From: Patescibacteria group bacterium
GTDB taxonomy: Bacteria; Patescibacteriota; Minisyncoccia; Phycocordibacterales; SBAW01
DNA length: 64,000 nt
Assembly: GCA_016176685.1 (NCBI GenBank)
Contig: JACOWS010000002.1
Coordinates: 94,608 to 158,607 of the forward strand
Direction of reading: 5' to 3'
The notes beneath the pieces were generated by a model. The model was not told the DNA's origin and did no database searches. It saw nothing but the letters and a program-made list of their open reading frames with translations. Below, piece after piece: positions 1 through 64,000 of this stretch (positions within the stretch are counted from its first letter, which is position 1; each line of letters opens with the position of its first letter). The position numbers were made by a program, and so were the translations under genes.

Positions 1-11
1 CCACAAAGGCA

Positions 12-461
12 CTATACCATGCGCTCTAGCCCTCTGCCTGCCACCCAGACCGCGAACACTGCCAGTAGAGCACCAACCGCAATATCCAGAGGGTAGTGTA
101 AACCGGCCGCCATGCGCGCGATGCCTATGCACAAGGTAAGCACCCACAGCAGGAGCCCCACGCGCCGGTTTGCCAAAAACGCCACGGATGCAAAAATACC
201 CGCCGCTAGTGTGTGGTCGGACGGAAAAGTATTACCCACCGCGTGCGGTACAAGCGGCTCAAACCCTTCTGTGGCAAAGGGCTGCGCGTGCGAGTAAAAG
301 AGGCCTGCCAAGCGGGCTAACGCGTAGCCAAGCGGGAGCGACACCGCCAGGAGCCAAAGTAGGCGCCGGCGGCCCTCTGCCTTCCACACCACTGCCAAAA
401 CCCCCACCAGTGCAACCAGCACTACTAGATATGTGGCGGCAAAAATAATGAGAGTGTCCAT
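12..461 (-). CDS. PAP2-family phosphatase (undecaprenyl-diphosphatase-like)
   Basis: Hydrophobic 149 aa ORF with FPSDH and R-x4-HYPLD PAP2 motifs. Confidence 0.85.
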   Translation of the reverse strand: MDTLIIFAATYLVVLVALVGVLAVVWKAEGRRRLLWLLAVSLPLGYALARLAGLFYSHAQPFATEGFEPLVPHAVGNTFPSDHTLAAGIFASVAFLANRRVGLLLWVLTLCIGIARMAAGLHYPLDIAVGALLAVFAVWVAGRGLERMV

Positions 462-474
462 ACACTTAATACTA

Positions 475-1212
475 CTACGAGCGCACGTCGGTATATCCTT
501 TAGTATATGGCCTGTCCAATATACTTACCCATATAAAATTAGCAGCGTAGCGGATACCCATACGCACAATACCCTCGTGTGCGAGTCGCCGACCCGAGGT
601 ATACATAGGGAGCTTCCAGGTCCAGCGCACCTCGCCCACCTGCCCCAAGCGCTTGGCGATGTCGGTATCTTCGCCATAAAACGCAATGCGAGTATCAAAA
701 CCGCCTATAGTATCAAGCGCCTCGCGGCGCACCACATAGTTGCCACCCTGAAGCATCGCTCCGAGGTGCAGTACATAGTGCGCGACAAAGTAAAACAGGT
801 AGCCGACTGCATAAAATAATTTTACCAGTGCGCGCTTGGGTAAAGATAGGTCCTTATATATATATGGTCCCGACAGCGCAACCAGATGAGGGTTGTTCTC
901 AAAAACGTCAAGTACCGTGTCGACCCAGCCCAAGGGCAGTTGGGTATCGGCATCTATATGTGCCTCAAGCTCGCCCACCGCCGCACTGTGGCCGGTGTGG
1001 CGTGCCTGTACAAGACCCTTTTTCGGTTCGTCCACCACTTTGACCCCGGGGAAGCTTAGTACTATTTCTTTGGTGCGGTCGGTTGATGCGTTGTTTATGA
1101 CAATAATTTCCGCGTCATAACTACCCCGCGCCAGCTCGCGCCCTACCGACTCAAGGCACCGGGCAATAAGCGCCTCTTCATTATACGCCGGGATAACAAA
1201 ACTAAGCTTCAT
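475..1212 (-). CDS. Glycosyltransferase family 2
   Basis: SFVIPAYNEE, NNASTD, DAD and GED motifs; start placed at MKLSF. Confidence 0.9.
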   Translation of the reverse strand: MKLSFVIPAYNEEALIARCLESVGRELARGSYDAEIIVINNASTDRTKEIVLSFPGVKVVDEPKKGLVQARHTGHSAAVGELEAHIDADTQLPLGWVDTVLDVFENNPHLVALSGPYIYKDLSLPKRALVKLFYAVGYLFYFVAHYVLHLGAMLQGGNYVVRREALDTIGGFDTRIAFYGEDTDIAKRLGQVGEVRWTWKLPMYTSGRRLAHEGIVRMGIRYAANFIWVSILDRPYTKGYTDVRS

Positions 1213-1265
1213 TTCTAACAAGCCTATCACAATTCTTCAGCCACGATACCACAATAATACTGCTA

Positions 1266-1299
1266 AACCTTATTATCCACGACCGTTGTAACTAAGGTT
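1266..1299. repeat. 34-bp quasi-palindromic repeat, type A, downstream of PaaX-like gene 1
   Basis: AACCTTA-ttatcc-ACGACCGT-tgtaac-TAAGGTT; 27/34 identical to 1888-1921 and to 60566-60599. Confidence 0.85.
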
Positions 1300-1304
1300 A
1301 ACGA

Positions 1305-1886
1305 CTAAAGACCGAACCACTGTCGCAACTTCTGATCGTTCTCTATCCCTTCTGCTATAAGATATATAACTCCACCACCAAGTCGTAAATCCACTCTCAA
1401 AAAAGCAACGAGCTCTTCGCAGTCAAATGGACATATCCATACACTATTTTGAATACGCCGGAATCCCGCCTTTTGTAAAGCGAGGCGTAATTTGTCACGC
1501 ATTAGCCGGCGACTTTCCCAAATATCAAACATGACTATCCTCCACTTTCCATCCCACGTTTTTGGAACGCGTATGCGAATATGCTCGGCCGCATGCAACT
1601 TTTCTGCATGCGCCATTCCCTTTTCAGTAAGAGTGGCCGACCAGCCCTGCACGCCTTTCTTCCATTGTACCAGGCCTTTTTGCTCGAGCCGGCGAACGGC
1701 CTGCCTTAGCCGCCGTGTCAGCGTTCCTCTCGTAGATTCTGGGAAAAGATGTTTGCGTAGAACCGCCTCAGGGGCAAGGGCGGCACGCGCGTTTCGGGCA
1801 GTTAAACGAAAAATAGCCAGCGTGATTTTTTGTTGGATTTTCTCCCGTCGCGCGCGCTGTGCTATTTTTTCTTCCAGTTTTTCCAT
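1305..1886 (-). CDS. PaaX-like regulator: winged HTH plus Cas2-like domain, copy 1
   Basis: wHTH (AVRRLEQKGLV...LTEKG) followed by WDGKWRIVMFDI...LQKAGFRRIQNSVWICP, typical of the PaaX central Cas2-like domain. Confidence 0.85.
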   Translation of the reverse strand: MEKLEEKIAQRARREKIQQKITLAIFRLTARNARAALAPEAVLRKHLFPESTRGTLTRRLRQAVRRLEQKGLVQWKKGVQGWSATLTEKGMAHAEKLHAAEHIRIRVPKTWDGKWRIVMFDIWESRRLMRDKLRLALQKAGFRRIQNSVWICPFDCEELVAFLRVDLRLGGGVIYLIAEGIENDQKLRQWFGL

Positions 1887-1887
1887 G

Positions 1888-1921
1888 AACCTTAGTATAC
1901 ACGACCGTTACACTTATGGTT
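1888..1921. repeat. 34-bp repeat, type A, overlapping the promoter of PaaX-like gene 1
   Basis: AACCTTAgtatacACGACCGTtacactTATGGTT; contains a minus-strand TATACT -10 just before the ATG. Confidence 0.85.
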
Positions 1922-2017
1922 AGTTTAATAAAATATACAAACATGGCATATCTATAAAATAAAGTGAGCGCGCAGTGGTAAGCTACGCGCCCGAGAAAAA
2001 CCTGGAACAGGGCTCGA

Positions 2018-2644
2018 TTATCGCAGGGCCCACCAAGAAAACCCGGCGAGTATTGCGGCCACGCCGCCGACCGGCGCCAGAGTTCCCACATCCAGCACCC
2101 CGTGGTAGGGGAACCACGTGGCACCCGACAGTTTCATCGGCGCATGCACACCGATGACCACGTGCACCCACAGCCATGCGGCCGTGAGGTATACCCAGAA
2201 TGGATCCGGGTGTGGGGTAGCGAGATAGAAGAGGCCTATTATTGCAAAAGCCGCTCCCATATACACCACGTGCTCCCACCCGGCCGGGGTGAGGTGCCCT
2301 CCGTAGGTCTGCGCCTCGGGGAACTTTAAGCCGCCTTGGATGTAGGTCCAGTGCATCACCGCGCTGAAGACCAGCGCAATGATGCCGATGACCGCAATCT
2401 GCTTGAGGCCCCACCCCGCCCCATACTTGGCCACCAGAGTGGCCAGGAGGATGGGGAGAATAAAGTCTAGATAGGCTGCGGCCCAGTGGCCGAGTAAGGG
2501 GATACCCTTCTGGAACCCCGCCCCTTTGCTCTGCATCTGCGCGACCGTGAGCATGTTGTCACGGTCGGCAAAAATATAACTGGCGAGGACCAGGACGGCG
2601 AACCACCCGTAGACCTCCACCCAAATAACCCAACTTGTGGGCAT
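2018..2644 (-). CDS. Hypothetical multi-pass membrane protein
   Basis: 208 aa, several hydrophobic segments, GAGGAGG Shine-Dalgarno upstream. Confidence 0.7.
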   Translation of the reverse strand: MPTSWVIWVEVYGWFAVLVLASYIFADRDNMLTVAQMQSKGAGFQKGIPLLGHWAAAYLDFILPILLATLVAKYGAGWGLKQIAVIGIIALVFSAVMHWTYIQGGLKFPEAQTYGGHLTPAGWEHVVYMGAAFAIIGLFYLATPHPDPFWVYLTAAWLWVHVVIGVHAPMKLSGATWFPYHGVLDVGTLAPVGGVAAILAGFSWWALR

Positions 2645-2754
2645 TGCTGTCTCCTCCTCTGAATTTTAAAGGTTTCACCTATGAATATTATATCACAAAT
2701 TATTTATATAAGTCAATGGTTAGAAAAGTTACAAAATAAGCGTAAAATAGCGGG

Positions 2755-3960
2755 ATGCGCATCTCTTTTTTTGCCGACAATTTTTACCCGGAACTCTCCG
2801 GGATCCCCGACTCTATCCTCATAACCGGCAAAGAGCTCGTGCAACGCGGTCATCAGGTGTGCTACGTGGCGCCGCACTATGGCGCGCGCGATTACGAAGT
2901 AGTCGCGCGCGCACTGCCCCAGAGGCCGGAGTACCTCGAGGGTATGCCGGTTTTCCGGCTTCCTTCGATACCGCTTCTGCGTTCGCCTACCGGACAATCG
3001 CGTATCGCGCTCCCTACCGGACGCTCCTTTTCTTTTTTGCACGCGTTCAAACCCGACATACTCCATACACACAGCCCTTACGGCGCAGGGCTCGAGGCCC
3101 TGCGTGCGGCGAAGATGTTACGCGTGCCGCTTGTAGGGACAAACCATACGCCGGTTGAAGAATTTTATCGTTTTGCACCAAACATCGCGCGGCGGCTGGA
3201 CGCATGGTATTACAACCATTGTGCCCTCATCACCACGCCCTATCAGGGACTCGTCTCCCGCATGCAAGAGAAGGGTTTTAAACGCCCAGGCCGGGCAATG
3301 CCCAACCCGTTGGAGTTGTCGCTTTTTTATCCTGCAAGAAACGAAGAAGAAAGGGAGCATTTGCGTGCAGAAATGGGGCTTTCTGGACCGGTTGTCATAT
3401 ACTCCGGCAGGCTCGCGAGTGAAAAGCGTGTTGATGTTTTGCTCCACGCGATCAAATTATTGGTCCCAAAGTTCCCTTCCCTCACGCTCCTTGTAACGGG
3501 GCTCGGGATTGAGGCCCATTCTCTGCATACGTTGGCGCAAGAGCTTGATATAGAGGGGCGCGTGCGCTTTACCGGGTTTGTACCGCAAGACGAGCTGGCG
3601 CGCTACTATCGCGCTGCGGACGTCTTTGCCATCATGTCTACAGCCGACAGCCAGTCACTCTCTCTTATGCAAGCATATGCAACCGGCATACCGGCCGTGT
3701 GCGCGGACAGCCGCGGACTCCATGACTACACGCCGAGCGACTGCGGATTTTTGGTAGAGCCGGGCAACCACCACACCTTGGCAGGAAAATTGAAACTTCT
3801 TTTAAACGACTCCGCCTTGCGCGAGCGCATGGGTAAGGCGGCGGCGACTTTCGTTAAAACATTCTCCCCCGAAAAAATCGTAACGGAGTGGGAGAAAATC
3901 TACCGCGACGCTATTGTCCGAAATCTTTCTTTAAAAACTGCGAGCGTACAGAGTGGGTAA
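2755..3960 (+). CDS. Glycosyltransferase family 4 (GT-B)
   Basis: DNFYPELSG, DILHTHSP, GRLASEKR and SQSLSLMQAYATGIP motifs. Confidence 0.9.
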   Translation: MRISFFADNFYPELSGIPDSILITGKELVQRGHQVCYVAPHYGARDYEVVARALPQRPEYLEGMPVFRLPSIPLLRSPTGQSRIALPTGRSFSFLHAFKPDILHTHSPYGAGLEALRAAKMLRVPLVGTNHTPVEEFYRFAPNIARRLDAWYYNHCALITTPYQGLVSRMQEKGFKRPGRAMPNPLELSLFYPARNEEEREHLRAEMGLSGPVVIYSGRLASEKRVDVLLHAIKLLVPKFPSLTLLVTGLGIEAHSLHTLAQELDIEGRVRFTGFVPQDELARYYRAADVFAIMSTADSQSLSLMQAYATGIPAVCADSRGLHDYTPSDCGFLVEPGNHHTLAGKLKLLLNDSALRERMGKAAATFVKTFSPEKIVTEWEKIYRDAIVRNLSLKTASVQSG

Positions 3961-4510
3961 TAAGATAGTAGATGCCGAATACGACCGCGGTGGCGGCGAT
4001 CAATATTTCCACCCGCACAAGCGTGCTTTCGACGGTCGCAAAGTATCCGCCGAAAAAGTATCCAAGCCCTATCAAAACCGTGTATTGGAAGACGGCGAGG
4101 ATTGCGCTGTATCGCCAAAAAATCTTAAACGGCAAGTGTACCAATCCTGCGCTGATGAGAAGCGGGGTCGAGAGTCCGTACGCAAACTTGGTGATAGCCA
4201 TAGCTTTGAACGGATGTGAGTGCCAAAGACCCCGTACCATTTCGAAATGCTCGGGAGTTATGCGCAGTTTAGGGCCAACCCTTTCGATGAGCGATTTTTT
4301 CTTTCCCCACCGTCCGAAAAAATAATAACCAATGTCGGGAAGTACGTCGGCAAGCACCAGCGTCACAAAGAGCGGCAGTGGGTGGAAGTACCCGAGCGGC
4401 ACCAAGGACCCCGTGATGAAGCCGAGCATCGGGCCCTCGAGGCTCGCCAAGGGAAAGAGTATGAGGTAGCGGTATTGCTCGAGGAGCGCGATAATTGTGG
4501 CAAGTTCCAT
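3911..4510 (-). CDS. DedA/VTT-family membrane protein
   Basis: LEGP...DIGYYFFGRWG...KFAYGL...SAG pattern. Confidence 0.85.
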   Translation of the reverse strand: MELATIIALLEQYRYLILFPLASLEGPMLGFITGSLVPLGYFHPLPLFVTLVLADVLPDIGYYFFGRWGKKKSLIERVGPKLRITPEHFEMVRGLWHSHPFKAMAITKFAYGLSTPLLISAGLVHLPFKIFWRYSAILAVFQYTVLIGLGYFFGGYFATVESTLVRVEILIAATAVVFGIYYLITHSVRSQFLKKDFGQ

Positions 4511-4539
4511 ATGCTCTAGTAGTATTAGTATATAACGGT

Positions 4540-5235
4540 ATGCCCCCGCACAAGACCCTTGAGCAAGAAATGACTATAGAGGTCTGGCACGTGCGCCTGT
4601 GGCGGCGCTATCAGGAAAGCTGGTTTGACAAGTCTTTTCGCTTCTCTGCGCCGTTCGCGCTTTTGTTTTTTACGTTGTCGATAGTTGCTAACTACTACGC
4701 GGGTATATACGCCACCAGCCGTGCGAGTAACTATGTGGAGGATATTGTGCTTTCTAACATTCCTGCTCTTGATGTAGATATTTTCTTTGTGTATGGAGCC
4801 GTACTGCTTGTCGCTGTTATTTTTTGGCTCTGCTTTGAAAACCCCAAGCGTATCCCTTTCTTACTTCACTCTCTCACGCTGTTCATATTTATACGTGCAG
4901 CATTTGTCTCCATGACCCACCTCGGCCCCTTTCCGACCGCAATACTCGTAGACGACGTACAGATTTTTTTCAGCAAATATTTTCTTTTCGGCGGAGATTT
5001 ATTTTTTTCTGGGCACACGGGGATCCCCTTTCTTATGGCTCTTATGTTCTGGCACCGCCCGATGCTGCGATACTTGTTTCTTGCGTGGTCGGTATTCTTC
5101 GGCGTTATTGTGCTACTGGGCCACCTGCACTACACAATAGATGTGGCTTCGGCGTTTTTTATCACCTACGGCATTTACCACTTGGCACTGTGGATATTCC
5201 CCCGCGAACGCGCGCTATTTTTGTCCGACCGATGA
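4540..5235 (+). CDS. PAP2-superfamily membrane protein, sphingomyelin/IPC-synthase-like C-terminal domain
   Basis: GDLFFSGHT and HLHYTIDV motifs, about 6 TM segments. Confidence 0.75.
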   Translation: MPPHKTLEQEMTIEVWHVRLWRRYQESWFDKSFRFSAPFALLFFTLSIVANYYAGIYATSRASNYVEDIVLSNIPALDVDIFFVYGAVLLVAVIFWLCFENPKRIPFLLHSLTLFIFIRAAFVSMTHLGPFPTAILVDDVQIFFSKYFLFGGDLFFSGHTGIPFLMALMFWHRPMLRYLFLAWSVFFGVIVLLGHLHYTIDVASAFFITYGIYHLALWIFPRERALFLSDR

Positions 5236-5282
5236 GCAGTTTTCCACCTGCCGGGTATACTCTTTTCAACTTTTGCCGTGTA

Positions 5283-6667
5283 CTAACTGCCCCTCTTGTA
5301 TATATCGTCAAGTCGCACGATATCGTCTTCGCCAAGGTAGCTCCCTGTTTGTACCTCCACTAACTCTAGTTGGATTTTGCCGGGGTTGCCGAGGCGGTGT
5401 AGAGCCCCCATCGGTACATATATGGACTCGTTTTCGTGCAGCAGTCTTTTTTCTTCATTGACGGTTGCTTCTGCCACACCGCGCACCACCACCCAATGCT
5501 CGGAGCGGTGCAGGTGTTTTTGGAGTGAAAGTATCTCACCCGGCAAAACGACGATGCGCTTTACATGGAAACGGTCACCGATGTCACGCGGCTGTGTTCG
5601 CGCGCCTCTTTGTGGCCGGCATCGTGGAGGGCACCGACGAGTTTTTTTACATCTTCGGCGCGGTCCCGCGACGCCACCATGACCGCGTCTTGCGTCGTTA
5701 TGACCACAAGGTCTTTTACGCCCAGCAGTGCGGTTACCCGCTCGGCATGCACCAGGGAGTTCTCCGTATCAAGTAGCACCGCGGCGCCGCGCACCGCATT
5801 GCCGAGCGGGTCCTTATCGACACTTTGATACATCCCCTCCCAGCTGCCGATGTCCGACCAGCGAAAACGGCCTTCCACCACCGCGGCTTTGGAAGTTCGC
5901 TCCATAACCGCGTAATCAACGGACTTCTGCGGGGCGCGCGCAAACGCCGCCGGCTCAAGGCGCGTGAATCCAAGGTCAGATTTTGCGTGCGTTACGGCCT
6001 GTTCCACTTCTTTAAACATCTGCGGCTCATAGCGCGCGACTTCTTGTAAAAATACATCCGCTCTAAAGAGAAAATTCCCAGAATTCCATAAAAACCCGCT
6101 TTCCAGGTAGTATTGCGCGGTTTCTCTGTCCGGTTTTTCTACAAATGTAGAGACAACAAAAACATCGGGGACATCCAGAACCTCGCCTTGGCGTATGTAT
6201 CCGTAGCTGGTCTTGGGCTCTGTGGGGCGGATGCCGAACAGCACGATGCTGCCGTCCTCTGCCGCCCGTCTCCCCGTGATACACGCTTTATGAAATAATT
6301 CCGTATCGGGAATAAGCTGATCCGCGGCTAGCACCAACACAAGCGCTTTTGGGTTTTGCCGCGCCGCCAAGAATGTTCCGGCGAGTATCGCGGGTCCGGA
6401 ATCCCGTCGCACGGGTTCGAGAACTATGGTGGGAGAGACACCCTCCTCCTGCGCCTGCTGCCGTACAAAAAAACGAAAGGATTCGGATGTCAACACTATC
6501 GGTGTGGAAAAAAGATTTGGGTCGCTTACCCTACTCAACGTCTGCTGAAAAGTGGATTTTTCCCCAAACAGGGGTAAAAACTGCTTCGGCATCGTGTCGC
6601 GGGATACAGGCCAGAGCCTGGTGCCGCTGCCGCCGGTCAGTAGTATCGGTATGATGGGCGTTTCCAT
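5283..6667 (-). pseudogene. manC: Mannose-1-phosphate guanylyltransferase/mannose-6-phosphate isomerase, split by a deletion frameshift near 5585
   Basis: GGSGTRLWPVSR...PKQF, WNSGNF and WSDIGSW in 5561-6667; cupin part ([15 protein letters not shown]...[11 protein letters not shown]) continues in another frame; the RPWG segment is missing. Confidence 0.8.
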
Positions 6668-6817
6668 TGCACCTTTTTGCCTCTAAGGAGGCCTATATAA
6701 TACGCGCGCAGTGTAGCAGAGGTCTCAAGAAAAGTCATGCATGCGACTTTGTACTAAGGCGGGTTTTATACCCAACCAAAAAAATATTTTTGCAGTATTC
6801 TGTATTACAATAGGTGT

Positions 6818-7171
6818 ATGGGTGAAATCTCACATCATCTTAAGGAGGTGCGTCCGTGGGGCTACTTCGAGCGCTTTACGCTTAACGAACCTTGCACGGT
6901 AAAAATAATCACCCTCGACCCCGACCAGGAACTTTCCCTGCAGCAACATGAACACCGCGACGAAGAGTGGCGCATACTGCATGGATCCGGCACCGTAAGC
7001 ATAAACGGTGTTGATACGGCCGTAGGACCTGGGGGCGAATTTAAGGTGCTGCGCGGAGAGCGTCACCGCGTTGCAAGCGGCTCTGACGGACTAGTATTCC
7101 TTGAGATATCGTTCGGACAGTTTGATGAAAAGGACATTACCCGACTAGAGGATAAATACGGGAGGAAATGA
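6818..7171 (+). CDS. Cupin, mannose-6-phosphate isomerase type II-like
   Basis: RPWGYF...SLQQHEHRDEEW...DITRLEDKYGR. Confidence 0.85.
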   Translation: MGEISHHLKEVRPWGYFERFTLNEPCTVKIITLDPDQELSLQQHEHRDEEWRILHGSGTVSINGVDTAVGPGGEFKVLRGERHRVASGSDGLVFLEISFGQFDEKDITRLEDKYGRK

Positions 7172-8337
7172 ACACGGGACATGCAATACTAGCCGCGGCC
7201 ACAGCGCTTTCCACCGAGGCGGCTGGTGTTTTACTTGCGTTGTGTTTACTTGTTGTCGGGTTTATAGTTTTGCTCCTGTTTTGGTTTTTTGAGACTCGGC
7301 GGCCGCTTGTACTTACCCGCACGGCAGAAAACCCCGTCCTTGGGCCAAACCCTTCTAGTTGGTGGGAGTCTGCCGCTGTTTTTAACCCCGCCGCGGTCGT
7401 ACATGACGGCCGCGTGCACCTGTTTTACCGCGCATTGGGGCAAGATGGCATATCGCGCATCGGACACGCCAGTAGCCTCGACGGCATCCATTTTGACGAG
7501 CGCTCACCCGACCCGGTGTATGACTGGGGAATGTTCAATGCCACACAGGCCAGAAACCTCGGCAGGCAACCATACCGACCACTTTCCTACCGCACAGACC
7601 TCTATGCCTCCGGCGGCGGCTGGGGCGGGTGCGAAGACCCGCGCGCGGTCAAGATAGGCGGGAAAGTCTATATGACCTTCGGTATTTTTGGCGGGTGGCA
7701 GTCTCTGCGTTTGGCAGTCACTTCACTTGCGCTTGGAGACTTTTCAAAACGAGCGTGGGCGTGGGCACGGCATATTACCATATCTCCGCAGAACGAAACG
7801 CACAAAAACTGGGTACTCTTTCCGGAAAAAATCGGCGGCCAATTTGCCATTTTACACGCACTTACCCCGCAGGTACTGGTCGACTATGTCGACTCGCTTG
7901 AGAACCTTGCCGACAATCCTATACGAAGCAATAACAATCGGGTCGGTTTTTCAAACGGCTGGGACTCATTTGTGCGCGGTGCCGCGGCCCCGCCAATAAA
8001 AACTCCCTATGGGTGGCTGCTCTTTTACCACGGGATGGACCCCGCGCGCGAGCCCCATATCGGCTACAAGGTGGGGGCGCTTCTGCTAGACCTCAACGAC
8101 CCGACCAAAATTTTATACCGCTCACAGGAACCCGTACTGACACCGGCACAGTGGTACGAGCATGACTGGAAGCCGAATGTAGTATACGCCTCCGGGGCGG
8201 TGGTATGGGGTGAGGATGTGGTGGTGTACTACGGCGGCGGCGACAAATACATTGCCGCCGCGAAAGCAAACTTGCGCGACTTTGTACGCAAACTAATGCA
8301 ACACGAGCATGCAGTACTTACTCCGGTGAAAAAATAA
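7168..8337 (+). CDS. GH130-family glycosidase/phosphorylase with N-terminal membrane anchor
   Basis: FNPAA, GCEDPR, KNWVLF, NVVY and YYGGGD motifs. Confidence 0.85.
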   Translation: MNTGHAILAAATALSTEAAGVLLALCLLVVGFIVLLLFWFFETRRPLVLTRTAENPVLGPNPSSWWESAAVFNPAAVVHDGRVHLFYRALGQDGISRIGHASSLDGIHFDERSPDPVYDWGMFNATQARNLGRQPYRPLSYRTDLYASGGGWGGCEDPRAVKIGGKVYMTFGIFGGWQSLRLAVTSLALGDFSKRAWAWARHITISPQNETHKNWVLFPEKIGGQFAILHALTPQVLVDYVDSLENLADNPIRSNNNRVGFSNGWDSFVRGAAAPPIKTPYGWLLFYHGMDPAREPHIGYKVGALLLDLNDPTKILYRSQEPVLTPAQWYEHDWKPNVVYASGAVVWGEDVVVYYGGGDKYIAAAKANLRDFVRKLMQHEHAVLTPVKK

Positions 8338-8354
8338 ACGTATACTTATTCCAT

Positions 8355-10295
8355 ATGTACGTCATACGCAGAAGCTCGCACAACCCTATCATCGCCCCTC
8401 TGACCGACAAGTCGTGGGAGGCGCGCGGCACTTTTAACCCCTGCCCCACCAAAAAAGGCACCATAACGCATGTGCTCTACCGAGCCTTGGGCCTGCCCGA
8501 TGCTCTTATGACCCCTGCCGGCATTTCAACCATCGGCAAAGCGCTTTCGCTCGATGGCAAGCACTTTCAAAACAGACGGCAGTTTATCATCCCGGAAGAG
8601 CCGTGGGAAAAGTATGGCTGTGAGGACCCGCGGGTAACCTATTTTGAAGGAAAGTATTATATTTTTTATACTGCGCTTGGCGGCCAGCCCTTTGGCCCGG
8701 GCAATATCAAAGTAGCGTGCGCCGTATCAAAAGACCTGGAGACGGTAACCGAGCGACACTTGGTGACCCCATTTAACGCTAAAGCCATGGCACTCTTTCC
8801 CGAGCGCATTGGCGGCCCTGGCCGGGCAGGCAAAATAACGGTCATTGTGACCACCCACACCGACGAGCCGCCGGCCAAAATAGCCATTGCGCAGTGCGAC
8901 CGCATTGAAGAGCTGTGGGACCTCTCCTTTTGGGAGAAGTGGCACAGCGAGCTCGACGAGCACACTATAAATCCTCTGCGTTTCGATCACGACCATGTCG
9001 AGGTTGGCTCCCCGCCTATCAAAACAAAAGAGGGGTGGCTCTTATTTTACTCCTACATTCAAAACTACTTTGGCGGGGGTGAGCGGGTGTTTGGTATTGA
9101 AGCGATGCTCTTAAATCTGACCGACCCGCACCAGATTGTCGGTAAAACCAATGGGCCCATTATGGTGCCCGAAGATATGTATGAAAAGTACGGCATAGTG
9201 CCTAACGTCGTTTTTCCTTCCGGAGCATTGCTGCAAAAAAACGACCGGGTGGACATTTACTACGGCGGCGCCGACACGGTGTGTGCGCGCGCCTCACTCA
9301 ACCTACCAGACCTTATAGCCGCGCTTATTCCGCAAAAGCGGGTGGAGCTTGCGGTGCGCGCTAAAGAAAACCCCATCATAGAACCAAATCCCGAGCACCC
9401 GTGGGAAAAGAATGCGACTTTTAATGCGGGCGCTATAGACCTCGGCGGTTCGGTGCACTTGCTGTACCGCGCGATGGGCGACGACAACACCTCGGTCTTG
9501 GGGTATGCGTCAAGCAAAAATGGCATTACATTTAGCGAGCGCTCCAAGAGGCCGGCGTACATCCCGCGTGAAGAGTTTGAAAAGAAGCACGGATCGCCCA
9601 CCGGAAACTCCGGCTGTGAGGACCCGCGCATTACAAAAATAGGCGGCACTCTCTATATGACCTACACCGCCTTCGACGGCGTACACCCCACCCGCGTGGC
9701 GCTTACCACCATTACAGCCAGAGACTTTCTCGCCAAACGTTGGGATAAATGGAGTAAACCAATTTTAACCACGCCGGAGAATGTCAACGACAAAGACATG
9801 TGCCTCCTGCCCGAGAAAGTGCGCGGGCAGTATATGCTCTTCCACCGCATTGACCCGATGATCTGCGCCGATTTTTTGAACACGCTCGACTTTAGCAAAA
9901 GCAAGCTCACCCGCTGTATCGAGATCATGGGCCCCAGGCCGGGCATGTGGGACTCTCAAAAGATAGGCATTGCCGGGCCGCCTATAAAAACTAAAAAGGG
10001 GTGGCTCCTCATTTACCACGGCGTTTCCAAAACAAACACCTACCGGCTCGGTGCGGTACTTTTGGACCTTAAAAACCCGTCTATTGTGCTTTCCCGCAGT
10101 GTCGACACCATTTTTGAGCCGCTGGAAGAGTACGAGCGCGTGGGGTTGGTGCGCAATGCGGTGTTTTCCTGCGGGCAAGTGGTGCGCGGTGACACGCTCT
10201 ATATTTACTACGGCGGGGCCGACACGGTGCTGGGGGTTGCAAAAGTGTCGCTCAAAAAACTCCTCAAAATTTTACTGCCGGACAATTTGGCATAA
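8355..10295 (+). CDS. Tandem double-domain GH130-family protein
   Basis: Two full sets of FNP/FNA, GCEDPR, NVVF/NAVF and YYGGAD motifs. Confidence 0.85.
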   Translation: MYVIRRSSHNPIIAPLTDKSWEARGTFNPCPTKKGTITHVLYRALGLPDALMTPAGISTIGKALSLDGKHFQNRRQFIIPEEPWEKYGCEDPRVTYFEGKYYIFYTALGGQPFGPGNIKVACAVSKDLETVTERHLVTPFNAKAMALFPERIGGPGRAGKITVIVTTHTDEPPAKIAIAQCDRIEELWDLSFWEKWHSELDEHTINPLRFDHDHVEVGSPPIKTKEGWLLFYSYIQNYFGGGERVFGIEAMLLNLTDPHQIVGKTNGPIMVPEDMYEKYGIVPNVVFPSGALLQKNDRVDIYYGGADTVCARASLNLPDLIAALIPQKRVELAVRAKENPIIEPNPEHPWEKNATFNAGAIDLGGSVHLLYRAMGDDNTSVLGYASSKNGITFSERSKRPAYIPREEFEKKHGSPTGNSGCEDPRITKIGGTLYMTYTAFDGVHPTRVALTTITARDFLAKRWDKWSKPILTTPENVNDKDMCLLPEKVRGQYMLFHRIDPMICADFLNTLDFSKSKLTRCIEIMGPRPGMWDSQKIGIAGPPIKTKKGWLLIYHGVSKTNTYRLGAVLLDLKNPSIVLSRSVDTIFEPLEEYERVGLVRNAVFSCGQVVRGDTLYIYYGGADTVLGVAKVSLKKLLKILLPDNLA

Positions 10296-10298
10296 GGT

Positions 10299-11066
10299 AT
10301 GCAGGCCCGCCCAAAACTAGTGGTGTTCGACCTTGATGGCACGTTGGTTGAAAGCAAACAGCCGATGTCGGCACAGATGGGCGAATTGGTTGGAGAGCTC
10401 CTGCAAATGATGCCGGTGGCGGTTATGTCCGGCGCGGCCTTCCATCAGTTTGAACGGCAATTTTTGCCGGCGCTCCCCGAGCAAGCGCGGTTTGAGCGGC
10501 TATACCTCTTTCCCACTAACGCGGCGGTATGCTACATACACAAAGACGGTGGGTGGCAAACCGCTTATGACCACTCGCTTACCATTATAGAAAAGAGTCG
10601 TATCTTGCAAGCGCTTAAAGAAGCCCGCGCGGAAACCGGCCTTGCCGTGGTACCGGAGTACAACCCAAAGTGGGGCGAACAGGAGGAGGACCGCGGCACA
10701 CAAATCACCTTCTCGGCTCTTGGCCAACGCGCCCCGGTGGGAGAAAAGAAAAGGTGGGATCCGACGAAGGAAAAGCGTTTGCCTTTGTATAAAGCGCTTG
10801 TGCGGCGGCTGCCAGATTTTTCCGTAGGGCTCAACGCGACAACCTCGATAGACATCACACGCAAAGGAATAAGCAAAGCGTACGGGGTGCGGCGCCTTAT
10901 AGAGATGACCGACATTTCCGTTTCCGAAATGCTCTATATCGGCGACGCCCTCAAAGAGGGCGGCAACGACGCCGTGGTTAAAGAGACGGGTATCCGCACC
11001 CAGGAGGTCTTTGGCCCGGAGGAGGCGGCTATTATTATACAAGACCTGCTCAACCGCGCACACTAG
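10299..11066 (+). CDS. HAD-IIB hydrolase, phosphomannomutase-like
   Basis: FDLDGTL, EDRGTQITFS, SIDIT and GD-x4-GGND motifs. Confidence 0.85.
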   Translation: MQARPKLVVFDLDGTLVESKQPMSAQMGELVGELLQMMPVAVMSGAAFHQFERQFLPALPEQARFERLYLFPTNAAVCYIHKDGGWQTAYDHSLTIIEKSRILQALKEARAETGLAVVPEYNPKWGEQEEDRGTQITFSALGQRAPVGEKKRWDPTKEKRLPLYKALVRRLPDFSVGLNATTSIDITRKGISKAYGVRRLIEMTDISVSEMLYIGDALKEGGNDAVVKETGIRTQEVFGPEEAAIIIQDLLNRAH

Positions 11067-11087
11067 TTTGTCGAGCGGTTTTTGGGT

Positions 11088-11540
11088 TTAGCGACTACCA
11101 AAGAAGGAAAAGAAGTTTGAAAACCAGTGCGAGACATTGCCGGGGAGACTGTAAGTAAAAAAGTAAAAATCTTGCCACACCCCCGCCCGTGCACTGACAC
11201 CGGCGCCGCTGGAGGTTGCTACAAATACCTGCACCGACTTGTCGCTGGGGGAAATAGTTTTTATTACTGACTCCTTGTGTACTACCCCCCCTGCCTCTGT
11301 TTGTACCTCGACTTCTACCACGCCGCTACCCGCGTTTGTGTTGAGCGTATTTTTTATTTCTACCGAGGCGCTCCCCGACTCGGAGTAGGCACTGCCGCTG
11401 CCGCCGACCTGTATACCGCCGGTTGAAACTTCCGAAGAGCTGTAGGTGGTCAACGCCAACCCGCCGCCCCCCGCAAAAGCAAGCGCAAAGAGCGGGTGAA
11501 GGGACAGAAGTATGCTTATGCCGGTAACGAAGTATTTCAT
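11088..11540 (-). CDS. Secreted Ser/Gly-rich hypothetical protein
   Basis: Signal-peptide-like N-terminus; one degenerate copy of the cluster repeat. Confidence 0.65.
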   Translation of the reverse strand: MKYFVTGISILLSLHPLFALAFAGGGGLALTTYSSSEVSTGGIQVGGSGSAYSESGSASVEIKNTLNTNAGSGVVEVEVQTEAGGVVHKESVIKTISPSDKSVQVFVATSSGAGVSARAGVWQDFYFFTYSLPGNVSHWFSNFFSFFGSR

Positions 11541-11583
11541 GGTGAGTACAGTACCAAGCACTTGGTACAAAAGGAAGACGGCT

Positions 11584-14500
11584 CTAGAGACCGCCGAGTA
11601 GGCCCTTGAGCACAGAGAACCACCCTGCCTTTTTGGGCGCAGGCGCTTGCTCTACGTCCGGGGCCAATGGCGCCAAAAAGGCGCCCGATGGCGGAACACT
11701 TTTAGGCGTTTTTGGTTCTGACTTTGGTGCGCTCGGCGCCGCGCTATGTACCGCAGCCGCAGCGGCAACCTGCGGCGCCGGTGCGCCAACCACTATAGGC
11801 GCCTTGCCGCCGCAGGCGAGCTGGTTTATTTTGCTCTGCGTCATTGAGTACACTCCTCCGGTGGGGGTCTTGAGCCCTAGCGGGGTCAGAACCTCGGCGG
11901 CATACTTTTGCTGAAATGCATTGACTGCCGCCGCGGTTAATGGCCCGTAGTAGCCGGTGGTCGGCAGGTGTGCATTTTGATGTGCGTTGAGAAAGGCCTG
12001 CAGATTGACCACCTCGGCACGGTTGTTTTTCCTACTACGGGACATAAAGCTGGTAAGGAGCGGCTTGCAATCTACTTCATCATCATCGGCAATCGCAACT
12101 GTGGAAGTACCGAGTACCTCTCCCGCTTCTGTAAACTCTACCTCGCTTGACGCCTCAACCGGCGTAAAGGGGTTGCCGACAACCGGGTGGTTGCGCATAC
12201 CGGTAACGCGGGCGACATTGCGATATATGCCCGGCTTGGTGCTGGTGCCAAACGCTATTGAGTACGAGAGGGTAATGAGGTCGGCCGGTGCCACGGTCTC
12301 GAGGTCCCACGAGCGCGCGTACATAACGCCGCCCGAGGGGTCGTAGAGCGTGTCGGTGAGCAAGCCGTGGTACAGAGCGCCCGCGCTGGTATTGTTTTCA
12401 ATAACTACCTGGTAGTCGACCATCGTGGGGGCGGTGGTTGTGCCTATACTTAGGGTCTTTTTAACCGTGATTTTTGGGTCTGGCGTTGCGCTGTATGTAC
12501 CGTTTGCGGTTATGCCGGCAATGAGTCCGCCACCACCGCCACCGCCTCCACCACCTCCTCCTCCGCCCCCACCGCCATTATTGACGACGGGTGCCGGCGA
12601 AGTGACATCTACTGTAACCACGGTAAATCCCGCCGTGTCTCCGCCTTCAACTGTAGCAGTCAGAGGGATAGTCATTGATGTGCCCGCCGGTGTATCGCCC
12701 ACCTCTGCCGTATAGGTAAACGTGCGCGTCTCGCCCCGAGCCACCCTGCCCAAGTTCCACTTCTTGCCGTTGTCGGTATCCGTTGCTCCGCTATCGGCGG
12801 CAAAGGTAAGCAAATTTTTGTCAAAGTCGGCCTTTAGCGCCACATCCTCCGCGTCGGCATCGCCGCTGTTTGTAACGGTAAAGCGGTACTCCACCGTGGA
12901 GCCCGGCAAGACCGCCCTGGTGGCGTTGGTAAAGGCCTCGAGAGAAAGGTCGGATTGTCCAAAAGCGATATCGCCGCTCCAGTCGCCAAAGATGTTAAAG
13001 ACGGCAAATATCCAGTTGCGCCCGACTATGTTGGTGTTGATGAGGTTTATAACATTGGCTACCGCGTAGGCATTGCCGGTATTGATATATCCGGTACCGT
13101 CTTCTGTCAGAGTTTCGTTTGCGCCAGTTTCTGCAGAGACGTCCACATTGTTTTCAACCACGGCAACATTGGTAGATGATGCTAGGAAGTGCGAGGAGTT
13201 GTAGCAGTTGGAGACGGGTCCCAACTTTTCTTTACAATTAGCATCAGGAGCTTCAGGCAACTCTACCCCGCTGTTGTCACTGGTGACCAAAATAACTGTT
13301 GAGGTGCTGTTTCCCTCGGAGTTCTCCGGAAGTGCCACCCACGAGAGCCCCGCGGGCAGGCCGGTAACATTGCCGCTCCACTCGCCCGAAACGCGGAAGA
13401 AGAAGAATGCCGAGGTACCGCCAAAGTAGCTCCCGTTGGCGTCGGTAAAGGTAGTGGCCGAGCTGTAGGCGTCGCCTGTTTCAACTTCGCCATGACCAAG
13501 ACCCGTGGTGGTAGCCACATTCTCGCCTGTCTCGGCACTTGCGGTAGTGGTACCGACAAAGTTTACATCGTTGGTGTTATTAACCCCGTAGGTGCTCGCG
13601 TTCATCGCCGGGGCAGAGCCGCCGTGGGCAAAAAGCTTCCCGAAGAAGTCGGCATTGGGCAGGGTGATGTTGCCCGCCAAGCTGCCAAAGTTGTTAAACG
13701 AGACAAGCAGGTAGCTTGAGTTGATGATGTTGGTGTTGACCACGTTAAGCACGTTGGCCGCGGCATAGGCGTCGCCGGTGTTTATAGAAGCACCGCCGCT
13801 CTCGGTTGAGGAAGCCACATTCTCCCCCGTTGAAGCGCGCACCAGGACGCTGTTGGTTACGGTGGCGGTGTTGTCGTTTACCACGTTAAGCTCGCTGGCA
13901 TTGAGGCAGGTTAAGAGGGTGCACTGCGGCTCGCCGGTTGTCTCGTTGACCGTTTGGGACGCGCCCGCCTCGCCGTCAAAGAAATAGGAGAGGTTGAAGT
14001 CGCGCAGGTCAAACCCGCCGCCGAAAAGCTGATTCAAAAAGAGGATGAGCCCGTAGGAGTTGAAGATGTTGGTGTTGACGAGGTTTATGACATTGGATGT
14101 TGCGGCGGCGTTGCCGGTATCAATGGTCGAGGTGGCTACCCCTCCATCGGCCATGTTCTCGCCCGTTGTCGCCAAGGTCTCGGACTCGCTCCCCAGCTCG
14201 GCCTCGTTTGTGGTAGAGGCGGTAAGGTTGGAGGAATTCATTTCCTCTCCCGGCGCGTCGCACAGCTCATCCGAGTCTTCCGAGCAGGTGTCTGCAACAT
14301 TTATAATGTTGGTGTTAAGCTCGTTGTCGACGGTTGTCGAAGCGGTGGCATCACCGGTGACTATCTCGCCGCCCACAAGACCGCCCGTGCCGTCGGTGGA
14401 GGTGGCTATGGTGGTGTTTAATTCGTCCGGCAGTATTTCATCGGTACTGGTGGCTGTGGTTGTAGGAGTGGAGGTAGCCACTGGAGCCGGCTCATCCGCG

Positions 14501-14724
14501 GGAGGTGGCGGCAGTTCGCAGGAATCACCGTTCCAGGAGCCGCCGTCTGTAGTGCACTGCACATCGGCGCATGGCTCGGCATCTTGCTCGCCCGGCACAT
14601 TTGCGCACACGTCAACCGGAGGTGGAGCTTCTTCAGCCCGTACGACGATAGACCCGGCCCCGGCCGCAAAGATGAGAAAAAGGCCCGTCCATAGAAAGTA
14701 GCGCGATGCAGAGGATATGGTCAT
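11584..14724 (-). CDS. Large secreted surface protein: TGxN/TGDA repeats, DUF11-like Ig domains, C-terminal peptidoglycan-binding domain
   Basis: Signal peptide; 4-5 repeats; VEYRFTVTNSG...WNLG; poly-Gly linker; LQAFLN...TGYYGPLTAAAVNAFQ. Confidence 0.8.
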   Translation of the reverse strand: MTISSASRYFLWTGLFLIFAAGAGSIVVRAEEAPPPVDVCANVPGEQDAEPCADVQCTTDGGSWNGDSCELPPPPADEPAPVATSTPTTTATSTDEILPDELNTTIATSTDGTGGLVGGEIVTGDATASTTVDNELNTNIINVADTCSEDSDELCDAPGEEMNSSNLTASTTNEAELGSESETLATTGENMADGGVATSTIDTGNAAATSNVINLVNTNIFNSYGLILFLNQLFGGGFDLRDFNLSYFFDGEAGASQTVNETTGEPQCTLLTCLNASELNVVNDNTATVTNSVLVRASTGENVASSTESGGASINTGDAYAAANVLNVVNTNIINSSYLLVSFNNFGSLAGNITLPNADFFGKLFAHGGSAPAMNASTYGVNNTNDVNFVGTTTASAETGENVATTTGLGHGEVETGDAYSSATTFTDANGSYFGGTSAFFFFRVSGEWSGNVTGLPAGLSWVALPENSEGNSTSTVILVTSDNSGVELPEAPDANCKEKLGPVSNCYNSSHFLASSTNVAVVENNVDVSAETGANETLTEDGTGYINTGNAYAVANVINLINTNIVGRNWIFAVFNIFGDWSGDIAFGQSDLSLEAFTNATRAVLPGSTVEYRFTVTNSGDADAEDVALKADFDKNLLTFAADSGATDTDNGKKWNLGRVARGETRTFTYTAEVGDTPAGTSMTIPLTATVEGGDTAGFTVVTVDVTSPAPVVNNGGGGGGGGGGGGGGGGGLIAGITANGTYSATPDPKITVKKTLSIGTTTAPTMVDYQVVIENNTSAGALYHGLLTDTLYDPSGGVMYARSWDLETVAPADLITLSYSIAFGTSTKPGIYRNVARVTGMRNHPVVGNPFTPVEASSEVEFTEAGEVLGTSTVAIADDDEVDCKPLLTSFMSRSRKNNRAEVVNLQAFLNAHQNAHLPTTGYYGPLTAAAVNAFQQKYAAEVLTPLGLKTPTGGVYSMTQSKINQLACGGKAPIVVGAPAPQVAAAAAVHSAAPSAPKSEPKTPKSVPPSGAFLAPLAPDVEQAPAPKKAGWFSVLKGLLGGL

Positions 14725-14862
14725 GGGTAAATTCCTGTTATATAAGCGTATAAGCGAAGGCTGTCTTGCTGGTTTCCCTCTCTGAAGCCTCGTTCTTTTA
14801 TCATAAACAAGGCCTCATGAGAAGGAGGGAGTCAAAAATTGGCTCCCTTCCCTCAACTCGCA

Positions 14863-16974
14863 TTACAACTCGCAACTTGTCAGCACATTGAAGCCTCCGC
14901 CAGCATTGCAGGTGTCGGTGCCTCCCTGGCCGTTTATCTTGTCGTTGCCGCCCTGCGCCATGATGGAGTCGTCTCCGCCACCCGCATCGACCTTATTGTT
15001 GCCGTCGCCGGCGTCTATGGTGTCGGCACCGGAGCCAGTCGTAATTTTGTCGTTTCCTGCACCTGTGGTAACGGTATAGCCGCCATCGCCCGCAATGATA
15101 GTGTTGTTACCGAACATAGAGAAGAGTGTGCCGCCGCCGTTGCCGACAGTAACTTTGTCGTTGCCGGCACCGGCATCTACCACTGCATCGCCGTCGCCGA
15201 GGTCTACCTTATCGTTGCCGCTACCAAGGCAGACGATAAAGTTGCCGTCGCCGCCCGTAACCTTGTCGTTGCCGCCAAGGCCGACAAACATGGTCATGGA
15301 TGCGAGCACTACTTTGTCGTGTCCGGCAGTGCCGTTTTGGAGCGTGTAGCCAGCCGGTGCCACGCCCGGAGTCTCGCACGCCTCTGCCAAAGACGGCGGC
15401 GCGGGAGGTGTATTGTCCACCGTAACCTTCCAGGCATCACTCCACGGGCTCATGTTGCCGTCGTTATCAACCGCGCGCACGTGCCAATAGTAGACTCCCT
15501 CGGGCGTGCCGGGGGTCGGGATTTCAGACACAGCCAGTGGGCCGGAAGTGTATACCGGGGTCGTAAACGAGCCGTCCGGGTTTGTCGCGGAAGAGTTGGA
15601 CGATTGATAGCGATAGGTCATCGGCAATGCCGGGTCGGTGACATCTGTCCAGTCGATTTTGTCCAGCGCGGCCGATGTTAGCGTGCTGTTGTCTGCCGGA
15701 GAAAGGTGCACCGGCGCGGGGACGCATATCTTGTTCCACACAATAACGTACTTGTCGCCGGTGATGCCGGTGAAGCTCGGGACAGTGAGTGACACGGGCG
15801 CACCTGCCGCCTCAACAGGCGTGTCGCCGGTGCTGTAGCCAACTAACGCATATGGCTGGCCGGTACTGCAGTCGGCGCCAACTACCGCGCCGCCTGTTAC
15901 CTCGTAGGTACTGTAGTCGGCACCCGAGGTCATCTCGGAGGTGATTGCCTGGTAGGGAGTGGGGTCGCCGTTAAAGCCGTCGGCATCGAGGTCGTACGAG
16001 CCGCTTCCTGCGCCGATGTTTGCGGCATCCCAGGTTGCCGACATAGGGAATGCGGATGAGTCCGCACTCACTGCCGTTGCCTGTGCCCCGTCAATAAACT
16101 TGTTGATGGTGACGGTCACTGGAGGCATAGGGCCAGAAAGGAGCGAGAGGTTGTCGAATAGGAAGCCGTTACCCGCCGTATCCGGAGCCGCCCCGCCGCC
16201 AGTGCGGAAGATGAGGTCGTCGGTCGTGCGCGGACTCTGTTCCGCGGATGCTTCGGAGTCAAAGCGGAAGTAGTTTTCCCAAGTGGTTCCCGTATGTACC
16301 AACACGCCGTCTATGTAGATTTTGACAATGTCGTTGGAAGCACTATCAACATAGTCAATTACGAACTTTGCCGAATGCGTTGTCGAGCGAGAAAGGCCTG
16401 TTGCAACCGTTGTCGGCGAGAAAGTTGCCGGGTTACCTGTGCCTGGCGTGTCATAGAAGATAACGTCAATACCGCCCGGCTCGTCGGAGAATCCTAGATA
16501 GCTCATACGCGAGCCGTCGCCGCGGTCTGGAGATACAGATACAAAGAGTCCCGGCTGTTGGGTTGATTCTGTAGAGGCAAAGTCAAACTGTGCCTCAAAG
16601 TGCGGCTGCCTGGTGCCGCCGGACATACCGCCGCTGGTAGAATCAACCTCGCCCGCTTCGTCTATTAGAGATTTAGAAAAGGTCATGTCGCCAAAACAAC
16701 CGCTCGTGACTGCGTTGGAGATGCGCAATACCTTCGAGCCGAATTCTACGAAACCGTAGGAGTTTGATACAACCGCGTGGTCATATATTGCACAGCCGGA
16801 TCCTACACTGCCGAGGCTAGACCACCCGTCTTGTCCGTTGACCGTTCCAAGCGTAAAGCTCTCGAAGTCGGTGGCGGTGCTGTCGGCAGATGCGTAAGAG
16901 AACAAGGCAAGGGCGCCGAGCAGTATCGCTACTGTTGTGAGAGTTCCTGCGCCGATTGATACTGTTTTACTCAT
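14863..16974 (-). CDS. Secreted protein with beta-sandwich domains and C-terminal RTX-like Ca-binding repeats
   Basis: Signal peptide from MSKTV; YYWHVRAVDNDGN...W fibronectin/Ig-like motif; multiple GxGNDK nonapeptides. Confidence 0.8.
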   Translation of the reverse strand: MSKTVSIGAGTLTTVAILLGALALFSYASADSTATDFESFTLGTVNGQDGWSSLGSVGSGCAIYDHAVVSNSYGFVEFGSKVLRISNAVTSGCFGDMTFSKSLIDEAGEVDSTSGGMSGGTRQPHFEAQFDFASTESTQQPGLFVSVSPDRGDGSRMSYLGFSDEPGGIDVIFYDTPGTGNPATFSPTTVATGLSRSTTHSAKFVIDYVDSASNDIVKIYIDGVLVHTGTTWENYFRFDSEASAEQSPRTTDDLIFRTGGGAAPDTAGNGFLFDNLSLLSGPMPPVTVTINKFIDGAQATAVSADSSAFPMSATWDAANIGAGSGSYDLDADGFNGDPTPYQAITSEMTSGADYSTYEVTGGAVVGADCSTGQPYALVGYSTGDTPVEAAGAPVSLTVPSFTGITGDKYVIVWNKICVPAPVHLSPADNSTLTSAALDKIDWTDVTDPALPMTYRYQSSNSSATNPDGSFTTPVYTSGPLAVSEIPTPGTPEGVYYWHVRAVDNDGNMSPWSDAWKVTVDNTPPAPPSLAEACETPGVAPAGYTLQNGTAGHDKVVLASMTMFVGLGGNDKVTGGDGNFIVCLGSGNDKVDLGDGDAVVDAGAGNDKVTVGNGGGTLFSMFGNNTIIAGDGGYTVTTGAGNDKITTGSGADTIDAGDGNNKVDAGGGDDSIMAQGGNDKINGQGGTDTCNAGGGFNVLTSCEL

Positions 16975-17005
16975 AATTGGTTTTACTAAATTAATAACTT
17001 GTTTG

Positions 17006-17437
17006 TTAGCGGGTGCGCGCGGCGTCCCTGGTTGAACAGCTGGATGTAGAGAGTCTGTCGCACTGCGTCTCCGGCTCCGGCGCCGGCTCATCGCCCCCAT
17101 CATCGCCGCCATAGCTGGTGTCTGGGGTGTTGGTTGGCCCTATGTTGACCACATACACCTCCACGTGCTCGTCGCCGGTGATGACCGTGCCGCCCTCGTT
17201 GCCGCCGGAGTCGGCGGTGCCGCTCGTTGAGTTTGAAATGTTGCCTGCACTTGGATTAATCGGAGCCGGAGTAGGAGTGCTCGGGGGAGCGTCGGTGGAG
17301 GGGCTCCCCGACCCGCCGCGGTCGCGTACCGAAGCGTCCCTGACCTCTGCCTGCGCGCTAAAGGCAAGCACATACATCGCAAGAATGGCGAGCGCCACCG
17401 CGACTACTTTTGTGGTGACCGAAAGTGTTTTAGTCAT
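17006..17437 (-). CDS. Small secreted protein with one TGD-type repeat
   Basis: Signal peptide; NISNSTSGTADSGGN...GTVITGD. Confidence 0.7.
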   Translation of the reverse strand: MTKTLSVTTKVVAVALAILAMYVLAFSAQAEVRDASVRDRGGSGSPSTDAPPSTPTPAPINPSAGNISNSTSGTADSGGNEGGTVITGDEHVEVYVVNIGPTNTPDTSYGGDDGGDEPAPEPETQCDRLSTSSCSTRDAARTR

Positions 17438-17595
17438 ACTTTTTTATACTTAGCTGATAATACTGTTAATGGTATACCCTCGGGAGAACCTTCTTTATTC
17501 CCTCAAGAAAGCTCTCCCGAGGGCGGCACCTCGGCCAAAGCCTAGGTACCGACCCCCAGAAAGAACCTTCGCGAACCGAACAAACCGAAACGAAA

Positions 17596-18309
17596 CTAGA
17601 TGCGAACGCGAACCAGCGTCGTGTTGAGTATGTTGATGCTGCCTGCCTCTGAAGTTGCAACACCTGTTGTAACCCAGCCGCCGCCAGCACCTGCGCCGCC
17701 ATTACCACCATCGCCGGCCTCTGCGCCGCCGTTGTTGTTGTCGCCGTCGTCAACTTCAACCTCGCCGCCTGTGCCACCGTTGCCGCCTGTGCTACCTGCA
17801 GCATTGTTGTCGCCAGTGCGTGCCTTAGCGCGAGTAGTGTTGTCGATGGAATTGCACCCGCAATCCTCATTTTCTACCTTAACCTTGATCTCGGAGCTGT
17901 TCATGTCCTCTCCGTCGAGGTCAATGTCAACGTCAGTTGCGTTGAGCGAGTTTGCCGAGCCAGCCGCCGCCCCTGCGTCGCCCGTCTCTACCGTGCCGCC
18001 GATACCGGCGTTGCCGCCGTTGCCGCCCTCGCCGGCCAATGCGCCGCCGTTGTTGTTGTCGCCGTCGTCAACCTCGATGTCGCCGCCCGAGCCGCCTTCT
18101 CCGCCCCTGCTACCGCCAGCCACATTGCTTCCGGTTGAAGCGCGAGCCGAGGTTGTGTTGGTGATCGAGCCGGAGTTTTCAGTCTCTATCTTAATCGAGC
18201 TGCTGTTCATAGCCGCCGAAGCAGGCATCGCAATCGCCAAGAGCGAGAGCGCCAGTGCCGCCGTCATAGAGAGAGCAACCGCGCGATTAAGTGTTGTGCT
18301 TTGAGTCAT
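17596..18309 (-). CDS. Secreted Gly/Asn-rich protein made of two ~100 aa repeats
   Basis: Signal peptide (..PASA); MNSSxIK...NTTxAxAxTGxN...EVDDGDNNNGGA...TGxA occurs twice. Confidence 0.8.
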   Translation of the reverse strand: MTQSTTLNRAVALSMTAALALSLLAIAMPASAAMNSSSIKIETENSGSITNTTSARASTGSNVAGGSRGGEGGSGGDIEVDDGDNNNGGALAGEGGNGGNAGIGGTVETGDAGAAAGSANSLNATDVDIDLDGEDMNSSEIKVKVENEDCGCNSIDNTTRAKARTGDNNAAGSTGGNGGTGGEVEVDDGDNNNGGAEAGDGGNGGAGAGGGWVTTGVATSEAGSINILNTTLVRVRI

Positions 18310-18882
18310 ATCTGTATTCTGTATTAATCTTTCTAATGTATAAATCTGTCATCCCGCTTCCGTACGGACAAGCGTGAAGCCAGGCATCGACCCGCGAACT
18401 GGACTTTATTAAGTACAGCTCACAGGAGCACTCGCCTTCCCCCGCGGGTGGTGCTGTGAACTTTACTGCCTGCTGCTGTCTTCCTGTTGTGCTGGTGTCA
18501 AGGTTCGTCCGGGAAACAAAAACGCGCAACACCTTGAGCGATGTTACGCTTTGTCTGACGCTATTCTGTTGTACAGAGAAAACAACAGCATAATTTTATG
18601 CCGCTGGTTTCCCCGCACACTCGCAACCAACCTGGCGCTGTGTACCTGTCCATTATTGAACACCGCCCAGGCATGTCAACACTTTTTTCCACTATCGAGC
18701 ATACTACGATATACTATAGAGGAGCGTGTCAAACTTTTGTGCGGGCGCGGAAAAAACAGAAACACTACCGCGGTTGCGTACGCGGGCAAGACGGGCCCCA
18801 AACCCTGGGAAACCAGCGGAAAACTGGAGTTTTTGGGGCCCCTCTCGCCCGCTTACTTTTATGGTAAGCGGGCCCTGTAGTT

Positions 18883-19881
18883 TTAAGGAAGCGGCGGGAT
18901 AGGCAGGTTAAGTGCGGCGCACGTGAGGTTGTTTATTTTGCGCAGGGTTGTTTTGTACACGTAACCGGTTGCGGTTTGGTTACTTTGCAAGCCAAACGGC
19001 ACCCACGGCGCAAGTATCTCGCCTGCGTACTTAAGTTGGAATGCGCGCACAGCCGCATCGGTCAGCGGGCCGAAATAGCCGGTCACCGGCAACCCCGAGG
19101 CCATATGTTCGTTGAGAAATGTTTGCAGTTTTTTTACCTCTGCCGAGTCGTTTTGTTTGCCGCGGCGCAAGTAGGAGTTTAGGTAGGGGCCGCAGGATGC
19201 TTCCGCCGGAGCCGCAACTTCTGCCACGGTCGTGGTACCTAATACTTCCCCGCCGCCGACTTGATATCCCACCGAAAGTGGGCCGCCTATAACACCATTG
19301 CCACCTCCTCCGCTCGAAGACCCCGAGCTGGGAGAAGGGCTGCCCCCTCCAGTATTGGAAGGGGGGGGGTTTGAATCGTCTTCTCCACCCCCGGTGTCGG
19401 TATCGCCATCTTCCTCGCCAGTGTCTCCCGTATCGCCAGAATCGCCGGTGTCGCCGGTGGCCTGCTCGACACAGTTACCTTCGCCATCAAGCTCGTACCC
19501 TTCAGGGACAGCTTCTTGCACGCCATCTATGTTTGGGCACAGGTCGGTTGGTGCCGGCGGCGGCACAAACGCCGCGCAGTCCGGGTCGGCAAGGTCTATA
19601 AGGCCGTCCCCATCGTTGTCCAGGCCATCGCTACAGAGCGCCTGCGTATTTTCGGGCTCTGTGGGTGTGGCATCGTCGGGGCACGAGCCGCCATCCAACA
19701 CCGGTATAGGCGTGCCGATACCGCCAAGCTCGGTAAAGACGAGACACACGATATCGCCGCCGAGCGATGCCTGTGCCACGTGAGAATGTATAAAAAACGA
19801 ACCGGAAAAAAACAGCCCGAGCATCATACCCGCAAACATAGTTGCGCAATGCGCAGAAAAACCCAGAGTTTTCATAAGCAT
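18883..19881 (-). CDS. Secreted acidic protein with Ca-binding-like motifs and C-terminal peptidoglycan-binding domain
   Basis: CSDGLDNDGDGLIDLADPDC; DLCPNIDGVQ; LQTFLN...TGYFGPLTDAAVRAFQ. Confidence 0.8.
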   Translation of the reverse strand: MLMKTLGFSAHCATMFAGMMLGLFFSGSFFIHSHVAQASLGGDIVCLVFTELGGIGTPIPVLDGGSCPDDATPTEPENTQALCSDGLDNDGDGLIDLADPDCAAFVPPPAPTDLCPNIDGVQEAVPEGYELDGEGNCVEQATGDTGDSGDTGDTGEEDGDTDTGGGEDDSNPPPSNTGGGSPSPSSGSSSGGGGNGVIGGPLSVGYQVGGGEVLGTTTVAEVAAPAEASCGPYLNSYLRRGKQNDSAEVKKLQTFLNEHMASGLPVTGYFGPLTDAAVRAFQLKYAGEILAPWVPFGLQSNQTATGYVYKTTLRKINNLTCAALNLPIPPLP

Positions 19882-20015
19882 TCCAGAAAAACAGCGAATA
19901 AAGAGTTATAGACAACCGACAGTACAGACTGCCAACTACCATATACTTCTTTGGTGCGCTGTCAAAATTGACAATACCTTTTGGCTATGTCAGAAATTGC
20001 TACCCTTTTTCGACG

Positions 20016-21113
20016 CTACCTCCTAGATTGTATAAGCGTGCGTATGGTGCGCCACAGCGTGGCGTCGCCCCGAGCGCTGTCGGGCAGATACCAGCCATCT
20101 CCCTCTTTGGCGCCGTACTTAAAGAACGCGACACCGATGAGATTTTCTGTTTTGAGCGCCTGGGTATAGTCGTTTATTAGGTGTGCGGTTGTGGGTTTAA
20201 CCCATATGGGCGGCTCCTCCCATACCCCGAGCGACGGGATAAAAACAACTTTTGGGTCAATGGCATAGATCGAGCGCGTGGCGCGAAGCATAACGGTTGA
20301 GACAAAGTCGGGAAAGTATTCGTCTACATTTGAGTAGGCATTGACCATCACTATGTCGGCAACATTGTTTGCAAAGCTGTTGCCCGGCCGGAAGAAGTCG
20401 TCGGCATAGTCATAAAAATACCAGCCGTTCATCCGTATCATCACCGGATGCGCCAAGTCGACACTCTTTACATCAAGGTAGGCCTGCCCGAGCTGTGCGG
20501 CCGAGAGAGCAAATTTTGTCTCCCACTGTGGGTCGGGCTGTATCCCGCCGGTGCCAAACGGGAATACGCCGCCGTCTTCGTTTGAAGTATCCCACGCATA
20601 CAAAGCCGGGTGGCCCTTCCATGCGGCAACCCACTGTTTAACCTTTTCGCTCTGCCACACTGGCTTTTGCCCAGGAATAAAGTTGTCGTCGCACGTATAG
20701 CCCCACTCCGCCTCCCCCGCTCCGGCATTGAGTATTACCTTGAGGCCGGCGTCTCGCGCGCTGTCGAGAAAGTACTGCACGTCTTCCCTACCGGCGCAGA
20801 TGTCGAAGTTGCCTTCAATGACGTCAAACCCGGCCTCTTTTATTGCCGAGAAGTCTTTTTGCGTAAGGCCGAAATGGTCGTATACCGCTTCCCCCACGTC
20901 TTTGAGTATGGCAAGAGTGCCGCCCTGCGGGGCGGGTGCGGTTGCAGAGAAGTTTGTTGTTGAAGCTTTTTCTGGCTCGCTCACGGATTGTACCTCTTGA
21001 GCGGTTTGCAAAGGAGCGTTTGTTGACGGCGGTGTACGGAGCGCGAGTGCGACAGCAAACACAACCACTGCTACTAGCGCCAGGGTGGTAATTAATTTAC
21101 TCTCGGTTGACAT
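20016..21113 (-). CDS. Membrane-anchored glycoside hydrolase-like TIM-barrel protein
   Basis: N-terminal TM; IKEAGFDVI, AGLKVIL and HPALYAWDTSNE clan-A-like motifs. Confidence 0.65.
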   Translation of the reverse strand: MSTESKLITTLALVAVVVFAVALALRTPPSTNAPLQTAQEVQSVSEPEKASTTNFSATAPAPQGGTLAILKDVGEAVYDHFGLTQKDFSAIKEAGFDVIEGNFDICAGREDVQYFLDSARDAGLKVILNAGAGEAEWGYTCDDNFIPGQKPVWQSEKVKQWVAAWKGHPALYAWDTSNEDGGVFPFGTGGIQPDPQWETKFALSAAQLGQAYLDVKSVDLAHPVMIRMNGWYFYDYADDFFRPGNSFANNVADIVMVNAYSNVDEYFPDFVSTVMLRATRSIYAIDPKVVFIPSLGVWEEPPIWVKPTTAHLINDYTQALKTENLIGVAFFKYGAKEGDGWYLPDSARGDATLWRTIRTLIQSRR

Positions 21114-22341
21114 AGGAAGCGGAGTTGTAGTTTAGGCCCGCGCTCTCTCCATTACGGGCAAACAGCTCCACGTTGTCTATGAAGACACTGCCTTTTGTCC
21201 CTGGAGTCGCATACACCTGCACGGCGGCGGTCTTAACCAGCACCGAGGTCGGCTGGTACACATAGGAGCGGTCAATGACATTTTGGTTATAGAGCGCGCC
21301 TTGCCACTTGCCGGAGACCCAGGCGCCGCTCTCATCGTACTCGTCTATATAGAAGCCGACTTCTCCCGAAGTAAGATTTTGGCTATCGGTATAGACTCGC
21401 AGCCCGTAGGTTACCCCATGGGATACGGAGACTTTTTTTCCAAACAAGTGGCCGCCTTTTGCGGTGCCCACCACCTTGACGGTGTTTTTGGGTGTCGGGT
21501 AGCTGCCATTGTTGGCGGTATTGAGCTTCATGCTGTTTGTATTGTCGGTAATCCAGCCGGCAAGCTCCTCTTCGAAGCTCGGGTTTGCAATGAGGTTAAC
21601 GGACTGCATAAGCACTTTTGCCACCGTCTTTGTTCTAATGTTTTTTGCGTCCAGATAGTCAATAAAGCTCTGGAACGTAGCCGTCTCCCAGGAGTAGTCG
21701 TCCGTTGGATCAACCGCGGGCAAAATCTCGTGGAATACCAGCACCAGCCAGCCGTCTTGTGCCACCGCTTCGTCTACCCACACTTTTGCCTGTTCCAGAC
21801 TTGTTTGGTTTGTCACATAGCGCACATACAAAAGATATTTGTTGTACGGCCAAAAATTGAGCCCCTGGTTTGCGAAAGCGCGGTGAGAATTATATTTTTT
21901 GGCAATAGCTGAAAGCACAATATTGTCATAAGCGCCAAAAGGAGTCGCAAAGTCGGTTGGGGTGATACCTTTGGCCACAAAGTTGCTGTAGTCTTGGTTA
22001 AGTTCACTGCGAATGGTCGAAAGCGGCACCGTCGGCAGCTCTATGTGCATGAGGCCGTGTGCGGCTACCTCAAAGCCGGTGGTATGAAGGTTCTTTACCT
22101 GATTCCAGGTCATGTACCAATCACTTTGACCTACCAGCCCGGAGTTTATGTAGAAGGTGGCCGTTTGACCCGCGGCTTTCAATAGTTGTGCGGGAGTCTG
22201 GTACTGCGAAGGGTTGCCGTCATCGAACGTCAAGGTCACGGTGCCTGCGGCATGTGCGACGGCCCCGCCTATGACAAACAACATACTCACCACCGCAATG
22301 CGCAGAGTGTGGAGAGAAATATAATTGAAGGAGAGCTTCAT
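21097..22341 (-). CDS. Polysaccharide deacetylase (NodB/CE4) with C-terminal CBM4/9-like domain
   Basis: LTFDDG, EVAAHGLMH, FATPFG, LVFHEI; NLIANPSFEE...W. Confidence 0.85.
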   Translation of the reverse strand: MKLSFNYISLHTLRIAVVSMLFVIGGAVAHAAGTVTLTFDDGNPSQYQTPAQLLKAAGQTATFYINSGLVGQSDWYMTWNQVKNLHTTGFEVAAHGLMHIELPTVPLSTIRSELNQDYSNFVAKGITPTDFATPFGAYDNIVLSAIAKKYNSHRAFANQGLNFWPYNKYLLYVRYVTNQTSLEQAKVWVDEAVAQDGWLVLVFHEILPAVDPTDDYSWETATFQSFIDYLDAKNIRTKTVAKVLMQSVNLIANPSFEEELAGWITDNTNSMKLNTANNGSYPTPKNTVKVVGTAKGGHLFGKKVSVSHGVTYGLRVYTDSQNLTSGEVGFYIDEYDESGAWVSGKWQGALYNQNVIDRSYVYQPTSVLVKTAAVQVYATPGTKGSVFIDNVELFARNGESAGLNYNSASYVNRE

Positions 22342-22358
22342 ACTTTTAACTATAGTTA

Positions 22359-22568
22359 CTAATCTAATAATAAATAGCTGTTGCGATGATAATTGATTAC
22401 GTATCGGCACAGCGTACAAACGACTAGACACGCGGACACGGCGGTGAGGGTTAAAAAGCCGATGCTTATCCATATATTGCCAGCACTCAAGAGCATATAT
22501 CCTGCGTACCCGCTCAAAGCAGCGGTACTGATTCCTGATATACCTGAACCGCCATTGAAATTAAACAT
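22359..22568 (-). CDS. Small membrane protein
   Basis: 69 aa hydrophobic ORF filling the gap between the GT2 and deacetylase genes in the same orientation. Confidence 0.5.
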   Translation of the reverse strand: MFNFNGGSGISGISTAALSGYAGYMLLSAGNIWISIGFLTLTAVSACLVVCTLCRYVINYHRNSYLLLD

Positions 22569-22583
22569 ATTATTAGTAGTATT

Positions 22584-23816
22584 TTAGCTTACTCGCGTAC
22601 CCCAACCGTCAGTATAGCCGACTAGCAGGAACAGTTTGCGACAGCGGGTAACCAGACCCTGCGGTACCAAACCGTTTTTTTGCGTCACGGTACGGGTTAA
22701 CATAGTAAAAATAAAAAACAGATACGAGCCGACCACCACCAGGGTGAGTATATTGCTGTACACAAACTCCGGGACCATACTCGCGCGTAGTACCCAGTCG
22801 TACCTATCCTTTTCCTTATAGAACCTCATAAGCCATAGTTGGAACAGGTACCAGACGGCAACTTGCAAAAGAGACAAGCCTATAATCCAGCGAGCGAGCT
22901 GCGGATGCGCCGCCCCGCCGCCAAAGAGCGTGAGCACTATAAGCAGGTCTATCATGAGCACGGTGGAAAAGAACACGCCGTGGCCCAGGAGGTCTTGCAA
23001 CACCGGGGCCGCGCGCTTGGCTTTTGCTATAACCGTAATGCCGCCGTAACTCCAGCGCGTTCTTTGCCGCCACAACACAGAAAAGCGCTCCGGCACTTTG
23101 GTCCACGCATAGGCGTTTATGGCTGCCTTCACGCGCCATCCGCGTGTTTTAAGCCGTGCCGTTATTTCGTAATCTTCTATCAGATGCTTTTCCGCAAAAC
23201 CCCCCGCCCCGAAAAGCGCGCGCGCTCTAAAAGCGGTGAGCATGCCGTGCATCACCAGCGGCCCGCCATAAAAACCCTCATCAGCCAAGCGTGTGGCGTT
23301 AAAACCAAGATATTCGAGCCCTTGCAAGCGCGTGAGTAAATTTTTATCTTTATTCAGCACCGCGCACTGGGAGCAGACTGCGCCAAGATTGTTGTCTGAC
23401 ATAAGTTCTGCAACCAGGTTTTGCACGGTGGTTGGACTAACGACCACATCATCGTCAAGTGTCAGAATAACATCTGGCATATACTCTTTTTTCCCTTCAA
23501 AGATATATTTGAGGGCATAATTGAGCGCCCCCGCTTTGAGTGCGTTGGCGGGTGTGCGAAGCAGGGTTATCCGGCTAGACACTCGAGCAATTTTTTCAAA
23601 AATTTGAAAGGGGTCTTTTTCGTCCCGCGGAGTGCAGTCGTCGACCACATATACCGCGAGGCGCGGATTCCACCGTATTAAATCTTCCACCAGAGTTACC
23701 GTGAGTTCTCCCGGTTTGTAGGTCGGGATTATGGCGCATACGCTTGTCTTCTCTACATCAAAAAATGATTTAGTGGCCCGAGTCGGCAGGATAAAATTTT
23801 TGAAATTGATTGCCAT
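22584..23816 (-). CDS. Processive GT2 glycosyltransferase (IcaA/PgaC-like)
   Basis: KAGALN, DDD, IED and QRTRW motifs followed by TM helices. Confidence 0.85.
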   Translation of the reverse strand: MAINFKNFILPTRATKSFFDVEKTSVCAIIPTYKPGELTVTLVEDLIRWNPRLAVYVVDDCTPRDEKDPFQIFEKIARVSSRITLLRTPANALKAGALNYALKYIFEGKKEYMPDVILTLDDDVVVSPTTVQNLVAELMSDNNLGAVCSQCAVLNKDKNLLTRLQGLEYLGFNATRLADEGFYGGPLVMHGMLTAFRARALFGAGGFAEKHLIEDYEITARLKTRGWRVKAAINAYAWTKVPERFSVLWRQRTRWSYGGITVIAKAKRAAPVLQDLLGHGVFFSTVLMIDLLIVLTLFGGGAAHPQLARWIIGLSLLQVAVWYLFQLWLMRFYKEKDRYDWVLRASMVPEFVYSNILTLVVVGSYLFFIFTMLTRTVTQKNGLVPQGLVTRCRKLFLLVGYTDGWGTRVS

Positions 23817-23983
23817 GGGGAAACGTTACTGCGACACCACAAAATAACAGAGCCTTGGTCGGCTATGCCGGTTTCCCATGCGCCATGCCAGAGCAGCACG
23901 ACGCACTACTTAAGTGTAAGTTACACCACTGCAGCGTCAATGTTTTTGTGTTGATAAAAATAGTGTGCCGGATGGTTTTTACC

Positions 23984-24778
23984 CTACCACAGGGCGTCTT
24001 TGACGTCGTGCTCGCCCACCCTGGTGCGTAAAATGTGGAGCGCGAGCGCGGGCACCCCCAGCAGCTTGCCAAGCTCGTGCGCTATAGAGCGCACGTAGGT
24101 GCCGGAAGAACACTCCACGGAGATGGTAGCTGCGGGGAAAAGGCGCGTACCGCTTTTTTTGAGATATCTCTGCCAGGTGCGGAGTATCTCCTCTTGGCGG
24201 AAGTCTCCTTGCACTAGTCCGACGCTTTGCTCGATGTAGGAGAGAAGCGTTTTTTCATCTACCTGGTACATTTCTTTCAGCTCGATATGGTAGATGGTGA
24301 CCGAGCGCTGGGGAAGTACTATAGCGCTTAGAGTCCCATTGCGCGCCCACTCTATAAGCGACCTGCCTTCGACTGTTTTGGAAGAAAAGGGCGGGTACTC
24401 CTGTTCGCGCTTGCCGCGGAACTCGTTGATGCCTTGCGCCACTCTGCGGCGGCGCACGCTTTTGGTGCTGCCGGCATCCATAACGCGGCCGAGGATGTCG
24501 TAGGTGTCGGTTGTAAAGCCAAACAAAACGTCTAGCGTGTACTCTTTATTTAAATCAAGATAGTTTGAGCGGTGCTTGTTGGCGCTCCCCACCAAACACA
24601 AAAGTACTCCTTCGGCCATAGGGTCAAGGCGCCCGGCATAGGACAGAACCTCGTGCAGGTAGCGCGGGTTTAACTCGCGTAGGCGTTCCAGACACTCGCG
24701 CGGCGTCTCGCCCTGCTTTTTATAGAGGTTGAGCACGATATCGCCCGCAGTGGCATGCTCGTTTTTGATATCATCCAT
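23984..24778 (-). CDS. truB: tRNA pseudouridine-55 synthase
   Basis: YAGRLDPMAEGVL, TDTYD and CSSGTYVRS motifs. Confidence 0.85.
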   Translation of the reverse strand: MDDIKNEHATAGDIVLNLYKKQGETPRECLERLRELNPRYLHEVLSYAGRLDPMAEGVLLCLVGSANKHRSNYLDLNKEYTLDVLFGFTTDTYDILGRVMDAGSTKSVRRRRVAQGINEFRGKREQEYPPFSSKTVEGRSLIEWARNGTLSAIVLPQRSVTIYHIELKEMYQVDEKTLLSYIEQSVGLVQGDFRQEEILRTWQRYLKKSGTRLFPAATISVECSSGTYVRSIAHELGKLLGVPALALHILRTRVGEHDVKDALW

Positions 24779-24802
24779 TTCTGCTACAATGTACCATACC
24801 CT

Positions 24803-26050
24803 ATGGTTAAAAGAGAAAAATTGTCGGTGGAACCATACAAAGGAGTGCGCGACTTCTATCCAAAGGAGTTTGCCTTCATGCACTACCTAATGGCCACATG
24901 GCGGGCGGTCTGCGAGCGTTATGGCTATGTCGAGTACAGTGCTTCCATACTGGAACCGGCCGAGCTGTACCGCGCCAAAGGTGCCGCAAACGAAGAGCTT
25001 TCAAACGAGCAAACCTACACTTTTGTGGACCGCGGTGAGCGAGAGGTCACGCTCCGGCCGGAGATGACTCCGTCGGTTGCTCGACTCGTGGCGGGAAAAT
25101 ACCGCGAGCTTGCCTACCCGCTGCGATGGTACTCGGTGCAAAACTTTTTCCGCTACGAGCGGCCGCAGCACGGCAGGTTGCGCGAGTTTTGGCAGCTTAA
25201 CTTCGATATTTTTGGTTCCCGCTCGCGCGTCGCCGATGCCGAGGTTATTGAGCTCTCGTATGCAATGATGCTGGCCTTGGGTGCCACAGAGAATGATTTT
25301 GTTATCAAAGTGGGTAGCCGCAACTTCCTCGACGCACTGGTGCGCGAGCTTAAACTCGACGAGCCGGCGGCTAAAAAACTGCGGATGTTTCTTGACCGGC
25401 GCGCCAAGATGCCGCACGGCGAGTTTGAGCGCGAACTAGCCGACCTTGGAGTGGCGGCCGAGCTGATTTCTCCCGAAAAGGTGCCGGGCGATGTCGCAGA
25501 GATACTCTCGATATTGAAAGACCGCGGGGTCACCAATGCGGTGTTTGACCCTTCCATTGTGCGGGGTTTTGACTACTACAGCGGGGTGGTGTTTGAGCTT
25601 TTTGATACCGACCCCGCAAACCCGCGCTCGCTGTGCGGAGGCGGTCGCTACGACAATATTCTTGACCTCTTTTGCGACGACAAGCTCCCCGCCGTCGGTG
25701 CCGCCGCGGGCGATGCGACTCTGCAACACTTCCTTTCCTCCCGCGGACTCCTCCCCGAGTATATGCCGCCGACAAAAGTGTATCTGGCGGTTACTTCGCC
25801 CTCACTGGTAAAGGAGGCTGCCGCGATTGCCGATGAATTGCGTAAAAAAAATGTGGCAACCGCGATCGATTTTGGCGAAAAGAAGTTGGGCGACCAGATA
25901 AAAGCCGCCGCCAAACACGGCATCCCCTACCTGGTGGTCATCGGCGACAACGAACTACAGTCGGGCGAGTTTGTCGTGCGCGACCTCATGACCGGCAAAG
26001 AGGAGCGGCGGTCGCGCGCAGAGCTTTCCTCACTCTTTCTTACCTTGTAA
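24803..26050 (+). CDS. hisS: Histidine--tRNA ligase
   Basis: KGVRDF, LRPEMT, FRYERPQ.GRLREF.Q, RGFDYY, GGGRYD. Confidence 0.95.
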   Translation: MVKREKLSVEPYKGVRDFYPKEFAFMHYLMATWRAVCERYGYVEYSASILEPAELYRAKGAANEELSNEQTYTFVDRGEREVTLRPEMTPSVARLVAGKYRELAYPLRWYSVQNFFRYERPQHGRLREFWQLNFDIFGSRSRVADAEVIELSYAMMLALGATENDFVIKVGSRNFLDALVRELKLDEPAAKKLRMFLDRRAKMPHGEFERELADLGVAAELISPEKVPGDVAEILSILKDRGVTNAVFDPSIVRGFDYYSGVVFELFDTDPANPRSLCGGGRYDNILDLFCDDKLPAVGAAAGDATLQHFLSSRGLLPEYMPPTKVYLAVTSPSLVKEAAAIADELRKKNVATAIDFGEKKLGDQIKAAAKHGIPYLVVIGDNELQSGEFVVRDLMTGKEERRSRAELSSLFLTL

Positions 26051-26634
26051 TGCGGCGCATAACCCTGGACATAGAAACAGCGGGCTCCTTTTCGGGCCCC
26101 ATGCAAGACCCAACCGAGTTGGAACTAACTATTGTGTGCACCCACAACTCGGAGACAAACCAGTATGACAGCTTTTTAAAAGAGGAGCTTCCGCGCCTGT
26201 GGCCTATACTTGAACACGCGGACCTTTTGGTTGGCTACAACTCCGACCACTTTGACATCCCCATACTCAACAAGTACTATGCTGGCGACCTCGCCCGAGT
26301 GCCGAGTCTCGACCTCTTAAAAGAGATAAAAAACGTGCTGGGTCGGCGGCTCAAGCTCGACAACCTGGCCGAGGCTACGCTTGGCAAAAAAAAGAGCGGT
26401 AACGGGCTCCAAGCGGTCAAGTGGTGGGAGGAGGGCGAGGTGGAGAAGGTACGTGAGTATTGCATCGATGACGTGCGGCTTACGCTCGAGTTGTACGAGT
26501 ATGCAAAAAAACATGGGCTCCTGAAGTACCGCGACTTTTCAGGAGGCGACGTGCGCGACATCAAATTAGATACTTCAAACTGGGAAAAAACCCGCGGCCC
26601 TGCCCAAGCCATGACCCACACTTTGCCGTTTTAA
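26050..26634 (+). CDS. RNase H-like 3'-5' exonuclease (YprB-like)
   Basis: LDIET, GYNSDHFD and YCIDDV motifs. Confidence 0.8.
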   Translation: MRRITLDIETAGSFSGPMQDPTELELTIVCTHNSETNQYDSFLKEELPRLWPILEHADLLVGYNSDHFDIPILNKYYAGDLARVPSLDLLKEIKNVLGRRLKLDNLAEATLGKKKSGNGLQAVKWWEEGEVEKVREYCIDDVRLTLELYEYAKKHGLLKYRDFSGGDVRDIKLDTSNWEKTRGPAQAMTHTLPF

Positions 26635-26681
26635 TACTTGTGCTACAATGCTCTTAAGAAATTAACATAATATATACAGAT

Positions 26682-27380
26682 ATGAGATCACCATATGCAT
26701 TGCCTATCACTATTGTTGTTGCGGGGTTGCTTATTGCCGGAGCGGTTTTTTTGGTCGGTACGAGCAGAACGCCGGGGACTACCGGCACCGATGGAACAAT
26801 TAAGGCGCAGGCCTACGACCCAAGCCGCGACCATATTTTGGGCAACCCCAATGCGCCGGTTAAAGTCATAGAGTATGCGGACCTTGAGTGCCCGTATTGC
26901 AAGACCTTCCACACCACGATGCACCAGGTTATGGACTACTACGGCGAGGGCGGCCAAGTGGCGTGGGTATACCGGGCATTCCCGCTTACTTCAATCCACT
27001 CCAAAGCACCTAAAGAAGCTGAAGCGTCCGAGTGTGCAGCAGCACAGGGTGGCGATGCGGCCTTCTTTGCCTACCTCGACAAAATCTATGAGATTACCCC
27101 ATCGGAAAACAATCTCGACTTGGCAGAGCTTCCTCTGGTGGCCGGGCAGTTGGGGCTCAATGTAGACGCATTCAACAAATGCTTAAACGACGGCACCTAC
27201 TCGGCAAAAGTCACCGCAAGTTATAACGAAGCTATAATTGCAGGCGGCCAGGGCACGCCCTACGTGCTGATTATGGCAAACGATGCGTTGGTGCCGGGCG
27301 GCAACCTCTCCGGCTCACAGCCGTACGACTCTATGCGCGCCATCATCGACGCAGTCCTCCAAGGGATCCCGAGCAACTAG
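26682..27380 (+). CDS. DsbA-family thiol-disulfide oxidoreductase
   Basis: DLECPYC and GTP motifs, N-terminal TM. Confidence 0.9.
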   Translation: MRSPYALPITIVVAGLLIAGAVFLVGTSRTPGTTGTDGTIKAQAYDPSRDHILGNPNAPVKVIEYADLECPYCKTFHTTMHQVMDYYGEGGQVAWVYRAFPLTSIHSKAPKEAEASECAAAQGGDAAFFAYLDKIYEITPSENNLDLAELPLVAGQLGLNVDAFNKCLNDGTYSAKVTASYNEAIIAGGQGTPYVLIMANDALVPGGNLSGSQPYDSMRAIIDAVLQGIPSN

Positions 27381-27455
27381 AGCCAAACAAAAACCCTCCG
27401 CGCAAGAGTAAGGGTCGCGTGTATCTCTCCGGAGCGGAGGGTTTTTGCTTGGCTC
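27380..27455. repeat. Palindromic element between convergent genes (22-bp arms), same core as 43860-43937
   Basis: GAGCCAAaCAAAAACCCTCCGC / GCGGAGGGTTTTTGcTTGGCTC. Confidence 0.8.
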
Positions 27456-27459
27456 CTCC

Positions 27460-28302
27460 TTACTCCTGCGGGCGGAAGTGTGCGTCATACTCTTCGGGGT
27501 TTACGTTGATGCGGTAAATATCAAACGAGTTCTCCCCCTCAAACAGGTCGGAGGGGTTAGGGAGGAACACCTGTGTTTTAGCAACTGCGGCCGTCGCGTC
27601 GCGTATAAGGCGGTTAAAGATAACAAACTCCTGCCGATAGACACGAAAGTCTATACTATAGCGCCGCATCTGGGAGGCGCCGTCGCGGTTAGCGGACACT
27701 TTGCACTCGTGCACGATAAAGCGCCGAACCGGCCTGTTAAACGTCTTTTTGACCGTGTAGTAATTAAAAATCGCTTGGAGAACAAACAGTGGTTTGTCCG
27801 CCTTTTGCGGGCTAAAAGCCGAGACAAATTTAAAGTCGACCACATCGACCCCGCGCGGGTCTACCTTGCTTTGTACCACCAAGTCCGAAACTGCTTTGAT
27901 AGGCAGCGGCAGCCCGGACACCTCTACCGTGGCCTTGGACTCGACCCCCAGCACGCGGTACTTAGGCGGCCGCGCCAAAAAAAAGTTAACGGCCTGCAGA
28001 TACTCGCGTTCCATCCCCGCGCGCCTCTTTTTTTTGGCGGCGCGGGTTTTTGCTTTACCAAAATTTATTTCAAAGTCGGGAGTGTTGCGCATATACTCTA
28101 GCCCCAGTGCCACCGCACCCTCCTTCCCTATCCCGCTGTAGTAATGCTCAAGCGCCTTGTGCGCCGCCCGCCCGATAACCGCCGCGGGCGAGGTGGGCGT
28201 GTCGTACACTTCCTCGACATAGCGCTTGTACCAAGCTAAAGGATTTCGCAAAAAGGTCACCAAAGAGGAGTGGCTCCAGTGTTTTATAGGTAGCTCGGCC
28301 AT
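27460..28302 (-). CDS. PD-(D/E)XK nuclease-family protein
   Basis: SHSSL..F...P, GRAAHKALE and DLV...VVDFK motifs. Confidence 0.8.
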   Translation of the reverse strand: MAELPIKHWSHSSLVTFLRNPLAWYKRYVEEVYDTPTSPAAVIGRAAHKALEHYYSGIGKEGAVALGLEYMRNTPDFEINFGKAKTRAAKKKRRAGMEREYLQAVNFFLARPPKYRVLGVESKATVEVSGLPLPIKAVSDLVVQSKVDPRGVDVVDFKFVSAFSPQKADKPLFVLQAIFNYYTVKKTFNRPVRRFIVHECKVSANRDGASQMRRYSIDFRVYRQEFVIFNRLIRDATAAVAKTQVFLPNPSDLFEGENSFDIYRINVNPEEYDAHFRPQE

Positions 28303-28380
28303 TACCCCGCCAGTATACCCCAGGCGTATATGTCACAAAAAACAAACCCACTATCCTGCAGATTTATTTTTTGCTCTTCA

Positions 28381-29676
<1,296 letters not shown>

Positions 29677-29735
29677 GTAGCGCACAGCATACCACACCAG
29701 GACATATAAGGGAACAGACGTCTATGCGGGAGGCC

Positions 29736-31442
29736 CTACTTTCGCAACTCTTGCTGGCGGCGCGCAAGCTCTGTAATTTTTTTTGTATCTTCGCCTGCTT
29801 GGGACAATTCCTCGCCGACAATGTGCTCCTCCACGCGGCGCAGCAGGTCGCCAACCACCTTGACTTCGTTTTCGCTGGCATCGCATTCGCTGTCGAATGC
29901 AAACCGTAAGGCCTCCGCGTGCGACAGTAACTTTTCTTCCAGTGCTAGTATCCGCTCGGCCCCCACCAACTCTATAAGGCGTTTATGCATCGGGCCGTCT
30001 TTTTCTCCTCCGGAAAAATGATACAAAAGCATGCCAACCGCCCGCTCAAAAGCGGATAGTTCCGGCATGGCTGGAGCCCCTTGTGGCGAATCCTCGGCCG
30101 GCTCGGTAAGAGCCGGCCGTTTGGCCACCTCGGCCATAACCGCTTCTTCGGGGACCTTAAGGCGAGCCGCTACCAAAGATATAAAGTGTGCCTGCTCTAT
30201 ACGGCTTTTAAGCGCCGCAACAAGAGGCAGCACCTGCGCCTCAATCAGGCGCTCATATGCTCGGTTATCGCGCGCGCCCGCTTGCAGTGTGTCGAGAAAA
30301 AACTCTACGGCGGTTTTAGAGGTGCGGATAGCCGCCTTGAGAAGCTCGGGGTTTTGCCCGGCAAGGTCGGCCGGGTCCTTACCCTCGGGGAAAGTTGCGA
30401 CCTTTACCTCAAACCCGTCCTTGAGTGCCATAAGGGTGGACTTGAGGCCTGAACGTAGCCCCGCTTGGTCGGCATCAAGCGCCAGGACGAGGCGTTTGGA
30501 GAACCGTCCGAGTAGAGACAGGTGCTCTTGCGTAAGCGCCGTGCCGGAGAGCGCCACGGCAAACGGCAAACCAGACTGATGCGACAAAATGAGGTCAAAC
30601 TGCCCCTCGACTAACAGGATGCAGTCGGCCTTGCGGATAGCCTGCTTGGCGCGGTCAAAGCCATAGAGAATGCGAGATTTTTTAAACAGCAAAGTCTCCG
30701 GTGAGTTTACATATTTGGCGCTAGACAGCTCGCCCCGCGAGCTGTCGGCCGAACTTCCGGCTTTGCCGGAAGTTTTAGGCGGCATTTCTTCAAAGATCCT
30801 GCCCGAAACCGCGACCACCCGCCCGCCGGTATCCATAATGGGAAATATGATCCGGCCGCGGAAGCGGTCAAAAATTTCGCCCGGCTTTTTTTCCGACCGC
30901 ACGGCAAACCCCGCTTCAACAATGTGGTCTTTGCTAAAACCTTTTGCAAGCAGATGTTTTGAAAGCTCTTCCCAAGCGGCAGGAGCATACCCCAGCCGCC
31001 ACGTTGCCTCGGTAGTCGGCTCTACCCCGCGGTGGTGTAAATACTCCCGCACATCCTTTCGTCCCTTAAGATTTGCTTCAAAAAATTTTACCGCTTCTTC
31101 GCACACTTCTCGCAAGTGTTCTTCTTTTTGTTTGTCTTCCGGACGTTTTGGAGCCCTGTGTTCCAGTGTGACCCCTGCCTTTTCTGCAAGTTGCGCGAGC
31201 GCGGTCGGGAAGTCGCTCCCCTCTATTTTTTGCACGAAGGAAAAGACATCGCCCTTTTCCCCGCAACCAAAACACATGTAGGTGCCGCGCTCCGGCGAGA
31301 CAAAAAACGACGGCGTGCGCTCTTTGTGGAAGGGGCACCGCGCGGTGTAGTTGCGGCCGGCTTTTTTGAGCGGTACATACTGCCCCACCACGTCCACAAT
31401 ATTCAGCCGTGCCTTTATTTTTTCAACATCCGACCCTGCCAT
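29736..31442 (-). CDS. dnaG: DNA primase
   Basis: CPFHKERTPSF...CFGC zinc finger, KYVNSPET, VEGQFD, DADQAG. Confidence 0.95.
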   Translation of the reverse strand: MAGSDVEKIKARLNIVDVVGQYVPLKKAGRNYTARCPFHKERTPSFFVSPERGTYMCFGCGEKGDVFSFVQKIEGSDFPTALAQLAEKAGVTLEHRAPKRPEDKQKEEHLREVCEEAVKFFEANLKGRKDVREYLHHRGVEPTTEATWRLGYAPAAWEELSKHLLAKGFSKDHIVEAGFAVRSEKKPGEIFDRFRGRIIFPIMDTGGRVVAVSGRIFEEMPPKTSGKAGSSADSSRGELSSAKYVNSPETLLFKKSRILYGFDRAKQAIRKADCILLVEGQFDLILSHQSGLPFAVALSGTALTQEHLSLLGRFSKRLVLALDADQAGLRSGLKSTLMALKDGFEVKVATFPEGKDPADLAGQNPELLKAAIRTSKTAVEFFLDTLQAGARDNRAYERLIEAQVLPLVAALKSRIEQAHFISLVAARLKVPEEAVMAEVAKRPALTEPAEDSPQGAPAMPELSAFERAVGMLLYHFSGGEKDGPMHKRLIELVGAERILALEEKLLSHAEALRFAFDSECDASENEVKVVGDLLRRVEEHIVGEELSQAGEDTKKITELARRQQELRK

Positions 31443-31538
31443 AGTCCCCCTAGTGTACTCCACCCACCCCACCCCTCCGACTTGACGAGGTGAGAAATTA
31501 AAGTTAAAAAGTATTTAGAAAGAAAAGGGGAGGTCCTT

Positions 31539-31718
31539 ATGGAAAACTCAAGATACAGACCGGTTACCCTTGCGTGTGCTTTTATGTTGAGCGCCTATAT
31601 CGGCTTTTTGTCCGGCATGATGGTGTGGGTGGAGTTTGCATCCGCGCAGTTGAGCCTAGGCGTTGCCGCGCTTGTATGTGCGGTTATGATGGCAGCCTGG
31701 CTCACCAAGTGTATTTAA
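31539..31718 (+). CDS. 59-aa two-TM membrane protein (not in the ORF track)
   Basis: GGGAGG Shine-Dalgarno, then MENSRYRPVTLACAFMLSAYIGFLSGMMVWVEFASAQLSLGVAALVCAVMMAAWLTKCI*. Confidence 0.6.
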   Translation: MENSRYRPVTLACAFMLSAYIGFLSGMMVWVEFASAQLSLGVAALVCAVMMAAWLTKCI

Positions 31719-31777
31719 GGCACTGGCCAAGGACAGCAGCCCACGCGGGTAACACTCGCACCAGTTCGCAACGCCAA

Positions 31778-31812
31778 ACGGCGGCCCCATAGGCCGCCGT
31801 TTAATTTTTTTA
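31778..31812. terminator. Intrinsic terminator hairpin
   Basis: AACGGCGGCC-ccata-GGCCGCCGTT followed by a T-rich tract, between convergent genes. Confidence 0.7.
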
Positions 31813-31824
31813 TAACTCAATTTG

Positions 31825-38703
<6,879 letters not shown>

Positions 38704-38942
38704 AGTGTTATAGGTTACGCGAGCGAACGGTTAGTAATTGGGGCAAAACTACTTATGTAAAAAGTTGCAAGGACGTTATCCACAACCCATTAACACGAAA
38801 ATGGCGGACACATAGAGCGTCCTCCTTTGCAGGTCCTTATTTCCTCTTAGGTGGCTCCCATTGCCACTTTGTTATTATCGAAACCGAGTCACCGTTACTC
38901 AATCTCCGCCGGCTGGCGGATGCCCTCTTAGTTTCGCTACCC

Positions 38943-38970
38943 AGTATACTCGGCCCATGCAAGCTGTCAA
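38943..38970 (-). promoter_or_regulatory. Sigma70-type promoter for rpoBC
   Basis: TTGACA-16-TATACT on the minus strand, about 235 nt upstream of the start. Confidence 0.6.
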
Positions 38971-39051
38971 GAGCCGTTTCCACAACCTTGTCACCGTCTC
39001 TTAATTATGGCATAGTGACCAGCAGACAGTCTGACGCGAAAGGAACTGATC

Positions 39052-39588
39052 ATGCACGAGTTAAAACATTATACGGATCCTTTTGACTTTATCCGCTACG
39101 CTCTTTCCTGCGAGCAAAGTTATGCAGGGGGCGGCAAAGCGGCATCCGTTCCTGAAATGCCCGGGTGGAAGGGGTACGAAGTATCAGACCCAGAGCGTAA
39201 ATGGCGGTTGGTTGATCGCTACTGGGTCAACAAGAGTGGAATGTCCGGCGGCTATACCTGCATGTGGGACGGCCGTGACATAAAAATGTACATGACCCTC
39301 CAAGGGTTTTACCCAAAAGAAGCCACGCTATTTCTGCGTGAGGTTCTCAAGTTCACCCACACGCACCATAAAGAGTTCCTCGGCTTCCGTGGTGCTTCGT
39401 GGTTGTCTAGGCCAAAACTCGGCTTCATATACAAAAATCGAATGTCTTCTGCTGAGGGGTTTGATCAGCCAAGCTGCTTCCGTGGCAAAGAGGCCGTCTA
39501 CAGGATTCTTCCGTCTAGTGAAGACGACCCGACCTCTTCAGCAACCCAGGTCGGATATCACCTCTATCAAGGTGCGATGTTCGCTTAA
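39052..39588 (+). CDS. Hypothetical protein (DUF5680-like)
   Basis: SYAGGG...DRYW...SGG...FRG...FRGKE pattern resembles DUF5680 from memory; AGGA Shine-Dalgarno. Confidence 0.5.
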   Translation: MHELKHYTDPFDFIRYALSCEQSYAGGGKAASVPEMPGWKGYEVSDPERKWRLVDRYWVNKSGMSGGYTCMWDGRDIKMYMTLQGFYPKEATLFLREVLKFTHTHHKEFLGFRGASWLSRPKLGFIYKNRMSSAEGFDQPSCFRGKEAVYRILPSSEDDPTSSATQVGYHLYQGAMFA

Positions 39589-39592
39589 AAAT

Positions 39593-39622
39593 AGAGCCGG
39601 AGCGCATTTGCGCTCCGGCTCT
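39593..39622. terminator. Hairpin between convergent genes
   Basis: AGAGCCGGAGCGCA-tt-TGCGCTCCGGCTCT. Confidence 0.7.
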
Positions 39623-39676
39623 CAATATTTCTACTAAATTTCTACCAATTTATAAAAACTTTACACAAAACTAGTC

Positions 39677-39714
39677 TTTACCATATATACCGCTATAGCA
39701 TTGTTTATGGTAAA
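39677..39714. repeat. 38-bp quasi-palindromic repeat, type B, downstream of PaaX-like gene 2
   Basis: TTTACCATA-tatacc-GCTATAGC-attgtt-TATGGTAAA; 35/38 identical to 40324-40361. Confidence 0.9.
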
Positions 39715-39727
39715 TACCTTGTTGCAT

Positions 39728-40315
39728 TTATTCTAAATCAAAATGCTGTTTAAGGTGTTTATCGTTCTCTAATCCTTCCGCAATGATATATAGAATGCCC
39801 GACCCAAGCTTTAGATCACTCCGTATGAATGCAATAAGTTCTTCGCAGGGATACGGGTGTACCCAGACGCTGTCTTGCAACATATAAAATCCAGCTTTCT
39901 TAAGGATGTTTCGCAACCGCTCTCGAACTTGCTTGCGTTTCTCCCACACATCAAAAATGACCACCCTCCATTTTCCATCCCATCGACGCGGCTGGCGAAT
40001 TTCTATACGACGGACAACCTCAAGCCGTTCGGCAAATTTCTCACCCTTTGTGGTCAATAGTATTCTCCACTCCTTCCCTTTTCCTTCTTGCTGAACAAGA
40101 CCACGAGACTCTAGACGTCTTACAGCTTGTTGGATACGATACCCAGGCTTACGTTTTTTTGCGAGGTCTGGATCAATGCGCTTTAACAGCCTGAGAGTGT
40201 TTGGAGCTAGTAGCACCATAGAAAGTGCGGCCGCACTGTACAGAGCAAGGACGAGGCCATCCTGTACTCGAACTCGTTTAGTAATTTTTCGGCTTCGCTC
40301 CTCTAACTGCCCCAT
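39728..40315 (-). CDS. PaaX-like regulator: winged HTH plus Cas2-like domain, copy 2
   Basis: AVRRLESRGLV...LTTKG; WDGKWRVVIFDV...LQDSVWVHP. Confidence 0.85.
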   Translation of the reverse strand: MGQLEERSRKITKRVRVQDGLVLALYSAAALSMVLLAPNTLRLLKRIDPDLAKKRKPGYRIQQAVRRLESRGLVQQEGKGKEWRILLTTKGEKFAERLEVVRRIEIRQPRRWDGKWRVVIFDVWEKRKQVRERLRNILKKAGFYMLQDSVWVHPYPCEELIAFIRSDLKLGSGILYIIAEGLENDKHLKQHFDLE

Positions 40316-40323
40316 CACTCCAG

Positions 40324-40361
40324 TTTACCATATATACCGCTATAGCATAAATTATGGTAAA
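40324..40361. repeat. 38-bp repeat, type B, upstream of PaaX-like gene 2
   Basis: TTTACCATA-tatacc-GCTATAGC-ataaat-TATGGTAAA, 8 nt before the ATG. Confidence 0.9.
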
Positions 40362-40410
40362 TATGTTTTGATTTAGATTGTAACTGTAAAAACTATAGCC
40401 ATTGAGCTAC

Positions 40411-41088
40411 CTATGCAGGCTTGCTGCGCTTTTTTTGCTTCCAGCTATCCATGTTGGCGTGGTGGCCGGAAAGGAGCACTTTGGGGACCCGGTACGACTT
40501 CCCTCTTACCTTCAAAGCTTCTGGGCGGGTATATACATCGTGGCTGGCTACTCGCGACTCTTCCAGTGACTCAAACTTCCCCAACACACCCTTAAGTTGG
40601 CGTGCTGTGGCGTCTATAACAGCTAGTGCTGGCACCTCGCCGCCGGTCAAAATGTAGGGACCTACAGACACTTCCTGTGCTTTTAGTATCTTTTTTGCAC
40701 GTGCATCGATACCCTCATATCGGCCACAGACAATGATGACATCTTTTTGTTTAGTAAGTTCTTTGGCGTAAGCGTTTGTCAGAGGTTTGCCGCCTGCCGC
40801 GGTGATAATCACCTTGGCGCGAGGCTTGTTCTCTTTTATCTTACGCACCGCCGCTAGTATCGGTTCGGCGCGCAAAACCATACCCGGGCCGCCGCCGTAG
40901 GGACGCCCGTCTACTTTGCCCCACTTGTTGCCTGCAAAGTCGCGCAATTGGTAGGTTTTAACCGACAAAATTTTCTCCCGCCGGGCAGAGCTCTCTGGGC
41001 GGCGCCTTTTTTGCGCGCGGCCCAAAATAGACGCGCTCGTATACGCCTCTATTACTTTGGGAAAAAGAGTGACGACGTGAAAATTCAC
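40411..41088 (-). CDS. trmD: tRNA (guanine-N1)-methyltransferase
   Basis: RPYGGGPGMV, CGRYEGIDAR, ILTGGE, VLLSGHH. Confidence 0.95.
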   Translation of the reverse strand: MNFHVVTLFPKVIEAYTSASILGRAQKRRRPESSARREKILSVKTYQLRDFAGNKWGKVDGRPYGGGPGMVLRAEPILAAVRKIKENKPRAKVIITAAGGKPLTNAYAKELTKQKDVIIVCGRYEGIDARAKKILKAQEVSVGPYILTGGEVPALAVIDATARQLKGVLGKFESLEESRVASHDVYTRPEALKVRGKSYRVPKVLLSGHHANMDSWKQKKRSKPA

Positions 41089-41112
41089 GTGTTATTTAAT
41101 ACCACAAAAAAA

Positions 41113-41481
41113 CTAGAGTTTCAAGTCTTCCATCGCTTCATCGACAGATTTCATCGAGGGGGATGCGGGCTTCTCGTGGGAGCCGTCCCATCCTTCGCCA
41201 GTCTCCTTTTCGCCCCCAACAAAACGAGTGCTCCCTGCGGGCTCGTTTATTTTGAGGTTTACTCGGGCATTGTGCTTCATGCCAACCACGCGCAAAAGCG
41301 TACGTATAGCTTTGGCGGTATTGCCGGAGCGGCCTATCACCTTGCCCATGTCTTCCGGATTAAGGTCGAGAGCCAAAAGAACGCCCATCTCGTCGACGGT
41401 GCGGTTGATTTTGACATCGTCCGGATGCTCAACCAGCCCTTTTACCACAAACTCCAAAAAATCTTGGTCTCTCTCTGCCAT
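41113..41481 (-). CDS. khpA: KH-domain RNA-binding protein
   Basis: DMGKVIGRSGNTAKAIRTLL, located between rpsP and trmD. Confidence 0.85.
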   Translation of the reverse strand: MAERDQDFLEFVVKGLVEHPDDVKINRTVDEMGVLLALDLNPEDMGKVIGRSGNTAKAIRTLLRVVGMKHNARVNLKINEPAGSTRFVGGEKETGEGWDGSHEKPASPSMKSVDEAMEDLKL

Positions 41482-41519
41482 CACAGTATATTTAGTTAAA
41501 TAAAAGTACCTCTTATATT

Positions 41520-41864
41520 CTATTGAGTGGGAGTCTCTTCGGCAACCGCGTTATCCACTGCGGGGGCTTGCGCATCCTTGCCTTCCATGGCTTTCGCATA
41601 GGATGGGAGCACGTTTATTTTTTTGGCGTCTATAATTTTTTGCGAGACCAGCAGATTATGCACCGTGTCGCTTGTTTGCGCGCCGTGCGCCATCCAGTGT
41701 TTGATACGCTCAATTTTAAGGTCAACCCGGTCACTGCGCGAGTCGTAGGAGCCCACCATTTCGAGATAATTGCCGGTCTTTGGTTTTTTCTTTGAGTCAA
41801 CTACAATAACCCGAAAACTCGGGTCATTTTTGCGGCCAACGCGGCTGAGGCGGATCATGAGCAT
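41520..41864 (-). CDS. rpsP: 30S ribosomal protein S16
   Basis: MLMIRLSRVGRKNDPSFRVIV...GAQTSDTV. Confidence 0.95.
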   Translation of the reverse strand: MLMIRLSRVGRKNDPSFRVIVVDSKKKPKTGNYLEMVGSYDSRSDRVDLKIERIKHWMAHGAQTSDTVHNLLVSQKIIDAKKINVLPSYAKAMEGKDAQAPAVDNAVAEETPTQ

Positions 41865-41905
41865 GTGCGCGACACTGTAGCATACTCATGCTATAGTGGC
41901 AAGAA

Positions 41906-43861
41906 GTGACGCATAATAAGGATTCTTCGGAGAAGAAGAGTATCTCCGGCATTATTGAAATAACCCGCCGCGGCGTAGGGTACGTACCTTTTAGCGCGAA
42001 AACTACAAAGGGTAGTAAATCTCTCGAGGACATCGAAATCCATACAGAAGACCTGGCTGGTGCCTTAAATGGCGACGAAGTGGAAGTAGCGGTGTCAAAC
42101 CTATTTCCACGCCCCAAGGGCTTTGTAATACGCGTAGTGGCGAGGGTAAAAGAGGATTTTGTCTGTACACTTAAAAAAGAGGGCGCGGTGATGTTTGCAT
42201 TGCCGGATGATAAAAAGTTTTATAAACCAATTCTACTAAAAAAAGTTCCGCCGTATGCCGAGGGAGAAAAGGTGCTGGTGCACCTGCTCTCTTTTGACGG
42301 AAAGACGGACCCGCTCGGGAGTGTGACCGAACACTTGGGCCGTGCGGGAGAACATCGCGTAGAGATGAACGCGATAGTTTTGGAAAAAGGATTTGCCACC
42401 CGCTTCCCTGAAGTGGTTCTGAAAGAGGCGCGAGAGATAGAGCGCACCCACAAAAAAACAATTCAAGAAGAGGCGCGCGTGCGCACCGACTTCCGCGACA
42501 CCCCGACCTTTACCATCGACCCCGCGGATGCAAAAGACTTTGACGATGCGCTTTCTTTTGTGGCACTCCAAGACGGCACGTTTGAGGTCGGGGTGCACAT
42601 TGCCGATGTCACTCACTTTGTGCGCCCCGGCATGGCGCTTGAGGAAGAGGTGGTTAAACGCGGCACGAGTGTCTACCTGGTTGACTCGACCATACCCATG
42701 CTCCCGTTTGAGTTGTCGGCCGGTGTATGCAGTTTAAAACCAGGCGAGGACCGACTCGCCTTCTCTGCTATCTTTCGCCTCAACGACCAAGGAAAGGTGC
42801 TTTCTAGGCGGTTTGAAAAGACAATTATCCGCTCACACAAACGCTTTAGTTACGAAGAGGCTCAATCGGTTCTCAACTCCGGCAAAGGGCACTTTGCCGC
42901 AGAGCTCTGCACCTTGCGACACCTTGCGCGCATCTTGCGCAAAGGTCGCGAGCAAAAAGGAGCTATAGACTTTGGCGACAACGAGGTGCGCTTTACCCTG
43001 GATGAACACGGCAAGCCGATCAGCGTGGTGCGCAAAGAGCGGCTAGAGACCATGCAGCTTATAGAGGAGTTTATGCTCCTGGCCAATCGCGCGGTGGCGG
43101 AGCATATACACGAGCTGGCTTCGAAGGTGCCTGAAAAGAGGATGGTGTTTCTCTACCGGATACACGACGAGCCGAAAGAAGACCGGATAGAGGAACTCGC
43201 CACTTTTGTGCGAGCTATTGGGTATGAGTTTGGGCAGCACAAAAAAACGCCAAGCGCCAAAGACATCGCTAAACTTTTAAAAGATATAGCCGGCAAGCCG
43301 GAAGAGCACTTGATACGCACGGCAACCCTGCGCTCGATGGCCAAGGCCATTTACTCGACCAAAAACATCGGGCACTTCGGCCTGGCTTTTGAACACTATA
43401 CGCACTTCACCTCGCCTATACGCCGCTACCCCGACATGCTGGCACATAGGATACTAGCTTCACACTTAAGCGGTGCCCCGATTGAGCGGCAAGAGTTTGC
43501 CGACCTAGAAAAGAAGTGCGTTGCCGCTTCCCTTTCCGAGGCAAAAGCGGTTGACGCAGAGCGCGAGTCTATACGCTACAAACAGGTGGAGTATATGGGC
43601 ACAAAAATTGGCCAAATGTTTGATGCCGTCATCTCCGGCGTTACAGACTGGGGACTGTATGTCGAAGAAAAAGGCAGCGCCGCCGAGGGGTTGGTGCGCA
43701 TCTCTACCATCGGCAGGGAGTTTTACCGCCACGACCCCAAAAAGTACGCCATTGTCGGCGAGCGTACTAAAACTAAATATACGTTGGGCGACCGTGTGCG
43801 GGTCAAGTTGGTGGCGGCAGACCTCTCCGCCCGCACGCTAGATTTTGAGTTAGGTAGGTAG
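41906..43861 (+). CDS. rnr: Ribonuclease R
   Basis: TIDPADAKDFDDA, IEEFMLLAN, HFTSPIRRYPD, C-terminal S1 domain. Confidence 0.93.
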   Translation: MTHNKDSSEKKSISGIIEITRRGVGYVPFSAKTTKGSKSLEDIEIHTEDLAGALNGDEVEVAVSNLFPRPKGFVIRVVARVKEDFVCTLKKEGAVMFALPDDKKFYKPILLKKVPPYAEGEKVLVHLLSFDGKTDPLGSVTEHLGRAGEHRVEMNAIVLEKGFATRFPEVVLKEAREIERTHKKTIQEEARVRTDFRDTPTFTIDPADAKDFDDALSFVALQDGTFEVGVHIADVTHFVRPGMALEEEVVKRGTSVYLVDSTIPMLPFELSAGVCSLKPGEDRLAFSAIFRLNDQGKVLSRRFEKTIIRSHKRFSYEEAQSVLNSGKGHFAAELCTLRHLARILRKGREQKGAIDFGDNEVRFTLDEHGKPISVVRKERLETMQLIEEFMLLANRAVAEHIHELASKVPEKRMVFLYRIHDEPKEDRIEELATFVRAIGYEFGQHKKTPSAKDIAKLLKDIAGKPEEHLIRTATLRSMAKAIYSTKNIGHFGLAFEHYTHFTSPIRRYPDMLAHRILASHLSGAPIERQEFADLEKKCVAASLSEAKAVDAERESIRYKQVEYMGTKIGQMFDAVISGVTDWGLYVEEKGSAAEGLVRISTIGREFYRHDPKKYAIVGERTKTKYTLGDRVRVKLVAADLSARTLDFELGR

Positions 43862-43937
43862 TTGGGCGGAAAAGTCCTCCGTGCAGGAGTAGGGCTCTTG
43901 TTTATCTCTCCGGAGCGGAGGACTTTTCCGCCCAACT
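43860..43937. repeat. Palindromic element between convergent rnr and smc (22-bp perfect arms)
   Basis: AGTTGGGCGGAAAAGTCCTCCG / CGGAGGACTTTTCCGCCCAACT; core shared with 27380-27455. Confidence 0.8.
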
Positions 43938-46180
43938 TATTTCGCTACGGCGAGCGCTTCTTCGAATTTTACTGAAAGGAGTTTGGATGCACCATCGGTG
44001 CCCATGGTGATGCCGTAGAGGACGCCGGCACGCGACATTGTCTCGCGATTGTGGGTTATCAAAATGAGCTGTGACTTCTTCGCCAAATTTTCTATCATAT
44101 CGCCGTAGCGGCGGCTGTTGGCCTCGTCCAGTGCCGCATCTGTCTCGTCGAGTATCAAAAACGGCGGTGGATTGACCTGGCTCATGGCAAAAATGAGCGC
44201 GATGGAGGTAAGCGCGCGCTCTCCTCCCGAGAGCGCGTTGAGACCTTTGAGGCGCTTGTGCGGGAGGTTAACCGCAATGTCCACCCCCTCTTCCACAGCA
44301 ACATCCTCTTCGTCATCATTAAGGTTCGACCTTACATCAAGGCTCCCCAAGGTCGAACCTTTTCGTAATCTTTTCTCCTTTACGACAGAAAGCGTGGCGC
44401 TCCCGCCGCCAAACATCAGTTTAAAAAACGCGTCAAACTCCCTGTTGATTTTTTTAATACCTTCTACAAAACGGGTCTCTAGTGTGTCGGTAAGATTGCC
44501 GATAAGTGCGTGGAGTTTTTCGCTCGAGGTCTCTAGGTCGGCCAACTCGCGGGCAAGAAACTGGTCGCGCTTTGTGGTGTCCTGGTACTCTTTAAGCACC
44601 TCCGCTCCCCCTCCAGCGCCAAGCCCTTCGAGTTTTATTTTCATCCTCTCAAGCGCCCTTCGTCTGCCTTCTTGTTTTGTACGTGACTCTTCCATTATTT
44701 CTGCAGTACCAACCTCCTCACCTCCCGCGGCGCTGATGCGGTAAGATTCGTACTCTAAAATTTCGCGCCCCAACAGCACTCCCGCTTCGGTAAACTCGGC
44801 CTTAAACGCCGCCTGGTCGCGCGCCAACATCTCCCCCTTGGCGCGCAAGCCCACCAATTGTGCCTCAAGCTCTCCGCGGCGAGCCATTGCCTCAAACAAT
44901 TCCCTCTGGGCCTCGTTTGCCGCGTCTTTCTCACTTTCTATACGGCGGCGCAGTGCGGCGACCTCAACCACCATGCGCTCTTCAACATTACCGATGTCGC
45001 AGAGCTCTTTTTCAAGTACGCGCTTTCTTTTTGCCAGTTCTTCGCCCTCTTTGGCGGGGACGTCCAGCGCCGTGATGCGTCCCACAAAATCTTTGGCGAT
45101 AGCGATGAGTGTTTTTATACGGTTGGTAAGTTCCGCGCCTTCAAGCGAGAGTGCTTCGCTAAGACCCTGCTCTACCTGCGTCGCAAATGCGCGTGTTTCC
45201 GCCGCTGGTACCTGCCCCTCTTGGTGCGCCACAAGGCGAGTGTGTGCGGCAAGCTCGCCCTCGATGCGGCCAAGCTCGCGGGTAACCGCCTCTTTGCGCT
45301 CACGTGCGGTGCGACCTCGAGCCTCAAGCGCTATAAGCTCCTTGGTATCCCTGTCACCACCTTTCTTTCCGCTAAGTTCTTCGCGCAAGCCGGCAATGCG
45401 TTGGTCGAGCGCCGCGCGCTCGGCAAGAGGAACTTCGTTTGCATCAGCCAATTCCTGCCCAACTTTTGCAATATAGACACTTTCCCGCTTAAGATACTCG
45501 GCATAAGCGCTGACGAGTGTATCGCGTAGTTCTTTCGCCTCTTCAATTTTTTTTACCTGGGCGGCAAGAAACTTTATGTGTGGCATAAGTTCGCGACGCA
45601 AGCTTGCCACCTCGCGCATATTTTCTGCAGTTTTTGCCATCTTGCGCTCGGCCTCTTCTCTCTTATATAGGTATGCGGTTAAACCAAGTGCATCCTCTAG
45701 CATCTCCCGACGCTCGCGGGTAGAGGCTAAGAGCGCGCGGTCTGCCTCGCCTTGTGAGATGATGTGGTGTCCCGTGCCGCCTATGTTGGCCTGCGACAAG
45801 AGCTCGGCTATGTCGCGCAGACGCACCTGCGAATTATTCAACAGGTAGTCGTTGACGCCGTCGCGGTGGACCACGCGTTCTATCACCACCTCGTCAAAGT
45901 CGAGGTTTAACCCGCGGTCGTGGTTGTCAAAGGTGAGCTTAACGCTTGCGCGGCCGGCGCGTGGCGAGCTTGTCGAACCATTCCATATCAAATCTTCTCC
46001 GCGCCGGCCGCGCATCGACTTCATCGACTGCTCGCCCAGGCAAAAGCGAAATGCCTCCGCAATGTTGCTCTTGCCGGAGCCGTTTGGGCCGACTATGCCG
46101 GTGACCGCGGACCCAAACTGTAGTTGGGTCTTTTTAACAAACGACTTGAACCCCGCGAGCTCTACCGACTTCAATCGCAT
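43937..46180 (-). CDS. smc: Short SMC-family chromosome segregation ATPase (747 aa)
   Basis: GFKSF, GPNGSGKSN, ISQG, LSGGE, LDETDAALD, ITH. Confidence 0.88.
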   Translation of the reverse strand: MRLKSVELAGFKSFVKKTQLQFGSAVTGIVGPNGSGKSNIAEAFRFCLGEQSMKSMRGRRGEDLIWNGSTSSPRAGRASVKLTFDNHDRGLNLDFDEVVIERVVHRDGVNDYLLNNSQVRLRDIAELLSQANIGGTGHHIISQGEADRALLASTRERREMLEDALGLTAYLYKREEAERKMAKTAENMREVASLRRELMPHIKFLAAQVKKIEEAKELRDTLVSAYAEYLKRESVYIAKVGQELADANEVPLAERAALDQRIAGLREELSGKKGGDRDTKELIALEARGRTARERKEAVTRELGRIEGELAAHTRLVAHQEGQVPAAETRAFATQVEQGLSEALSLEGAELTNRIKTLIAIAKDFVGRITALDVPAKEGEELAKRKRVLEKELCDIGNVEERMVVEVAALRRRIESEKDAANEAQRELFEAMARRGELEAQLVGLRAKGEMLARDQAAFKAEFTEAGVLLGREILEYESYRISAAGGEEVGTAEIMEESRTKQEGRRRALERMKIKLEGLGAGGGAEVLKEYQDTTKRDQFLARELADLETSSEKLHALIGNLTDTLETRFVEGIKKINREFDAFFKLMFGGGSATLSVVKEKRLRKGSTLGSLDVRSNLNDDEEDVAVEEGVDIAVNLPHKRLKGLNALSGGERALTSIALIFAMSQVNPPPFLILDETDAALDEANSRRYGDMIENLAKKSQLILITHNRETMSRAGVLYGITMGTDGASKLLSVKFEEALAVAK

Positions 46181-46193
46181 GGTATGTATGGTA

Positions 46194-46895
46194 TCACCAC
46201 CCTTTTTCCTCAAGCGCATTTTGAGACGCGTCTTGCTCGGCCTCTTGTTTGCTTTTGCCGCTCCCTTCCGCCAAGAGCATATTTTTGACATACACTCCCA
46301 CGACAAACACTTTGTCGTGGTCTGGGCCGGTCTCGCGGATAACCGAGTAAAAAGGAGTGGCTCCTTCGGCTTCTTGCACTTTTTCCTGCAGGGTAGACTT
46401 GGAGTCGCGCCAAAGATTTTTCTTCACTATTTCGTCAATTTTTACCAGGAGATGCGCGGTGATAAAGTTTTTTGCCGCATCATATCCCTGGTCTAGGTAA
46501 ATGGCGCCGATGAGCGCCTCAAATGCGTTGGCAAGGAGCACTCCGCGCGCGCGGCCCTGGTCTTTTGCCTCGCCGCGCGACAAGAGTAAAAAGTCGTTCA
46601 TTTTTATGTCGTTTGCCACCGCGGCGCAGGTCACTGCATTAACCAAAGCCGCGCGATAGGCGGTCAGATCCCCCTCGGTTTTTTCCGGAAATTTATTGTA
46701 CAAAAAATGTGTTGAGACAAGCTCAAGCACCGCATCTCCCAAAAACTCTAAGCGCTCGTTGTGCTCAAGCGCTTCGCCGCGATGCTCGTTTAAGTAGGAG
46801 CGGTGCGTAAACGCCTGCCGCAAGAGCGCCGGGTTTTTAAACGTGAGGTTAAGACTGTGTGCAAAGGTATGTATGTCGCCCTGGGTGTCGTTCAT
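46194..46895 (-). CDS. rnc: Ribonuclease III
   Basis: NERLEFLGDAVL signature plus dsRBD. Confidence 0.95.
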   Translation of the reverse strand: MNDTQGDIHTFAHSLNLTFKNPALLRQAFTHRSYLNEHRGEALEHNERLEFLGDAVLELVSTHFLYNKFPEKTEGDLTAYRAALVNAVTCAAVANDIKMNDFLLLSRGEAKDQGRARGVLLANAFEALIGAIYLDQGYDAAKNFITAHLLVKIDEIVKKNLWRDSKSTLQEKVQEAEGATPFYSVIRETGPDHDKVFVVGVYVKNMLLAEGSGKSKQEAEQDASQNALEEKGW

Positions 46896-47812
46896 GTCTT
46901 TTTGCCTGTCCGTGCTGGCTTTTGATTATCGTGTAACAACTGCATTGCTTTGGTTACAATTGGGAGCACATCATCGTAAAAGTTAAGTTCGAGAGCGTCG
47001 TGGAGTTTAAACCAGCGGGCATCGTCGAGCCCGCCGGTTTGTTTAAGCGTGATTTCCGAAAAAGGCGACTCTGCCAAAAAGTATGTCACCTGTTTGCGTT
47101 TTTTACCCACCTCGGGGTCGGAGGCGATATACTCGTTCTCGCCCACCTTGTGTTTGATGGTGATGTCGAGATTCATCTCCTCTTTTATCTCGCGCACGGT
47201 GGCTTGCTCGACCTCTTCATTTTCCTCGATACGGCCCTTGGAAAGCGTCCAGTGCCCAAAGATGTCATGCACGAGTGCGAGATACAACTCGCCCTGGTGT
47301 TTCGCATAGACTATCGCTCCGCCCAGGCGCTCGAGCGGCATCTGCTCGTACGGGACCGTCTTTTTCTTTTTTGAAGTTTCGTCCTTGCCGGGCTCGCCGA
47401 GCTCTTTGTATACCGCTCCCAACACCCCGTTGACAAAACGGCCGCTGTTTTCGCCGCCAAAACTTTTGGCAAGTTCTATGGCCTCGTTGATAGCCACTTT
47501 GGCCGGCACCTTGTCGCGGTCGGCAAACAAGAGCTCAAAGAGCCCGAGCCGCAAAACATTCCTGTCGACCGGTGCGATACGCGCAAGCGGCCACTCGGGG
47601 GCCGCTTTTTCTATCACGAGGTCAAGGTCGCCACGGCGCTCGATAACTCCTTTTAAAAGGTCGGCCATAAAAGCCGAGTCACCCGCCGCAGGAGCGAACT
47701 CCGCCGTGTTACGCAGAAGCGACTCGTGAGCAGAGGCGCTGGTGGCATTGCGGAAGTCCCACTCGAAGAGCGATTGTAGGACGACCGATCTTGAAAGGTG
47801 CCTGTTTGCCAT
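46892..47812 (-). CDS. nusB: NusB fused to a C-terminal Nudix hydrolase domain
   Basis: DRNVLRL...INEAIELAK.F...FVNGVLG, then Nudix box GRIEENEEVEQATVREIKEEMNL. Confidence 0.9.
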   Translation of the reverse strand: MANRHLSRSVVLQSLFEWDFRNATSASAHESLLRNTAEFAPAAGDSAFMADLLKGVIERRGDLDLVIEKAAPEWPLARIAPVDRNVLRLGLFELLFADRDKVPAKVAINEAIELAKSFGGENSGRFVNGVLGAVYKELGEPGKDETSKKKKTVPYEQMPLERLGGAIVYAKHQGELYLALVHDIFGHWTLSKGRIEENEEVEQATVREIKEEMNLDITIKHKVGENEYIASDPEVGKKRKQVTYFLAESPFSEITLKQTGGLDDARWFKLHDALELNFYDDVLPIVTKAMQLLHDNQKPARTGKKT

Positions 47813-47884
47813 TGTTTTTAAAGAGCTCCTCTACCTCCACTCCCCCGCACAAAGAAACAAAGCCGACGCTCCGGTCTGCTGTAG

Positions 47885-48127
47885 TTACCGGCTCTCGGAT
47901 TTGCTTCCTTCCTTCTTCTTCACCTTTTCTCGCTTAGCTGCCTTAGCGGCCGCTTTGCTTGCATGGTCAACAACGACACGGCCCTTGTACCGGCCGCACG
48001 AAGCACACGCGCGGTGCGACAGACGCGCCGCCCCGCACTCGCAGGTTGAGAGCCCCTGCGCTTTGAGCGCATGGTGGCTGCGGCGGTTAGCCGTGTGGGC
48101 CCTGGTGTGTCGCATCCTGACGACCAT
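47885..48127 (-). CDS. rpmF: 50S ribosomal protein L32
   Basis: RRSHHAL...CECG...[13 protein letters not shown]. Confidence 0.92.
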
Positions 48128-48179
48128 GCTCACACTGTAGCAAGAACACCCTTAAAACACAATCGGGTGTGGGTATGTG

Positions 48180-48212
48180 AAAAGCCGGCCGCGTTGATAC
48201 GCGCCGGCTTTT
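48180..48212. terminator. Intrinsic terminator
   Basis: AAAAGCCGGC...GCCGGCTTTT hairpin. Confidence 0.65.
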
Positions 48213-48232
48213 GATTTTTTCTCCGTTGAAGA

Positions 48233-48460
48233 TTATTCGGCGTGCAGATCTTGACCTGCTTGTGCCGGCGACTGCGAGGTGCGTGGCGAAGGTAAAAACT
48301 CCGCACACTTACACGGGATATGTCTTGTCCCATACTTGAGACATACTACCTCGGTAGGTGTCGACCCCATGCAAGGAGAGAACATATCCTCTCCTCCGTA
48401 TGTGCACCTCGCACAAAGGCACGTTTGATGTTTGCCCTTTCCACCATTTTTTAGACTCAC
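48233..48460 (-). CDS. Small Cys-rich hypothetical protein
   Basis: GAGGAGG Shine-Dalgarno before GTG, own promoter and terminator; 7 Cys in 75 aa. Confidence 0.6.
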   Translation of the reverse strand: MSLKNGGKGKHQTCLCARCTYGGEDMFSPCMGSTPTEVVCLKYGTRHIPCKCAEFLPSPRTSQSPAQAGQDLHAE

Positions 48461-48526
48461 GATTTCCTCCTCAAGTCTTTTGGTTTAAATTTTCCAACCC
48501 AAAAAACAAACAACAACTGATGATAA

Positions 48527-48555
48527 ATACTACGCAACTTATGTTGCACTGTCAA
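48527..48555 (-). promoter_or_regulatory. Sigma70-type promoter with palindromic spacer
   Basis: TTGACA-17-TAGTAT; spacer contains GCAAC-N4-GTTGC. Confidence 0.65.
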
Positions 48556-48556
48556 C

Positions 48557-49132
48557 TTACAAAAAACTGCGGCGGTGTATAGCTGACGGCCCGTGTTTTT
48601 TAAGTGCGCCGTAGTGCGCCTTGGTGCCGTATCCTTTGTGCGTTTCAAATCCATATTCCGGATAGCGCATGGCAAGCCGCCGCATCAGCCGGTCGCGGCG
48701 CACCTTGGCGGCTATGGAGGCCAGCGATATCAGTGGCTCGGTTTCGTCTCCCCGTATGATAGTTTGTTGGAAAATAAACCGCGCGGGCGCCTTGAGTGAG
48801 CCGTCTAAAAGAATACGGGAGGTTTCTGCCGATGCTTCCAAAGAGCGCAGCGCCCGCGCGAGCGCTACCTGCACGGCAGGAACAATACCTTTAGCATCTA
48901 TGTAATGTGCAGAGGAAAAAACCACGGCGTAACGCAGACCCTCCTCTTGTTCTAAAATACGCAGCTTTTCAAACCAAATCTCCCGCCCCAGCTCCGACAT
49001 CTGCTTACTGTCGCGTACGCCCGCAAGCAATGCAAAGTCGAAGTGGCGCGGCACCGCAACCGCTCCAACCGCCACGGGCCCGGCCAAAGGCCCGCGGCCC
49101 GCCTCGTCTATGCCAATCAACAATCGCGCCAT
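48557..49132 (-). CDS. rnhB: Ribonuclease HII
   Basis: GIDEAGRGPLAGPV, DSK, ASIAAKV.RD, HKGYGT. Confidence 0.95.
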   Translation of the reverse strand: MARLLIGIDEAGRGPLAGPVAVGAVAVPRHFDFALLAGVRDSKQMSELGREIWFEKLRILEQEEGLRYAVVFSSAHYIDAKGIVPAVQVALARALRSLEASAETSRILLDGSLKAPARFIFQQTIIRGDETEPLISLASIAAKVRRDRLMRRLAMRYPEYGFETHKGYGTKAHYGALKKHGPSAIHRRSFL

Positions 49133-49150
49133 TAGTAGTAGTATAGAGGT

Positions 49151-52100
49151 ATGGCGGCTCCGTTTGTACACTTGCATGTCCACTCGCACTACTCCCTGCT
49201 TAAAGCCCTGCCCAAAATCCCCGACCTGGTAGCTGCGGCAAAAAAAGAGGGGTGCGAGGCGCTCGCGCTCACCGACCTTGGCAGCATGTATGGCACCATC
49301 GAATTTATAAAAGAGTGCCGCAAGGCCGATATAAAACCAATCGTCGGGCTCGACATCGCGGCCGAGGGAGGCGGGCGCATCATCCTTTTGGTAGAAAACG
49401 CGGCTGGGTACAAAAACCTGCTGGCGCTTATAACCGCCGCCAACTTTGCCGAGCACCAGGGCGAGCCATTGGTGACCCTTGAGGAACTTGCGGGCCGCAC
49501 CGAGGGGCTCCTTGCCATAGGAAATCATCTGGGCGGAGTTCGTGTGTTTGAGTATCAGAAACTGTTTGGCAAAGATAATTTTTATGCCAATGTCGCGATG
49601 CAGGAAATCTTTTATATTGCACCTGGGGACCGGCGCGCGTGGGAAACGCTGTGCGCCATAGGCGAGCGCGGGCCCGCCGACCGTGGCGACATAAACGACG
49701 AGGAGGAGAGCTACGCCTTCCCCACCGCTAAAGAAATGCAAAAACGCTTTTCAAAAGAAGCGCTCGATCAAACGCTGGCCATAGCGGCGCGATGCAACCT
49801 GGAGATTACTCTCGGCTCGTGGATATTCCCACCCTACCTTACCCAAAAAGGCGCTACCTATGACCAAGAACTGCGCCGCAATATAGAAAAAGGGTTGGCC
49901 GACCGCGGGCTCACAAAGACACCAGCCGTATGTGAGCGCATCGAGTACGAATATAAAATCATTTGCGACAAAGGGTACTCGCCGTACTTTTTGGTGGTTG
50001 CCGACCTTCTCCATTTTGCTCGCGAAAGCGGGATACTCGCCACCACGCGCGGCAGCGCCGGCGGCTCGCTCATTTCCTACTTAACCGGCGTCACCACCAT
50101 AAATCCGCTCGAGTATCTGCTACCCTTCGAGCGCTTTTTAAACCCCGAGCGCCCAAAAGCACCCGACATCGACATGGACTTTGCCGACAACCGCCGCGAC
50201 GAAGTTATAGACTACGTCCGCACAACGTACGGCGAAAACCGGGTAGCACAGATAGGCACCTTTGGTACTATGCTCGCGCGCGGGGTGGTGCGCGACGTGG
50301 CGCGTGCGCTTGGGCACCCGTACGGACTCGGCGACCGCATCGCGCGCGAAGTGCCGTTTGGTAGCCAAGGGTTCCCCATGACGCTTGACCGCGCGCTTGA
50401 AGAAAACTCGGCGCTGAAAAAAATGTACGAGAGCGAGCCCGACGTACACGACATTATCGACTTGGGAAAAAAAATAGAGGGCTGTGCGCGCCACATCTCG
50501 GTGCACGCGGCCGGGGTGGTTATCGCACCTGGACCCTTACTCGAGTACGCACCGCTTCAACGCGACCCAAAGGGGGGAAAAATTATCACCCAGTACGACA
50601 TGTACTCCATAACCGACGAGTATGGCGGCGTGGGGTTGCTCAAGTTTGACTTCCTTGGCATACGCAACCTGGCGATTTTAGCGCATGCGGTGAAGCTCGT
50701 GGAGCATATACGAGGGATAAGAGTAGACATAGAGCGCGTCCCCGTGGATGATGCCAAAACATTCGAGATGCTCGCGCGCGGCGAAACCGAGGGGACCTTC
50801 CAGCTGGGCGGCGCCGGGATGACACGGTATCTAAAAGAATTGCGGCCAACCTCCATACACGACATCAACGCGATGGTTGCGCTCTTCCGCCCCGGGCCGA
50901 TGGAGACCATTCCTTCCTACATTGAGCGCAAGCACAACCCCGCGCTCATTACCTACCTCGACCCGCGGATGAAGGATTATCTCGACTTTTCCTACGGCCT
51001 GTTGGTGTACCAGGATGACGTGCTGTTGAGCGCAATAAAAATCGCCGGCTACTCGTGGCTAGAGGCCGACGCTCTGCGCAAAGCGATGGGTAAAAAGATC
51101 CCCGCAGAGATGGAAAAGCAACGGGAAAAACTTATCGCGGGCGCGGTAAAAAACGGGATGTCGCCACAAAAAGCGGAACAGTTGTGGAAACTCATCGAGC
51201 CTTTTGCGGCGTACGGTTTTGGCAAGGCGCACGCCGCAAGTTATGGGCGCGTGGCATACCAAACCGCGTATATGAAGGCAAATTTCCCCGTGGAGTACAT
51301 GGCGGCGGTACTCACCGCCGAGGCGGGCGACATCGACACCGTGTCGGTGATGGTGCGCGAGTGCAAGCGCATGGGCGTGCCGGTCCTGCCGCCGGACATA
51401 AATGAGAGTTTTGGCGACTTTACCGTGGTGCTTAAGGGGTCGGGAAATCCTAAGGTGGAGCCTATTACTCGCTTTGCTCATGGCTCAGTCTCCACTTTAG
51501 GATTTCCCGACCCAAAAAAAGCTCCGCCTCCTGGGGGCGAGACTGAGCCGTCCGCAAAGCGGACTATAGGCTCGCCCCCAGGAGGCGGAGCTGCGGTAAA
51601 GGACTCGATCCGTTTCGGCCTTTACTCTATTAAAAATGTTGGCAGCGGTGTGGCCGACAGCATTATAGCCGAGCGTAAAGCACGGGGTCCTTTTGTATCT
51701 ATCTCCGACTTTTTGCGCCGCATCAAAGACCAAAACCTCAACAAAAGAGGGCTCGAGTCTTTAATAGAGTGCGGTGCGCTTGATTGTCTTGGCGAGCTTG
51801 GTTCGACAGACGCCGGCCGCGGCGCCATGCTCGCATCGATAGAGCTTTTGCTAGAGTATCACCGCGAAATGTCCAAAGAACAGCCGCAAGACTCGCTCTT
51901 TGCCGGGCAGGGTGACACGGCCGACATCACACTGCCGCCTGCAGAAGCCGCCACGCAAGCACAGCGCCTTGCGTGGGAAAAGGAGCTCCTTGGGCTCTAC
52001 GTTTCCGGACACCCGCTCGACCGGTTTACAGAACAACTTTCCAAACGGCCGATGACCTTGGAAGAGTTGCACAAAAAAATGACACCGGGTATGACCGCCA

Positions 52101-52333
52101 TTGCGGCGGGGATGGTAGAGAGTGTGCGCACCATATTAACCCGCGGCGGCGACCAAATGGCATTTGTCAAAATCACCGACCACAGCGGCTCGATAGAGGC
52201 GGCGGTTTTCCCCCGGGTGTTCGCCGAGCACAAAGACATACTCAAACCCGAGACGGTTATCGCTCTCAAGGGGCGCCTAAGCCAGCGCAACGGCGAGCTT
52301 TCCATGGTGGCCGACAAACTCAAGGTGCTGTAA
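49151..52333 (+). CDS. dnaE: DNA polymerase III alpha subunit
   Basis: HLHVHSHYSLL, RGSAGGS, FERFLNPER...PDIDMDF, KFDFLG. Confidence 0.95.
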   Translation: MAAPFVHLHVHSHYSLLKALPKIPDLVAAAKKEGCEALALTDLGSMYGTIEFIKECRKADIKPIVGLDIAAEGGGRIILLVENAAGYKNLLALITAANFAEHQGEPLVTLEELAGRTEGLLAIGNHLGGVRVFEYQKLFGKDNFYANVAMQEIFYIAPGDRRAWETLCAIGERGPADRGDINDEEESYAFPTAKEMQKRFSKEALDQTLAIAARCNLEITLGSWIFPPYLTQKGATYDQELRRNIEKGLADRGLTKTPAVCERIEYEYKIICDKGYSPYFLVVADLLHFARESGILATTRGSAGGSLISYLTGVTTINPLEYLLPFERFLNPERPKAPDIDMDFADNRRDEVIDYVRTTYGENRVAQIGTFGTMLARGVVRDVARALGHPYGLGDRIAREVPFGSQGFPMTLDRALEENSALKKMYESEPDVHDIIDLGKKIEGCARHISVHAAGVVIAPGPLLEYAPLQRDPKGGKIITQYDMYSITDEYGGVGLLKFDFLGIRNLAILAHAVKLVEHIRGIRVDIERVPVDDAKTFEMLARGETEGTFQLGGAGMTRYLKELRPTSIHDINAMVALFRPGPMETIPSYIERKHNPALITYLDPRMKDYLDFSYGLLVYQDDVLLSAIKIAGYSWLEADALRKAMGKKIPAEMEKQREKLIAGAVKNGMSPQKAEQLWKLIEPFAAYGFGKAHAASYGRVAYQTAYMKANFPVEYMAAVLTAEAGDIDTVSVMVRECKRMGVPVLPPDINESFGDFTVVLKGSGNPKVEPITRFAHGSVSTLGFPDPKKAPPPGGETEPSAKRTIGSPPGGGAAVKDSIRFGLYSIKNVGSGVADSIIAERKARGPFVSISDFLRRIKDQNLNKRGLESLIECGALDCLGELGSTDAGRGAMLASIELLLEYHREMSKEQPQDSLFAGQGDTADITLPPAEAATQAQRLAWEKELLGLYVSGHPLDRFTEQLSKRPMTLEELHKKMTPGMTAIAAGMVESVRTILTRGGDQMAFVKITDHSGSIEAAVFPRVFAEHKDILKPETVIALKGRLSQRNGELSMVADKLKVL
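51437..51592. repeat. Two in-frame palindromic elements inside dnaE
   Basis: Hairpins 51437-51513 (24-bp arms) and 51520-51592 (22-bp arms) with a shared core in opposite orientations. Confidence 0.85.
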
Positions 52334-52347
52334 TATACCTTTTATAT

Positions 52348-53574
52348 ATGGAAGAACGCGATCATAAAAAGTTGGGGCCGGCACTGGGCCTCTTTTACAT
52401 AGACCAAACGGTTGGCAAGGGGCTCCCTATGTTTTTACCAAAAGGGGCGATAATCAAACGCGAGCTTGAAAAGTTTGTGGTGGAAGAGGAAACCAAACGC
52501 GGCTACCTACACGTTATCACCCCCGACCTGGCGCGGTTGGAGCTATACAAAAAAAGCGGCCACTACCCGCACTACAGAGACTCCATGTACGCGCCCATTG
52601 TGATAGACGACGAGGAGTTTATGCTCCGGCCGATGACCTGCCCGCACCACTTCCAACTCTACCTGTCTCGACCGCACAGCTACAAAGAGCTCCCGATGCG
52701 CATTGCCGAGCTGGCACAGCTATACCGCTACGAGCAGTCCGGCGAGCTGATGGGCCTCCAGCGCGTACGCACATTTTGCCTGGCAGATGCGCACATTATC
52801 TGCGCGAACGAAGAGCAGGCAATGCAGGAAATGAGCGACGCGCTCGACCTCATCGAGCATATGGCGGGAGTATTTGGGCTCAAACTGGGCGAGCACTATC
52901 GTTACCGCCTGTCGCTTGGCGACCGCGCTAACACCGAAAAGTATTACAAAAACGACGCCGCGTGGGAAAAAGGCGAGGACATGCTGCGCCGCGTGATGCA
53001 AAACCGCGAATGCGAGTTCGAGGAGGCCAAAGACGAGGCCGCGTTTTACGGCCCCAAGGTGGACATACAGATGAAGAACGCCAATGGCAAAGAAGACACG
53101 GCGTTTACCTGCCAATACGACTTTTGCATGCCGGACCGCTTTAACCTCACCTACATCGGCGAGGACGGCAAAGACCACCGCGCGTTTGTGGTGCACCGCT
53201 CCTCCATAGGCGCCATAGAGCGCAGTATGGCGTTTTTGATAGAGCACTATGCCGGGGCCTTCCCCACGTGGCTCTCGCCCGTGCAGGCGCGGGTCTTGCC
53301 TATTGCCGACGCGCACAAAACCTTTGCAAAAGATGTTTTAAAACAATTGAAGGATGCCGGTATCCGCGCCGATATAGACGAGAGCAACGAAACGCTGGGT
53401 AAAAAAGTGCGCGAGGCAAAGACGGAAAAGATCCCCTACCTTTTGGTAATAGGCGACAAAGAAATGCAGGAGCAAAAAGCGGCGCTGGAAGGCCGCGACC
53501 ACGGCAAGCTCGGGGTACTGCCTGTGGCCGACATTATTTCAAAACTCAAAGAAGAAATAAAAAACCGATCTTAG
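52348..53574 (+). CDS. thrS: Threonine--tRNA ligase lacking the N-terminal TGS/editing domains
   Basis: Starts at RDHKKLG; LRPMTCP, YRYEQSG, AAFYGPKVD, HR...ER. Confidence 0.93.
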   Translation: MEERDHKKLGPALGLFYIDQTVGKGLPMFLPKGAIIKRELEKFVVEEETKRGYLHVITPDLARLELYKKSGHYPHYRDSMYAPIVIDDEEFMLRPMTCPHHFQLYLSRPHSYKELPMRIAELAQLYRYEQSGELMGLQRVRTFCLADAHIICANEEQAMQEMSDALDLIEHMAGVFGLKLGEHYRYRLSLGDRANTEKYYKNDAAWEKGEDMLRRVMQNRECEFEEAKDEAAFYGPKVDIQMKNANGKEDTAFTCQYDFCMPDRFNLTYIGEDGKDHRAFVVHRSSIGAIERSMAFLIEHYAGAFPTWLSPVQARVLPIADAHKTFAKDVLKQLKDAGIRADIDESNETLGKKVREAKTEKIPYLLVIGDKEMQEQKAALEGRDHGKLGVLPVADIISKLKEEIKNRS

Positions 53575-53617
53575 AGCTAAAGAACCGATCTTAGAGGTAT
53601 TACTGAGTCGCAACAGT

Positions 53618-53657
53618 ATGTAATATTTACTACACTATAGTTTCTTATTTATTACAT
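53618..53657. repeat. 40-bp quasi-palindromic repeat, type C, downstream of PaaX-like gene 3
   Basis: ATGTAATA-N8-ACTATAGT-N8-TATTACAT; 20/23 identity with 54283-54322 over the right-hand part. Confidence 0.7.
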
Positions 53658-53697
53658 TCCTCTTACCTTATTAAGATGGTGTTGCGGTAGCAGGATA

Positions 53698-54280
53698 TTA
53701 GCCGAGTCTGAAGTGGATGCGCAGAGCCCGATCGTCTTCCACCCTATCAACGATCAGATACAAGACATCCCTACCCAATCCAAGCTCCGCTTTGAGTAAA
53801 ACAACAAACTCTTCACAATTATATGGATATATCCATACGCTATCCTGGAGTCGCACAAAACCGATACCAGTAAGTATTGCCCGCACCTCGCCACGGAGTG
53901 CGTCTTTCAGGGATATCAAAAATCACAACGCGCCACTTTTTATCCCATTTTTTGGGTTTTTTTACCTTGTAGCCGCGAAGTTCCCATTGAGCTACACAAT
54001 TCTTTCCTTTTTTAGTTAGTACAACAAAGGATCCCCGACGGGTCTTTTCCATCATAAGAAATCCCCCTGCGACGAGTCTGGAAATTGCTTTTTTTGTTTG
54101 ATATTTTTTCTGCCGTTCGTACTGCTTCAAAAAAGGTTTTAGCATTGATAGAGCGTTTGGGGCTATGAGTGCTGTGGAGATTACTCCAACCGCAGCTACC
54201 GAGCCGAGTACGGCACGCCGGACAGTGGTCATGCGCATTTTTTTCCGCAGGTCTTTCTCAAGAGATACAGGTGGTTTCAT
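53698..54280 (-). pseudogene. PaaX-like wHTH/Cas2-like gene, copy 3, frameshifted near 53900
   Basis: WDKKWRVVIFDIPER in ORF 53840-54280; GFVRLQDSVWIYPYNCEE in the overlapping frame 53698-53919. Confidence 0.8.
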
Positions 54281-54282
54281 AC

Positions 54283-54322
54283 TTGTAGCGGATAACCTAC
54301 TATAGAATTTTATTTATTACAA
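54283..54322. repeat. 40-bp repeat, type C, upstream of PaaX-like gene 3
   Basis: TTGTAgcggataacctACTATAGaattTTATTTATTACAA, 2 nt before the ATG. Confidence 0.7.
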
Positions 54323-54369
54323 TAAGTTTCGATTTGTCACAGATTTGCCACATCAGACTGGTATCAGGA

Positions 54370-54403
54370 AACACAAAACCCGCCGTACGGCGGGTTTTGT
54401 GTT
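54370..54403. terminator. Intrinsic terminator
   Basis: AACACAAAACCCGCCG-ta-CGGCGGGTTTTGTGTT. Confidence 0.75.
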
Positions 54404-54472
54404 GGACAATGTTTTGCCTTGTCATCCATAGCCATTGGCGACGGAGGGGAGCTCACATCCGCTTTCTTTTAT

Positions 54473-55393
54473 TTATGCGCGGGCGCGAGAAATTTGCGCT
54501 GCGATGAACGGGTCGACACCGGACGGGATCTTGGCAGAGACCGGCTCGTTTTTGGAGAAAGTTGGCGCAGTTACCTCGGCTGACTTTTCAACACTCCGCT
54601 CTGCCGTAGGCGAACCAAAGAGAAACGAGTTCAGCGAGCGGTAGATGCCGGTCTGTACGCGCTTGACCACCAAGAGGTACGCGATGAAGAAGGCCCACAG
54701 CGCGAGGAAGCCCCAGTAGAGCGCGGTGCCAACCGGCCCCAGCTCCAAGCCCGTGTAGGGCACCTGCGAAAGGGTCACATACGGAGTGGTCGGGTTGTTG
54801 TAGACAACCGGGTTGTATTTGTAGCAGTTGGGATAGGTACCGTACCAGCCAGACTGACAGGCGGGCTGCGTGTAGGTATTGTAATAATTGTTGACCGGCT
54901 GTACCACCTGCGTCGCAGGAATATTGACCGTTACCGTATTGTTGTTGGTGTTAGTGTTGGTAACGGTAGTGGTCTGTGTTTGCTGTTGCTGTTGTGTTTG
55001 GGTCTGCGTCTGCGAACCGCCGCCGGTGGAGCCGGACGGGCCGTACGCAAAGCCGTAGTTGCTGTAAAAACCAGGAGAGGAATACGAGTATGAGGGATAG
55101 GAGTAAGAAGGAGTGGAGTAGCTGTACGAAGGATACGAATAGTCAATTGAGGAGGTGTAGCTCGGAGTATAGTAGTCGTAGGATGGATAAGAGTAGTCAA
55201 TGGACGACGTGTAGCTTGGAGTGTAGTAGTCGTAGGAAGGGTATGAGTAGTCTATAGAGTCGGTGTAGCTGGGGTAGTAGCCATAGTCTGCCGCATGAGC
55301 AACAGCCGGTGTGATAACCGGAGCGACAGAGAACACAAGCGCCGCAAAAGCGATGCTTACTGCACGAGGTGTGTTGGTCATGCTGTTTTTCAT
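54473..55393 (-). CDS. Secreted Tyr/Ser-rich repeat protein with VPYTG motif and TM (candidate sortase substrate)
   Basis: Signal peptide (..AHA); PSYT(D/S)SIDYSYPSY repeated three times; LSQVPYTG + hydrophobic helix + KR. Confidence 0.75.
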   Translation of the reverse strand: MKNSMTNTPRAVSIAFAALVFSVAPVITPAVAHAADYGYYPSYTDSIDYSYPSYDYYTPSYTSSIDYSYPSYDYYTPSYTSSIDYSYPSYSYSTPSYSYPSYSYSSPGFYSNYGFAYGPSGSTGGGSQTQTQTQQQQQTQTTTVTNTNTNNNTVTVNIPATQVVQPVNNYYNTYTQPACQSGWYGTYPNCYKYNPVVYNNPTTPYVTLSQVPYTGLELGPVGTALYWGFLALWAFFIAYLLVVKRVQTGIYRSLNSFLFGSPTAERSVEKSAEVTAPTFSKNEPVSAKIPSGVDPFIAAQISRARA

Positions 55394-55558
55394 AAATTAA
55401 CGGCTTAACGATGCTATGTTATCACATCTAATAATTTTGTCAACTCCCCTCACGAGAGTCTAGCTAGGCACCTTGCAAGGCGCGCAGTTAGAAAATAGTG
55501 AAGAAAAATGGGAGGCGGGGGTTTGTGTATTGCTACACGCAACCCCGCCCCACCGATG

Positions 55559-56458
55559 TTATTGACGCACACCGCACACTTGGTGTGCGATGCCTGCCGG
55601 CATACCGTTGCGCGGCGGAATCTGGATATCATAACGATATCCAGCCGGCTTGCCACGGCAATTCGGGTCGTCCGCCCGGTCCGGCATGATTTTCTGGACC
55701 GCCACCGGGTCGGAGATGTGCAGGACGCATGCCCCGATTTCCCGGACGAAGACCGAGCCTGGGATTTTGCAGCCCCGGCGGCCCTGCTGTTGCTGCTGGC
55801 CCTGATACATGCCGGCCAGTTGAACCGGCTGCGGCTCGTCGGCGACCGGCGGCTGTTCACACCGCGCGAACTGGTTCGCGCGGTCCTCGGGCAACATGCC
55901 CGCGGCCCGCCCGGCCTTCCATCCGCACATGACTTCGACGTCATGTGAGGAAGGAGCGTAGGTCTGCAAAGCCTCCTCCTGCGATGCAGGTTGGTCGGCC
56001 TGTACCACCTGTTCTTCGGCAGGCGGCGGCAGGATTTGCTCCTCCCCGATCTTGACCGGTTCTTCGACCGGCTGGTCGAGGCGGTCGGCCAGCTTCTTGG
56101 TCGGCTGTTCGACCGAGGTTTTCTTTTCCTCGGTCGGGGTGGCCGGCAACTCGATCTTGGTCGGCGCGAAATACGTCGACTCCAACAACCAGTTGGACCG
56201 AAGGATGCCCAGCCCGGCCATAAAAAAGCTAAACAGCCCGGCCAGAAGGCCGACAAGAAAGAGGACCACAATAATTACGGTCTTCATCTTGCCGCCGGAC
56301 TTCGGCTTCGGCGAGTCCGGCGGCTCCGGCGTCGCGCCCGGGGCCGGACCAGTCGCCGCCTTAAGAGCGGCATTTTCCGCGGCGAGGCGCACGATTTCCT
56401 CGTGTGCCTCCACCAACCGGTCGGTTGGTGTTGGACGTTTCGTCACAGTCTTGGCCAT
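55559..56458 (-). CDS. Hypothetical single-TM protein with Pro/Glu/Gln-rich linker and Cys-containing C-terminal domain
   Basis: AGGAGG Shine-Dalgarno; one TM segment; 6 Cys in the C-terminal third. Confidence 0.65.
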   Translation of the reverse strand: MAKTVTKRPTPTDRLVEAHEEIVRLAAENAALKAATGPAPGATPEPPDSPKPKSGGKMKTVIIVVLFLVGLLAGLFSFFMAGLGILRSNWLLESTYFAPTKIELPATPTEEKKTSVEQPTKKLADRLDQPVEEPVKIGEEQILPPPAEEQVVQADQPASQEEALQTYAPSSHDVEVMCGWKAGRAAGMLPEDRANQFARCEQPPVADEPQPVQLAGMYQGQQQQQGRRGCKIPGSVFVREIGACVLHISDPVAVQKIMPDRADDPNCRGKPAGYRYDIQIPPRNGMPAGIAHQVCGVRQ

Positions 56459-56615
56459 CACTGGCCTCCTTTCTGCCCCCGCAGGGGCGGTTTGTTATTA
56501 TTTCAGTACTTTCCCTCCTCCGCGGCACCTTCCGGCGCCGCGGTGGCGAAATTGTCTCCTACTTTAGCAAGGCCTTGCCTTGCTATTGCAGGGACATACC
56601 CGACCGCCTCTCGAT

Positions 56616-57257
56616 TTAATTCGAGGCGAGCGCGTATGTTCCCACAAACTCCGCCGTGACCACAAAACGGGCGGTCTTTTTGGCAAAGGACAGGTCGCAG
56701 GTCACCAACACCAGACGTTTGCCATCCTTGGGCATCTCTATCACATCCTCGTCGGCATCCGCAAGTTTGACCCCAACGACACTGTAGCGATACTCGGCAG
56801 AGCCGGAGTATACGCTCACCATCTGCCCGCTCTTCAAATTTTGTATCGAGTTGAAGGCCTTGTACGCCTGATTGTACACGACGGGCAGATTGCTCGAGTG
56901 CCCAAATAAAAGTACCGTCCCTTCCTCGCCAAGCAGAGCCGAGGTCGGGTAGCGCACCGCGCCCGAAAGGAGCGCTTGGTCGAGCACTTCTATGTCGGTC
57001 GAGGTCGGATTGTTGATTGCAACATCAAGGCCGATATTTTTGGCTACCACGCGCACAGGCGCCTCTTGCGCGCCACTTTGTGATAGTTCCTGTTGAGAAG
57101 CAGCGGGAGTCTGTGCCACCGCCGCCGTGGGGTCCGGCGTTGCGCCCACACCCCACAAAAAGGCGTAGGAAAGCAAAAATATGCCAACAAAGGTGGCCGA
57201 AAACGATTTCGGCTGGTTGAGTATGCGCGGTATGATGCCTCCTTTGCGAGTTTGCAT
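56616..57257 (-). CDS. Sortase
   Basis: LFGHSS...LVLVTCD...RFVV His/Cys/Arg triad, N-terminal TM. Confidence 0.88.
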   Translation of the reverse strand: MQTRKGGIIPRILNQPKSFSATFVGIFLLSYAFLWGVGATPDPTAAVAQTPAASQQELSQSGAQEAPVRVVAKNIGLDVAINNPTSTDIEVLDQALLSGAVRYPTSALLGEEGTVLLFGHSSNLPVVYNQAYKAFNSIQNLKSGQMVSVYSGSAEYRYSVVGVKLADADEDVIEMPKDGKRLVLVTCDLSFAKKTARFVVTAEFVGTYALASN

Positions 57258-57299
57258 AGTGTGTGCCCGGTGGTGTATACCTAAACCAGAGCTGTGAAT

Positions 57300-57366
57300 A
57301 GCTTATGCCATAAACACCATTTTGTCAATAGCAAAGCTTGACATTAAAAATCTAATATGCTACGAT
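57300..57366. promoter_or_regulatory. Back-to-back sigma70 promoters
   Basis: Plus strand TTGACA(57338)-17-TACGAT with TG extension; minus strand TTGACA(57328)-17-TAAGCT. Confidence 0.7.
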
Positions 57367-57379
57367 ATTTTTTACCTAT

Positions 57380-58273
57380 ATGACTGAACACAAAAAAGAA
57401 GAGTCGGGTGTCCGCGAGCTTTTTCTGCGCACTGTGGCCATAGTTGGCTTGGTGGCCGTACTCTTGCTTGGCGCATGGGGCATTATCCTTATCGCCTTTA
57501 ACCTTCCCAACCTTTTTAGTACTCTCGGCGGGAGCGTCAGTTCACTCTTTGCTCCGTCACAGCAGCCGGAGAGCGCTACACCTGCCATCGGTGCTATCGC
57601 GCAAGACACACCCGCCACTGTGCCCACAACAAAGAGCAACGCTGCAGTTGCAGCAAAGTCTACCGCTACCGCAAGCACAGGAGGCGCCAGTGCAAAGTAT
57701 GTCGCGAGCGGCACGCGCACCAACCTCTATGGCGCCGCGGACCTTTCTGTGCGCATTCTTTCCGTTGTGCCTGCCGGCGCGCGCACCAACGTGCAGTTTG
57801 AAGTGCAAAACATCGGTTCCAATGTAACCCCAAGCAACTGGACCTTTGACGCACAGCTCCCGCTTACCCCCGCCTACACCTACCGCTCGCAAGGCCAGCA
57901 GGCGCTCTACCCGGGCGACAAGATTGTCTACACAATCGGCTTTGACACGCCTTACACCTATACCAACTGGTACTGCACGCTCCAGTACCCAAACTATAAC
58001 TGCCCGCAGTACAACTATTCGTACAACAATCAGTACCCGTACAACTACTACAACTCTGGTACGTGCTACCACTACGACGGATACAACAACTACCCCACCA
58101 CTTGCCCCGGTGTAAACTACAACCAAAATTACTACAGCAATTATATTTACGGCTCTAGCAACTATGCATACTTGCCGCAGCAGACGGGCCGCCTGGTCAC
58201 GGTCACGGTTGACCCATATAATTTGGTAGCCGACTACAACCGCGCCAACAACACCGCCAGCGTTTCTATCTAG
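57380..58273 (+). CDS. Membrane-anchored protein with CARDB-like Ig domain interrupted by a Tyr/Asn-rich insert
   Basis: ADLSV...FEVQNIG...LYPGD and VTVDPYNLV...NN flank a Y/N-rich segment. Confidence 0.7.
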   Translation: MTEHKKEESGVRELFLRTVAIVGLVAVLLLGAWGIILIAFNLPNLFSTLGGSVSSLFAPSQQPESATPAIGAIAQDTPATVPTTKSNAAVAAKSTATASTGGASAKYVASGTRTNLYGAADLSVRILSVVPAGARTNVQFEVQNIGSNVTPSNWTFDAQLPLTPAYTYRSQGQQALYPGDKIVYTIGFDTPYTYTNWYCTLQYPNYNCPQYNYSYNNQYPYNYYNSGTCYHYDGYNNYPTTCPGVNYNQNYYSNYIYGSSNYAYLPQQTGRLVTVTVDPYNLVADYNRANNTASVSI

Positions 58274-58283
58274 TTTAGCAAGG

Positions 58284-58399
58284 AGCGACGCCGCAAAAAC
58301 AAATAAAAAAGAGAGTCTAAGACGCGACGGCGTCGAGGCGAGGGAATTTATCAGCAGGAAATTCCCGCTCTCTTTTTTATTTGTTTTTGCGGCGTCGCT
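58284..58399. repeat. Long inverted repeat (32-bp perfect arms) with two internal hairpins
   Basis: AGCGACGCCGCAAAAACAAATAAAAAAGAGAG and its exact reverse complement. Confidence 0.85.
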
Positions 58400-60398
58400 A
58401 AATATCCAAGTTTGCCAACTTTGCGTTGGACTGGATAAACGACTTGCGGCTTGAGACATCCTCGCCCATCAAAATGTCGAAAACTTGGTCAGCGTCGGCG
58501 GCGTCTTCTACCGTAACCTGTTTGAGCACGCGCCGCGCCGGGTCCATGGTGGTTTCCCACAGCTCCTCCGGGTTCATCTCGCCCAAACCTTTGTAGCGTT
58601 GGATGTGGAGTTTGGATTTTTTGCCGGAACCAGATGGAAAATCACCTTCTGACGAGCGCAACGCGGCGTCTTCGGCAGTGAGCGAGGAGGAGGGTGATTT
58701 TCCATCTGGTTCCTCGCCCTCGCCTTCATCAACCACCTCTTCCTTGCCGACAAATTTCGCCTTTTCTTCCTCGCTGTAGGCGTACACCACCTCCTTGCCC
58801 TTTTTTATTTTGTAGAGCGGCGGCTGTGCGATGTAGAGGAATCCGCCGTCGATAACCGGCTTAAAGTGACGGAAGAAGAGGGTTAGCAGGAGCGTGCGAA
58901 TGTGCGCACCGTCTACGTCGGCATCGGTCGCGATAATAACCTTGTGGTAGCGCAGTTTGGTGAGGTCGAACACGTCGCCTATGGCGGTGCCGAGCGCCAG
59001 TATCAAATATTTAATTTCTTGGCTCGCGAGCATTTTGTCGAGCCGCGCGCGCTCGACGTTCAAAATCTTTCCGCGAAGCGGCAAAATCGCCTGGGTGCGG
59101 CGGTCGCGCCCCTGCTTGCCGGAGCCGCCTGCCGAGTCGCCCTCGACGATAAACAGTTCCGACTCGCTCGCCTCTTTGCTTTGACAGTCGGCCAATTTGC
59201 CCGGCAGGCCAAAACCTTCGAGTGCTCCCTTGCGCAAAACGGAGTCTTTGGCCGCCTTGGCGGCTTTGCGCGCCTTGAGCGCCAGCGCCGCTTTGCCAGC
59301 CATGGCGCGCGCATCCTCTGGATTTTCTTCCAAAAAGGCGGCGAGCTGTTCGCTCACTACACTTTCAACCGCGCCGCGCGCCTCCACACTCCCCAGCTTT
59401 GCTTTTGTCTGGCCTTCAAACTGCACCTCGCGCAGCTTCACCGAGATAACGGCGGTCAGACCCTCAAGCACGTCGTCGCCGGTAAAGTTCTCTTCGCTGT
59501 CTTTGAGTGCTCCAACTTTGCGCGCGTAGGCGTTGAGTGTGCGGGTAAGCGCTGTGCGAAATCCGGTGATGTGCGTACCTCCCTCGCCGTTGTATATGTT
59601 GTTTGCAAACGGGGAAATGAGTGAGCGTAAGCCCCCCTCAAAATAAAAAGATTGCGACGGAAAATCGGTGAGATAGTCGCGCAGGTACAACTCTTTGCCA
59701 ACCTCGGTAAAAGCAATAGTACTTGTGCGCGCGTCTATTATGGTGATGCGCAGACCTTTTACCAGGTATGCCTGCTCGCGCAGGTGCGAAACCACTTTGT
59801 CGAAGTCGTACTCGATTGTTTGAAAAATTTCAGGGTCGGCGGTGTAAGTCTGGACCGTGCCGTGGAGTTTGGAGGTACCAACTTTTTTGACAGCTACCTT
59901 GCGCTTGCCGCGCACATACTCTTGTACATACGCCGCGCCCTCGCGGTGCACCTCGGTGCGCATCCAAATTGAAAGTGCGTTTACTACCGACACGCCGACG
60001 CCGTGCAACCCTCCTGAAACCTTGTACCCTTCGCCGCCAAACTTGCCGCCGGCGTGGAGCGTGGTCATCACCGTCTCGAGAGCCGAGACTTTGGTTTGTT
60101 TGTGGGTGTCTACCGGGATACCGCGGCCGTTGTCGGCGATGCGAACGACATTGTTTGGCAAGAGAACCACCTCGATATCGTTGGCAAAGCCGCCCATTGC
60201 CTCATCGCGGCCGTTGTCGAACACTTCCCAAATGAGATGGTGCAAGCCGTCAGGACCGGTGGTGCCGATGTACATGCCGGGGCGGCGACGTACCGCCTGA
60301 AGCCCCTCGAGTACGGTAATGTCCTCGGCGCTATACCTATGGGGTTTTTTCCCCTGCGCGTCTTTAGGAGTTGTTTTTTTAGCCTTGTTTTCAGCCAC
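58398..60398 (-). CDS. gyrB: DNA gyrase subunit B (apparent internal deletion; in-frame palindromic insert)
   Basis: VRRRPGMYIG, GGLHGVG, EGDSAGG, PLRGK, TDADVDG, QRYKGLGEM. Confidence 0.92.
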   Translation of the reverse strand: MAENKAKKTTPKDAQGKKPHRYSAEDITVLEGLQAVRRRPGMYIGTTGPDGLHHLIWEVFDNGRDEAMGGFANDIEVVLLPNNVVRIADNGRGIPVDTHKQTKVSALETVMTTLHAGGKFGGEGYKVSGGLHGVGVSVVNALSIWMRTEVHREGAAYVQEYVRGKRKVAVKKVGTSKLHGTVQTYTADPEIFQTIEYDFDKVVSHLREQAYLVKGLRITIIDARTSTIAFTEVGKELYLRDYLTDFPSQSFYFEGGLRSLISPFANNIYNGEGGTHITGFRTALTRTLNAYARKVGALKDSEENFTGDDVLEGLTAVISVKLREVQFEGQTKAKLGSVEARGAVESVVSEQLAAFLEENPEDARAMAGKAALALKARKAAKAAKDSVLRKGALEGFGLPGKLADCQSKEASESELFIVEGDSAGGSGKQGRDRRTQAILPLRGKILNVERARLDKMLASQEIKYLILALGTAIGDVFDLTKLRYHKVIIATDADVDGAHIRTLLLTLFFRHFKPVIDGGFLYIAQPPLYKIKKGKEVVYAYSEEEKAKFVGKEEVVDEGEGEEPDGKSPSSSLTAEDAALRSSEGDFPSGSGKKSKLHIQRYKGLGEMNPEELWETTMDPARRVLKQVTVEDAADADQVFDILMGEDVSSRKSFIQSNAKLANLDI

Positions 60399-60565
60399 AA
60401 AATTGAAGAAAGCCCACACAGGCTTTACCTATTTATTATACCAAATACCGGCCTATTTTGAAAGGGTGTGGATAGCCAATCCACCTTGCAAAACAAGGGT
60501 TCTAGGGGAGCGACCGGCACTTTGTTTTTTAAAGTCTATTGTATAAATAGGGTCAATTATAAATT

Positions 60566-60599
60566 AACCTTAATCGTAACGACCGTTATAGCTAAGGTT
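60566..60599. repeat. Solo copy of the type A 34-bp repeat between pheT and gyrB
   Basis: AACCTTA-atcgta-ACGACCGT-tatagc-TAAGGTT; 27/34 identical to 1266-1299. Confidence 0.8.
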
Positions 60600-60621
60600 A
60601 AAATGTTTTAAATAATTGATG

Positions 60622-62436
60622 CTAGCGGATATCAAGCCCTTGTGCCTGGAGAGCGGCGTGAACCCTTGCCATCGCCTCATTTGCCTCTGCTTCGGTCAAC
60701 GTCCTTTCAAACGACTGGAAGACAAGTCGAAACGCCAGCGACACTTTTCCCTCCCCGCCCGCCCGCCCGGAGTCGTCCGGGCGGGCGGGCTTCTCAAACC
60801 GATCAAAGAGATATACACGCACAGCAAGATGGCCCGCTTCCTTTGCGATGTGTTTTTCGATTTCCTCGATTTTTACTTCTCCTGTGGTCCAAAACGCAAT
60901 ATCACGGACGATGTACGGATAGCGTGAGTACGGCTGGTAGCGCCGCGCAGTCGAGAGCGGAAGACTCTCATACGCTGAGGCTTTCTCCGGCTGCAGTTCT
61001 TTTTCTGATACTCCTTCCTTTTCATTAGCGGTGCCGATCATTATTTTTTCCTCACCTTCTTTCCAGACCGTCCCGATTTCAAAAAGTTTTATTTCCTCGA
61101 GCCCGAGTAGATCTTTATTCGGTCTGTTTTTTTCAATAGCCGCCTGAAGCCCCGGGATCAGGCTCTCGCGCAGGTATGGACGCACGCTGTCTACTTTGTT
61201 TAAGACCGCATACTCGCCCGCCTCGGCAAAGACGCTGGTGTACACCTCGCTGTAACCTTGCGCAGCAAGCTCTTCGCGGACCCGCTCTGCGGTATAAAAA
61301 TTTGGGTTTACTGTTGCCCCCTCTGCATATACCGGCAAGGGAATTTCCGGAATCTTGTCGTACCCAACTATCCTCCCCACCTCTTCCACGAGGTCCTCGG
61401 CAATTTCAATATCTAGTCGCTCAAACGGCACCACCACCTCGAACTTCCCCCCTTCTTCTTTGTAGTTAAAACTTAATCGAGAAAAGACATCTGCAACCTC
61501 CGCACCTGTGAGCTTTGTCCCAAGGACGTTGTTTACTTTATCTACCGAAATCTCGACTCTTTTTTCTTTCTGGGGTGCGGGGTACACATCCACAAACCCT
61601 TCCGCCGCTCCGCCGGACAACTCTACAATAAGTTTTGCCGCCTGGCGCATACCATACCCCGCAAGTTCCGGTGAAAGTCCTTGCTCAAAGCGTATTGAGG
61701 CATCAGTGCGCAGTTTAAGGAGCTGTGAGCTTTTGCGGACAGAAAAACTGTTGAAGTTAGCCGCCTCTATGACGATGTTTTGCGTCGTCTCGTCTATCCT
61801 ATCGGCCATGCCACCCTTAATGCCTGCTATTCCCACCGGGCGGTCTGCGGCGGTAATAACCAATGTGGAGCCTCCAAGCTCGTACTCTTTTTCGTCGAGT
61901 GCTTTGAGTACCTCGCCTTGCCGCGCGAGGCGCACGCCTATGGCGCTGCTCCCGAGCCGCCCCGCGTCAAAAGCGTGCAGGGGCTGGCCCAGGTTAAACA
62001 TCACAAAATTGGTTGCGTCGACAATGTTATTTATAGCGTGCTGACCCATGGCCGTAAGGCTCTTTTGAAGCCACTCGGGCGAAGGGCCGACCCTTACCCC
62101 CGTGATATATCCCGCCAGATAACGCGGGCACAAGGCCGCATCTTCCACCACCACGGTTACCCGGTCTGTTTTCTTTGATATATCAAACCCGAGCGAAAAC
62201 GGGTCGCGGGTCATCGGGATTTTTAAAATGGCGGAAAGCTCCTTGGCTATGCCGCGGTGAGAGAGGCAGTCGTGCCCGCGGTTGGGGGTAATTTTTACGT
62301 CCAAGATATCGTCACCGTCTATATTTTCTATCCCATCTATCTCAAATGTGTGGAAGGTAAGTGCTTTCGCTAGTATGTCTGTAGACGGGAGTGTTTCATC
62401 AAAAAAATTCTGCAACCACTGGCGCGATATTTTCAT
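60622..62436 (-). CDS. pheT: Phenylalanine--tRNA ligase beta subunit (short form)
   Basis: ITPNRGHDCLSHRGIA, NNIVDATN, DLVEEVGRIVGY, C-terminal FDX-ACB domain. Confidence 0.93.
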   Translation of the reverse strand: MKISRQWLQNFFDETLPSTDILAKALTFHTFEIDGIENIDGDDILDVKITPNRGHDCLSHRGIAKELSAILKIPMTRDPFSLGFDISKKTDRVTVVVEDAALCPRYLAGYITGVRVGPSPEWLQKSLTAMGQHAINNIVDATNFVMFNLGQPLHAFDAGRLGSSAIGVRLARQGEVLKALDEKEYELGGSTLVITAADRPVGIAGIKGGMADRIDETTQNIVIEAANFNSFSVRKSSQLLKLRTDASIRFEQGLSPELAGYGMRQAAKLIVELSGGAAEGFVDVYPAPQKEKRVEISVDKVNNVLGTKLTGAEVADVFSRLSFNYKEEGGKFEVVVPFERLDIEIAEDLVEEVGRIVGYDKIPEIPLPVYAEGATVNPNFYTAERVREELAAQGYSEVYTSVFAEAGEYAVLNKVDSVRPYLRESLIPGLQAAIEKNRPNKDLLGLEEIKLFEIGTVWKEGEEKIMIGTANEKEGVSEKELQPEKASAYESLPLSTARRYQPYSRYPYIVRDIAFWTTGEVKIEEIEKHIAKEAGHLAVRVYLFDRFEKPARPDDSGRAGGEGKVSLAFRLVFQSFERTLTEAEANEAMARVHAALQAQGLDIR

Positions 62437-62439
62437 AAC

Positions 62440-63201
62440 CTAAAATTGATTTACAAAACGCAGGTCTGCCGAGTGCATAAGCCGCACATCGTCTATCCCC
62501 CATCGCAGCATAGCCAAGCGGTCGAGTCCCATGCCAAATGCAAAACCCTGAAATGTGGTATGGTCCACACCCGCGTTTTTGAGGACTTGTGGATGAACCA
62601 TACCGGCGCCCATCATCTCTATCCACTTGTCCCGCAGTTTTTCCGGCACCTGCTTGCCCACCAAGCGCGCGTCTACCTCTACCCCCGGCTCGACAAACGG
62701 AAAGTAGCTTGGGCGAAAGCGGACTTCGACCGACGCTCCCTTAAATATCTCTTGGTAAAAGCGCGCCAGCGTGTCCTTGAGGTGTGCGAGCGAAATATCT
62801 TTGCCCACGCAGAGCCCCTCGAGTTGGTAAAACTCGGCCTCGTGGGTCATGTCGGTCGCCTCGTTGCGAAACACCTTGCCCGGGACAATGATGCGGTACG
62901 GCGGCGGAATACCCTTTTGTATTTGCTCTTCCATATAGCGGATTTGTACGTTGCTGGTGTGTGTGCGCAACACCATGCCCGGAGAGTCTTTAATAAAAAA
63001 GGTGTCCTGCATGTCGCGCGCGGGGTGGTCTTTGGGGACGTTGAGCGCATCAAAATTGTGCCACTCGTCTTCCAAGAGCGGCCCCTCTGCAAAAGAAAAA
63101 CCCATGCGATAAAAAATGTCGTTTGCCTCCCGGATAAGGAGCGAGAGCGGGTGTATGTGTCCCCTCGACTGCGCTTTGGATAAACCTACATTGATATCCA
63201 T
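62440..63201 (-). CDS. pheS: Phenylalanine--tRNA ligase alpha subunit (N-terminally truncated form)
   Basis: HPARDMQDTF, LRTHTS, FPFVEP, FAFGMGLDR. Confidence 0.95.
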   Translation of the reverse strand: MDINVGLSKAQSRGHIHPLSLLIREANDIFYRMGFSFAEGPLLEDEWHNFDALNVPKDHPARDMQDTFFIKDSPGMVLRTHTSNVQIRYMEEQIQKGIPPPYRIIVPGKVFRNEATDMTHEAEFYQLEGLCVGKDISLAHLKDTLARFYQEIFKGASVEVRFRPSYFPFVEPGVEVDARLVGKQVPEKLRDKWIEMMGAGMVHPQVLKNAGVDHTTFQGFAFGMGLDRLAMLRWGIDDVRLMHSADLRFVNQF

Positions 63202-63253
63202 AGAAGTAGAACAATTATGGCTCAAAAGCGTCTAAAATGCTATAGTTCCTGCC

Positions 63254-64000
63254 ATGGATCTAGGGGCCCTTGGTGTATATGCATGCCTTTTTATGGGCCT
63301 CTACTTCGAGGTGTTTTTGCTGATCAGTTTTTTTGAAAAACGCCCGAGTCAAAAGACCGCTCACGGGCCGCGCCGCTTCCCCGCTGTTTCTATCATTGTG
63401 CCCTGTTATAACGAAGAGCGAACTATTGCAGCAACCGTGCAATCGCTCTTGGCGCTTGAGTATCAAAAAAAAAAACTCAATATTGTGGTGGTGGACGAGA
63501 AGGTGTATAGGCCGCGCAATCTTCTTGAACACATGCAGGCGGTTGAGTATATCTTTGGCGTCTTTTTTAAAAAAATGTTCGACAATCTCGCCTCTATAAG
63601 CGTTTTGCCGGGACCATTTTCGCTCTATCGGCGGGAGGTGTTTCAGAAGGTGGGGACCTTCCGACATGCGCACAATACGGAAGATATGGAAATGGCCTTT
63701 CGCATGCATGCACACGGGCTTAAAATCGCAAATGCGCACACGGCGTATGTCCATACCACGGTACCCAAGACACTACGCACATTGCTTACCCAGCGGGTGC
63801 GCTGGTCGCAGGGGTACCTGCAAAATTCACTAGATTATCGGTACATGTACGGTAACCTGCGCTTCGGGCATTTTGGTATGTTTACGCTCCCGTTTGGGCT
63901 CGCGGCGTTTGCGGCCGGGCTCTACCTAGCGGGCTATATGCTCTACCACGTGGCGACAACCCTTGGGGCCCGCACGCTTACCTTGTGGGCAACCGGCATA
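63254..64000 (+). CDS. GT2 glycosyltransferase, runs off the window end, with apparent internal deletion
   Basis: Manual translation: IIVPCYNEE...VVVD|EKVYRPRN...TEDME...QRVRW; not in the ORF track because no stop falls inside the window. Confidence 0.8.
   Translation, partial: MDLGALGVYACLFMGLYFEVFLLISFFEKRPSQKTAHGPRRFPAVSIIVPCYNEERTIAATVQSLLALEYQKKKLNIVVVDEKVYRPRNLLEHMQAVEYIFGVFFKKMFDNLASISVLPGPFSLYRREVFQKVGTFRHAHNTEDMEMAFRMHAHGLKIANAHTAYVHTTVPKTLRTLLTQRVRWSQGYLQNSLDYRYMYGNLRFGHFGMFTLPFGLAAFAAGLYLAGYMLYHVATTLGARTLTLWATGI

Follow-up and report, generated by a model that had tools for sequence, protein, structure and literature searches.

The genes of a family of short Patescibacteria proteins, predicted to resemble the repressor PaaX without its ligand-binding domain, are in most cases bracketed by two copies of a DNA site private to each gene, and the best explanation of this arrangement, to which we give roughly even odds (about 0.5), is that the protein clamps DNA, represses its own gene and also occupies distal sites at the 3' ends of genes. 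The window, meaning the whole stretch of 64,000 nucleotides that was analysed, belongs to the 550-kb genome (98% complete) of an ultra-small groundwater bacterium. It contains three of the six paralogs in that genome (Table 1), of which one is frameshifted and whose identity to paralog 1 or 2 never exceeds 46%.

Table 1. Positions in the window of three family genes, their predicted cognate sites and associated elements.
Feature	Position	Strand	Remarks
Paralog 1	1305..1886	-	193 aa; winged-helix and Cas2-like domains, predicted PaaX without C-terminal domain
Paralog 1 upstream cognate site (predicted)	1888..1921	.	covers putative promoter; 1 nt before ATG
Putative -10 box TATACT	1894..1899	-	inside paralog 1 upstream site, 7 nt before ATG
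Paralog 1 downstream cognate site (predicted)	1266..1299	.	5 nt past stop
Third, lone copy of paralog 1 site	60566..60599	.	pheT-gyrB gap, about 22 nt past pheT stop
Paralog 2	39728..40315	-	intact, downstream of trmD
Paralog 2 upstream site	40324..40361	.	
Paralog 2 downstream site	39677..39714	.	
Paralog 3	53698..54280	-	frameshift within Cas2-like domain
Paralog 3 upstream site	54284..54321	.	promoter-side arm degenerate
Paralog 3 downstream site	53619..53656	.	

At paralog 1, the 34-bp repeats described in the original prediction were reproduced in their coordinates, spacing and identity (27/34 positions, same orientation), and the consensus derived at that time has three matches in the window as compared with a mean of 0.00 in 100 shuffles. 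The promoter of paralog 1 appears to have a leaderless layout. The proposed unit of one gene plus two sites stands with regard to the flanking sites but is incomplete, as lone cognate copies occur at the 3' ends of other genes; the lone copy behind pheT is kept in close relatives (L363, L346, L380).

The window contains several further features. A 208-aa membrane protein without Pfam or NCBIfam match (window 2018-2644, minus strand) is present in 13/80 genus genomes and is encoded in several of them directly upstream of the same glycosyltransferase. At window 1101-1174, a contig found in 3/4 runs is missing 72 bases of the glycosyltransferase gene; this contig, with only 34 letters on its short side, probably stems from another organism. 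RNA polymerase beta and beta-prime form a single ORF of 2,292 aa (31825-38703, minus strand), a type of fusion known from a few lineages, and two large surface-type proteins were seen, one with DUF11 and peptidoglycan-binding domains (11584-14724, minus strand) and one with calcium-binding nonapeptide repeats and Ig-like domains (14863-17112, minus strand).

The PaaX_M domain was matched in 27/27 aligned members (E=3.9e-20 for paralog 1, whose CRISPR_Cas2 match is weak) and PaaX_C in none of these 27, which confirms the earlier statement that the C-terminal domain of PaaX is lacking. Paralog 1 scores 44.5 bits against the PaaX model TIGR02277 (cut-off 264.55) and passes the cut-off of the cas2 model TIGR01573 with 31.3 versus 24.5 bits over about 40 residues. 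In the predicted structure (pLDDT 87), a three-helix winged helix with a long helix at residues 53-69 is followed by a linker and a ferredoxin-like domain, and the best structural match obtained with Foldseek is E. coli PaaX (8a39, E=4.5e-5). According to this model, the protein is PaaX without the ligand-binding domain, and since the sensing domain is missing, the family is not counted as a PaaX member; by analogy with PaaX and Cas2 it would form dimers. All of 106 members have an FD aspartate and a QSV motif, both of Cas2 type, that E. coli PaaX lacks, and the Cas2 aspartate to which the former is equivalent by motif is reported to be catalytic or metal-binding (PMC9510766). The HUH/Y1 transposase family gave no match in 27 members, the family has no invariant histidine, and Cas1 (PF01867) gave no match in the genome. 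Cas2 counts in Patescibacteria are probably too high as a result of this family, whose members pass the cut-off of the NCBI cas2 model. A hydrophobic N-terminal stretch (19-residue window, hydropathy >1.8) was found in 89/125 members, at about residues 20-45 after a basic N-terminus, and paralog 1 has no clean stretch of this kind. The family comprises 1,054 clusters at 50% identity (E up to 1e-30) with a patchy distribution (30/80 genus genomes and 27/121 sampled phylum genomes), the GC3 of its genes is low (0.42-0.55 versus a genome median of 0.62), and the neighbours identified around its genes and sites are housekeeping genes. Of 1,736 candidates for longer fused forms none scored, which is weak evidence.

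Site pairs are widespread in the family. The comparison of upstream with downstream flanks in homologs, as originally suggested, identified pairs by a fixed pair score at 126 of 150 genes with enough flank (80 genes plus a second set of 70 without duplicates and 2 edge cases) as opposed to 0/120 ordinary control genes. Several of the failures are broken or truncated genes, and in the phylum sample 13/28 loci pass, mostly from the closer subfamily. The sites are 34-38 bp long. Their centre is an 8-bp dyad in which C(-3)/G(+3) never varies; an AT-rich spacer separates it from the arms, which lie at offsets of 11-18 bp and have a palindromy of 0.79-0.91. Mismatches show no bias of G.T over A.C (71:84 and 80:74), which argues for recognition of double-stranded DNA. 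The two flanking copies are more alike in direct than in inverted orientation, in the spacers direct identity is higher than palindromy, and the centre dyad is inverted between the copies in 14/126 pairs. Among 55 genes with a site centre 16-20 bp before the start, a -10-like box is present at one offset in the promoter-side half of 38 upstream sites as compared with 11-13/55 in the other three halves, and the family's -10-like boxes mostly lie 6-7 nt before the start codon. The upstream copy may represent an operator on a leaderless promoter, and autorepression of the paralog gene is likely because this copy covers the gene's own -10 box, a position that supports the autoregulatory part of the earlier reading. 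Six pairs of closely related elements have diverged at 60-72% of fourfold positions, which puts silent codon positions close to saturation, but retain 25-34/36 bases at both sites, and in L052 and L049 the upstream and downstream copies change together. At L272, two near-identical copies of a second site type lie 80 bp apart, 50 and 130 bp past the downstream site.

Sites and proteins also covary. In a sample of 59 disjoint nearest pairs, changes in the centre go with changes at two residues of the Cas2-like domain, D131 and N147 (family-wise P 0.017 and 0.030 after divergence control), changes in the arms track L47, T55 and Q62 in the winged helix (P 0.047, 0.11 and 0.22 under the same control), and changes in the spacer track no residue. 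Arm covariation is thus weak after correction, and the expected link between recognition residues and arm sequence was recovered for L47 and is weak for T55 and Q62, the centre instead tracking residues 131 and 147. A DNA-only search of metagenomes for paralog-1-type sites returned 18 adjacent genes, of which all 12 with 35% or more identity have R59 and Q62 (these are kin and not independent); Q62 is not seen in the remaining six, which are more distant and lie next to the same arms. Taken with the pair counts, the centre and arm covariation supports the original prediction that each paralog has its own co-evolving site pair, and suggests that the centre may be read by the Cas2-like part and the arms by the winged helices.

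Clear site pairs were found at 5/6 paralogs of the genome (26/38 to 35/38 identical, the upper value at paralog 2 and the lower at paralog 3), the sixth pair being weak. The layout at paralogs 2 and 3 is indeed that of paralog 1, but their repeats are not wholly different in sequence as had been assumed: an ACCWTA arm is common to the sites of paralogs 1 and 2, whose centres differ, and a CTATAG centre is common to those of paralogs 2 and 3, the latter gene being frameshifted. Lone cognate copies, one or two each, exist for four paralogs, namely 1, 2 and those on contigs C2 and C5, and a lone copy for paralog 2 lies outside the window at G000:C6:69828. A 20-bp tandem duplication (window 53553-53592) runs across the stop of a class II tRNA synthetase gene and adjoins the downstream site of paralog 3.

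Away from family genes, 80 lone loci were analysed (84 loci, 4 inside long ORFs being left out; ORF calls are mechanical and the loci include kin). A stop lies 60 nt or less away from 46 of them and a start from 9. In co-directional gaps, 30/40 are nearer the stop, and convergent gaps are favoured over divergent ones by 21 to 5 (background 24:25; P 0.012). A hairpin of -12 kcal/mol or stronger is found behind 8/19 close lone sites. Six of the 80 are within 30 nt of a start codon, among them those of uvrA, uvrC and tatD, and could be ordinary operators. The neighbours of lone sites include pheT, gyrB, map, uvrA/B/C, ruvB, pyrG, metG, lysS, tatD, groEL, tig, msrA, pyrB, murG, gltX and rarA; further loci in relatives, named by recognition of their sequence, are presumably ndk, tsf, rpsJ, rplC, recJ, rnhA, secA, rplY, fusA, smc and rnr. 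One to three lone copies were found per paralog. Lone sites fetched from genomes that have a scored element number 40; for 22 of them a resident paralog matches at 0.77 or better (foreign medians 0.23-0.41), and for 18 none does. Arm-complementary lone sites, judged by eye for two centre patterns only, are present in 14/30 gene-bearing versus 4/50 gene-less genus genomes. Behind pheT, a site occurs in 2/11 gene-bearing genomes, each of a different resident type (a third is degenerate, by eye), and in 0/19 gene-less ones; where a further gene lies between site and gyrB (L346, L380), the site is still found next to the pheT stop. In most genomes a hairpin directly follows the rarA stop. Among 30 loci, only that of G001 has sites there, three different ones arranged end to end at 36 and 38 bp; G000 and G020 have one site each.

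Some lone sites form arrays or have no evident partner. Mixed-type arrays, in which two or three sites lie end to end at a spacing of 36-40 bp away from any family gene, were observed in G001 (L153:2428-2538 and L152:2443-2515), G008 (L159:1486-1598) and G064 (L151:2517-2589), and the same doublet is present at two loci in G001. Serial insertion beside existing sites was set aside as the source of such arrays, as only 1/126 elements has a different-type site nearby. A lone site after tRNA-Leu in G000 (C7:37490-37526, centre C7:37508) matches no resident paralog, and for the lone sites L478:2501-2537 (G089), which fills the metG-tatD gap, and L479:2481-2517 (G088) no matching gene was found in assemblies that, including G000, are 89-98% complete. 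A palindrome in G021 was discarded as a terminator after a ribosomal-protein gene.

In the course of evolution the module has been acquired, lost and moved. In a quick tree, the paralog-1 clade (11 rows, SH-aLRT 99) occupies four named loci and four unshared ones. The loci map-ndk, tsf, rplY, smc-rnr and pheT-gyrB are filled in some genomes and carry a lone site in others, often with different arm types; pheT-gyrB in L344 is filled with the same arm type. The upstream membrane gene is present at 13 loci, of which two are filled (G000, G080) and four, empty versions of the paralog-1 locus in which the same glycosyltransferase comes next, carry neither gene nor site. Phage carriage was ruled against by viral contigs, which held 1 related locus and 0 site matches, and the one tyrosine and 2-3 serine recombinase matches in the genome lie elsewhere than the family loci. 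In G081 (L104:1499-2364), two identical sites surround a 196-aa membrane-type non-family gene (no NCBIfam match at 1e-45), where G080 has one site (L103:412-520); two other short palindromes stand beside the site in these genomes, one with its centre inverted between them.

Here we propose that a PaaX-type dimer without ligand-binding domain, with the fold predicted by model and search, would bind the 34-38 bp double-stranded dyad in two parts, its Cas2-like dimer contacting the 8-bp centre and its two winged helices the arms 11-18 bp out, as the covariation suggests. Bound to the upstream copy over its own -10 box, the protein would shut its own promoter, so that its level is held fixed; taken jointly, the model up to this point appears highly probable. 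The downstream and lone copies lie just after stops, often before a terminator hairpin, and protein bound there may serve as a roadblock or insulator where transcripts end, and may in addition tether a loop to the promoter copy. This proposed 3'-end role is the weakest step, and our confidence in it falls a little short of even. The module would be long-resident at each locus and be gained, lost and relocated by ordinary host recombination and gene transfer, and its loss between the direct repeats could leave a lone site that is kept while the cognate protein is present. In favour of the clamp, the site length matches the PaaX site TGATTC-N27-GAATCA, by analogy with which the family may function. 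The fold match, the pair counts, the arm palindromy without G.T bias, the -10 boxes, the covariation by domain, R59 and Q62 in the kin next to paralog-1-type sites, the conservation of both sites in diverged elements, the 3'-end position of lone sites (at pheT also with another gene before gyrB) and the 22 lone sites with a resident match also count in its favour. Several observations speak against it: the lone sites without a matching scored paralog, the site-holding gene-less genomes, the weak arm covariation together with the six distant genes that do not show Q62 beside the same arms, the limited number of close lone sites with a hairpin and the six near starts. In addition, the invariant FD aspartate and QSV motif would not obviously be needed by a pure binder, and no host benefit was identified.

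An alternative that is unlikely but deserves serious weight is a minimal mobile cassette, in which the protein synapses the two sites, the Cas2-type aspartate or a host recombinase frees the gene with one of its sites as a circle of about 620 bp, and re-entry occurs at lone sites, which would be both footprints and landing pads. The patchy presence, the scattered loci of the paralog-1 clade, the low GC3 and the co-occurrence of filled and lone states, including the same arm type at pheT-gyrB in L344, are in line with such movement, as are the excess of direct identity over palindromy in spacers, the joint changes of upstream and downstream copies and the identical site pair around a non-family gene in G081. 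This reading keeps its weight because the Cas2-type aspartate, whose Cas2 equivalent by motif is described as catalytic (PMC9510766), is invariant. However, the empty paralog-1 loci have no site; outer and inner half-site palindromy are alike, for which reason an attB/attP hybrid signature was rejected; and the Logan contigs of 4 runs, all from one study, show no excision junction at the sites, contigs being prone to drop rare variants. A cassette that actively excises, as considered in the original prediction, has thus found no support so far. Paralogs within the genome are also far from near-identical and seem long-resident at their loci, the duplication in G081 spans about 110 bp (by eye) and is longer than the site, different-type sites abut lone sites but hardly ever elements, and there is only one viral match. 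A related and rather unlikely possibility is a Cas2-based self-spreading unit, in which a 190-residue winged-helix-Cas2 protein cuts or synapses its own 36-bp site by means of its Cas2 dimer and the invariant aspartate, moves its gene, occasionally other genes, and lone footprint-sized sites into stop-terminator gaps, and builds the mixed arrays; if true, it would constitute a REP/RAYT-like system built on Cas2 and show Cas2 recognising a defined DNA sequence in a setting other than CRISPR.

A conventional regulon, with lone sites serving as operators for the promoter of the gene that follows, for example a DNA-repair or replication gene, as the start-proximal sites and the neighbours gyrB, uvrA/B/C, ruvB and rarA might suggest, is improbable: most lone sites are nearer stops, the 21 convergent gaps hold no promoter, the pheT site does not follow gyrB, the neighbours extend to pheT, map, pyrG, metG, lysS, groEL, tig, msrA and pyrB, and the protein has no sensing domain. 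The hydrophobic N-terminal window of many members and the close spacing of different paralogs' sites in arrays would fit a chromosome organiser or membrane tether, with bound proteins bridging dispersed sites or holding them at the membrane via the N-terminal helix, but this appears quite improbable given that paralog 1 has no clean hydrophobic stretch, that the gene is absent from 50/80 genus genomes and that sites per genome are few. Very improbable is a CRISPR relic or RNA-hairpin system whose repeats are cut or bound as RNA by a Cas2-type ribonuclease. The passed TIGR01573 cut-off, the invariant aspartate and the location that downstream and lone sites would have in 3' UTRs point in this direction, whereas the missing Cas1 match, the upstream copy preceding the putative transcription start and the covariation of arms with the DNA-recognition helix point away from it, and an RNA or single-strand hairpin role was rejected for lack of a wobble bias, there being no G.U bias on the sense strand.

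No published description of the family or its site system was found in the literature searched, which covered few subscription journals. What is new from this window comprises the lone third site at 60566-60599, the 3'-end counts, the mixed arrays, the absence of a site from the empty locus and the aspartate by which the family differs from PaaX. Because the sites are readable straight from sequence, the family offers many natural protein-site pairs with a putative two-part code, and may represent a ready set of small orthogonal repressors as well as a test of sequence reading by the Cas2 fold. In addition, the lone sites at transcript ends point to control, or to selfish spread, in bacteria with barely known gene regulation.

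Among known systems, tyrosine-recombinase cassettes, with loxP, FRT or dif-type sites or as integron cassettes, share with the family 34-bp sites, arms around an 8-bp centre and a direct repeat around one gene; unlike in these, the centre of the family is a conserved dyad, at times inverted between copies, and the arms vary with the enclosed protein rather than a host recombinase. DNA-looping repressors with auxiliary operators, such as LacI, lambda CI and DeoR, likewise use two cognate sites several hundred bp apart, one of them on the promoter, whereas the second site of the family abuts the regulator's own stop and there is no inducer domain. With CRISPR Cas2 (PF09827, TIGR01573) the family shares a ferredoxin-like domain with a conserved first-strand aspartate, but by context it is not CRISPR Cas2, as the domain is fused to a winged helix, no Cas1 was found in the genome and the repeats are gene-specific pairs and not an array. 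The Cas2 dimer is described as a DNA yardstick in Cas1-Cas2 (PMC9510766). RAYT genes with their REP/REPIN sequences, in the account of PMC2817692, are also flanked by two co-evolving cognate palindromes with extragenic copies that follow the gene, but there the lone copies number over 100 as compared with 1-3 per paralog, and the family differs in the direct orientation of its copies, the missing HUH-type invariant histidines, the signature of double-stranded recognition and the promoter inside the site. The closest likeness is to E. coli PaaX (PDB 8a39, 3l09; TIGR02277), which combines a winged helix with a Cas2-like middle domain, binds the widely spaced inverted repeat TGATTC-N27-GAATCA (about 39 bp) and is reported to repress its own promoter by steric hindrance (PMC9493321). 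The family would work like PaaX at its own promoter, yet it lacks the C-terminal phenylacetyl-CoA-sensing domain (193 versus 316 aa), its sites have a conserved centre that may be read as well as the arms, a second site follows the stop and lone sites lie at other genes' 3' ends, and it comprises several paralogs with private specificities that carry the Cas2-type FD and QSV motifs.

Follow-up and report, generated by a model that had tools for sequence, protein, structure and literature searches.

A winged-helix and Cas2-fold gene bracketed by near-identical 38-bp dyad sites behind trmD in a Patescibacteria genome: a candidate autorepressed gene-plus-site module

Directly behind the 3' end of trmD, in the 550-kb and 98% complete genome of an ultra-small groundwater bacterium whose named relatives are Patescibacteria, a small gene lies between two near-identical palindromic sequences. 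We analysed it within a window, a stretch of 64,000 nucleotides to which all coordinates below refer. The gene (39728..40315, minus strand) encodes a protein of 195 aa with a winged helix-turn-helix (wHTH) and a Cas2 fold, whose sole Pfam match is PF20803 (E 7e-20) and which ends after the Cas2 domain. The upstream 38-bp dyad site (40324..40361; arms TTTACCATA / TATGGTAAA, centre GCTATAGC) starts 49 nt past the stop codon of the host gene trmD (40411..41088, minus strand) and ends 8 nt before the ATG of the small gene, with no ORF intervening, and the downstream site (39677..39714) lies 13 nt past the stop codon of that gene. Beyond the downstream site follow a bidirectional intrinsic terminator hairpin with a 13-bp stem (39593..39622), a convergent accessory ORF of 178 aa without a Pfam match (39052..39588, plus strand) and then a fused rpoBC gene, in which rpoB and rpoC form a single ORF of 2292 aa (31825-38703, minus strand). 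Because homologues of the 178-aa ORF occupy the same trmD-rpoBC interval in relatives that lack the cassette (contigs L087, L107 and L110), often together with a similar terminator, we place this ORF outside the module; hairpins like the one described here are likewise found behind trmD in relatives without the cassette. As a whole, this interval (L082-L110) is a hot spot where genomes of the genus carry different, unrelated small ORFs of an accessory kind. Elsewhere in the window (11584-17112, minus strand) are two large surface-type ORFs, with a DUF11 plus peptidoglycan-binding domain and calcium-binding nonapeptide repeats.

A preliminary description of this DNA had reported a pair of near-identical repeats that share the arm spacing of the sites around a first paralog (type A) and differ from them in the centre, and our analysis bears this out. 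The two sites form a direct repeat, 35/38 identical and 647 bp apart from start to start, each made up of a 9-bp arm, 6 bp, the centre GCTATAGC, 6 bp and a second 9-bp arm. The arm pattern WACCWTA-N20-TAWGGTW matches five times in the window against 0.00 matches expected from 100 shuffles, and the centre at the first paralog is ACGGTCGT. Such pairs are rare: only nine pairs of 38-mers that agree at 35 or more of 38 positions within 1.5 kb occur in the whole genome. As the same description argued, the downstream copy cannot be the promoter of a co-oriented gene, since a terminator and the convergent 178-aa ORF lie beyond it. By eye, we also noticed a 12-bp inverted match between the last codons of the gene (39732-39743) and DNA just outside the upstream site (40366-40377), which is perhaps due to chance in AT-rich DNA.

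One way to obtain such a pair would be a duplication made in assembly, and contigs from separate sequencing runs speak against it. In the contigs of four runs we see no other letters, and no joint falls across the cassette; both sites stand on a single contig in run X1 and likewise in run X4. The four runs belong to one study, three of them may represent the source DNA, the comparison is of contigs, and two joints inside trmD with sides of fewer than 30 letters were set aside. Nor did we find an excised, skipped or circular form in the contigs of these four runs, contigs being prone to drop rare variants.

Across the family, the site has symmetric arms and a symmetric 8-bp centre, joined by loose linkers; arm positions 2-9 are 76-93% self-complementary, and in the centre C17 and G22 are near-invariant. 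Compensatory pairing over 146 sites reaches 80.6%, against 34-43% for slid partners, which, like the position of many sites just behind stop codons and the three Y1-transposase (Y1_Tnp) matches in the genome, all of them elsewhere, would also be expected if the sites acted as RNA or single-stranded hairpins, whether 3' UTR stem-loops or REP-like elements. The mismatches, however, show no excess of G·T over A·C (49 vs 45 and 66 vs 53), and we therefore read the site as a duplex dyad and not as an RNA hairpin. Moreover, the linkers are the least paired part, the symmetry reaches the centre and so leaves no workable loop, the cores occur in both orientations, and an Rfam search gave no match near the gathering score. 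That the sites work as hairpins, or that one copy is an assembly duplication, is thus extremely unlikely. We strongly infer that the protein recognises the 38-bp palindromes around its gene as its cognate sites, in double-stranded form. PaaX offers a parallel, since its operator is described as a long-spaced inverted repeat, TGATTC-N27-GAATCA, through which it represses its own gene (PMC9493321). Two further candidates were dropped: a dif-like reading, for which the right arm has a likeness to a XerD arm, as the arms vary freely across the family, and a 2-bp target-site duplication, as the end dinucleotides are, by eye, inverted and not direct.

The predicted fold of the protein, a wHTH followed by a Cas2 domain, has a pLDDT of 85 and PaaX (8a39) as its best structural match; a single-sequence prediction with a pLDDT of 42 was set aside, and the homodimer prediction scored 0.20. 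We consider it very probable that the protein acts on its site as a dimer. It keeps D122, R131, Q147 and S149, of which D122 and S149 are invariant in 150/150 family members (and in a set of 75/75) and Q147 and R131 are present in 149/150. By motif, D122 and S149 correspond to D7 and S43 of VapD, both reported as needed for its RNase activity (PMC3351183), and D122 to D10 of Cas2. The VapD Asp is described as necessary for toxicity and the conserved Cas2 Asp as dispensable for spacer acquisition (PMC11980593). In the family studied here, the Asp could alternatively contact the DNA backbone or a metal without cleaving. In the PaaX-like protein Rv0674, T, R and G stand in place of D, Q and S.

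Covariation between protein and site points to a division of labour between the two domains. The bases of the centre covary most strongly with residues of the Cas2 domain (E125, K128, E132 and D148), and for arm bases 2-5 the recognition-helix residues Y59, R60 and Q63 rank in the top five, among noisier hits. D148 accompanies TATA-class centres in 24/24 cases and CG-class centres in 11/42, and among new genes it was found in five of six with the former class and one of 13 with the latter; the 11 cases with CG-class centres count against the reading favoured below. The protein behind trmD carries D148 and K128, as is typical of TATA-class centres.

Bracketing by a pair of similar 38-bp dyads is a property of the family. 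It was found for 75 of the 94 family genes with enough flanking sequence, a lower bound given that some of the 19/94 that failed the filters did so by mis-registration, and for one of 393 control genes, which itself has a lone family site behind it. A hold-out set from other families of the order gave 19/25 bracketed genes, after removal from 28 rows of two from contig L287, an inverted duplication in which the 'downstream site' is a terminator, and of one viral row. Kin are not independent in any of the counts given here, those for D148 included, and the trees used throughout are quick trees. The view that the downstream site belongs to the module itself, put forward in the preliminary description, is thereby upheld, the more so as downstream sites seldom contain a -10-like hexamer (4/75, against 21/75 upstream sites). 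Seventy of the 75 members match the cas2 model TIGR01573 at E<=0.001. The family is large (at least 1,499 clusters at 50% identity, E<=1e-30), and its gene is present in 26/80 genomes of the genus and 68/201 of the order, with up to ten copies per genome in the order survey. We found no match to it on plasmids and one among viral contigs, in which the site pattern itself had 0 matches. Broken copies occur, by a frameshift in the third paralog of this genome and by internal stops in others. A search with a site model derived from these cassettes, and so partly circular, gave sites in 19/80 genomes, 18 of them among the 26 with the gene. In G076, which is 93% complete, sites were present and the family gene was not found. 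Two local observations may be recorded here. In the inverted duplication on L287 (genome G117), a palindromic terminator stands between two family genes that are identical and point towards each other, which may be an artefact of assembly. Contigs L032 and L033 encode proteins that are 89% identical and share the upstream flank, in bins labelled Saccharibacteria and Nomurabacteria, which may reflect transfer between phyla or a mislabelled bin.

The position of the upstream sites suggests what the protein does to its own gene. The site ends no more than 4 nt from the start codon in 33/75 genes, and 15 of these 33 sites contain a -10-like hexamer, compared with two of the corresponding downstream sites. 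On this basis the family probably represses its own expression through the upstream site, and the site at 40324..40361 would be the autorepression operator of the gene behind trmD, an assignment drawn from the family-wide overlap with -10 hexamers and start codons; at that site itself, we found no promoter consensus and no -10 score. The simplest extension of this idea is that the protein is a plain autorepressor, whose dimer binds both sites and loops out or roadblocks its own gene, the lone sites described below serving as roadblocks to read-through at gene ends, the Cas2 Asp being structural or a DNA contact, and host gene conversion keeping the sites alike. The PaaX fold and the precedent of PaaX self-repression (PMC9493321) suit it, as does the failure to find Rho in this genome. 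It leaves the invariant D/Q/S set, absent from Rv0674, without an explanation, and it has to accommodate a protein without a ligand domain and the lack of the gene in some two thirds of related genomes. We regard it as possible, though rather unlikely.

This genome holds six paralogs of the wHTH-Cas2 family, each with its own site pair and its own site type. The first (type A; 1305..1886, minus strand; sites at about 1264-1301 and 1886-1923) falls in one subclade with the gene behind trmD and has near-identical arms with a ACGGTCGT centre, and a lone type-A site (60564..60601) lies 20 nt behind the stop codon of pheT. Paralog 3 (53698..54280, minus strand), the frameshifted copy, is convergent with thrS and lies between sites at about 53619-53656 and 54284-54321. 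Cognate lone sites, one or two per type, accompany four of the six paralogs here; in G074 a type can have up to about six.

We tabulated 39 lone-site loci of the genus by hand, several of the class calls being uncertain, and left out L204, where an upstream site sits at a contig end, and a doubtful hit in G050 (L208). Lone sites gather behind genes: the distance to a gene 3' end is at most 50 bp for 33/39 and at most 10 bp for 16/39, and 13 stand between convergent genes compared with two between divergent ones, against a baseline of 43:44. Their neighbours are unrelated housekeeping genes, among them groEL, bipA, relA, metG, tyrS, uvrB, ruvB, rarA, folD and ftsW. Compared with their cognate cassettes (n=17), lone sites diverge by 5% in the arms, 2% in the centre and 35% in the linkers, with the caveat that they were found with a model that weights arm and centre positions. 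Arms and centre are thus kept while linkers drift, which indicates selection for binding, and this would fit a host function, as the plain autorepressor supposes, equally well. Less easily reconciled with it are the lack of a conserved regulon, the lone sites varying from genome to genome, and the enrichment between convergent genes; it also leaves unexplained the appearance of new 38-bp sites and a further arrangement, in which sites of unrelated types abut at an exact 36-bp period (five loci in four genomes: L086, L225, L226, L234 and L245). These tandems hold two or three site types, periods of 35 and 40 occur too, and in G001 the same pair of types is found twice. Gene 3' ends may, on the other hand, simply be tolerated landing places for any palindrome.

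One locus has the form of sites around a cargo. In G076 (L239:1587-2453), two identical sites 829 bp apart, each followed by a second short palindrome, flank an unrelated ORF of 196 aa behind murG, which has no Pfam match; this end of murG is near an assembly gap, and the two site copies have different flanks. Only one site of that type lies behind murG in the closest relative, G075, and the other 28 murG loci have none. That G075 and G076 have a lone site behind murG in common speaks for the plain autorepressor. Another type of site may be represented behind murG on L257 and L259, by palindromes that have a CTTAAG centre and score as possible sites.

This layout also bears on a reading implied by the preliminary description, namely that gene and sites form a cassette able to excise or integrate, with the site pair as its att-like ends and the lone sites as footprints or targets. 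Several observations have the form that this would take: the G076 site-cargo-site against the single site in G075; the preference for direct orientation (46 vs 17 cassettes, and 91 vs 33 shared asymmetric pairs); the 14/48 close cassette pairs that share no flank; the one tyrosine recombinase in the genome; and lone sites with clade-like arms behind trmD in G008, G076 and G031, where the gene is absent. Orientation is nevertheless not strict. Asymmetric cores are inverted in six pairs against 15 direct ones, the inverted orientation fits better in 17/75 cassettes, and on L047 the pair is 38/38 identical when inverted, and the sites therefore do not behave as strict recombination ends. Cassettes are moreover mostly stationary and vertically inherited, as a plain autorepressor would be: a flank is common to 34/48 pairs with more than 62% identity and to 10/10 of those at 80% or more. 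Against the 108 family genes, only three of 32 lone-site neighbour genes match a known cassette position, so that most lone sites are not footprints of the positions sampled; none of the 108 was found behind pheT. With no excised form in the contigs, no Cas1 found, and passive deletion between direct repeats accounting for the trmD footprints without a dedicated enzyme, we hold the att-like reading to be very unlikely.

The history of the trmD slot argues in the same direction. The preliminary description had raised the question whether relatives have a single site or none in the trmD-rpoBC interval. Of 30 trmD loci from the genus, 26 have no site, lone sites occur at two, one hit is uncertain, and the locus of this genome alone holds the cassette. 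At the trmD stop codon there is one lone site in G008, and in G076 there are two that scored and a third seen by eye; beyond the 30 loci, in G031, a bin with 5% contamination, a lone site lies behind a second, broken trmD copy. Also beyond these 30, orthologous cassettes with 58-59% amino acid identity stand right behind trmD in genome G036 and on metagenome contig L046. Since orthologues share the slot while most trmD loci hold none, this is an old slot that is unoccupied in most cases. The cassette had been called the youngest or best preserved of its kind. It is the best preserved within this genome (35/38, against 21-32 in the five other cassettes) and joint third of 75 by direct site identity; with orthologues in the same place, it is not the youngest.

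The orthologues in G036 and L046 have the same arms with ACGGTCGT centres, and N148 and R128 in the protein. Within the 15-gene clade, in whose comparison one row (L116) is mis-registered, the GCTATAGC centre occurs only with the gene studied here, which has D148 and K128. A third site in this genome, 32 nt behind lysS and in front of a terminator and a convergent gene, has the same GCTATAGC centre and the same asymmetric flank, matches both cassette sites at 33/38 positions and is present at one of 29 lysS loci of the genus; in G036 the cognate lone site is elsewhere, behind thrS. The lysyl-tRNA synthetase of this genome is of class I. All three copies together have thus gone from a ACGGTCGT to a GCTATAGC centre, alongside N148D, and the 35/38 identity reflects a concerted change of both sites and not a recent arrival. 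For five base changes at three distinct places, one change followed by copying appears the simpler explanation. The switch may insulate the gene at 39728..40315 from paralog 1, which has nearly the same arms and the old centre. More widely, upstream and downstream sites are closer to each other than to orthologous sites in 6/8 syntenic groups, with one tie and one failure.

The invariant catalytic set also invites a reading in which the protein would be a toxic nuclease of the VapD kind, restrained by its DNA sites in the manner of a DNA antitoxin: the flanking copies would form a sink and the lone copies add capacity, and loss or degradation of the chromosome would free the nuclease and lead to addiction or abortive infection. 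The toxicity of VapD needs the equivalent Asp (PMC11980593), site types are specific to paralogs, broken copies occur, and sites are selected without a promoter context, all of which would be in keeping with it. How lone sites originate and why they sit at stop codons it does not explain, and we consider it distinctly unlikely.

Tentatively, and short of an even chance, we favour an autorepressed, domesticated module of the kind represented by NTS-ssnA-NTS or REP-RAYT, in which the sites would be copied or homogenised by the protein itself. Its first step, binding, is strongly suggested: a dimer would place its Cas2-fold domains over the central 8-bp dyad and its two winged helices on the outer arms. 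On the upstream copy, which lies over promoter and start codon, binding would bring about autorepression, as judged from the family. The downstream copy would be one of the non-promoter copies just behind gene 3' ends, a placement that is seen as a pattern. The retained Cas2/VapD active site would then nick or cut the bound dyad, a putative activity, and host repair would homogenise the copies and occasionally seed new ones. The outcome would be a low-copy, vertically inherited gene-plus-site module. For copying speak the centre and flank common to all three sites of this gene, the closeness of paired sites in 6/8 syntenic groups, the 36-bp tandems and the two sites around the ORF behind murG in G076. 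Against it stand the low copy number, unlike that of REPs, the stationary cassettes, the lack of plasmid matches and the single viral contig, the lack of an excised form in the contigs and the two of eight groups without concerted evolution.

A bolder version, which we think unlikely, is that Patescibacteria contain a Cas1-independent family of sequence-specific Cas2 nucleases that cut the centre of a 36-38-bp duplex and write copies of their own site, as the abutting 36-bp arrays and the site-cargo-site might suggest. If so, it would be a minimal DNA-writing element, with the specificities for arm and centre separately tunable, and a living model for the role of Cas2 before CRISPR. Cas2 would gain a defined DNA substrate, and what the conserved Asp does would become testable with one 22-kDa protein and a 38-mer. 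The conservative reading, too, would offer hundreds of natural orthogonal protein-operator pairs with a two-part code, the wHTH for the arms and the Cas2 domain for the centre. These genes are commonly labelled 'cas2' or 'paaX' and occur in a third of the genomes of the order. In a search whose scope excluded subscription journals and supplements, we found no published description of a site-bracketed wHTH-Cas2 family; new here are the cognate lone sites mostly behind gene 3' ends, the 36-bp tandems of different types and the one site-cargo-site.

Of known proteins, PaaX is the closest in architecture. PaaX (8a39, 3l09; Rv0674, 3kfw; PF07848, PF20803 and PF08223; TIGR02277) shares the wHTH and central Cas2-like domain and, as reported in PMC9493321, has a long-spaced inverted-repeat operator and represses itself, as the present family probably does. 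PaaX is, however, a protein of 316 aa with a C-terminal acyl-CoA domain for sensing phenylacetyl-CoA, which the 195-aa protein lacks, and against the equivalog model TIGR02277 the latter scores 45.4 bits, where the cut-off is 264.55. PaaX controls paa genes, none of which is found among the neighbours here (trmD, rpoBC and other housekeeping genes) or among the genes before lone sites. The family site further differs in its third, central dyad and in bracketing the gene, and the family keeps the Cas2 Asp, Gln and Ser that the PaaX-like Rv0674 is without.

In fold and motif the protein also resembles Cas2 (TIGR01573) and VapD (HP0315; PMC3351183, PMC11980593), with which it shares the ferredoxin-like fold, the first-strand Asp and the Q-x-S motif, yet it is fused to a sequence-specific wHTH and bracketed by DNA sites. 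CRISPR Cas2 works with Cas1, which (as PF01867) was not found in this 98% complete genome, in a search whose control was positive in 7/14 genomes; neither is there an adjacent repeat-spacer array, 30000-50000 containing only the two-copy repeat. With VapD-type toxin-antitoxin systems it has the catalytic Asp and Ser in common, but no adjacent antitoxin gene, the DNA downstream holding only the terminator and the convergent ORF.

In layout, the likeness is to gene-plus-repeat systems. Ssn/NTS (Chenal et al. 2025, PMC11893778) is described as a small nuclease-fold gene flanked by cognate palindromic repeats with dispersed copies, homologue-specific repeat variants and an IS-like repeat-gene-repeat arrangement, all of which it shares with the present family. 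As portrayed there, though, Ssn is a monomeric GIY-YIG enzyme that cuts single-stranded hairpins present in up to hundreds of copies, whereas the wHTH-Cas2 protein has no GIY-YIG domain, its sites read as fixed-length duplex dyads without a hairpin signature and are few in number, and its nuclease activity is putative. RAYTs with REP/REPIN sequences, as described in PMC5581495, are similarly single-copy and mostly vertical genes with cognate palindromes in their flanks and in other extragenic space; the gene bracketed here differs in having no Y1/HUH domain, no REP doublets, a low copy number and a tripartite, apparently duplex site. The module thus works most like NTS-ssnA-NTS or REP-RAYT, yet it fails membership of both, as it does of PaaX and of CRISPR Cas2.
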